The notes: generated by a model not told the origin, from the letters alone. Numbered from the stretch's first letter, positions 1 through 37,663 are shown. The stretch: 37,663 bases of DNA from Methanothrix sp. (GCA_003162615.1 PMNG01000162.1:1-37663), one strand, 5' to 3'. Translations and numbers: made by a program.

Positions 1-171
1 AAGTTGCGTTAAAGACTATATATACACGTCCCTGATATATCTAATTAATGAAATTAAAATCCCTTTCTATTCTATGAGGAAATTGGTTTAAGCTCAGGAC
101 TCTACACAACTTGAACTTAGCTGAAACTTTTATATACAATAATAACTGTATAATCATGATTATTTCGTCAG

Positions 172-411
172 GTGGGAAGTTTATCAAAAAATATAACGCT
201 ATTTAGATGTGTCGTAGCATCTATCTTTGTGATAATCTCGACGGCTGCCATTCCGTGCTTGGCTGTTGATGAACATTATTCGGTGAAGAAACTAACCTAT
301 ATAACTGAGCAATTTCCACCTTATAACTACCAAGAAGGAGGCAAGTTGCAGGGCATCTCAGTGGATCTTCTGGAAAAAATGTGGAACAAAATGAACGTAA
401 ACTTGTTTCCA
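172..411 (+). pseudogene. N-terminal fragment of a family-3 (type 2 periplasmic-binding fold) ABC-transporter solute-binding protein, truncated
   Basis: ORF 172..570 starts with a hydrophobic signal/anchor (VVASIFVIISTAAIPCLA). It continues KKLTYITEQFPPYNYQEGGKLQGISVDLLEKMW, the typical start of solute-binding family 3 proteins. Family-like sequence stops near codon 78 (about nt 406), exactly where the antisense transposase relic ends. The rest of the ORF is read-through. Confidence 0.5.
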
Positions 412-902
412 GAGAATGCCTCAGTAAAAGTGGTAACCCAAACTGATTTGTTACTAAGCCGAGAACAAACCGCTTTAGATCCGTCCTGCCGTCTTTGGCA
501 TGACCAAAGGTTATCCTTATCGAATCCGTGCCATCAGGTGCATCATTTTCGTATTTGCCACGAACGCTGAAGTTCGTAGTCTCAACATGGATCAGCTGCG
601 TTCCCAAGGGACAAGTTTTCATTATGTGCAAAGTGATCTCATTGAACAGCTCAGTTGGGCCGAATTCGTAAATCGCGTCAAGGATTTCTACCGATTGCAT
701 TGTCATTGAGAGAAGATGGAGTGATGTCTTTGCCGAGCAGTTTTTCGGTTGGAATTGTCTTGAAGTAGTTGGGAAACAAGTATAATCGTTGATGAGTGAA
801 CCCTAAGCTGTTGAGAATCATGGCTTTAGTTGCTATCGAATGTGGTAGATTCCTGGAACCCTGCTTTGGTAGAGCCCTATCTATCACTTCTGCAATTATC
901 AA
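412..902 (-). mobile_element. IS1634-group (IS4 superfamily) transposase relic: N-terminal ~165 codons only, frameshifted, DDE catalytic part missing
   Basis: Two minus-strand ORFs carry the similarity. ORF 678..902 reads ...KAMILNSLGFTHQRLYLFPNYF...SSLNDNAIGR. ORF 221..706 reads LDAIYEFGPTELFNEITL...ITFGHAKDGRTDLKRFVLGLVTNQFGLPLL. Together they read like the DUF4277-type N-terminus plus the H-x-K-D-x-R-x-DLK box of IS1634-like transposases. The pieces are in different frames, consistent with an extra base near 682-685. Similarity ends about nt 412. Confidence 0.6.
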
Positions 903-1564
903 GTCGTCAAAAATTACCGGCTACTATACCAAGATGACCTATATTGTACGACTGGACAGCCACATCCATGCTACATCCCTTCAAAAAGAGCATTTCCGCT
1001 ATTTATTTAAAAATATTTCTGATTTAAAAGATGGAAATTCAGAAATCATGAGTCTAAAGTGCGGAACTTAGGATCAGAGTTGGAGCTATGCAATTTCGGC
1101 TTCACGAATCCACGCAACCACGCAGCATCCCTACCCCAGGTGCGCGAGCCCTCGGGAAATGCAGACCGCTGCCGTATTCACCCAATCTTTTATTTTGATT
1201 AATCTCTGGAGCGAGAGCTCCATGAATTACTGTTGTTATGATTCCGTATAGCCTCGCTGCATGGTCGATGGGTGCCTCTGCGCAAGAAAAGTCTAATCAC
1301 GCTGCTGCCTTCTGTTTCCAGATAAACCGAAACTTAACGCCAAAATCGCATTTTTGAAATTTTTATCCTTAAGAGGATTTTAACACGATTCGATTCTTCA
1401 TCTGTAAAACCGAAGTCTTGTAGAAGGGCTAATAGATCATCGTCATCGCCGCCCCCATAGATAAGACATATCGCGCTTAAAGTAGTTGGTTTAAGGTCAC
1501 TAAGCACATCAAATTCTCGAAATTCCGTTAAATATAAATATAAATAACAAAATAAAGTCCAGTT

Positions 1565-2751
1565 ATGAGGGCACAATTCATCATTTTGATTTTTGTTCTT
1601 ACGAACATTGGGTCTGCAGAGTGTGCGTCATCCCCGCATGCTACAGCGGAGCGAAATCTGACCGTAGGAGCACTGTTATCCCTTCATGGTGATAACAGCA
1701 ATGGAGGTATATCCAGTCAGATCGCTCTTAAGATTGCGGAGGCAGATATAAACACGCTATTCTCTAAGCTAGGGAGAACAATCCGGGTTCATGTTGTAGT
1801 GAAGGATTCACAGAGCGATCCGGATATCACCTTAAAAGCTCTAAAAGAGCTACAGGCCCAGGGGATAAGAATTATACTAGGACCTGAAGAGAGCCAACCT
1901 CTGTCCTATGTGCGAAAATATGCCAATGACAGCGGAATTATTTTGATAAGTGGTTCGAGTACTGCACCCTCACTCGCCATTAAAAATGATACGACCTTCA
2001 GGCTTGTACCAGACGACGATACTCTGGCGCATAATCTGTTGCACTGATGAATAGGGAAGGCATAAAAGTCATAATTCCCTTGGCCAGAAAGGATGTCTGG
2101 GGCGATGGCATGCTCAACGCCGTCAAGAAAGAGTTTGGTCTGAAGGGCGGAACGATGCTGGATGCTGTGCGCTACTATCCAAGTACTGAGAACTTTTCAC
2201 ATGAGTTGAGCCTCTTGCATTCGGAGGTTATCCGTGCCGTTGAGGTCAATGGCAATAGTTCCGTGGCTGTCTGTGTGGCAGCTTTCGACGAAATCCTGCC
2301 CATTTTCTCTCAAGCTAATAGTGATCCTGTGCTTTCCTCAGTTAGATGGTATGATTGTGACACCTCTGCAATTGCCCTGAGCCGTAATCGGAATGCATCA
2401 GAGTTCGCTGTTTCGACACATTTCCTCTTTCCGACATATGGAATCCAGAGTAATTCGAGATACGACCAAATTCGGAAAGCAGTCATGAATGAGACGGGAC
2501 GTGAGGCTGACACATTCGCTGTCAACGATTACGATGCGCTTTGGCTTGTCACCTACACATACCTAATGGTAGGCTCCGATGATCCTGATGCATTTAAATG
2601 GGTGTTTCCTTTGGTTGCCGAGACCTACAAAGGCAACATTGGCTGGATGAAGCTCAATGATGCTGGTGATCTGGAAAATGCGCCTTTTACTTTTGTACAT
2701 ATGAAGGAGAATAATGGTAGCTTCGAGCGGACTCCTTACGCAATTCTTTAG
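1565..2751 (+). pseudogene. LivJ/ANF-receptor type (type 1 periplasmic-binding fold) solute-binding protein, split into two frames at 2045-2049
   Basis: ORF 1565..2047 has a signal peptide, then LTVGALLSLHGDNSNGG...DSQSDPD...TFRLVPDDDTLAHNLLH. ORF 2047..2751 reads MNREGIKVIIPLARKDVWGDG... and together they make one ~394-aa binding protein. The junction is cacTGATGaat. Restoring one base would read ...AHNLLH-x-MNREGIKV.... No permease or ATPase genes are adjacent. Confidence 0.6.
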
Positions 2752-3561
2752 ATGATTGTATGGCGTAGTTTGGGGCCTAATAGAATGAGCAGCTATCATC
2801 TATAGAGATTTAATGAGGTATATAGGTATATCCATAGCGAAAAAATGAACTGATTAGGTAGAACTATTCGCAAAGATGCGCAGAGGCTTCGATGGTCAAG
2901 CATATCAGAAACGCGGATATCCCTGGCTCTGGTCATGGAGATTCGGATATGTCGTGACTGATGCTGCCAAGTGGGGTGTAAATCATGAAAGATACGCCTC
3001 GGAGTTTGATGCTGGATAATATAGGAAGTTGCTGAAAAAGCTTGTACGGTACAACAATAATTGGCATAGTAATACCGGTAATATCAAAATTCTCTAGCTT
3101 AGTACTATTACTGTCCAGACCTGTAAGCTCGTAGGGAACTCTGGAAATCGTGGACGGCTAGGAAAAATGAAATCGACTTTATGGCATGGCATTAGCGTCC
3201 AAAGGCGTGTTTAGTATTCGCGCTAATCAGGTAAAAATAAAAGATCACGGTTATTATAGCATCTATCAATCGCAAGAAGAATGTCCCAAGATGGAGAGCT
3301 GATTGAGGTTATACGAACCTCTATCTTGCCCTTCCGGGGCGAGGTCCAAAACCTCAAGTACCGATGGAACTGAATTTAATTAATCCTTAGTTAGCCATCG
3401 ACGGTCCCTAATGAATTGCGCCCATAGCTTATTGCAAGAAGAGTATATCATAAAGTTTCTGAATGGTTTCTAGTAATAAGCGCTGGAACTTAGATCTGCT
3501 CAGGCAATACTATTCAGGAAATCTGATTTTTAAAGTTCAAGTGATTTATAACCATCCTCAA

Positions 3562-5064
3562 CTACTTCGAGGAATTAAAGTCCAGAAGAGATCGTTGTTT
3601 CTTGCTGTCCTTGGTCTTTGAAGGTTCTGGTTTAGCTTCGGCATCGAGCCTCTTGTCTTCCAGATTAACAGGCCCCGATTCAGCCTCAGCCTCCTTCGCC
3701 GGTTCGGCCTTCTCTTCCGTTTCACGCTCCAGCGACCTCTGCCCTGTTACGTGCCATCCCAGATCTATCTCCTCGGCAAGCTCCGTCTCCCTGATCTTCT
3801 GAGCCTCATCGAATATCGTCTGGACTTTCTTGGTGGTTGGGGTAGTCACCATCAGCAGGGCGATCTCATCCGGATTCAGGTCCAGCTCGGCCGCCACAGC
3901 CGGAGCCAGCTTCTTGCTCTTGAGAAGCAGTCCCAAGAAGTCCATCAGCTCCGACCGGGCAAATCCAGCGGAAACATGGCAGCGCGCTCCTATCTTCTTT
4001 GCGGCCGAGTCTCGGACGTTGCGGGCCTTTCTGGATTGTCCCATCCTGCGCCATAGGGCCGGAGGCCGAAACGCAATATATCCTGATCTACGTGCTGTCC
4101 TGGAGGCCTGGACGCCTCCAGTCATGAGAAAGCCAGCGTATCTCCACAGACCGTAGTTCTGCCGGCGTCTTACTCTTCCCAAGAACACGTCGGCCCTGGC
4201 GAGAGTGTCAAACCCGGCGAGAAGGTCGGCGCCCTGATAGGCAACAGGGAGGTTCTCGTCTATCCAGTGAACAAGATCCTCTGGGCTCTCGTCCAGCGTA
4301 TAAGATGCCTGCAGGGCCTCCGATGGATTGCTGCCACGGAATATGACCTCCAGAACCTTGAAGATGGAATCCTTTACATCGCGCTCTGCTGTGGCTACAT
4401 CCTCCTGTCGGAGCTCTGATTGGCCTTGTGCGGCAGCTTGAAGATCATTTATTCCGGAACGCAGGTCGCCTCCGGCCCTCTCAGCGATCATCTCAATGGC
4501 ATCCGGGTCGCAGGCGATAGCCTCGGCTTTGCATATTGTCCTCAGGGTTGAGGCAATGGTGACGGATCTCACCGACCGGAATGAAATTCCTTTAGCAGCA
4601 TCTCTCAAGGGCTTATCTATCTCGTAGTACTCGTTGGCGATGAGCAGGACTGGCTGACTTGATCCCCTGACAAGCTTGAGCATGGCCGCAGCACCTCCAC
4701 GGTCTGCGGTGCCGTGCAGGTTGTCGGCCTCGTCCAGAATCACAAGGCGTCTGCTGCCGGAGAATGTGCTGGTCCTTGATGCTGGGCCGGCGATCCTGTC
4801 TATCATTCCCGCGGTCCGCACATCGCTGGCGTTCATCTCGACCTCTTCCCAGTCCATCTCCTTTGCAAGAGCCAACGCTGCAGAGGTCTTGCCTGTTCCC
4901 GGTGGCCCATAGAGGATAGCTGCCCTGATTACCGGTCGATCTTGCTCCCAGGCTTCCGCCCACTCCCTGAGCTCAGAAATGGCCTTGCCGTTTCCCAGGA
5001 CCTCCTGGAGTGAGTTTGGCCGATACTTCTCTGTCCACTTAGCGGAGGCGGTAACCGATGCCAT
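3562..5064 (-). CDS. rfcL: Replication factor C large subunit
   Basis: WTEKYRPNSLQEVLGNGKAISELREWAEAW, Walker A LYGPPGTGKTSAALALA, ILDEADNL box. The charged C-terminal tail ends in a PIP-like box, QRSLLDF. Confidence 0.93.
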   Translation of the reverse strand: MASVTASAKWTEKYRPNSLQEVLGNGKAISELREWAEAWEQDRPVIRAAILYGPPGTGKTSAALALAKEMDWEEVEMNASDVRTAGMIDRIAGPASRTSTFSGSRRLVILDEADNLHGTADRGGAAAMLKLVRGSSQPVLLIANEYYEIDKPLRDAAKGISFRSVRSVTIASTLRTICKAEAIACDPDAIEMIAERAGGDLRSGINDLQAAAQGQSELRQEDVATAERDVKDSIFKVLEVIFRGSNPSEALQASYTLDESPEDLVHWIDENLPVAYQGADLLAGFDTLARADVFLGRVRRRQNYGLWRYAGFLMTGGVQASRTARRSGYIAFRPPALWRRMGQSRKARNVRDSAAKKIGARCHVSAGFARSELMDFLGLLLKSKKLAPAVAAELDLNPDEIALLMVTTPTTKKVQTIFDEAQKIRETELAEEIDLGWHVTGQRSLERETEEKAEPAKEAEAESGPVNLEDKRLDAEAKPEPSKTKDSKKQRSLLDFNSSK

Positions 5065-5065
5065 T

Positions 5066-5494
5066 CTACCAGATTCCCTCTCGACCCGTTATCTCAACAA
5101 CCTCGATCTCCCAGATGGTCATCTCCATCCGCTCTAGCTCTTCCCTCTGGAACTTTTTGTCACTGTGGCCTCCGATGCCTCTCTTAATGAAGGCGTCGAA
5201 CATCTTGGTCTTGGCTTCGATGTCAGAGGAGAGTTTGGCTTTTCCAAAAGCGAGAACACTCGCCCAGCGGTCAACATTGAGTTGGTCAACCTCGAAGCAG
5301 ACCCTTGAATTTTTGACGGCCATTTCTATCTTCCTCCCTCTGCCACGGGAGTGGAGGTAGATTTTACCACCGGAATAGACATAGGACATGGGTATGACAT
5401 AAGGATTGTCATCTGAGGAGAGTCCGAGCCTGCCAAATTTAGCAGAGGAGAGAATTGAGGCGCATTCATCCTGGGATAGAGTCCTGGGCTTCAT
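5066..5494 (-). CDS. Pyridoxamine 5'-phosphate oxidase-family (FMN-binding split-barrel, NimA-like) protein
   Basis: 142 aa. The pattern LSQDECASILSSAKFGRLGLS...PYVIPMSYVY.GGKIYLHS...GRKIEM...NSRVCFEVD is typical of the PNPOx-like split-barrel family. Its stop codon lies 1 nt upstream of the rfcL ATG. Confidence 0.7.
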   Translation of the reverse strand: MKPRTLSQDECASILSSAKFGRLGLSSDDNPYVIPMSYVYSGGKIYLHSRGRGRKIEMAVKNSRVCFEVDQLNVDRWASVLAFGKAKLSSDIEAKTKMFDAFIKRGIGGHSDKKFQREELERMEMTIWEIEVVEITGREGIW

Positions 5495-5653
5495 GGATTC
5501 ATGTCTTTGCTCAAGGGTTATAGCCTTTGTTCAGATGGAGAAAACGATCACTTTGAACGAGTTGTCTTATTCGACGTTGTCTGAGGAATCTCGTACTTGC
5601 ATTGGGCCATTAGGATTCCAATCCAAAATAAAAAATGATAATCCGTCAATACA

Positions 5654-7027
5654 TCAATAGTCCCTCTGGTTTCTCGTTCTGGTTTCGTAGCTGTGGTAGG
5701 TGTCTTTCTGCTTGTCCTGGAGGTAGACATAGTTGAACTTGCTGTCCTCCTTGTGCTCTTCGAACTCCTCTCTGGCATCCTCCCGGCAGCTAGTACAGGC
5801 GTTACGTGGCAGGGACACACAGAAGGCACTGTTCAGTATACCGTAACCCTTCTGGGCCTGAGAGGCGATGGTCATGTATCCGTGGCATCTGTCGCAAAGC
5901 CTGACAGTCTCTTCTTGACCCTCGTTGATCATGTCGGTATCGTAGAAGATGCGCTTGCGCCTGCGGTAGAACTGCCCATGCTCTGCCAGGGCATCCTCAA
6001 CAAGCCGATCGCGGTTATCCCAGATCTCTTGAAGCTGCCCTATAGTCGCTTCTATATCTCTCTTCATCTCTGCAGACTGAACGAACTTGCCCGGCACATA
6101 ATCCGGCTCCCTGACATGAGAATAGTCGAGTCCGGCCATGGCCTGGATTATGCCGGTGTTGACGTAAGGCAGAGCAGTCTCAATAGCGTAGCCGCCCTCC
6201 AGGACGCACAGGTCTGGTGCCAGCTTTTCGTTGAGACGAGCGTAACCGTTCGCGGAGAACCGCATGTTGGCCAGGGGATCTGTGTAGTGGTTGTCCTGGC
6301 CTGCCGAGTTCAGCACCAGATCCGGCTTGAAATCCTTCAGTACCGGCAGTATGAAGTTGTCCAGGACGTAGTGAATTCCCTCGTCAGTCGTTCCCGGCGG
6401 GAGCGGTATATTGAGAGTTCTTCCTAACGCCTGGGGGCCGCCCATCTCGTTAGGGAATCCCGATCCCGGATAAAGGGTTCGGCCATCCTGGTGGAAGGAT
6501 ATGAAGAGCACGTCGGGGTCGTGCCAGAAGATGTCCTGGGTTCCGTCACCGTGGTGGACGTCGGTATCGACTATGGCTATCTTCTTGTGGCCGTACCTTG
6601 TCCGGAAGTACTCCACCATGATTGCCATGTTGTTGATGTTGCAGAATCCTCTGTTTCCATGGACGACCATCATGGAATGATGGCCCGGCGGACGGACAAG
6701 GGCGAAGCCGTTACGAATCGCCCCTTCCTCTTTGGCATCGGCGAGAGTGAGCACGCTCCCGGCTGCGATCAAGTGGGCTTCTGTCACCTGGGCCTCTACA
6801 TTCGGGACGCAGAAGTGTACCCTGGATATGTCTTTTGGCGTGGCCAGGCGGGGCTTGTACTCTTCGATCTCTGGAAGGTCCATCAATCCTTCCTCGAAGA
6901 TCTGGTCTCTGGTGTACAGAAGGCGCTCCTCCCTTTCGGGATGTGTCGGCGAGATTGCCCAATCGAAGGCTGGGAAGAATATCAGGCCTGTCTTGCCTGT
7001 CTTGTTCGATGTGTCTTTAGCTGCCAC
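5654..7027 (-). CDS. Histone deacetylase / acetylpolyamine amidohydrolase family enzyme with a Cys-rich C-terminal extension
   Basis: Arginase-deacetylase fold motifs are present: LVRPPGHHS, DTDVHHGDGTQDIF and LEGGY. About 120 extra C-terminal residues contain CDRC...CTSC. The start is GTG, preceded by GGAGGTG-ttaaa. Confidence 0.85.
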   Translation of the reverse strand: MAAKDTSNKTGKTGLIFFPAFDWAISPTHPEREERLLYTRDQIFEEGLMDLPEIEEYKPRLATPKDISRVHFCVPNVEAQVTEAHLIAAGSVLTLADAKEEGAIRNGFALVRPPGHHSMMVVHGNRGFCNINNMAIMVEYFRTRYGHKKIAIVDTDVHHGDGTQDIFWHDPDVLFISFHQDGRTLYPGSGFPNEMGGPQALGRTLNIPLPPGTTDEGIHYVLDNFILPVLKDFKPDLVLNSAGQDNHYTDPLANMRFSANGYARLNEKLAPDLCVLEGGYAIETALPYVNTGIIQAMAGLDYSHVREPDYVPGKFVQSAEMKRDIEATIGQLQEIWDNRDRLVEDALAEHGQFYRRRKRIFYDTDMINEGQEETVRLCDRCHGYMTIASQAQKGYGILNSAFCVSLPRNACTSCREDAREEFEEHKEDSKFNYVYLQDKQKDTYHSYETRTRNQRDY

Positions 7028-7028
7028 T

Positions 7029-8702
7029 TTAACACCTCCCCCAGGCCGGGATAATTCCCGCCGGAATCTCCATCCTTACATCCAGGAGCCTGCCTACGGT
7101 TGACCAGCCTCTGACCATGTTGAAGATCTCGCTGTAGGTTACCTCTGCCTCGTTTGCATACTCGCCGATTCCCATTTTGTTCGCCCGCTCGTTCATCAGT
7201 TTTCTGGCCATCTGCTCAGCTTGCTCCAGGTTCATGTTCTTGCGATCTGCCCTGCCTGTAAGTCCTTCCTCAGCCACAATGTACTCCCCTCTTTCGGTAT
7301 CGATCCGAAGATTCAGGGTAAGCGTGGGCCGAGCCACTGCTGCGCCGATAGCATTGGCCACAGGGGCATATTCGGGGATGACGGCCTTAGCGCCCAGCAT
7401 TTGGGCCACAAGGGGAACCAAAGGCTGCGCTGCGCCACCAACTCCGACAACGTTCTGGGCCAGGAGCTTCTCTTTCTTCACGATCTCCCATACGCGGTAG
7501 GCAGGCTCCTGTTCCCACTCCCGGAACATCTCGTTGACATGGCTCACGATCTTATCCACGACAGCGTCGATGACCTTCTGGGCCACCTCTTTCGGGGTGC
7601 AGCACAACCGCTTTGCAATATCGGCCATTGCCTTCTCGGCAGCCGCAGCATCTCCGATATCGGACATACCAAGAACCCGCAGGGCGTCCGTTGGAGTTGG
7701 GCATGGACCTCCCATACAGAGGGCGGGACCTTCCCTATGAGGTCCTACAGCGATGCAGTCACCGTTCACGCTAACGGCGCTGTCTCCTCCAATGGCCACC
7801 GACTTGACGGCAAAAGCCCGGACGTGAGTAAGAAGAGAGTTGACCCTTGCGCCTTTTGATGACAGCAGGGGCTTGCCTGATAGTATCAAGGCCAGGTCCG
7901 TCGTTGTTCCGCCGATGTCGACAACTACGGATGTCTGCGTCGTTGGCATCAGGGCCATGACGCCCATGATGCTGGCAGCAGGTCCTGAGAAGATGGTCTC
8001 CACCGGCATATTGACAGATTTGTCCAGGGGCAGGGTTCCTCCATCTGCCTTCAGGATGAAGACCGGGGCAGAGATCTTGCGATTCTTTAAGGCAGCATTG
8101 ATCTGGTCTGCGAATTCTCGATACCTATCTTTAGTGGCAACCGTAAGCCTTGTAGTTGCCGCACGTCTGGGGAAGTTTAGCTGGCCTGAGACCCGATGGC
8201 CCAGCTCGACCTGAACACCCGGGACGACGCTTGCCACGATCTCGCCAGCTTTCAGCTCATGGACGTGGTTTCTCTGGCCGAACTTGCCGACTACCGCGAT
8301 TTTCTTGAATCCAATATTCCCCAGCTCCAGAGCAGTTGACTTTACCTGTGATTCGTTCAGCTTCTGAATTTCTCGGCCACGGTAGTCTATGGCTCCATCC
8401 AGGATGAAGACATCCTGGCCCAGATGGTAGTCTTTCGGGTTGGCGCCGGGGCCCGGGATGAGTACGAGAGCTACCGGATCTGTCTTGCCCTCGGCTATCA
8501 TGTTGGTGATCAGGGTGGTGCTTAGCACTACCCTCTCGATCTTATAGGGCGAGACGCCCTCGGTGAGCTTGTCCAGAGCGGAAAGAAGACATCCAAGCAG
8601 GTTGTCGTGGTCTGTCGGGACATAGGCCGACCTGAACACTCTGCCGCCTTCAACCAGCACTGCATCGGTGGTAGTTCCGCCGACATCAATTCCAATCAAC
8701 AT
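7029..8702 (-). CDS. Hydantoinase/oxoprolinase (HyuA-like, ASKHA fold) family protein
   Basis: The N-terminus MLIGIDVGGTTTDAVLVE and a second VVVDIGGTTTDLALI phosphate-binding motif are typical of the hydantoinase A / oxoprolinase family. At 557 aa it is shorter than bacterial HyuA. Its stop lies 1 nt before the start of the HDAC-like gene. Confidence 0.8.
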   Translation of the reverse strand: MLIGIDVGGTTTDAVLVEGGRVFRSAYVPTDHDNLLGCLLSALDKLTEGVSPYKIERVVLSTTLITNMIAEGKTDPVALVLIPGPGANPKDYHLGQDVFILDGAIDYRGREIQKLNESQVKSTALELGNIGFKKIAVVGKFGQRNHVHELKAGEIVASVVPGVQVELGHRVSGQLNFPRRAATTRLTVATKDRYREFADQINAALKNRKISAPVFILKADGGTLPLDKSVNMPVETIFSGPAASIMGVMALMPTTQTSVVVDIGGTTTDLALILSGKPLLSSKGARVNSLLTHVRAFAVKSVAIGGDSAVSVNGDCIAVGPHREGPALCMGGPCPTPTDALRVLGMSDIGDAAAAEKAMADIAKRLCCTPKEVAQKVIDAVVDKIVSHVNEMFREWEQEPAYRVWEIVKKEKLLAQNVVGVGGAAQPLVPLVAQMLGAKAVIPEYAPVANAIGAAVARPTLTLNLRIDTERGEYIVAEEGLTGRADRKNMNLEQAEQMARKLMNERANKMGIGEYANEAEVTYSEIFNMVRGWSTVGRLLDVRMEIPAGIIPAWGRC

Positions 8703-8839
8703 ATATCAATCGCCTTGCTGATTGCGCTTAAAAGGCAAAGATGTATATCGGCTTTGTGGTTCTTTCCCAGAGTACAACCCCTCGTAGCCGGAGGCTCAGA
8801 ACAAATGAATTCGCTGGAATTGATAACTGGAGCAATAGT

Positions 8840-9589
8840 TTAGGACGTCCCATCCTGGGCGCAAGAGCACGACCTCTCGCCTGGAATTTTTTCTGCTGTT
8901 CGGGAGATTATCTCTTTTACACAATTGCTCAACCGGTCCATCTGCTCTGTAATTTCTGAGAGGCTTAGTTTTCCTCCCTCGGTTTTCATCCCGCAGGCCT
9001 CGTTGGTCACGATGCATAGCGAAGCGTAGCACAGCCCCAGTTCCTTGGCCAGCACAACCTCTGGATATCCAGTCATTCCCACAACATCCCCGAACTGTCT
9101 CATCATCCTGATCTGGGCCGGAGACTCCAGATGAGGCCCCTCTGCACACACATAGACTCCTTCGAAGGGCTGTATGCTAATTTCCGACATGGCATTCCGA
9201 AGTGATGACAGCAGCTCTAGGCAATATGGCTGGCTCATATCGACGTGCACTGCTCTGTCGTCAAAGAAGGTGTTTGTTCTAGCTTTGGTGAACTCGACAT
9301 AGTCCAAGGGCAGGAAAAAGCTGCCTACCGGATGGTAGGACATGGTGCCTACGGTGTTGATGGAAATAGCTCTTGTAGCTCCGCTGCTCCTAACCGCACA
9401 TAGGACAGCCCTGTAGTTTACTTTGTGGGGTGGAAGGTGGTTCTCTCCATGACGCGCAATGAAGACTGCCTTCTTGCCTTTGAGCCTTGTCGATTGGACT
9501 TCCACGCTCCCATAGGGCGTTTCTATCGTGTCTGGCGACCCATCAAGGCAAAAGCCAACTCCGCCTATTACCGCAATCCTTGCATCCAT
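8840..9589 (-). CDS. MTAP-family purine nucleoside / 5'-methylthioadenosine phosphorylase
   Basis: IAVIGGVG...FIARHGENHLPPHKVNYRA...INTVG...GPHLESPAQIRMMRQFGDVVGMTGYPEVVLAKELGLCYASLCIVTN is the PNP/MTAP trimeric family pattern. The tail is Cys-containing (SCSC). Confidence 0.8.
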   Translation of the reverse strand: MDARIAVIGGVGFCLDGSPDTIETPYGSVEVQSTRLKGKKAVFIARHGENHLPPHKVNYRAVLCAVRSSGATRAISINTVGTMSYHPVGSFFLPLDYVEFTKARTNTFFDDRAVHVDMSQPYCLELLSSLRNAMSEISIQPFEGVYVCAEGPHLESPAQIRMMRQFGDVVGMTGYPEVVLAKELGLCYASLCIVTNEACGMKTEGGKLSLSEITEQMDRLSNCVKEIISRTAEKIPGERSCSCAQDGTS

Positions 9590-9738
9590 CAGGTCCTCCC
9601 AGAAAATTAAGCCTCTAGGACAAATAGCTCCTCTCTAGGCCATTAAATCTTTCTTGTCTTACTTTTCGCCAAAAATAAGTCTTTTAACTCAAGAAGTCTT
9701 TTATATCATGGCAGCGACCCAATTTAGGAGATCCCCAG

Positions 9739-10980
9739 ATGGAGTTTACTGCCCAAGAGAAGTATGAATTTAAACGGATGCTCGACAACCTCCGGTCCAA
9801 AGTTGGCAGAGGCACGGAGCTAATTTCTCTTTATATACCTCACGACAAGCAGATATCTGATGTGATGGCTCAGCTTCGTGAGGAGAACGGCCAGGCCGCT
9901 AACATCAAGTCCAGAGTAACGCGCCTCAATGTTCAAAGCGCCCTCGATTCGGCTATGTCCAGGGTCCGCCTCATCAACAAGGTTCCTGAAAACGGTGTGG
10001 TGATATTCATCGGATCCATAGACATAGGCAGCAACAAGACTGATATGTATACCTTGGCTCTGGAGCCACCCGATCCCATTACAACTTACAAGTATCACTG
10101 CGATTCCTCATTTCTTCTGGCTCCACTGGAGGAGATGCTGGCCGATAAGAAGACCTTCGGCTTGATAGTCCTGGACAGGCGCGAGGCAACCATCGGACTC
10201 CTCAAGGGAAAACAAATAGTGCCCATGAAACACATGACCTCCACAGTACCGGGCAAACAGAGGAAAGGGGGTCAGTCCAGTCACAGGTTCCAGCAACTAA
10301 GGCTTATTGCTATCCACGACTTCTACAAGAGGATAGGAGACAGCGCGACTGAGGCCTTTCTCCCTATAGACCAGAAGGACTTTGAGGGCATTATCATCGG
10401 CGGCCCGTCGCCCACCAAGGAAGAGTTCGTTGAGGGAGAGTTCCTTCACCATGAGCTGCAGAAGAAGATCCTCGATGCTCTTGATATTTCCTACACAGAT
10501 GAATCCGGCCTGCACGAGCTGGTTGAAGCCGCCCAGGACAGGCTCATCGACCTGGAGCTCACCCAGGATAAGCTGGTCATGAGACGATTCTTGAGGGAAC
10601 TGGTGAGCGACAACGGCCTGGCTGCATATGGCGAAAAAGAGGTAAGGCACAACCTTGAGCTTGGCTCGGTTGACACTCTGCTACTGTCGGAGGATCTGCG
10701 CAAGACCAGGGCCAAGATCGTCTGCACCAACAAGAGCTGCGATTTTGCCGAGAATCAGACTAGGACTTCGTCCTCTCAGCCTGTGGGGAACTGTTTCAAG
10801 TGCGGCAGCTCCCTGAGCATAACTGATGAGGAGGACATAGTCTCAGACCTCTCCAAGCTTGCTGATGCAAGCGGCTCGGCGGTCAAGATAATCTCGACCG
10901 ATTCGGAGGAAGGTGCCCAGCTATACCAAGCCTTTGGTGGGATTGCAGCGATTCTGAGATACAAGACAAGCCACCTGTAG
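9739..10980 (+). CDS. prf1: Peptide chain release factor aRF1
   Basis: NIKS motif (AANIKSRV), GGQ motif (KGGQSSHRF), and a C-terminal domain with a Cys4 mini-domain (CTNKSC...CFKC). Confidence 0.95.
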   Translation: MEFTAQEKYEFKRMLDNLRSKVGRGTELISLYIPHDKQISDVMAQLREENGQAANIKSRVTRLNVQSALDSAMSRVRLINKVPENGVVIFIGSIDIGSNKTDMYTLALEPPDPITTYKYHCDSSFLLAPLEEMLADKKTFGLIVLDRREATIGLLKGKQIVPMKHMTSTVPGKQRKGGQSSHRFQQLRLIAIHDFYKRIGDSATEAFLPIDQKDFEGIIIGGPSPTKEEFVEGEFLHHELQKKILDALDISYTDESGLHELVEAAQDRLIDLELTQDKLVMRRFLRELVSDNGLAAYGEKEVRHNLELGSVDTLLLSEDLRKTRAKIVCTNKSCDFAENQTRTSSSQPVGNCFKCGSSLSITDEEDIVSDLSKLADASGSAVKIISTDSEEGAQLYQAFGGIAAILRYKTSHL

Positions 10981-11055
10981 ACGAATGAATTACGGACAAC
11001 AGCTAGACACAGAGTAGACACATATAATCAGACATGGATTTCGAGACAGTTGACG

Positions 11056-11535
11056 ATGATGACGATTGAAGTCTCTGTTTATGTTATAATCAGGCCCACA
11101 GAGCGGGTGGAAAAGGTTGCCTCTGCCGTGGAGAAGATATTCCCTGGCCTGATAATGGACATCAGAGGGGATCGGATAGAGGCCTATGGAGGGCCAAGCG
11201 CTCTCCGGACTCTGCATAAGCTGCTGAGAGAACAGGAGATCCTGGACACTGCCAGATCGGTCATGCTCCAAGGGCGAGAGGGGAATACGATACAGTTCAG
11301 GTTGAACAAACAGGCCGCTTTTATGGGCTGGGTCAATTTTCCGCCTGAAGAGGAGCCGCTAGGTTCCATTCACGTCCAGATCACAGGAGACGACCTGGTG
11401 ATCGACTGGCTTAGTCCCAGGACAGAGAACGGTGTTCCTGTGGAAGAGATCGATCTCTCTGAGATTGGATCTCAAGGAATCGATTCATTAGAGACATATT
11501 TTACAAATGCCAATCCCAGGGAGGAAGATGTTTAG
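11056..11535 (+). CDS. UPF0201 family (COG1931, predicted RNA-binding) protein
   Basis: IEVSVYVIIRPTERVEKVASAVEKIF...LRTLHKLLREQEILDTARSVM...FRLNKQAAFMGWVNF...PLGSIHVQI matches the conserved archaeal UPF0201 pattern. The ORF track starts at an upstream TTG (11050). I prefer the ATG at 11056. Confidence 0.7.
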   Translation: MMTIEVSVYVIIRPTERVEKVASAVEKIFPGLIMDIRGDRIEAYGGPSALRTLHKLLREQEILDTARSVMLQGREGNTIQFRLNKQAAFMGWVNFPPEEEPLGSIHVQITGDDLVIDWLSPRTENGVPVEEIDLSEIGSQGIDSLETYFTNANPREEDV

Positions 11536-12298
11536 CTTCTCCTCAAGCGCCATGGTGGACAGGCCCTTCGACTGGGCGTACCAGCTTGAGGATCTCGGCT
11601 ACACCGGCTGGGAGATAGTAAATGAAGGTAAGCAGAGGCTGACAAAGGAGAATGCCCAGGAGGCCAAAAATATAGCCGAGACCACCAAACTGGTTATAAC
11701 TGTTCATCTTCCCTATTCGGACCTGAACCTGGCAAGTATGAACCAACCCATCTGGGAGGAGACGATCAGGCAGATGAAGAGATGCCTGAGCCTGTCGTGC
11801 GATTTTTGTCGGCTTGCAGTGGTTCATCCTGGACACCTGTCCCCACTTGGAATGTCGATGCCGGACAAGGCTTGGTCCCAGAACATCCTAGGCATCCAGG
11901 AGATATGTGACCATGCCGCAGAGCTGGATATGAAAATCGCTGTGGAGAACATGGTCAACATGCCAGCCCTCCTGGGCCGAAGGCCGGAGGAAATAGTGGG
12001 TATTCTGGAGACAGTGAACAGGGACAACGCTGGGTTCATCCTCGACGTGGGTCACGCCAACACAAATGGGAACGTGAATCAGTTCCTGAAGCTTAAAGAT
12101 CTGGTCATCCACGCTCACATCCACGACAACCACGGTGAGCGGGATGAACATCTTCCTGTGGGTTTTGGCACAGTGCCATGGGACAATGTCGCCGCAGCCT
12201 TCGAAGGTTACAGCGGTAGAATGGTCACGGAGTCCAGGTCCCTAGCCGAGGGCCAGAGATCTCTCAAGCGTCTCAAAAAGCTGATGAAGAAGGAGTGA
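11528..12298 (+). CDS. Sugar phosphate isomerase/epimerase (xylose-isomerase-like TIM barrel, AP endonuclease 2 family)
   Basis: VHLPYSDLN...VVHPGH...IAVENM...LDVGHANTNG...HAHIHDNHGERDEHLPVGFGTVPW is the metal-ligand pattern of this family. I prefer the ATG at 11528, which is preceded by GGGAGGAAG, over the ATG at 11507. It overlaps the end of the UPF0201 gene. Confidence 0.7.
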   Translation: MFSFSSSAMVDRPFDWAYQLEDLGYTGWEIVNEGKQRLTKENAQEAKNIAETTKLVITVHLPYSDLNLASMNQPIWEETIRQMKRCLSLSCDFCRLAVVHPGHLSPLGMSMPDKAWSQNILGIQEICDHAAELDMKIAVENMVNMPALLGRRPEEIVGILETVNRDNAGFILDVGHANTNGNVNQFLKLKDLVIHAHIHDNHGERDEHLPVGFGTVPWDNVAAAFEGYSGRMVTESRSLAEGQRSLKRLKKLMKKE

Positions 12299-12311
12299 GC
12301 AGGTAGCTCTC

Positions 12312-12959
12312 ATGTCTTCATTTGACGGCATCGCCAGAGAAATGCTCACCTGGTTTGATGAAAAGAATACAGCCAGAGAAGAGTCTCTTCAGCTCTGCAG
12401 GGCGGCCATAAGAAGCTGTTCAGCGGCTATAAGATCCGTTCACCGTGGCCAGCTTGAGGAGTCTGAAAAGTTCATGGCCGAGGCACAAGCAACTTTGACC
12501 AGGGTCAGAGCGCTTTTGAAGGATCATCCTGATGTTCACTATGCAGGCTTCTATGACGATGCTGAGCAAGAGTACGCAGAGGCCAGGAACGTCTACTCGA
12601 TCGTTGTGGATCACGAGATTCTGACGCCGGAGAGGACCGGCGTAGGGTTTGTCAATTATCTATCGGGATTGGGCGACGTCACAGGAGAGCTACGGCGTCA
12701 CATCCTGGATATCATCCGCAAGGGCGAGCCTGAGGTCGGAGAGTACTATCTCGAGACGATGGAGGAGATCTTCTACCTGCTGATGCTCTTCGATTATCCC
12801 GATGCCATCACTCGGGGTCTGCGCAGAAAGAGCGATCTTGCCAGGTCCATGATCGAACGAACCAGGGGCGACCTGACAAATGCCATCGAGATGGGAAAGG
12901 TCGAGACGTCGTTGCGTGGCCTGGAGGATAAGCTTAAAGAATCCGGTTTAGGAGTCTAA
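12312..12959 (+). CDS. Translin-family protein (archaeal COG2178)
   Basis: 215 aa and helical. AEQEYAEARNVYSIV and YLSGLGDVTGELRRHILDII are the conserved translin-like boxes. Confidence 0.65.
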   Translation: MSSFDGIAREMLTWFDEKNTAREESLQLCRAAIRSCSAAIRSVHRGQLEESEKFMAEAQATLTRVRALLKDHPDVHYAGFYDDAEQEYAEARNVYSIVVDHEILTPERTGVGFVNYLSGLGDVTGELRRHILDIIRKGEPEVGEYYLETMEEIFYLLMLFDYPDAITRGLRRKSDLARSMIERTRGDLTNAIEMGKVETSLRGLEDKLKESGLGV

Positions 12960-12962
12960 GCC

Positions 12963-14576
12963 ATGAAATTCGATCCAGCCCAGATCAGAGAGGCCGCTAG
13001 TCAGGACTTCGACAAAGCCTGGCGGCAGGGCGGTGTTTATCTCGGACATCCGAAGATCAACGATAGATACCCCAGACGTAGCTGTAACTACGGCGAGCCT
13101 CACCCCATCTTTGACACAATTCAAAGACTGCGAGAGGCCTACCTGAGGCTGGGATTTTCTGAAGCCATGAACCCGGTGATGGTCGACGCTTTGGACGTCT
13201 ATCGTCAGTTTGGGTCGGAAGCGTTGGCGGTCTTGGATAGATGCTTCTACCTTGCTGGTCTGCCCAGGCCGGATATCGGCATCTCGGATGATAGAATTGC
13301 CCAGATCAATCGGATTCTCAATAGAGAGCTTTCTGGAGACGAAGTAGAAGCTGTCCGCCAGATCCTCCACGGTTACAAGAAGGGCAAGGTTGAGGGCGAC
13401 GACCTGGTTGGGGAGATCTCTCACGCCGTAAACGCCAACGATGCTCTTGTATCCACAATCCTTGAAGAAGTCTTTCCTGAGTTCAAAGGCCTTAAAGCCG
13501 AGGCAACCACGAGGACGCTACGTAGCCACATGACCTCCGGCTGGTTTTTGACGCTGTCCAATCTGCACTACCGTCAGAAGACGCCGGTGCGGCTGTTCTC
13601 CATAGACAGGTGTTTTCGCAGGGAACAGGCGGAGGATGCGGCCAGGCTCATGAGCTATCACTCGGCCAGCTGCGTAATCATGGACGAAGAGGTTTCTGTG
13701 GAGGACGGCAAGGCTATGGCCGATGGCCTCCTGAGCCAGTTCGGATTCCAGAAGTTCAGGTTCCAGCCGGACGATAAGAGGAGCAAGTACTACACTCCTG
13801 GAACTCAGATAGAGGTGTATGCCTTTCATCCCGCACTTGTCGGCTCGGCCACTAAATACGGCAGCGGCTGGGTGGAGGTGGCCACCTTCGGCGTATACTC
13901 GCCTACCGCCCTGGCACAGTACGACATACCCTATCCCGTCATGAACCTGGGCCTGGGTGTCGAGCGAATAGCAATGATTCTGCATAACTCCAAGGACCTC
14001 CGTGCCCTGTCCTACCCCCAGTTCCAGGCAGACTGGGAGCTGACGCCTAGGGAGATGGCTCAGATGATCAGAGTGGATAAGTCGCCTTCGACACAAATCG
14101 GTCAAATCATCTCAGAGGCCATCGTCCAGACCTGCATCGAGCACGGAGATACGCCTTCGCCTTGCGAGTTTCCGGCCTGGGAGGGCCAGCTTTACGGTAG
14201 AAACGTAAAGGTGTCGGTGGTTGAGCCGGAGGAGAACACGAAGCTGTGCGGCCCTGCCTACCTGAACGAAGTAGTAGTCTACAAGCAGAATGTGATGGGC
14301 ATTCCCAGGACCTCTCGCTGGGATGATGCCTTCGAGGAAGGAGTGACTACCGGCATAAAGTACATAGATGCCTTTGCAGAGCTAGCCGCATCCGAAGTTG
14401 AGGCCTCTGCTCTGAACGGAAAGGATTCCGAGACAAGGGTGAAGATCGTTCGGACGCCGGGAGAGATAAACCTTAAGATCGATCCGGCTCTTGAGCGGTA
14501 CATCACAAGCCACAAGCATAAGATGGATCTGCGCGGGCCGGTCTTCGTCACTGTTCGCAGCAAGATAGTAGAATAA
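12963..14576 (+). CDS. sepS: O-phosphoseryl-tRNA(Cys) ligase (SepRS)
   Basis: MKFDP...HPIFDTIQRLREAYLRLGFSE, class II motifs (LRSHMTSGWFL, FSIDRCFRRE, GLGVERIAMI), and a ~537-aa length typical of SepRS. Confidence 0.9.
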   Translation: MKFDPAQIREAASQDFDKAWRQGGVYLGHPKINDRYPRRSCNYGEPHPIFDTIQRLREAYLRLGFSEAMNPVMVDALDVYRQFGSEALAVLDRCFYLAGLPRPDIGISDDRIAQINRILNRELSGDEVEAVRQILHGYKKGKVEGDDLVGEISHAVNANDALVSTILEEVFPEFKGLKAEATTRTLRSHMTSGWFLTLSNLHYRQKTPVRLFSIDRCFRREQAEDAARLMSYHSASCVIMDEEVSVEDGKAMADGLLSQFGFQKFRFQPDDKRSKYYTPGTQIEVYAFHPALVGSATKYGSGWVEVATFGVYSPTALAQYDIPYPVMNLGLGVERIAMILHNSKDLRALSYPQFQADWELTPREMAQMIRVDKSPSTQIGQIISEAIVQTCIEHGDTPSPCEFPAWEGQLYGRNVKVSVVEPEENTKLCGPAYLNEVVVYKQNVMGIPRTSRWDDAFEEGVTTGIKYIDAFAELAASEVEASALNGKDSETRVKIVRTPGEINLKIDPALERYITSHKHKMDLRGPVFVTVRSKIVE

Positions 14577-14585
14577 ATAGAGTTA

Positions 14586-15278
14586 TTGTGGGGGGCTCAG
14601 AAGTTGAAGGTAGCATCTTCTAACCAGGAGGGCAAGAGGGCAGCGGGAGAGTCTGCTGCCTGTCTGATCAAAGACGGAATGGTGGTTGGCCTAGGCACTG
14701 GATCGACAGTGGCCTGGACGATTCGAAAGGTCGGAGAGATGGTCGAATCAGGACTCGATATCCTGGGAGTGGCTACGTCTTATCAGGCCGAGGCCCTGGC
14801 CATTGAGTCGAGCATAAGGCTCACGACTCTGAGCCAGCATCCTGTTCTTGACCTGGCCATCGATGGAGCCGATCAGGTAGATGCGAATCTTTTTGCCATA
14901 AAGGGCGGTGGAGCGGCCCACACTCGCGAGAAAGTCGTCGCCTGCTCGGCCAGGAAGTTCGTGGTTGTGGCTGATGAATCTAAGTACGTAGAAACGCTGA
15001 GCCACCCGGTGCCGGCGGAGGTGCTGCCCTTTGCAGCGAGGCTGGTGGAGCGGCGGCTGAAGGAGCTGGGCGGCGTGCCGGTGCTACGCCTCGGCAAGAT
15101 GAAGGACGGGCCGGTGATCACGGACAATGGGAACTTCGTGATGGATGTGGACTTTGGGGCAATCGTTGATCCGGCAGCACTGGCAGCGAAGCTGTGCGGG
15201 ATTCCTGGACTGGTGGAGCACGGGATATTCGACAATCTGGATGAGCTGCATCTGGCAAGAAGGGCGGGGTGGAGATAA
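14586..15278 (+). CDS. rpiA: Ribose-5-phosphate isomerase A
   Basis: [33 protein letters not shown] and [10 protein letters not shown]...GLVEHGIF. The start is uncertain: TTG at 14586 or TTG at 14604. Confidence 0.85.
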
Positions 15279-15306
15279 TTAGAAGAAGAGGATGAAGAGT
15301 AGGTCC

Positions 15307-15311
15307 TTTTT
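15307..15311 (+). terminator. Oligo-T tract downstream of rpiA (possible archaeal terminator)
   Basis: A TTTTT run sits ~30 nt after the rpiA stop, inside an imperfect inverted repeat (GAGGATGAAGAG ... CTCTCATCCTC). Confidence 0.25.
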
Positions 15312-15361
15312 GGCCTCATTCATCTTTGCCTCTCATCCTCCTCCCCGAATCTTGTGGAAAA

Positions 15362-15371
15362 TTAAAATATA
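15362..15371 (+). promoter_or_regulatory. TATA-box-like element upstream of the hicB-like ORF
   Basis: TTAAAATATA is centred ~27 nt before the ATG at 15393, which would give a leaderless or near-leaderless mRNA. Confidence 0.3.
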
Positions 15372-15392
15372 CTGCAAGCGAATTTAGAACCA

Positions 15393-15599
15393 ATGGCTGC
15401 TCAACCGTCAACCGTAGAATTCTATGAAAGGCGTCCTCTGCAGGAATTTGCCGTAGGTGTCAGGAAATTCGTTCCTCTTAGGGTCACCAATCTGCAGGTA
15501 GACTACGATGACGGCCTCTGGATTGTAAGTTTGCCTCCTCTGGATGCAACAGGAAGCTCACAGGATTTTCTGGAAGCTAAGAGATTGTTATTTGAGTAG
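15393..15599 (+). CDS. Small protein, possible HicB-like antitoxin
   Basis: 68 aa. DDGLWIVSLPPLDATGSSQDFLEAKRLL resembles the HicB N-terminal pattern (g-y-a-x-P-l-g-c-x-G-x-t-EA). It lies upstream of a HicA-like relic. The call is weak and rests on pattern plus context. Confidence 0.35.
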   Translation: MAAQPSTVEFYERRPLQEFAVGVRKFVPLRVTNLQVDYDDGLWIVSLPPLDATGSSQDFLEAKRLLFE

Positions 15600-15703
15600 A
15601 TAGACTTCTTATGGAATGAGTATGTTCTTTGCCCGGAGGAAGAGCTGGGCGAGACCGGTAAGGTGCTAAGAGATTTGCTCTTGGAATTGTTTTCGGTGAG
15701 CTG

Positions 15704-15954
15704 ATGGCTTCGGCGCTGAGCCAGGATGAGATTGAGGCAGGGCTTGCGAGAAAGGGCTTTTGCCGCAGCCACACTGATCACAGATATTTTATCCTTTATG
15801 TCAACGGGAAGAAGAGGCCGCCACTTTTCTGAGCCACGGGAAGAACCGGGATATCGGTGCACCCTTGCTCAATGCCATGGCCAAGGAGCTTGGCCTCACT
15901 ACCAGAGACTTTGTTGATCTTGTAAAGTGCCCTTTGAGCACTGAGGAATTCTAG
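15704..15954 (+). pseudogene. HicA-like toxin gene with an internal frameshift
   Basis: From the ATG at 15704 the frame reads MASALSQDEIEAGLARKGFCRSHTDHRYFILYVNGKKRPP, then a stop. Another frame continues TFLSHGKNRDIGAPLLNAMAKELGLTTRDFVDLVKCPLSTEEF*. Joined, this gives ~84 aa with the HicA pattern: KGF..H at the start and H-x(3-5)-l-x-x-l-l-x-x-i-x-k-q-l-G-L later. One base appears lost near 15827-15832. Confidence 0.5.
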
Positions 15955-16201
15955 GCAGCAAAAAAGGAAAGGCTGGCCAGTGGTCTGCGGATATTGAGGC
16001 GGGGTTGAAATCAAATATTCACAATGAAGTTGCCTCGGCAAGCACTCGGTCTCGGATGTACCAGTGAAGTAGTTATTATCAAAAAAGTTCCCGCTCTCGT
16101 GTGCAGTTGATGTGGGGAGGCCAAAGGCATTAATTCCGTTCGTGTGGTAAAGTGGGGGAAATACAAGGGAATGGACATGCTCATCCACGCACATGTGCGG
16201 G

Positions 16202-16657
16202 TCATGTCCATCGATCTAAGTTTTGCTCATCCTGTTTCTTGGCTCTTAGCAAATCAATCACTATATCCTCATTCAGATCGTTCTCAACTTCTTGTTCCAT
16301 CAATTTGTCCGCGACGAAGCTCAGCAGCTTTGTTGGCGGTACTGGCTTTTGCAGATACCCGTCTGCTCCCCAGTTGAGAGATTTGATTGCATTTTCAAGT
16401 GTGGCATAACCTGTAACCATGATTTTCTTTGCACCTGGATTGATTAGGTTAAACTGTTTTATGAGTTCAGTGCCTTCCAAATCCGGAAGCTTGATATCTA
16501 TTAACGCCAGGTTATAGTAGTTGGCTTGATATTTCTCTATAGCTTCCTGACCATTTTCTGCAGTGCTTACTCTGTACCCTTTGAGTTCCAGAATAGCCGA
16601 AAAGCTCTTGAGAATTCCCTTGTCATCGTCTACTACTAGTATAAATTTCTTGTCCAT
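16202..16657 (-). CDS. Stand-alone response regulator receiver protein (CheY-like)
   Basis: ILVVDDD, phospho-acceptor LALIDIKLPD, MVTGY and GADGYLQKP. There is a ~30-aa acidic tail and no output domain. It overlaps the kinase gene by 22 nt. Confidence 0.9.
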   Translation of the reverse strand: MDKKFILVVDDDKGILKSFSAILELKGYRVSTAENGQEAIEKYQANYYNLALIDIKLPDLEGTELIKQFNLINPGAKKIMVTGYATLENAIKSLNWGADGYLQKPVPPTKLLSFVADKLMEQEVENDLNEDIVIDLLRAKKQDEQNLDRWT

Positions 16658-19482
16658 GTTTTATCATCCTGTGGTATCTCGATAGTCACTTCAGTCCCTG
16701 CGTTCACCTTGCTGGCAACGACTATACTACCTCGGTGGGCCTCCACCAGACGTTTGCAGATCGCAAGCCCTAAACCAATGCCTTTAGATTTCGTGGTGAA
16801 TAGAGGTAAAAATAGCTTGGGAATGTTTTCATTAGGTATGCCCGCTCCTTCATCTCTGATAGTCAAGACGACTGATTCTCCTTTACGGATGGCAGTTATC
16901 GTTATTTGACCTCCCTTTGGCATGGACTGGATCGAGTTGTTGACCAGGTTTACGATCACCCGTTTGATTTTTTCTGGATCGACGGTGATCTCTGGTAATC
17001 CGTTTTCTACTTCAGTAGATACTTTAACACCCTCAGGAATTTCTAAAAAATTTATCGCATTGCTGATTAGCTGATGAATGTCTGTTTCTACTAATTCGAG
17101 ATTCAGCGGTCCTGCATAACTCTGGAGATCGGATACTATCTGGTTCATATAGCTACAGCTCTTCTCGATTTCGTCGAGGATCTCGGTAATGCTGAGCTGA
17201 CTCTCTACTAGTGGAGTGTCTGCCGAAATCAACATCTCCTTGGCCAAATATACCATAGATATTACAACCTGAAGCGGGTTTCTAAGGTCATGGCCGACCA
17301 TGGTAGCCATCTCACCTAAGGTTGCCAGGCGGGCAGCTTGCTGGAGTTGTTTCGTACGCTCGTCGACCAGCTCCTTGAGGCTCTCAGAATACCGTTTGAG
17401 CGCCTCTTCATCACGTTTTCTATCGGTGATGTCCCTTGATATACTCAGAGTACTGGTCACTTTGTTCGTTTCAAGAATGGGAACAAGATAAGTTTCGTAC
17501 ACACTCATGATGCCGTGGTTCTCTTTGCCAGTGTGCTCAAACTTGCGTAATTTCCCAGTTTTCTTGCACTCGTCAATCTCCTTTTTAAATATCTCTTTGG
17601 ACTGTGTTGAAAGATATTGGTATACACTGCTCCCGATGACCTCTTTTTTCGTGAAACCCTTCGGATAGTGATTCAGGAACGAGAATCCCCCCTCCAGGTC
17701 GAGCAATGAGATATAATCAGGCAAGACACTTACAAGAGAACGCCATTTCTCTTCGCTCTCACGCAGTGCCTTCTCGATCTGCTTGCGCTCGGTAATGTCA
17801 TCGACTACCGTCAGGATCTGTATTAGCTCTCCATTATTTTCTCTAATAGCCGATAAAGTAATATTGCACCAGATCTGGCGACCGTCCTTCCTCATATAAC
17901 GTTTTTCCATCTGGTACTTGTCAATCTGCCCCGTGATCATCTGCCGAACCGGATCGAGGTTCCTGTCGAGGTCCTCGGAAAAGGTGACATCTTTATAATG
18001 CTTCTGCGGAAGCTCCTCTTTGTCATAACCCAGCATCTCCGATAAAGCCGCATTGCAGTCCTCGATAAAGCCCATCTCATTTGCGATGACAATGCCCATG
18101 CCAGCTCTATCAAAGATTGCTCTGAACCGATCCCTGCTTACTCTTAATTTTTCCTCAGCTCGCTTGCGGTCGGAAATGTCTCTCCATATGGCCAGGATAG
18201 CCTTTTTGCCTTCATAATGATCGACCAAACGAGCATGAACCTCTGCGGGTAGGAGCCTTCCATCTTTCGTCTTTTGAACAGATTCAAAAATATTAGACCC
18301 TTTATTCAAAACTTCCTTAAGTCTACCATTTACCTGACGAGCGTTCTCCCGAGAATCAATGTCTTCAGGAGTCAATTTGAGTAGTTCATCCCTTGAATAC
18401 CCGAGTCGTTTGACGGCTTCATCGTTGACTTCCTGAAAATGACCTTCAAGATCAAGTATCACAACGGCATCTGCCGCGCTATTGAACAGAACTCGGTACT
18501 TCTCTTCGCTCTCCATCAACGCCTTCTCGGTCCGCTTGTGCTCGGTTAGGTCTCTCGCAAAAACGGCAACACCAGTGATTTCCCCGTGCGAATCTCGAAC
18601 CGGGTTATGCGATATCTCGAAGTAACGCCGCGATAGAGCTTTATCTCCGGCGCACGCCTCCAATGTTAACGATTCACCACAAAGCGTCCGGTCGATGTTC
18701 ATCTGGGCGCTAATACGGTTATCGATGTTAGTATGGTAATCAAGAATGCTATGCCCGATCTCGATATCAGCACCAAATAGCGTCTTCATCACCTCAGCGT
18801 GCTGCGAGTTGAAGCTCGTGTAACGATATTTGCGGTCTACCGAGAAGATAGGCCCCTTCGAGCTTTCGATTACTGCTTTCAGCACTGCACTCTGCTGTGC
18901 TAGTTTTTCCTCAGCGTTCTTGCGTTCAGTTATATCGATGACGGCGATCCGGCATTGTCTACCGTTCGGCGAACTATCCTCGGCGGCTGTGCTCTCGATG
19001 CGGGCATAAACTGTAGGCTTACCTTCTTTTAGGAGATTCATTTCACACGTTTTCTTAAAGGAGGTCTCAAACGCCGATTTACAGAAATCATCAAAACGAG
19101 AACGGTCCTTGGGCGCGACGCACAGCTGAAAATGCCTGTTCATCAAGTTGCGCCTCTCAATGCCGAGCAGCGCGGCTCCCGCCTTGTTTACCTCCTGGAT
19201 TATTCCCTGCTGATCGATGGCGAAAAGCCCGATGGGCGCAAAGTCGTAGAGATCGGAGTACTTTGTCAAAGCATCTTCCATCTCTAGCTTGGCGCGCTTC
19301 AGCTCTTCGTTTTGCATCTCCAGTTCAATCTGATGAACCTGCAGTTCGTGAACCAGAGCCATTGCGTCTACGCCATCCGCTGTCTTGGAACCGACCGGAC
19401 CGCTTTGGCTGGCCTTCAAACGCTCCTCTGCATGGCGACGCAGGTTACCGTTCTGGTTCGATTCAGCTTTCTCCTTCTTCAT
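16636..19482 (-). CDS. Multi-PAS sensor histidine kinase
   Basis: N-terminal coiled coil with LVHELQVHQIELEMQNEELK. At least five PAS modules are separated by DITERK/DISDRK...AEEKL linkers. H-box MVGHDLRNPL. HATPase_c N and G boxes (LVNNSIQS, DEGAGI, GIGLGLAI). Confidence 0.9.
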   Translation of the reverse strand: MKKEKAESNQNGNLRRHAEERLKASQSGPVGSKTADGVDAMALVHELQVHQIELEMQNEELKRAKLEMEDALTKYSDLYDFAPIGLFAIDQQGIIQEVNKAGAALLGIERRNLMNRHFQLCVAPKDRSRFDDFCKSAFETSFKKTCEMNLLKEGKPTVYARIESTAAEDSSPNGRQCRIAVIDITERKNAEEKLAQQSAVLKAVIESSKGPIFSVDRKYRYTSFNSQHAEVMKTLFGADIEIGHSILDYHTNIDNRISAQMNIDRTLCGESLTLEACAGDKALSRRYFEISHNPVRDSHGEITGVAVFARDLTEHKRTEKALMESEEKYRVLFNSAADAVVILDLEGHFQEVNDEAVKRLGYSRDELLKLTPEDIDSRENARQVNGRLKEVLNKGSNIFESVQKTKDGRLLPAEVHARLVDHYEGKKAILAIWRDISDRKRAEEKLRVSRDRFRAIFDRAGMGIVIANEMGFIEDCNAALSEMLGYDKEELPQKHYKDVTFSEDLDRNLDPVRQMITGQIDKYQMEKRYMRKDGRQIWCNITLSAIRENNGELIQILTVVDDITERKQIEKALRESEEKWRSLVSVLPDYISLLDLEGGFSFLNHYPKGFTKKEVIGSSVYQYLSTQSKEIFKKEIDECKKTGKLRKFEHTGKENHGIMSVYETYLVPILETNKVTSTLSISRDITDRKRDEEALKRYSESLKELVDERTKQLQQAARLATLGEMATMVGHDLRNPLQVVISMVYLAKEMLISADTPLVESQLSITEILDEIEKSCSYMNQIVSDLQSYAGPLNLELVETDIHQLISNAINFLEIPEGVKVSTEVENGLPEITVDPEKIKRVIVNLVNNSIQSMPKGGQITITAIRKGESVVLTIRDEGAGIPNENIPKLFLPLFTTKSKGIGLGLAICKRLVEAHRGSIVVASKVNAGTEVTIEIPQDDKTWTRNLY

Positions 19483-19529
19483 AATCCTCTTGCGATCTTA
19501 AGGACTGCTAATTGCGATACGCGATGAAC

Positions 19530-19757
19530 TTCTATGGCTAAGGAGATCAGGTGCTTGCAAAGAGCCCTCTCCTAGCTCCGTGATCCTGACTGAGGCTGCG
19601 TCCCGGTTTAATCTCTACAAGGATATCCAGGTCGCTTTCGAGCCGGGCTTTTCCTCTGGCCACGGAACCGATGAACCCGAAGGTTACGGGCACCATGATT
19701 GGTGGCTATGGCCAGAATCTCCTGGCGCTTGGATTTCAGCAACTATTCAATTTTCAT
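19530..19757 (-). pseudogene. MNT-type (minimal nucleotidyltransferase, HEPN-MNT antitoxin-like) gene relic with in-frame stop and frameshifts
   Basis: The minus strand from 19757 reads MKIE*LLKSKRQEILAIATNHGARNLRV. A second frame reads FIGSVARGKARLESDLDILVEIKPGRSL (the GS-x-ARG-x(n)-SDLD-l-l-V nucleotidyltransferase signature). Further frame changes follow. No HEPN partner is present. Confidence 0.5.
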
Positions 19758-19782
19758 GGGCATATCTTGTTGGACTCTGCAG

Positions 19783-19939
19783 TATAATAAAACGCACAGA
19801 AATTTAAAAGTATTCGTTTCCGGCTGGGCAGGATTACATTGATCCAACTATCGAGGACTTGGAGGCGCTGGCGGCGAGGTTTTGTCCGATTATGCGTGTT
19901 GCGTAACAGGATATTTCGACAACCTGGATGAACTGCATC
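19783..19939 (+). repeat. Repeat copy A: 39-nt leader plus degraded copy of the rpiA 3' end
   Basis: 19783-19821 is TATAATAAAACGCACAGAAATTTAAAAGTATTCGTTTCC. The sequence that follows translates as DYIDPTIEDLEALAARFCPI...(stop, frameshift)...[10 protein letters not shown]. Compare the rpiA C-terminus, [30 protein letters not shown]. Confidence 0.75.
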
Positions 19940-20191
19940 GCGTCAGTCTTTAAGAGAAGGCCTTGGGCCTCACTATATCAAAATATTTCAATATTATGGA
20001 TTACCCCTCTTCAAAATCTCTTTTAAATAAAGGTTTAGTTGCCAAAAGAACTTCCCCTCAGTGCAATGATTCTGCTTGCACTCATTGTCACTTCTAGTCA
20101 GGCACTCCGGGCGCACACACGCGCGCGGGTCCGGTGCATCGGTTGGCAGTTTTGGGCTGCAGGCAATTCGCTGCTCGAAGCCTCGAGCTAG

Positions 20192-20200
20192 ATATATAAA
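20192..20200 (+). promoter_or_regulatory. TATA-box-like element upstream of vapB
   Basis: ATATATAAA lies ~30 nt upstream of the ATG at 20230. Confidence 0.3.
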
Positions 20201-20229
20201 CTCGCGATGTAAAAGATCTTGGTGACAGG

Positions 20230-20406
20230 ATGATCGTAAAGGCCAGACACAAAAACAATGTTCTGAAGCCTCTTGACAAGCTGGACCTGAAGAAAGGTGA
20301 AGAGGTGGACATCGAATTAAAGGGAAAAAGCCTCTTCGTTCGCCTGAAAGGATGGAAGATAGACTCTCAATCCCTAAAGGATGAGTTGAGAGAGATCAAT
20401 GGCTAG
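20230..20406 (+). CDS. DUF104-type (AF2212-like) antitoxin, VapB-like
   Basis: 58 aa, below the ORF-track cutoff and translated by hand: MIVKARHKNNVLKPLDKLDLKKGEEVDIELKG.... It carries the N-G-V-L-K-P-L-x-K-V-D-L-K-E-G-E signature of DUF104 antitoxins. It overlaps the PIN ORF by 8 nt. Confidence 0.6.
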   Translation: MIVKARHKNNVLKPLDKLDLKKGEEVDIELKGKSLFVRLKGWKIDSQSLKDELREING

Positions 20407-20776
20407 ATTTTTTGGGATACTTACGCGCTTATCGAGCTTCTCCAGGGAAACCCTAACTACGAGGGCTATTTCTCAGGCAGATCTTGTTACTACCGAATTT
20501 AACGTTCTTGAGCTGACGTATGCTTTGTTTAGGGATTTCGGACGCGATGAGGCTGCAAATGTTATCACCTTTATAAGATTCAAGATCGAGATTGTGCCTA
20601 CAGAGGACTCGGACTACCTGAATGCTTCCGAGTTCATGCCGTCCGCAAATCGGACCGGAAAGAAGCTCTCCCTTGTTGAGGCCCTTGGATATTCATATTC
20701 GAGAAAGCTCGGAATAAAATTTCTAACCGGAGACAAAGAGTTCATCGAGATGGAAAACGTAGAGTACGTTAAGTAG
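20399..20776 (+). pseudogene. PIN-domain (VapC-like) toxin gene with two compensating frameshifts in the N-terminal catalytic segment
   Basis: The annotated frame gives MARFFGILTRLSSFSRETLTTRAIS, which is not PIN-like. It then gives QADLVTTEFNVLELTYALFRDFG...SLVEALGYSYSRKLGIKFLTGDKEF...NVEYVK, which is PIN-like. The PIN N-terminus (F)WDTYALIELLQGNPNYEGYFS is encoded at 20410-20475 in another frame. The frame is entered at a T6 run (20410-20415) and left near 20473-20480. Confidence 0.6.
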
Positions 20777-20797
20777 GGAACCAGAGGAGTTCTCAGT

Positions 20798-21592
20798 ATG
20801 TCGCTTTTCGCTCAACAACTGAATACCAACTCATCGGATCGAGGTACCATAGTTTTTTTGCATGGCGGCGGAATAAGCGGCTGGTCATGGCGTCCGGTGG
20901 CCGAGCTTTTGACAGAATATGAAAGCCTGATTGTTGATTTGCCCGGACAAGGGCAAAGTATTGGAATCGGGCCGTTCACTATGAAACTGGCTGCCAATGA
21001 GGTTTCAAAAATTATCGATGAGCGAACTTCTGGAGGTGCGCATGTCGTCGGGCTATCGCTAGGCGCGCAGGTTATAATCCAATTGATGGCCATGAATCCG
21101 GAAATCATCAAAAGCGCTTTTGTGAGCGGCTGTTCCGTGAGGCCGATTCCGATACTCGGCAATTATTATTTCTTGAGAACATTATTCAGCGCCTACGCGC
21201 CATTCAAGAACATACGCTGGCTGGTCCAGATGAACGCCCGTGCCATGGGAGTGCCAGAAGCATACGAAAACGATTTTGCGAAAGACACTCGTTTGATGGT
21301 TCCGGCGAGCCTTGCCCGCATAGTTGCCATAAGTCAATCTTTCATAATTCCGAAGGAGTTGAAAGGAGTTTCAACACGCACGTTCATTGCCTTTGGTGAA
21401 AAAGAATTGGATTCAGTTAAAAAATCGGCAATCGATCTGACCCAGGCGCTGCCGAATTCAACCGCTTACAAGGTTATCGGTAGAAACCATGCTTGGCCAA
21501 TCCAATATCCGCAACTCTGCGCCGATGCCATTCGCGCATTTTTGAGCGGCGGCGTTATCCCGGAACAATTTGTCAGGTATGACGGCAATTAA
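20798..21592 (+). CDS. Alpha/beta-fold hydrolase
   Basis: IVFLHGGGISGWSW (oxyanion region), nucleophile elbow GLSLGA, C-terminal NHAW (His). 264 aa. Confidence 0.8.
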   Translation: MSLFAQQLNTNSSDRGTIVFLHGGGISGWSWRPVAELLTEYESLIVDLPGQGQSIGIGPFTMKLAANEVSKIIDERTSGGAHVVGLSLGAQVIIQLMAMNPEIIKSAFVSGCSVRPIPILGNYYFLRTLFSAYAPFKNIRWLVQMNARAMGVPEAYENDFAKDTRLMVPASLARIVAISQSFIIPKELKGVSTRTFIAFGEKELDSVKKSAIDLTQALPNSTAYKVIGRNHAWPIQYPQLCADAIRAFLSGGVIPEQFVRYDGN

Positions 21593-21600
21593 ACAATAAC

Positions 21601-21795
21601 TATAATAAAACGCACGGAAATTTAAAAGTATTCGTTTCCAGGATGGGCGGGAATACATTGGTCCGACCATCGATGACTCGGAGACGCTGCGGCAAGGCTT
21701 TGCTCGAATTTCCGGACTGTTGGAGCACGGGATATTCGACAACCTGGACGAGCTGCATCTGGAAAGAGCGGGCGAAGTGGAGATAATCAGGAGGA
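21601..21795 (+). repeat. Repeat copy B: 39-nt leader plus copy of the rpiA 3' end including its stop region
   Basis: 21601-21639 is identical to copy A's leader except for one base. 21714-21763 has 4 mismatches in 50 nt against rpiA 15207-15256 (hand alignment). It translates as ...[49 protein letters not shown]. Confidence 0.8.
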
Positions 21796-21837
21796 AGGGG
21801 TGAAAATGGGGGCCTCTCCCATGAAGGCTCATGTCTC

Positions 21838-22656
21838 TTGTATGATGGAACTGAGAGAAAACTCTTGAATAGTCTAGAAATCGGGTATTGCAGCGTCATT
21901 TTGGACGCATTTGAAGGAAAAATTATGGATGTCACGATCCTTTACCGTATGGTTAAAGCCACCGCGGAATCCGCTTCGAAAGCGCTGGACCCTTGCATTG
22001 GTTCGAGCCATAATTTCTATGATTACGGCGGCTATCCAGTTTATATAGAACGGTATAACATGTACCAGCATCTAACTGTCGAGCTCTTTGGTGGTGAAGC
22101 GCAAGCGCTCTTCCCCCAATTGCTTCCAGGGTCCTGGAAAGATCCATCTGAAGAGAATGGCAGAATGTGGCGCACACATTTGGAGAACGTTGCAGTGCGT
22201 CTTGGCGATCTTGAAGCTTACTTGAGATCGAAACTAGGCGACACAGATCGACGTGTACAATCAGTTGTCGACTTGGTTGAAGCTCATCTCCGTCCATCGA
22301 TCTTCAAAGTTCCGGACAAAGAAAGAGAAATTCAAGATATTCTTGAGACTATATTTCATGTTAGGGATCTTCCATACCTTCGAGAGAAAGTGCATATCAC
22401 GTATTCTTCAAAGACATATGTGCCTGACTTCACGTTTGACTCCTTGAATTTGGCTGTAGAAGTTAAGCTCTGCAATCGAGAAAGTAGGAAAAAAGAGCTC
22501 ATTGATGAAATCAATGCTGATATCATCGCATATCAAACGAAATACGAGAGTCTCATCTTTATCATCTATGATCTTGGATTCATTCGAGATGTGGCTCAGT
22601 TCAGTGCGGACATTGAGAAAAATCCCAACGTCTATTCAATTGTTATCAAGAAATAA
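21838..22656 (+). CDS. Uncharacterised protein with C-terminal PD-(D/E)xK nuclease-like motif set
   Basis: The C-terminal ~100 aa read KEREIQDILETIF...KTYVPDFTFDSLNLAVEVKLC...LIFIIYDLG. This gives E ... PD ... E-x-K in the spacing expected for the restriction-endonuclease-like fold. The N-terminal ~150 aa are helical with no motif I recognise. A likelier start is the ATG at 21925 (MDVTILY), preceded by GAAGGA. Confidence 0.5.
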   Translation: MYDGTERKLLNSLEIGYCSVILDAFEGKIMDVTILYRMVKATAESASKALDPCIGSSHNFYDYGGYPVYIERYNMYQHLTVELFGGEAQALFPQLLPGSWKDPSEENGRMWRTHLENVAVRLGDLEAYLRSKLGDTDRRVQSVVDLVEAHLRPSIFKVPDKEREIQDILETIFHVRDLPYLREKVHITYSSKTYVPDFTFDSLNLAVEVKLCNRESRKKELIDEINADIIAYQTKYESLIFIIYDLGFIRDVAQFSADIEKNPNVYSIVIKK

Positions 22657-22674
22657 AATGTCGATTATAAAGTA

Positions 22675-22866
22675 TCACATCTGGGCCTCTTCTTCGAACC
22701 TTTTGAACTCTTCCCTGGACCCTTCTCCGAAGGCACTGCAGAATTTTGCGATATCAAACCTTTCCACCTTTAGCCTCAGCCTCTCCCCTTCTTTGAAATC
22801 CACCTTTTCTAGAGGTTTGAGAACTCCGCCTTCATAAACGCATTCAATGGACTTAGAAGCACGCAT
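22675..22866 (-). CDS. DUF104-type (AF2212-like) antitoxin, orphan
   Basis: [34 protein letters not shown] is the DUF104 signature. No PIN or other toxin gene lies downstream on this strand. The gene converges on the 21838..22656 ORF. Confidence 0.65.
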
Positions 22867-23276
22867 TATCCTAGCTCCATCTAAGATTATCTAGTACCCT
22901 TTAATATTCAATCTTGCCGTTAGATTTCAGAATTTGTAGTTAGCATTGCATGACGCAGTAAATGCCGTACGCGATCAGGTACCAAGGGATCAGCATCGGA
23001 ATGGGTGGGTTGCAGACCCTGTGCCAAATGCCAATCAATCCCAATCGCCCCGGCTGCGATCACGATCCAGCCGACGAAGCGATGCAGCGCAATTCGCTGC
23101 CGCCCACTACCAGCCCGACCAAGCCGCCCGACCAAGGGCACATGCCCACGCCTCCCTCATGCATAGAATCTTTGATAACATTGGATTAGCAGCACCAGGG
23201 CCCTCTTCAGCGAGGCGAAGATATTGAGTCGGCAGGAAGCAAAAATAATAATAGCAGCATGTGAAATCAGGCGAAG

Positions 23277-24305
23277 ATGATTTTGACCTTGAGCATGTGC
23301 GAGTCCAGGACCATCTGGTGGGACGACGGCCTGTGGCTGATCGATCAGACCAGGCTTCCAGTTGAGCTCCGGCCGATCAAGATTGAGAGCGTGAAGAATC
23401 TGATCGAAGCCATAACAAGCCTTCGAGTCAGGGGTGCTCCGGCTCTGGGCGCTGCCGGAGCTTACGGTATCGCCCTGGCGGCCCGGCTCTCGTTTACTGA
23501 TAATTCATTCCAGCTTTTGCAAGAGCTGGAGATGGCTGGTGAAATCATCAAGAAGTCCAGGCCAACAGCGGTAAACCTCTCCTGGGGGGTGGACAGAGCT
23601 CTGAGGTCGGTGGTGGTCCAGGATACGGCCGAGGGAATTAGGGAGGCTGCACTTCGCGAAGCAGAGCTCATCGCCGATGAGGACATCGCCATCAACAAGT
23701 CACTGGGCAGGAGAGGAGCACTTCTCCTGGACGACGGAGACAGTGTCCTGACACACTGCAACGCAGGCAGACTGGCCTGCGTGGGCTGGGGAACGGCCCT
23801 AGGGGTCATCCGGTCTGCGGTCGATGCTGGCAAAGAGATTCACGTGTATGCTTGCGAGACCAGGCCCCTGAATCAGGGATCAAGGCTGACTGCCTGGGAG
23901 CTGGTCCATGAGGGCATCGAAGTGACCCTGATCTGCGAAAGCGCCTCGGGAAGCCTCATGAGAAAGGGAAGGATCGATAAGGCAATCGTAGGCGCTGACA
24001 GGATAACAAAAGACGCTGTCTTCAACAAGATAGGAACTTACAATCATGCTGTCCTGGCCAAAGCCCACAAGCTGCCTTTCTATGTCGCGGCCCCTCTGTC
24101 CACCTTCGACCTTGGGCACTGTGAGGCTGATATCACCATTGAAGAAAGAGGATCTGAGGAGCTGTGTTCGGTTGGAGGAGTCCAGCTTGCTCCGACGGGC
24201 GTAGACACATACAACCCTGCCTTTGACGCGACGCCGCTTAATCTTGTAACGGCGCTGATTACTGAGAAGGGCATCTTCAGGCCACCACTGATGCCGTCGG
24301 TGTGA
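23277..24305 (+). CDS. mtnA: S-methyl-5-thioribose-1-phosphate isomerase (aIF-2BI / eIF-2B alpha-beta-delta family)
   Basis: IWWDDGLWLIDQTRLP...SLRVRGAPALGAAGAYGIALA...TAVNL...THCNAG...GTALGV...V.ACETRPLNQGSRLTAWEL...GADRI is the MtnA subgroup pattern. The true start may be the internal ATG giving MCESRT. Confidence 0.85.
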   Translation: MILTLSMCESRTIWWDDGLWLIDQTRLPVELRPIKIESVKNLIEAITSLRVRGAPALGAAGAYGIALAARLSFTDNSFQLLQELEMAGEIIKKSRPTAVNLSWGVDRALRSVVVQDTAEGIREAALREAELIADEDIAINKSLGRRGALLLDDGDSVLTHCNAGRLACVGWGTALGVIRSAVDAGKEIHVYACETRPLNQGSRLTAWELVHEGIEVTLICESASGSLMRKGRIDKAIVGADRITKDAVFNKIGTYNHAVLAKAHKLPFYVAAPLSTFDLGHCEADITIEERGSEELCSVGGVQLAPTGVDTYNPAFDATPLNLVTALITEKGIFRPPLMPSV

Positions 24306-24552
24306 TGGACGATTCTGGTTTCCGATACTGGCGTTCCGATCAATCGATCAAGGAGATAAGGTAGCGCAAGTCTCTGGATTCCAAATTATCAGATTTCGGT
24401 TATCTAGACTTTTTTTATCTAAACCAAATCATCTAGATTCCAATTATCTTAGGTTGTATTGTCTTACAGTCCAGATTCTCTTTTTTCTCGTGAAGAATTC
24501 AAATAGAGATCGACCCATCGATAATTATCTCAGAATCAAACTATTCAAAAAC

Positions 24553-24562
24553 TTTATAAAGA
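24553..24562 (+). promoter_or_regulatory. TATA-box-like element upstream of the TPR gene
   Basis: CTTTATAAAG is centred ~26 nt before the ATG at 24583, which implies a leaderless mRNA. Confidence 0.3.
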
Positions 24563-24582
24563 TATAAGTTAATTCATATTCT

Positions 24583-27003
24583 ATGAATCAACTGGTTGTT
24601 CTTCAAGAGATATACGAATCGTTCTCAAAGGGAAGGGAGGGGCTTACCTCCATCGATCCGAGGTCGATCGAAGGGAGCTGCTCCGTCCAAGTTGCCCAGC
24701 TCTTGGAAGGCTCTAATCAGGGGAAGATTGATGCCGACCTCTGCTCAACTCTTGCCGACTGTCTCCAGGATGTTTACGAAGTGAAGAGACTGGGAGACAT
24801 CTGCAAAAAGGCGGGATTTTTAGAACTTGGCATAAGGTGCTACGACCGGGCGCTATCAATGACCTGGGATAAGGGCGTGAAGGCGGTGCTTCTCAACAAC
24901 CTCGGTCAGGTTTATGCCCAATACGGCGATCTGGGAAGGGCTGTTGCATACTACTGGAAAGCAGTCAAGCGCTTCGAATGCATAGGAGACCGAAGCGGTA
25001 TGGCACACGTCCAGGGAAACTTGGGTTCCGCCTACAGAAGGGCCCACGAATGGGATAAGGCCATTGAGTACTGCTACAAGAGCCTGAGAGCCTTCGATGA
25101 ACTGGAAGACGAGCTTGGAGCTGCCCAGATGACAGGGAGCCTCGGAAGGGTCTACGCAGAGATGGGCGAGTCAAAGCTCGCCGCCAGATATTTCGAGAAG
25201 AGCTTGAAGGCCTTTCAGACGCTCGGAGATAGGAGAAGTGAGGCATGGGTTCTCAACCGGCTAGGTAGGATCAGCTCCGATCAGAGCCTGGATGCCTCAA
25301 TTAAATATTATAACCAGAGTCTGTCCATCTTCGAAGACCTGGGCCAGGGTCAAAGCTCTGGAGTAGTTTTATCCAATCTTGGCCGGGCTTATCTCGACAG
25401 GGGCGAGGCTTCTTTAGCCAGGGACTGCCTCGAGCGATCACTGAAGATCTTGCGGAAGGAGACAAAGCCTGCTTACTGCAACGCGTCTGCTTGGCTGGCT
25501 GCGACCTACAGCATTTTGGCAAAGGAGAACCAGGGGAAGGCAAACACTACTAGATCTGCAGGAGGAATCGAAGGAGACCACAAGTATGAGGAGCTTCTCA
25601 GGCTGGCCTCCCAGTACTATTCGAGGGCAGCAGATCGCTACCGAGATCTTATAGCTGCATCCGGAATCGGGCTTACCGACATTAGCATAGCCGGAGGCGT
25701 TGCAGTACTGCTGTCAATCCACGCGGATCTTCAGGCCGAGCACACAGATAAGGAGGCCGTCAAAATTGCAGATGGTGCCATCTCGAATCTGGAAGAGATG
25801 GCAAGGAATGATGACAAAGAGCTGGAACAGATTGAGGCAATCAAGAGGACTCTGACCGGAATGAGAGGTGTATGGTCTCAAGGACTGCCCAATAGAGAGC
25901 CCTGGAAGCTAGCCAAATCAATTGCCGATTCCATAGAATACCTTATGGAAGGAGTGTCTCTTCCAGGAGAAGCAGGCGTTTGCATCCGCGACGCACTAAG
26001 GAGCCTCAAGTGTGCTATCGAGGTGGAGCAACAAAGGAAAAATCCAACCGAGCTGCTCAAGGCCACAGCATCCCTGCTGAGACAGGCTGAAACAGGATTC
26101 AAGTCAGACTGCGACTGCTTTGGATTTGAGAGCGCGACTGGGTTGGAGAATGCAGCGACGCTGATAGAGCGTCTGATCAGCGCACAGACTGATCAATTCA
26201 AGACCACCTCATCCAACATCAACGAGCTGCTCAACTACCGGACACACAGAAAAGCTATCCTGCAGATCGGTTGGGTGTTGGTGATGAATGCTCTGCCAGC
26301 CTTAGACAGGACTGGTTACGTCTACTCCTGGGATGAATCGATGAACCTGGTGGAGAATAGACCCGCAGGACAACTTCAACAAGGGGCTGCATCAATGGCC
26401 CAACGAACGCAGGAGATTCCAATTCTTGACTTAGGCGCCCTTATTGAAGACGATGCCTTCGAAGAAGCGGAGAGTAGGCCCATAATCGAATGTGTTTCAG
26501 AGCCGGATGAGATGAACGAGCGTGGCACTATTTTGGAGATAGACGCCGGAAGAGCTCTTTTTGCGGATGGGCCCGTTGTTGAGGTAATCCCGGATGGTGG
26601 CAGTCTAGTTCCGACAATGTCACATATTGTATACTCTCCACGCGACTCCCGGGTCCTGGTACAGCACAGAGAGGAGCCAGGGGGGGTCAACAAACCCTAC
26701 CGTTTCGAGCCCGGATCTGCGGTAATAAACCTCGAGGGAATAGACTCTAGATCAGCCGAAGTGATCGATCATTCATCCAATGTCGCTCGGGGCCACTTAA
26801 ACGAGCCCGAAGAATCCGTCAGGGTCGGAGCAACCTGGGAGAACCCGGACTTTTCAGCTTTTCCAGCGATGGGAAACGCGGAAAGACGATACGCCTTCGG
26901 TAATGGACTCTTCACCAGGTCCAATGCCATCAACCTGGTGAAGGCCTTGGCGGTTGTTGTGCTTACCCTCCTGGCTATAGATGTAATACTATATTTGATA
27001 TAG
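24583..27003 (+). CDS. Large tetratricopeptide-repeat protein with C-terminal transmembrane anchor
   Basis: Residues ~60-300 contain repeated 40-aa units of the form LNNLGQVYAQYGDLGRAVAYYWKAVKRFE / QGNLGSAYRRAHEWDKAIEYCYKSLRAFD / TGSLGRVYAEMGESKLAARYFEKSLKAFQ / LNRLGRIS... / LSNLGRAYLDRGEASLARDCLERSLKIL. The last 22 aa, LVKALAVVVLTLLAIDVILYLI, are hydrophobic. Confidence 0.75.
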   Translation: MNQLVVLQEIYESFSKGREGLTSIDPRSIEGSCSVQVAQLLEGSNQGKIDADLCSTLADCLQDVYEVKRLGDICKKAGFLELGIRCYDRALSMTWDKGVKAVLLNNLGQVYAQYGDLGRAVAYYWKAVKRFECIGDRSGMAHVQGNLGSAYRRAHEWDKAIEYCYKSLRAFDELEDELGAAQMTGSLGRVYAEMGESKLAARYFEKSLKAFQTLGDRRSEAWVLNRLGRISSDQSLDASIKYYNQSLSIFEDLGQGQSSGVVLSNLGRAYLDRGEASLARDCLERSLKILRKETKPAYCNASAWLAATYSILAKENQGKANTTRSAGGIEGDHKYEELLRLASQYYSRAADRYRDLIAASGIGLTDISIAGGVAVLLSIHADLQAEHTDKEAVKIADGAISNLEEMARNDDKELEQIEAIKRTLTGMRGVWSQGLPNREPWKLAKSIADSIEYLMEGVSLPGEAGVCIRDALRSLKCAIEVEQQRKNPTELLKATASLLRQAETGFKSDCDCFGFESATGLENAATLIERLISAQTDQFKTTSSNINELLNYRTHRKAILQIGWVLVMNALPALDRTGYVYSWDESMNLVENRPAGQLQQGAASMAQRTQEIPILDLGALIEDDAFEEAESRPIIECVSEPDEMNERGTILEIDAGRALFADGPVVEVIPDGGSLVPTMSHIVYSPRDSRVLVQHREEPGGVNKPYRFEPGSAVINLEGIDSRSAEVIDHSSNVARGHLNEPEESVRVGATWENPDFSAFPAMGNAERRYAFGNGLFTRSNAINLVKALAVVVLTLLAIDVILYLI

Positions 27004-27030
27004 CTTCCCTCCGAACAACAGTGTTGCAGG

Positions 27031-27645
27031 ATGAAGAAGAAACAGCTCGAGATGCAACTGGAGCGACTTAAGGGCTTCTCCAACCCGTCAGCCGATAAGG
27101 AGCAGTACGCAACTCCTGCGTCTGTTGCGACGGATTTGCTTTACCTGGCATACCTGCACGGAGACCTGGAGAGCGTCTGTGATCTGGGGTGCGGGACCGG
27201 TGTTCTGGCCATAGGATCCGCGCTCTTGGGTGCGAAAGTAGTGGGAGTGGAGATAGATCCTCAGTCTCTACGGACAGCCAGAGAAAACGCCACCCGTCTT
27301 GGAGTCGAAGTGGATTTCATAAGGGGCGACGCTAACTCAGTGAGCCTCAAGGGAATCAAAACTGTGGTCATGAATCCTCCTTTCGGGGCGCAGAAAGCCA
27401 GCGCTGGAGATAGAGGGTTTCTCCGAAAAGCTGTGGAGATCGCAGATGTGGTCTATTCCATTCACAACCTGGGAAGCGAAGGGTTCATTAGAAGGATTGT
27501 AGAACCCTGCACTGTTGAAGAGATCTACAGGATAAAGTTTCCCCTTAGAAGATGCTTCGCATTCCACAGCAGGGACGTGAAGACCATAGAGGTTGAGTTG
27601 TACAGAATAATGTGCCGCCGAAACGGCACAACAAGACAGGAATAA
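27031..27645 (+). CDS. SAM-dependent methyltransferase, COG2263 / METTL5-like putative RNA N6-adenine methylase
   Basis: EQYATPA, the SAM motif DLGCGTGVLAIGSALLGA, VGVEID and the catalytic NPPFG. Confidence 0.75.
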   Translation: MKKKQLEMQLERLKGFSNPSADKEQYATPASVATDLLYLAYLHGDLESVCDLGCGTGVLAIGSALLGAKVVGVEIDPQSLRTARENATRLGVEVDFIRGDANSVSLKGIKTVVMNPPFGAQKASAGDRGFLRKAVEIADVVYSIHNLGSEGFIRRIVEPCTVEEIYRIKFPLRRCFAFHSRDVKTIEVELYRIMCRRNGTTRQE

Positions 27646-27694
27646 TCAGTAGGTATCGAACAAGCAGTATTCTAGCTCATTAGAGGAATTCGAG

Positions 27695-28252
27695 ATGGAA
27701 AATAGTTTTGTGCTCCCAGGTGACGTGGTAGGGTCGGCGGAGGAGTTCATCCCAGGCGATTGCACCTATGTCAAGGGAGGGGTAATATACGCAACAACTG
27801 CCGGTCTGTTGAATATCGACGAGAAGAACAAGCAGGCCAGTGTAATTCCCAAGACCAACGCCCCTGCCAAGCTTTGTCAGGGAGATATCGTTGTAGGCGA
27901 AGTAATAGACATGAAGGAGAGTCTGGTTATAGTTTCGCTGGCCTTCAAGAAAGGTTATGAGGACCGACCAATCTCAGATGAGGAGGCCACGATTCACATC
28001 TCCAACGTTCGGAACTCCTATGTAAAGGACCTGAGGCAGATGTTCTCTGTGCGGGACATTCTCAAGGCCAAGATAGTCGATGAGAAACAACTTCGGTTGT
28101 CAACGGGCGACGAGGATCTAGGCGTTATTAAAGCCTACTGCAATAGATGTTTGACTGGCCTGGTCAAAAAGGATGGAAAGCTGGTCTGTCCGAGCTGCGC
28201 CAACACCGAGACAAGGAAGATGAGTTCATACTACGGACTGGGAGTGGTTTAA
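27695..28252 (+). CDS. csl4: Exosome complex RNA-binding subunit Csl4
   Basis: N-terminal VLPGD..G..EEF.PG, a central S1-like GDIVVGEVIDMKESLVIVSL, and a C-terminal zinc ribbon CNRC...CPSC. Confidence 0.85.
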   Translation: MENSFVLPGDVVGSAEEFIPGDCTYVKGGVIYATTAGLLNIDEKNKQASVIPKTNAPAKLCQGDIVVGEVIDMKESLVIVSLAFKKGYEDRPISDEEATIHISNVRNSYVKDLRQMFSVRDILKAKIVDEKQLRLSTGDEDLGVIKAYCNRCLTGLVKKDGKLVCPSCANTETRKMSSYYGLGVV

Positions 28253-28527
28253 TGGATCTCAAAATAATCAATAAGACTGCCGATGAGATCTCCATAGAGT
28301 TCATTGGAGAGGGCCACACTATCCTAAACCTGCTGCGCACAGAGCTTCTGCTCGACGAGCGTGTCACACTTGCAACCTACGATACCAAATTTCCCGTCAT
28401 GGACAATCCAGTGTTCCGCCTCAAGACATCAGGAGCCGACCCTATGGTCGTTCTGCGTGAGGCCGCGGCAAAGATCATTGGCCAGTGTGATACGTTCAGC
28501 AGTGAGTTTGCGGCTGCCGCCAAATAA
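28252..28527 (+). CDS. rpoL: DNA-directed RNA polymerase subunit L (Rpo11)
   Basis: MDLKIINKTADEISIEFIGEGHTILNLLRTELL.DERV..A.Y...P.....P.F.LKT is the RpoL pattern. Its ATG overlaps the csl4 stop (TAATG). The csl4-rpoL order is conserved in archaea. Confidence 0.8.
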   Translation: MDLKIINKTADEISIEFIGEGHTILNLLRTELLLDERVTLATYDTKFPVMDNPVFRLKTSGADPMVVLREAAAKIIGQCDTFSSEFAAAAK

Positions 28528-28547
28528 CGACGCTGCCAAGCAGCTAA

Positions 28548-29552
28548 ATGATGGAGATTGACGGATCTTACGGCGAAGGCGGCGGCCAGATAGTCAGGAC
28601 CGCTGTGGCCCTGGCCGCAGTAACTGGAACTTCCATCAGGGTCTCCAAGATCCGGCAGGGAAGGCCAAAGCCTGGTCTTGCTTTCCAGCATGCTCAGGCA
28701 ATTTTGGCCCTGGCCGGGATCTGCAGCGCAAAAACCGCGGGAATTTTGCCGGGATCTTCAGATATCACCTTTGAGCCCGGTCGGATCAAGGGTGGAAGCT
28801 ATCGCGTTGACATCGGCACAGCGGGTAGCATCACTCTCCTGGTGCAGTGTTTGCTGCCAGCCATGATAAGGGCAGATGGACCAATTACCCTGAAGGTCAC
28901 AGGGGGGACTGATGTTAGATGGTCCCCAACGATAGATTATTTTAAGAGCGTTTTTCTTCCAGCACTTCGCGAGTTCGGAGCCCGGGTCGAGGTCGAGAGC
29001 GCCCGACGCGGTTACTACCCCAGAGGCGGAGGCTCGGTCGTCCTGACCGTCACCCCGGGGAGCCTGAAGCCCGCTCATCTGGAACCCCGTGAGTCTGGCA
29101 TTGTAGAAGGAATCTCTCACTGTTCTAATCTTCCGGAACACGTAGCCAGACGACAGGCGGAGTCTGCTACTGCGGCTCTGAAGGATGCAGGCTACAAGTG
29201 CGAGGTAGCTATTGAGGGCCTCAAGGAGACCTCCACTGGAAGCGGCATAACCCTGTGGAGTGGGCACAAAGGTGGGAGCGCTTTGGGTGAAAGAGGCATC
29301 AGGGCGGAGGATGTGGGAAAGGCTGCTGCTCGGGAGATTATAGCCGAACTTTCATCGCCTGCTGCTGTAGACTTGCGCCTGGCCGATCAGCTAATACCTT
29401 ACCTGGCATTGATAGGAGGGAGCTACACTGTCAGGCAGATATCCAAGCACGCAAGCACCAACATCTGGACGGCGAGGCAATTCTTAAACACGAAATTGGA
29501 AATAAAGGATGAAAGCGGAGTACTTAGGCTCGAAGGGCAGCTTAGTCGATGA
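28548..29552 (+). CDS. rtcA: RNA 3'-terminal phosphate cyclase
   Basis: [50 protein letters not shown]. 334 aa. Confidence 0.9.
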
Positions 29553-29591
29553 CGGACTGAGCGTAGATAAATAAGAAGGTAACTAGCGTAA

Positions 29592-31301
29592 TCATGCCGT
29601 CTTCATCTTCGCTACTTCTTCCAGGCCCAACTCTTTGATCGATTCCTCTCTCATCTTGTACTTCTGAATTTTGCCCGTGACCGTCATGGGAAAATCGGCG
29701 ACGAACTTGATGTACTTTGGAACCTTGAAGTGGGCGATTTTGCCCTTACAGAACTCTCTTATCGCATCCGGGGTGACACTTGCTCCCTGCTTAAGCTTGA
29801 TCCAGGCCATCAGCTCTTCGCCGTACTTCAAGTCCGGCACACCTATGACCTGAACATCGCTGATAGCAGGATGAGTGTAGAGGAACTCCTCGACCTCTCT
29901 CGGATAGACATTCTCGCCGCCCCTGATGACCATGTCCTTCAAGCGGCCTGTGATCTTGCAGTAATCCTCATCGTCCAGGGTTCCGAGGTCTCCTGTGTGC
30001 AGCCAGCCCTCTTTGTCTATGGCCTGGTCCGTAGCTACAGGATTGTTGTAGTAACAGCGCATGATCATGTACCCACGGGCGCATATCTCGCCGGTCTCGC
30101 CTCGAGGGACCATCTTGCCGGTCTTTGGATCCACTATCTTGACCTCCGTGTGGGGTAGCGGCCTGCCGATAGTGGAAACCCTTCTATCGATCGAATCGTC
30201 CGTGGAGGAGTTGGTGATTCCTGGAGAAGCCTCGGTCTGTCCATAGGTTATCACTACTTCCTTCATGTTCATGAGAGTGGCCGCTTTTTTCATGAACTCG
30301 ATGGGACATGGCGATCCGGCCATGATGCCTGTACGTAGCGTGCTGAAGTCGAATTTGCTGAAATCGGGGTGTTCAAGCTGGGCGACGAACATTGTAGGCA
30401 CACCATGCACGGCCGTGCAGTGCTCTTTTTCGATTGCCATCATTGTCGATATTGGGTCAAAATACTCTGCCGGCAAGACCATTGCAGCGCCGTGGGTCAC
30501 ACAAGCCATGTTGGACAGCACCATGCCGAAGCAGTGGTAGAAGGGAACAGGTATGCAGAGCCTGTCCTTCTCAGTGAACTTCATGCACTCACCGATGAAG
30601 TAGCCGTTGTTAACCAGGTTGTGATGGGTGAGCACGACTCCCTTTGGAAATCCGGTAGTTCCCGAGGTGTACTGGATGTTCACGGGGTCGTCGAAGTCCA
30701 GATCCTCCTGGATATCGAGTAATATATCGTCGGGCATCTCTTCTCCCATCATCATGACTTCATCCCAGGAGTACATCCCCGGCTGCTTTTCGCCTCGGAT
30801 CAGAACGGCCGTCCTCAAGAAGGGCAGCTTCTCGGAGTGAATTTGTCCCGGCTTGCTCTCCTTTGCTTCGGGACAGACCTCGTAGAACATCTTGACATAG
30901 TCCGATGTCTTGAACCGATCCATCAGAAGAAGCCCTTGAGCCTCCGATTGCCTGAGAGAATACTCCAGCTCGTGGGTCCTGTAGGCAGGGTTGATATTCA
31001 CGAGAATTATTCCCGCTTTCGCAGTGGCGAACTGGGTGATGACCCATTCCGCTATATTGGTGGCCCATATTGCCAGACGATCGCCTTTTTTGAGCCCCAG
31101 GCCGACGAATCCCTTGGCTGCCCTATCGACCTCGCGTTGGAGCTGGCGGTACGTGTATCGGAGTCCCTGGTGAAGCGAGACAATTGCGTCGTTTTCCGGA
31201 TAGGTTTCCGCAATTTCATCGAACATATCGCCGATGGTCTTTCCAATGAGTGGTTTCTCGGAACCCCGGAACGCATAACTACGAGAGACTTTGGCTGGCA
31301 T
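29592..31301 (-). CDS. AMP-forming acyl-CoA synthetase / fatty-acid-CoA ligase
   Basis: AMP-binding signature YTSGTTGFPKGVVLTHHN, YGQTE, TGDLG, DR.KDMVIRGGENVYPREVE and the terminal GKIQK. Confidence 0.85.
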   Translation of the reverse strand: MPAKVSRSYAFRGSEKPLIGKTIGDMFDEIAETYPENDAIVSLHQGLRYTYRQLQREVDRAAKGFVGLGLKKGDRLAIWATNIAEWVITQFATAKAGIILVNINPAYRTHELEYSLRQSEAQGLLLMDRFKTSDYVKMFYEVCPEAKESKPGQIHSEKLPFLRTAVLIRGEKQPGMYSWDEVMMMGEEMPDDILLDIQEDLDFDDPVNIQYTSGTTGFPKGVVLTHHNLVNNGYFIGECMKFTEKDRLCIPVPFYHCFGMVLSNMACVTHGAAMVLPAEYFDPISTMMAIEKEHCTAVHGVPTMFVAQLEHPDFSKFDFSTLRTGIMAGSPCPIEFMKKAATLMNMKEVVITYGQTEASPGITNSSTDDSIDRRVSTIGRPLPHTEVKIVDPKTGKMVPRGETGEICARGYMIMRCYYNNPVATDQAIDKEGWLHTGDLGTLDDEDYCKITGRLKDMVIRGGENVYPREVEEFLYTHPAISDVQVIGVPDLKYGEELMAWIKLKQGASVTPDAIREFCKGKIAHFKVPKYIKFVADFPMTVTGKIQKYKMREESIKELGLEEVAKMKTA

Positions 31302-31667
31302 GGGATTGTTACTCGATCATTATACGAATATAACACTATCTTACATCGAGTTTCGAGAAGGTAGCAACAAATGTTGATTCTCGAGAGTTCTCGGAATTGT
31401 AAGTAAACTGAACGTTTGGCTGAATCCTAGTGATTGTATAATAGCCATCGAGCAACAAACAGTGTTGGTGAATGTGATATTCTATTACATATGTAAGCGA
31501 ATTACTTAAAAAACGCTATATAACAAGAGCAGAATCAGAAGCCTACAATCCATTTTACCACAGGCATTCTCAACCACACCATCTTCCTCGCCGCCGTCCG
31601 GTCCTTTATCGGAAATACCTTTTCGATAGCATTCTCCTCGGAAGCCACGGAGTTCTTCAAGATCTGC

Positions 31668-31939
31668 TCACACTTCGCGAACTTGGAAAGTTTTACCACG
31701 GTAACCCTCCAGATTCTTAACCAGGGTCATAGTTGAAACCACACGGGTCCGAATCTTGCCATCGGCGTCAAAATTCTTATCAGTCAAGCTTACCACCTGA
31801 ACGTCTTGTTCCTTAGTCGTCCCAGTAGCCTTTTCTTTGCTCTCCTGTCGATCCTAATAGAGTCATCCGATGCAAGAGTATCGATATCTTCTATTGTGCG
31901 AGGTGCATTGTACAAGCTGCTATCGTGCTTCTTGGACAT
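31668..31939 (-). pseudogene. Possible Alba-family DNA/RNA-binding protein gene interrupted by a frameshift
   Basis: The first minus-strand frame reads MSKKHDSS...SIRIDRRAKKRLLGRLRNKTF, then a stop at 31790. The next frame continues QVVSLTDKNFDADGKIRTRVVSTMTLVKNLEG.... The second part resembles the Alba C-terminus as I recall it (...TDKV.NPDGRE.NVSTIEIVL). RN(K/R)(T)F resembles the Alba RNRF box. The N-terminal half matches poorly. Confidence 0.35.
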
Positions 31940-32155
31940 TGTCGTTACCCCATTGCCTTTATCTGTGGTCATTTGTCATAAAGATTACGATAGAGAGATA
32001 TGAATTATTTCGTATCTTCTTGGACTAGAATCTCCCAAGAACAGTACCATTTTAGATATGTCTTTAAGGTCTCAGACACAAACTGGCTGGAAATGCGATT
32101 CACCATGTCCAATATCTTTATGCCTTAAATAGAATAGAGATCCAACCATCCCACG

Positions 32156-34420
32156 ATGACCTCCTATCTGGAGCATCCCCTCCTCAAGCCCTGTTTTGTA
32201 GAGAAGCGTCTCTTCCAGCTCGACCTGGCCTCCAAAGCTTTGAAGGATTCAACGCTGGTGGTGGTTCCGACCGGCCTGGGCAAGACGGTGATTGCCTTGA
32301 TAGTCCTGCTGGCCCGTCTGGACAAGGGCAAAGCCCTTTTCCTGGCACCCACCAAGCCCCTAGTGGAGCAGCACGCCCGTTTTTTGGAAAACGTCCTCTT
32401 AGACGGGAGCGTTGTCGCCTGCATGACAGGCGAGATGCCTCCAAAGGAGAGGGCTGAGATCTGGAGCAAGGCGAGGATAATCGCATCAACACCTCAGGTA
32501 ATCGAAAACGACCTCCTCTCAAGGAGGATCGACCTGAAAGACGTTGCCCTAGTGATATTCGATGAGGCCCACCGTGGCGTGGGGAACTACGCCTATGTCT
32601 ACATAGCCGAAAGGTACGGCCGCGAGGCCACAAGCCCTCTGGCACTGGGGATCACAGCCAGTCCGGGCAGCCAGAGCGACAAGATCGAGGAGATCTGCAC
32701 CAACCTCGGGTTTGCCAACATCCAGACAAGAACCGACCAGGACCTCGATGTTGCGCCATTCGTCCACCACCGGGAGATCGAGTGGGTAAAAGTCAAGGTT
32801 CCCGAGGAGATCCTCGAGCTTCGGGCGCTCATCGAGGACGTCCTGAAGGACAGAATAGAAGACATCAACAGACTTTGCCAGGTCGGACAGTCTATGGGCT
32901 TTTCGCAGGCCAGGATCGATCCCCGGGCATCCAAGAGGGAGCTGCTGGAACTCCAGGCCCGCATGAGGTCATCGGCTGCCAGGCAGCCCAATCCGTCGCT
33001 CTTCAAAGGTATATCCATCATGGCCGAGGTGCTCAAGCTGCACCACGCCGTCGAGCTGGCCGAAACCCAAGGGACGGATGCCCTTTCCCGATACTTCTCT
33101 AGACTGGAGAGCGAGGCAATGTCCAGGAGCGGGTCCAAGGCCTCTCGTCGGCTGATGGATGACCCCAGAATTCGTAAGACCATAGACGCTCTGGCCGCCA
33201 CGACCATCGAGCATCCCAAGCTGGCCATTGCAGAGGAGATTCTAAAGGAGCAATTGGCTTCCAAGCCTGACTCTAGGATCATTGTCTTTACCAACTACAG
33301 AGACACGGCTTCGGCCCTATTGAAGTCCCTAGAGCATGAGGAGACCGTTCGAGCTGTTCGGTTCGTTGGCCAGTCAAGCCACCAGGACGACCCGGGCCTC
33401 ACCCAGAAGAAGCAGGCTCAGATCCTGGAAAAGTTCCGCAACGGCGAGCACAATGTCCTCATCGCCACGTCTGTAGGCGAAGAAGGCATCGACATCCCGG
33501 CAACAGACATGGTCTTGTTTTACGAGCCGGTCCCCTCAGAGATCCGCAGCATCCAACGAAAGGGCAGGACGGGCCGGGCCCGAGCGGGAAGGGTAGTGGT
33601 GCTCATGGCCAAGGGCACACGAGACGAAGCCTACTACTGGATCAGCGACCGGAAAGAAAAAACAATGCAAAAGCAGATCCGGGGCCTCTCCGGCAAATCC
33701 AATGCAGGTTTTGCCCAAACAGCCATAGAGTTCCATCCGGGGCAGATGCAGATCACTGATGTCACGGAGGAGGCAAAGGAGGAATCATGTCAGGTCTATG
33801 TAGACCCCAGAGAGAGGGACATGGGGAAGCTATTGGAGGCTCTGGGCGCAGAGATCACCATGAAGGTCCTGGAGGTAGGGGATTACGTCGTGAGCGATCG
33901 CGTAGCTGTGGAGCGAAAGACCGCCCAGGATTTTGTGGCTTCGATAATCGATCCAAAGCGCAACCTTTTTCGGCAGATCTCCGACCTGGCAAGAAGCTAT
34001 GATAAGCCTGTCTTGATACTGGAAGGCAGGGACTTTTACACCAGGCAGGTCAATCCCAATGCTATACGAGGCGCAATGGCATCCATCGCTGTGGATTACG
34101 GCGTTCCCATCATTCCTACGGAAGACCAGAAAGAAACAGCGGCCGTAATAGCCATGCTCGCCAGACGCGAGCAGAAAGAGGGGCACGAGCTCAAAGTTCA
34201 CGGCCACAAAACTGCAAGGACGCTCAAAGAGCAGCAGGAGTATCTGATCTCTGCTATACCTAGCGTTGGTCCTGCGGTGGCTCGCAACCTGCTCAAGCAT
34301 TTCGGCACGATCGAGAGAATAATGACAGCATCAAAGGAGGAGCTGCAGCAGGTGGAGCTGGTTGGGCCAAAGATCGCTGAGAGGGTCCGCGAGCTGGTTG
34401 GTGGAGCGTACAAAGGTTAG
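32156..34420 (+). CDS. hef: Hef (helicase-associated endonuclease for fork-structured DNA; FANCM/XPF-like)
   Basis: SF2 helicase motifs (PTGLGKT, DEAH in IFDEAHRGVG, TASPG, VATSVGEEGIDIP, QRKGRTGR). C-terminal ERCC4 nuclease (VYVDPRE...GDYVVSDRVAVERKT..DF). Terminal HhH2 (IPSVGPAVARNLLKHFGT...ELVGPKIAERV). Confidence 0.9.
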   Translation: MTSYLEHPLLKPCFVEKRLFQLDLASKALKDSTLVVVPTGLGKTVIALIVLLARLDKGKALFLAPTKPLVEQHARFLENVLLDGSVVACMTGEMPPKERAEIWSKARIIASTPQVIENDLLSRRIDLKDVALVIFDEAHRGVGNYAYVYIAERYGREATSPLALGITASPGSQSDKIEEICTNLGFANIQTRTDQDLDVAPFVHHREIEWVKVKVPEEILELRALIEDVLKDRIEDINRLCQVGQSMGFSQARIDPRASKRELLELQARMRSSAARQPNPSLFKGISIMAEVLKLHHAVELAETQGTDALSRYFSRLESEAMSRSGSKASRRLMDDPRIRKTIDALAATTIEHPKLAIAEEILKEQLASKPDSRIIVFTNYRDTASALLKSLEHEETVRAVRFVGQSSHQDDPGLTQKKQAQILEKFRNGEHNVLIATSVGEEGIDIPATDMVLFYEPVPSEIRSIQRKGRTGRARAGRVVVLMAKGTRDEAYYWISDRKEKTMQKQIRGLSGKSNAGFAQTAIEFHPGQMQITDVTEEAKEESCQVYVDPRERDMGKLLEALGAEITMKVLEVGDYVVSDRVAVERKTAQDFVASIIDPKRNLFRQISDLARSYDKPVLILEGRDFYTRQVNPNAIRGAMASIAVDYGVPIIPTEDQKETAAVIAMLARREQKEGHELKVHGHKTARTLKEQQEYLISAIPSVGPAVARNLLKHFGTIERIMTASKEELQQVELVGPKIAERVRELVGGAYKG

Positions 34421-34452
34421 CAGGCAGTACAGGCTCGCTACCGAATCTCCTT

Positions 34453-34938
34453 TCACTTGATGCACAGCTTACTTAAGATCAAGTTATCCAGCTTGTCCTT
34501 GGGAATGTCTCCGATGTGCCTGTAGACAAGAGCGCCATCTTTGAAGATCAGGATTGTAGGGTAATTGAAGACTTTGTACTTTTTCGTTGTCTTGGAATTC
34601 TGGTTTATGTTCAGCTTTTTCCAAAGACCACCTGACCCTTTAGATCCGCAGCCATTTCATCGATCTTTCGGTCGATACTATGGCAAGGCCTGCATCCTTT
34701 CTCCCAGCAGTCCAGAACCAAAAGGTTAGTATTTCTCAAGAGCTGAGCCGAGATTACGGTCTGTGATGGCCAAAGGAGCATCCGGAAATTCAGGTCCGGC
34801 ACCAGTGCTTGTTGAATTCGCTTTCTTATCATGGCTTCCCATGACGGGCCATGATATAGTCAGCATTATTGAAGCGCAAAGGATGAACAGAAGCAACAGA
34901 TGGCCAGATTCATTCTTTAGTCCCATTATCGCCGACAC
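34453..34938 (-). pseudogene. Membrane-anchored/secreted thioredoxin-like gene broken into three reading frames
   Basis: Piece 1 is ORF 34726..34938: hydrophobic N-terminus, then ...PLAITDRNLGSALEKY*. Piece 2 lies within ORF 34611..34832: NTNLLVLDCWEKGCRPCHSIDRKIDEMAADLKGQVVFGK. Piece 3 was hand translated to the stop at 34453-34455: KLNINQNSKTTKKYKVFNYPTILIFKDGALVYRHIGDIPKDKL.... Joined, they form a complete thioredoxin fold with a CRPC active site. The second break sits at an A5 run (34616-34620). Confidence 0.6.
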
Positions 34939-35008
34939 CAGGCCGAGTATTTTTTAGCGAATTAAAAAGGAGTTCAGGCCAGATATTACAGTATCGACCT
35001 TGGCCTGC

Positions 35009-35500
35009 TTAGTACATCTGCGGCCATTTCGGCGTGTAGATTTGATTGTTGAACCAGTATTTTCCATACCATGCATCGACGCCAAGATGATTGTTTGTGC
35101 AAGTGACGCTTGGCTTATCGTGCGGATAGTCTATACAAGACGAGTCCCAATAACATTTTACGTCGTCGCATCGAGATTTTTCCTGCAGACATTTCTTTTG
35201 GGGCTTTGGAAGTGGAGAGATCTTAACGTTGGTTACTGTACTCCCAACGAATTCGGTGTCCCCGAAATTAGCGTCATCTGAAAAGATCTCAATTTTGTCC
35301 AGATTGCTACCAACGACGTCTAGCTTATTCTCAAAGTCGCCCGCTCCAGCATGGGGCGAGACAATCTGTATATTGGACAATTTACTCCCGACGATATCCA
35401 CATCTCCTAAACCAGCGCCTGCAGCATATGCAGTTGCCGCCAGCAGCATTGGCATCAAAGCCATAACTATTGCAGTCTTCATTGCTTTCTCCCCCGACAT
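35009..35500 (-). CDS. Secreted small protein: signal peptide, three ~22-aa repeats, Cys-rich C-terminal domain
   Basis: The signal peptide is MKTAIVMALMPMLLAATAYA. Three repeats follow: GLGDVDIVGSKLSNIQIVS / GAGDFENKLDVVGSNLDKIEIFS / ANFGDTEFVGSTVTNVKIS. Next come a PLPKPQKK linker and a 5-Cys, Trp/Tyr-rich tail. I recognise no family. Confidence 0.55.
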   Translation of the reverse strand: MSGEKAMKTAIVMALMPMLLAATAYAAGAGLGDVDIVGSKLSNIQIVSPHAGAGDFENKLDVVGSNLDKIEIFSDDANFGDTEFVGSTVTNVKISPLPKPQKKCLQEKSRCDDVKCYWDSSCIDYPHDKPSVTCTNNHLGVDAWYGKYWFNNQIYTPKWPQMY

Positions 35501-35866
35501 GTTTATAATTTTGATCTTTTATTATACACTCGAAGTAAAAAAGCCTTTCGGAGAAAAAAGAAATTGAGTTACATCAGCCCTAAGGTTAAGCAGTTAAGTA
35601 TTGGCCGCTGAGCAGGTCTATGTTTTTAATCCTGAAGTAAAGATCAAACATTGAATTGTGAATCGACCTTCAATCGGCTCTGCAGACTCACTGTTCGAAA
35701 ATACTAAATATCATAGTCGCAAATAAGTAATATAGAAACAAGTCGCACAGAGAAATTCCACTGCCCTCAGATCGCTGCTGGGGGTGGCTTGTAACCGACA
35801 GGCGACTTGAATTGAGAATGTGTATTCTCTGATTCTTATCGAAGAAAGCTTTAATGAAGGTTAAAC

Positions 35867-36808
35867 ATGAAGGCAATTAGGATTCATGAGTTCGGCGGAC
35901 CGGACGTTCTGAAGTACGAAGACATTCCGGAACCGCAGCCAGGTCCGAATGAGATTCAGGTTCGGGTTATTGCGGCGGGCGTAAATCCGGTTGATTGGAA
36001 GATACGAAGAGGAGGTATGAAGCTCCCCTTGCCGATGACCTTGGGCTTTGATGTAGCAGGCATCGTGAATGCTGTGGGGTCGGACGATGGCGGCTTTCAT
36101 CCCGGGGGTAGCGTCTATGCTAAAGTAGCTCCGCCGCATGGCGGATATGCCGAGTACACTTTGGTCGATGTTTCACACGCAGCGCTTAAGCCCAAAAGCA
36201 TTGGGTTTGTTGAAGCCGCTGCGATTCCAACTGCTGGGCTCACAGCCTGGCAATCGCTCTTCGATGTAGCAGGACTCGAAAAGGGGCAATCGGTTCTAAT
36301 CCACGGTGCCGCCGGTGGAGTCGGAAGCTTCGCAGTTCAGTTCGCCAGATGGAAGGGAGCACACGTCATCGGCACAGCCTCCGCCGGCAATGCGGAGTTC
36401 TTGAGGAGCATAGGCGCTGATGAAGTCATAGACTACAAGACCCAGCAGTTCGAAGATGTCGTACATGATGTGGACGTGGTACTGGACACCATCGGAGAGG
36501 ATACCTTCGAAAGGTCATGGGGCACTTTGAAGCCTGGTGGATTCCTGGTGACTACCGTAGCCAATGTTCCTGAAGGGGCCGCAAAATCTCATGGTGTGCG
36601 CGCAAAACATATCATGAGCCAATCGAGCGGAAAAGATCTCGCTCGAATCGCAGCGATCGTCGATGAAAGACGCATCAAACCAATCGTGACTACAGTGTTT
36701 CCCCTTGCTGAAGCTAGAAGGGCACAAGAAATGAGCGAGAATGGTCATACTCGAGGAAAGATAGTCTTGCGCGTCGCAGAAGAGCCAAAGCAAAGCGGGA
36801 GTTATTGA
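35867..36808 (+). CDS. NADPH:quinone oxidoreductase / zeta-crystallin-like medium-chain dehydrogenase
   Basis: MKAIRIHEFGGPDVLKYEDIPEPQPGPNEIQVRV.AAGVNPVD, the nucleotide motif IHGAAGGVGSFAVQFA, and the C-terminal GHTRGKIVL. Confidence 0.85.
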   Translation: MKAIRIHEFGGPDVLKYEDIPEPQPGPNEIQVRVIAAGVNPVDWKIRRGGMKLPLPMTLGFDVAGIVNAVGSDDGGFHPGGSVYAKVAPPHGGYAEYTLVDVSHAALKPKSIGFVEAAAIPTAGLTAWQSLFDVAGLEKGQSVLIHGAAGGVGSFAVQFARWKGAHVIGTASAGNAEFLRSIGADEVIDYKTQQFEDVVHDVDVVLDTIGEDTFERSWGTLKPGGFLVTTVANVPEGAAKSHGVRAKHIMSQSSGKDLARIAAIVDERRIKPIVTTVFPLAEARRAQEMSENGHTRGKIVLRVAEEPKQSGSY

Positions 36809-37030
36809 CGCGACAACGTCGATTATTTGGGTGATGGATTGAGCTGTTGTCGGAGCTGCAAATTGAACGAATGTATCTGCAGGAAGTATGAAATACGTCG
36901 AAGCAGGCCGGAAGGAGTATCCAGAAATATTCGATGATGTAGCAAGCTCATGATGCCTGTAAAACCTATGACCTGCAAGATTACGACAGCTTGTCTTACA
37001 TGAGAAACAAAGCTCCATCAGTATAAATGA

Positions 37031-37663
37031 CTACCTTAACCATCCCATTTTGTAGAATGCATAAAGACCTAAAAGCATGGAGGAACACACGAGAAAGACG
37101 ATTTCTGGTATGTATAATTGAAATCCAATTGAGTTTCCACTTTCCGTCACGAGATTAACACCAAGTAGCCCACCGATTACAGACGGAATGATTGCAAGAC
37201 AAGTAATGACGGCAATTACCTTCATAACCCGGTTCAGGTCATATGACACTGTATTTATATGCAACTCGATGAGGGAGCTTAGGCTTTCCCTGACATTGCG
37301 AGCAGTTCCACAAATGTATTTTGATTCAGAATGGAGGCTATTGAAATTGCGACGATGGGTATCATCGATTCCTAAATGGAGCAAGTCTTCTTTGTTTATT
37401 ATTTGGTCTAAGACTTGATGGAAATGCCAGAGGTTGTCGCTAACTTGCTGAATCTCCTTCTTAAAAAGGAAGGTTTTATGAAGGAATTCTGGAGAAGTCT
37501 TGTCAATAGGAATTCTTTCGAATTCATTGATCTTGCTCTCGATTTCATGTACGATCTTTCCATAATCGTTTATCTTCAATTGAAGCAGCGAATAAAGGAC
37601 TTCAACAATAAAATCTCCTTTATTTAATTTATCTTTCGGGTGATCGGTTCTGGAAAATAATTC
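37031..37663 (-). CDS. CorA-superfamily divalent-cation transporter, C-terminal part (gene runs off the window)
   Basis: The two C-terminal TM helices flank GGLLGVNL, which sits where CorA has YGMNF, and the tail ends KMGWLR. The frame stays open upstream of the listed TTG start through nt 37663 (ELFSRTDHPKDKLNKGDFIVEVLYSLLQ...), so the 5' end lies outside the window. Confidence 0.6.
   Translation of the reverse strand, partial: ELFSRTDHPKDKLNKGDFIVEVLYSLLQLKINDYGKIVHEIESKINEFERIPIDKTSPEFLHKTFLFKKEIQQVSDNLWHFHQVLDQIINKEDLLHLGIDDTHRRNFNSLHSESKYICGTARNVRESLSSLIELHINTVSYDLNRVMKVIAVITCLAIIPSVIGGLLGVNLVTESGNSIGFQLYIPEIVFLVCSSMLLGLYAFYKMGWLR

Follow-up and report, generated by a model that had tools for sequence, protein, structure and literature searches.

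Partial copies of the rpiA 3′ end separate the blocks of a variable toxin-antitoxin and defence island in Methanothrix

Introduction

Why should pieces of a housekeeping gene recur among toxin-antitoxin and accessory genes downstream of the gene itself? The question is raised by a 37,663-nt stretch of DNA from Methanothrix sp. (GCA_003162615.1 PMNG01000162.1:1-37663; this whole stretch is hereafter called the window), in which the 3′ end of rpiA is followed by further copies of that end. According to the original prediction, related integrative elements had inserted repeatedly into the 3′ end of rpiA, each bringing a replacement end and pushing the previous one downstream, next to a terminal arm of its own.

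Results

Organization of the rpiA-mtnA interval

In this Methanothrix lineage, the interval between rpiA and mtnA is a variable island of toxin-antitoxin and defence genes (Table 1). These genes form a patchwork, and leftover copies of the rpiA 3′ end separate its blocks. The genes located 5′ of rpiA encode SepRS, which is syntenic in all Methanotrichaceae loci compared, a translin-like protein and an AP endonuclease (Pfam). The GC profile indicates that the low-GC island extends beyond copy B and reaches mtnA at ~23.2 kb, and it is thus longer than the ~6.5 kb (15130-21800) originally assigned to it. No tRNA gene was found in the window.

Table 1. Positions of the features discussed in the text, counted from the first nucleotide of the window.
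Feature	Position	Strand	Basis
SepRS (O-phosphoseryl-tRNA synthetase), conserved left flank	12963..14576	+	Pfam tRNA-synt_2d + SepRS_C
rpiA as read in the window, hybrid	14586..15278	+	Pfam Rib_5-P_isom_A, E = 7e-59
23-nt core GGATATTCGACAATCTGGATGAG, native-to-relic switch interval	15223..15245	+	Three-way alignment
tail1, relic-type tail and post-stop hairpin region	15246..15340	+	Identical in L090, L091
Two-gene module (hicBA-like)	15393..15953	+	ORFs; intact versions in L002, L003
MNT (nucleotidyltransferase antitoxin) 3′-end relic	16018..16070	-	Matches L081 3485-3537, L001 12306-12358
Response regulator	16202..16657	-	Pfam Response_reg, E = 5e-26
Multi-PAS histidine kinase	16636..19482	-	Pfam PAS, HisKA, HATPase_c
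MNT 5′ relic	19547..19763	-	Pfam NTP_transf_2; 19595-19763 matches L081 3615-3782
Leader L1, copy 1, MNT upstream region	19783..19821		Repeat search
Copy A, degenerate rpiA 3′ relic, tail partly deleted	19822..19975	+	blastn, protein pieces
AF2212-like antitoxin and PIN toxin (VapBC-like)	20230..20776	+	Pfam AF2212-like, PIN
Alpha/beta hydrolase	20798..21592	+	Pfam Abhydrolase_6
Leader L1, copy 2, here without MNT gene	21601..21639		Repeat search
Copy B, rpiA 3′ relic, intact native-looking tail ...ERAGEVEIIRRKG*	21640..21815	+	blastn, alignment
PD-(D/E)xK nuclease-like protein (DpnII/MboI-type REase domain)	21838..22656	+	Pfam DpnII-MboI, E = 4e-13
Orphan AF2212-like antitoxin	22675..22866	-	Pfam, E = 1e-18
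mtnA-like IF-2B family isomerase, conserved right flank	23277..24305	+	Pfam IF-2B

The two-gene module next to rpiA had been read as hicB with a broken hicA. The hicA-like gene is indeed frameshifted, but the hicB-like gene is also cut by an in-frame stop (68 codons instead of 103), and the Pfam match to HicA_toxin is weak (E = 0.036), with no Pfam match for the partner gene. The 68-aa product of the shortened gene is present on 24 contigs. The response regulator and histidine kinase genes are flanked by two halves of an MNT gene. The PIN toxin is frameshifted at its N-terminus compared with ORF 17609-17986 of L002, a separately assembled related species that carries an array of the same kind. 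The alpha/beta hydrolase gene has an identical context in seven assemblies, and the nuclease-like protein further matches Aga_Helical-REase in PADLOC (E = 1e-9).

The rpiA gene of the window is a hybrid

In a three-way alignment, the window is the same as the native rpiA found in L089 as far as 15245; from 15223, it is the same as a 5′-truncated, stop-containing rpiA relic of L090 and L091. Because the two matches overlap, the switch from native to relic sequence lies within 23 nt, which we call the core; it is the best-conserved stretch across all rpiA copies. From 15246, the gene continues as the frameshifted tail of a fourth, 5′-truncated relic. Homologues of rpiA share one C-terminal ending, and a 1-nt insertion in the window truncates this conserved end to give ...ARRAGWR*. 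With this insertion and the relic tail from 15246, the view that a functional rpiA ends at 15278 proved wrong. The relic-type tail (tail1) is contiguous with the two-gene module in all assemblies, and window 15222-16070 matches the tail of copy A′ and the hicBA-like module of L002 (14161-14995) with 89.8% identity.

Seven assemblies of this population span the junction and show another order: downstream of an intact native rpiA come HepT and MNT genes (both on the minus strand), a leader, a spacer of ~440 nt and the fourth relic, together adding 1,389 nt from one core to the next. The junction between native rpiA and relic tail was seen in no other assembly. Since these seven assemblies carry the 1.39-kb block, the junction in the window reflects either a deletion that is rare or a collapse during assembly. 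Relative to the population, exactly one block is missing from the window, with the crossover inside the repeat. The first segment of the original prediction (15279-19821) therefore begins at a hybrid gene and misses the first HepT-MNT block found in the rest of the population. An intact adjacent HepT-MNT pair is absent from the window, which keeps the two MNT fragments without HepT, and such pairs adjoin rpiA in L081, L089, L097, L102 and L122. The fourth relic (window 15102 onward) precedes the hicB-like gene, as the native rpiA does in L007 and L011. The population consensus unites two arrangements, each found alone in other genomes: rpiA-HepT-MNT (L081, L097 and L122) and rpiA-hicB-like (L007 and L011), joined at a 5′-truncated rpiA copy.

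Partial copies of rpiA

Apart from copies A and B and the 39-nt leader, the 37.6-kb window contains no long-range direct repeats. Positions 21708-21767 of copy B are 90% identical to window 15201-15260 over 60 nt, and the wider match to rpiA (21708-21804) has a blastn E value of 1.6e-23; the 4 differences in 50 nt reported earlier were counted correctly. Copy A is weaker and comprises a 34-nt match (19906-19939, E = 1e-5) and two protein pieces in different frames; its identity to the orthologous copy in L002 is 85%. The claim that ~45 codons of rpiA are repeated twice downstream holds insofar as both copies are real, but a certain rpiA origin starts at ~19867 in copy A and ~21685 in copy B, and the 45 nt directly 3′ of the leader have no significant similarity to rpiA (z = 2.3).

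Both leaders and both copies are reproduced with 99.8-100% identity in L085, L086 and L090-L095, a set that includes at least seven assemblies produced independently (ENA, JGI, Logan and NCBI). This excludes an assembly artefact as the source of copies A and B, a concern that had been raised with their description. All partial rpiA copies are located 3′ of rpiA and co-oriented with it. They begin at four different positions (~340, 130, 62-110 and 0 nt upstream of the core), and the sequences preceding them differ among copies.

The 39-nt leader

The leader (L1) preceding both relics, as had been described, occurs exactly twice, with 0 occurrences expected from shuffles. It had been taken for the terminal arm of an element; rather, it is the upstream region, and predicted promoter region, of the MNT antitoxin gene, and putative TATA-like boxes in both directions can be recognized in copy 1. 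The intact gene forms a pair with HepT (Pfam HepT-like, E = 2e-27; NTP_transf_2, E = 1e-14). The leader also occurs beside intact MNT with no adjacent rpiA copy, and a leader lacking such a copy at its side is present in L089, L097, L102 and L123. Across six copies, the central 22 nt of the leader hardly vary, whereas the neighbouring sequence is only 70-86% identical, and unrelated cargo meets the leader within ~10 nt of one position in two cases (copy B of the window and L088). Both observations suggest that the leader has a function, which could be recombinase binding.

Comparison with other genomes and strains

In seven more distant Methanotrichaceae genomes (L013, L014, L015, L022, L024, L025 and L027), rpiA and mtnA are 30-200 nt apart, which is the empty site that the original prediction had proposed to look for. 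Judged by sequence comparison, the interval is a true insertion hotspot. In close relatives, its cargo differs, is partly shared and is reordered. The order in the window is rpiA, hicBA-like, response regulator-histidine kinase (RR-HK), copy A, vapBC, hydrolase, copy B and REase, and that in L002 is rpiA, RR-HK, copy A′, hicBA-like, MNT, copy B′, a pentapeptide-repeat gene and, further on, vapBC and hydrolase. Across species, the slot contains PDC-S54, PDC-S11, Avs-like, OLD-like, TIR, RM, HepT-MNT and VapBC genes.

Cargo and flanks have diverged alike between the window and L002 (~86-92%). In the comparison of the window with L003, the hicBA-like and MNT modules reach 81-84% similarity and the flanking housekeeping genes only 72%, a hint that these modules moved horizontally into the slot. 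At the L003 junction, an MNT relic is fused to the core, so this junction is derivable from an MNT-leader-rpiA′ copy by deletion.

Mismatch maps of near-identical strains place the start of the allele switch at +21, -70 or -185 relative to the core. The switches of the L081/L097/L083 strains are at -185 and -70, and both the switch between the window and L089 and the L003 junction are at the core. These switch points, which vary within the last 200 nt of rpiA, look like the products of homologous recombination rather than of a fixed crossover site.

Searches for recombinases and mobile elements

Pfam detected no recombinase domain among the large ORFs of the window, and neither an integrase nor a fragment of one appeared beside rpiA in ~20 species (Pfam, larger ORFs downstream of rpiA) or in >30 strain-level contexts (precomputed Pfam of genes), the scan covering the larger ORFs near rpiA. 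The lack of an integrase reported for the window is thus borne out. The leader and core patterns were absent from viral contigs, and neither had a blastn match in the phage and plasmid collections; the extrachromosomal source suggested earlier did not emerge there. In metagenomes, the leader had four matches, all of them pieces of chromosomal arrays.

An integron was rejected: no IntI-type integrase lies beside the array, the repeats are rpiA coding sequence, and an Rfam search of 14.5-23.4 kb gave no match. A casposon was also rejected, as the window has no Cas1 or PolB and the blocks have no bounding inverted repeats.

Discussion

Origin of the island

The locus combines co-oriented repeats, an empty site in distant relatives, permuted blocks, a hybrid rpiA, variable break points and a lack of any recombinase in the contexts searched. 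We consider it somewhat more probable than not that integrase-independent recombination stacked alternative rpiA-downstream haplotypes and that the resulting repeats then fuelled deletions and reshuffling. The enzymology and the order of events that we infer are as follows. Each partial rpiA copy would be a scar, namely the left end of a once-separate haplotype of rpiA and its downstream genes. An added haplotype would be placed behind the resident one via an illegitimate or unequal join. Such a join may have been a tandem duplication, or DNA from a sister chromosome or another strain may have been inserted additively, with homology anchoring it on only one side. The co-directional rpiA tails and the adjoining copies of the MNT gene and leader could then become substrates for homologous recombination, which would delete, duplicate and permute blocks and convert the 3′ end of the working rpiA.

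As expected from stacking, the rpiA copies have variable 5′ ends, the fourth relic is followed by the gene that follows the native rpiA in L007 and L011, and the copy A′ tail with the hicBA-like module of L002 matches the window. The break points that vary among close strains and the rpiA of the window, in which native and relic sequence recombined within 23 identical nucleotides, are as expected from recombinant alleles. The serial assembly proposed originally also fits the geometry, because every partial rpiA copy stands at the left edge of a block. Against recombination, the copies are co-oriented and share the same conserved core, which also looks like attL/attR scars.

Serial site-specific integration would explain the latter point: small elements with an attP composed of the leader and an rpiA 3′ segment would insert at the rpiA core through a tyrosine recombinase encoded elsewhere (in trans) or since lost, each insertion swapping the rpiA tail and shifting the earlier tail downstream. 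For archaeal elements, there are documented cases of insertion into protein genes, of tandem integration and of an integrase lost at a later stage (PMC8371274); for tycheposons, the documented islands contain decayed elements and scattered partial tRNA copies. Here, direct partial copies of the target 3′ end, oriented as rpiA, flank the blocks, two junctions (window versus L089, and L003) fall at the core, and the leader is conserved beside unrelated cargo. We nevertheless regard this route as rather unlikely. The searches around rpiA yielded neither an integrase nor a fragment, and those of viral contigs, phages and plasmids no match; the cargo of the blocks (1-4.7 kb) is confined to toxin-antitoxin, defence or signalling genes; the putative attP would include an rpiA-like part of unequal length, extending between ~0 and 340 nt upstream of the core; the leader also occurs apart from rpiA copies; and the strain break points vary. 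Of the integrative-element model, the hotspot and the serial geometry are supported, but not the integrase, the leader as an arm or fixed end points; the switch points fall partly at the core and partly elsewhere.

Movement could also proceed with no recombinase of its own, if recombination between two rpiA-tail repeats released small circles that later entered rpiA or one of its relics through Campbell-type homologous recombination, whether in the original cell or in a different one. The stretch of rpiA carried on the circle would serve as a portable homology arm, and toxin-antitoxin genes would retain a landed block. Re-entry of a two-block circle would account for the permuted order of hicBA-like and RR-HK between the window and L002, and the deficit of exactly one block with a crossover within the repeat, as well as the closer similarity of toxin-antitoxin modules than of flanks between species, would agree with it. 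However, no junction of a circle was seen, a crossover would have only a short exact identity (23 nt) to use, and cargo divergence equals flank divergence within the window/L001/L002 clade, which fits vertical descent with rearrangement; we judge such cassettes quite improbable. Collapsed or duplicated contig ends are a very remote explanation of the repeats. They could concern one junction, the native rpiA-relic join at 15223-15245, which is unique while seven assemblies have the extra 1.39-kb block, but all downstream junctions recur with copies A and B and both leaders at 99.8-100% in at least seven assemblies, and the array of L002 was assembled separately.

Comparison with known systems

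Tandem islands of decayed integrative elements at gene 3′ ends, namely the tycheposon islands of Prochlorococcus and tandem archaeal elements, resemble the present locus in the fixed hotspot beside a conserved gene, the co-oriented partial 3′-end copies scattered inside, the older blocks further in, the adaptive or defence cargo and the absence of mobility genes from most of the island. The target here is a protein gene, rpiA, in contrast to the tRNA genes of tycheposon islands. Unlike in both kinds of island, no integrase, excisionase, replication gene or fragment was found in the contexts examined here, several 5′ end points are present, and the strain break points vary.

Chromosomal integron cassette arrays likewise consist of small toxin-antitoxin-rich blocks of 1-3 genes at one chromosomal site, and the blocks here end in a conserved repeat of ~150-230 nt. 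In this locus, however, an adjoining IntI-type integrase is missing, the orientation of the block genes is mixed, and the repeats derive from a housekeeping gene and are not attC hairpins with conserved R′/R′′ motifs. The leader links the island to HepT-MNT (HEPN / minimal nucleotidyltransferase) modules, as it belongs to an MNT gene that is HepT-paired when intact; unlike such modules, the window keeps only two MNT fragments and two leaders. The HepT-MNT module is a passenger and a landmark of the rearrangements, and nothing shows a driver role for it.

Defence hotspots that are flanked by core genes and exchanged by homologous recombination are known from bacterial pan-genomes. The present locus resembles them in the conserved rpiA/mtnA pair around highly variable defence and toxin-antitoxin content, in having no mobility genes and in the raised diversity at the edge of the flanking gene. 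It differs from them in that alternative contents are stacked, not just swapped, and partial duplicates of the flanking gene are left between the blocks.

Repeats of the rpiA 3′ end

Other assemblies and contigs of Methanothrix and Methanotrichaceae that were compared with the window are designated L001–L123; those between L089 and L119 include the window's own population. Coordinates are collected in the table at the end of this section. Copy B is a clear repeat of the rpiA 3′ end, as originally predicted, with 90% identity between window positions 15201–15260 and 21708–21767 and a wider blastn match at E = 1.6e-23. Copy A also derives from rpiA and is weaker than copy B, being a degenerate relic recognized by a 34-nt nucleotide match and by two protein fragments that lie in different frames. 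A related genome contains an ortholog of copy A at 85% identity. The 39-nt leader preceding both copies (pattern AAATTTAAAAGTRTTCGTTTCC) occurs twice in the window, where no occurrence is expected by chance, and the rpiA-tail copies and the leader are the only long-range direct repeats there. Positions 15102–31592 are reproduced, in whole or in part, at 99.8–100% identity by ENA, JGI and Logan contigs and an NCBI MAG.

The certain rpiA-derived part of the copies begins approximately 62 nt before the core, and in both copy A and copy B the first 45 nt behind the leader lack significant similarity to rpiA. A sharp mosaic in the copies, with a diverged 5′ part and a similar 3′ part, largely disappeared once alignment gaps were allowed.

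Coordinates of features in the window and in related assemblies
Sequence	Positions	Feature	Remark
Window	1565–2751	Periplasmic-binding/ANF_receptor family gene	Two abutting ORFs (1565–2047, 2047–2751)
Window	15223–15245	rpiA core (23 nt)	Native-to-relic switch within it (three-way alignment)
Window	15223–15278	rpiA 3′ end	Conserved ...GVEIIRRR C-terminus absent; frameshifted relic tail in place
Window	15393–15953	hicBA-like module	Both genes damaged
Window	16018–16070	MNT gene, 3′ end	Minus strand
Window	17787–18487	Multi-PAS kinase, middle part	Length difference
Window	19595–19763	MNT gene, 5′ part	Minus strand
Window	19783–19821	Leader of copy A
Window	19822–19975	Copy A
Window	20399–20490	PIN (VapC-like) gene	N-terminus frameshifted compared with L002; first acidic catalytic residue gone
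Window	21601–21639	Leader of copy B
Window	21640–21815	Copy B
L001	10777–11847	Candidate defence gene after rpiA
L002	12415–12737	Multi-PAS kinase, middle part	Length difference
L003	10696–10729	HepT-MNT convergent with rpiA
L003	11150–11180	Core-like stretch of MNT gene	18 nt, antisense
L081	3091–3145	HepT-MNT convergent with rpiA
L081	3796–9984	Candidate defence genes after rpiA
L088	382–1644	Candidate defence gene after rpiA
L097	2256–3503	IS110-family transposase	Approximately 6.5 kb upstream of rpiA
L122	1016–1020	HepT-MNT convergent with rpiA

A hybrid rpiA gene and a missing block

The rpiA gene of the window had been taken as functional, but a three-way alignment with native and relic sequences shows that it is a hybrid instead. 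Because of a 1-nt insertion, it ends in ...HLARRAGWR and a stop codon, in contrast to the conserved ending of all homologues. L089, which shares its sample with one of the contigs that confirm the repeats, has 1 mismatch with the window in 811 nt through rpiA. It leaves the window sequence from +21 of the core and continues with an intact tail, beyond which HepT and MNT lie on the other strand. In L090 and L091, the match to the window starts only at 15102 and is 99.85% identical downstream; the sequence upstream of this point is not rpiA, and the 5′ part of their rpiA copy contains a stop codon and an indel.

The whole region is spanned by seven assemblies (L102, L103, L112, L114, L116, L118 and L119), in the order intact-tail rpiA, HepT(−), MNT(−), leader, spacer, a fourth, 5′-truncated rpiA relic with the frameshifted tail, hicB-like gene, response regulator and kinase. 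The direct join of the window was observed in 0 of the 24 contigs bearing the exact hicB-like product, and an exact-product look-up returned no record of the window's RpiA. Therefore, the window lacks one 1,389-nt block that is present in the spanning assemblies, owing either to a rare deletion through recombination within the repeat or to assembly collapse. The original account of three copies holds in that the structure is real and reproducible, but the population contains a fourth rpiA copy and one more block.

The leader and the HepT-MNT pair

The gene for MNT, a nucleotidyltransferase antitoxin whose partner is HepT, adjoins the leader on the minus strand and is intact in L002, L087, L089, L097 and L102. 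The window has it in two parts, separated by the response regulator and PAS kinase; at copy B, the leader alone remains, without the MNT gene. After the leader, L089, L097, L098 and L102 contain unrelated sequence instead of rpiA. In a population that is just 75% identical, HepT-MNT is convergent with rpiA, the leader is diverged and the second rpiA copy is absent. The location of the leader beside MNT, its occurrence elsewhere without an rpiA copy and the presence of HepT-MNT by rpiA in the distant population indicate that the leader is the MNT upstream region and that HepT-MNT has long been a neighbour of rpiA. From our reading of the sequence, putative TATA-like boxes lie at suitable distances on either strand of the leader. 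Several Methanothrix lineages have HepT-MNT convergent with rpiA and only 3–60 nt between the stop codons, and the two transcripts probably overlap at their 3′ ends.

Genomic setting and island content

Homologues of the window's RpiA at 75–99% identity come from Methanothrix/Methanotrichaceae MAGs. The window has a translin-like gene, SepRS, rpiA, an 8-kb low-G+C stretch, an mtnA-like IF-2B gene and a TPR gene, in this order. The G+C content of the 8-kb stretch is 0.44–0.49, compared with 0.52–0.57 in the flanks, and this island reaches further than the original prediction had placed it. A tRNA scan of the window found zero genes, which rules out a tRNA-type att site. No large ORF of the window contains a recombinase domain, and Rfam gave no match in the 14.5–23.4 kb region.

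Several genes in the window are damaged or variable. The first gene of the hicBA-like module is interrupted by an in-frame stop at codon 69, and its 68-aa product is identical on 24 contigs; the second gene is frameshifted. The Pfam match behind the HicA part of the naming as hicB/hicA is sub-threshold (E = 0.036), and the partner is assigned to no family. The PIN toxin is probably inactive, with its antitoxin intact. The multi-PAS kinase consists of 948 aa in the window, 816 aa in L002 and 487 aa in L107, with the differences in its middle part, and its PAS units are marked by internal direct repeats at a spacing of approximately 380 nt. PAS modules appear to have been gained or lost among relatives. 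The split ANF_receptor gene outside the island may reflect a frameshift or a pseudogene.

Variation of the locus in Methanotrichaceae

In seven more distant Methanotrichaceae genomes, rpiA and mtnA lie 30–200 nt apart, representing the empty site. Elsewhere, the slot holds HepT-MNT, a hicBA-like pair, an Avs-like STAND protein (2062 aa), the candidates PDC-S54 and PDC-S11 (PADLOC E = 5e-120 and 4e-60, respectively), an OLD-like (OLD/TOPRIM) ATPase, a TIR protein, an Eco57I-type methylase and IS transposases. Candidate defence genes follow rpiA also in L004, L005 and L017. The IS110-family transposase of L097 is absent from the window. One of 67 ORFs downstream of rpiA in L001–L088 showed a Cas1 match (Pfam E = 1.5e-90) among the matches listed, in a scan that treated the ORFs as one alignment and gave only the 25 most frequent or strongest families, and is thus poor for rare families. 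A simple motif search for the Cas1-bearing ORF was negative, and none of ten mid-sized ORFs scanned was Cas1.

L002, with flanks approximately 90% identical to the window, carries an array of its own, in which two leader-plus-rpiA copies occur. Its blocks are those of the window in a changed order, and the cargo has diverged as much as the flanks. L088 contains a longer relic starting approximately 340 nt before the core, a PDC-S54 gene, a leader-type copy and then the hicB-like gene. L003 has two tail copies, each preceded by a common 45-nt sequence. This sequence consists of an MNT 3′ relic joined to the core and is therefore derivable from a leader-type copy by deletion; a second independent "arm family" as evidence of site-specific integration was accordingly dropped. 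In L003, where the MNT relic joins the rpiA tail, an 18-nt antisense stretch of the MNT gene (TTCGAGATCCTGCATGAG) shares 14 of its 18 positions with the rpiA core (TTCGACAACCTGGACGAG).

Proposed origin of the partial rpiA copies

The partial rpiA copies are co-oriented, and each is followed by what follows full rpiA in some other genome; this geometry fits serial addition. The 5′ ends of the relics fall at four different points, and near-identical strains switch alleles from +21, −70 or −185 onward. No recombinase was found in any context examined, and the leader occurs without an rpiA partner in some assemblies. Together, these observations argue for ordinary recombination over a resident integrase. 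The population consensus looks like two haplotypes, rpiA-HepT-MNT and rpiA-hicB-like, which are separate elsewhere and joined here at a truncated rpiA. We therefore favour, with moderate confidence, a process in which alternative island versions would be stacked behind rpiA by illegitimate or unequal joins, leaving a scar of the flanking housekeeping gene between them. Homologous recombination among the repeats would follow, with the scars driving deletions and gene conversion, which may also reach the 3′ end of the working rpiA itself.

An integrase acting in trans is a less likely alternative. In its favour, the core is common to all copies, the leader has a 22-nt centre that hardly varies even where the adjoining cargo is unrelated, and the window and L003 are closer to each other in their toxin-antitoxin modules than in their flanks. 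The integrase-based model of the original prediction gained no support from what could be tested: neither an integrase nor a free form was found in the contexts and collections examined, crossovers fell at the core in some cases and away from it in others, viral contigs contained no exact match to the leader or the rpiA core pattern, and blastn with 19540–21840 gave zero matches in plasmid and phage collections. It is improbable that the blocks are self-targeting mobile cassettes devoid of their own recombinase, which would use part of the essential rpiA gene as a homology arm beside the conserved leader, loop out and re-insert at rpiA in a Campbell-type manner through host recombination or a trans-acting enzyme. 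If true, they would represent a new gene-capture route in archaea, with integron-like collecting of toxin-antitoxin and defence genes at one site in methanogens. Reproduction of both leaders and of copies A and B in other assemblies shows that they are not artefacts, and a general assembly artefact is highly improbable.

Other candidates were rejected. An SSV-type "suicidal" integrase split by integration does not fit, as the repeat consists of rpiA sequence and not of an integrase gene. The defining genes and repeat types of integrons and casposons are missing here. No convincing resemblance to a XerA/dif-like site was seen by eye, in a comparison made without a Methanothrix dif sequence as reference. 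Retro-copying of the rpiA mRNA 3′ end was discarded, as a reverse transcriptase is absent and each copy runs into a different downstream haplotype.

Comparison with known systems

The locus provides a population-supported example of the growth of a defence and toxin-antitoxin island in an uncultured methanogen, with no mobile-element machinery visible at the site. It also illustrates that repeated gene-end fragments are not automatically att sites of integrases, and that a "functional" gene next to repeats of this kind could be a hybrid or the product of assembly collapse. Our literature search found no paper linking rpiA to an attachment site. The rpiA-mtnA locus adds a modest new case to a known class of variable islands.

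Archaeal elements integrate into protein genes, are placed in tandem and lose their integrases (PMC8371274). Tycheposon islands contain partial tRNA copies, with older elements pushed inward and island DNA that is mostly element-free. The rpiA locus resembles both in layout. In contrast to site-specific integrative elements, neither an integrase nor a free form was found in the contexts and collections searched. Core-flanked defence hotspots are a known type of locus, and the rpiA locus is similar to them, with the addition of stacked partial copies of the flanking gene.
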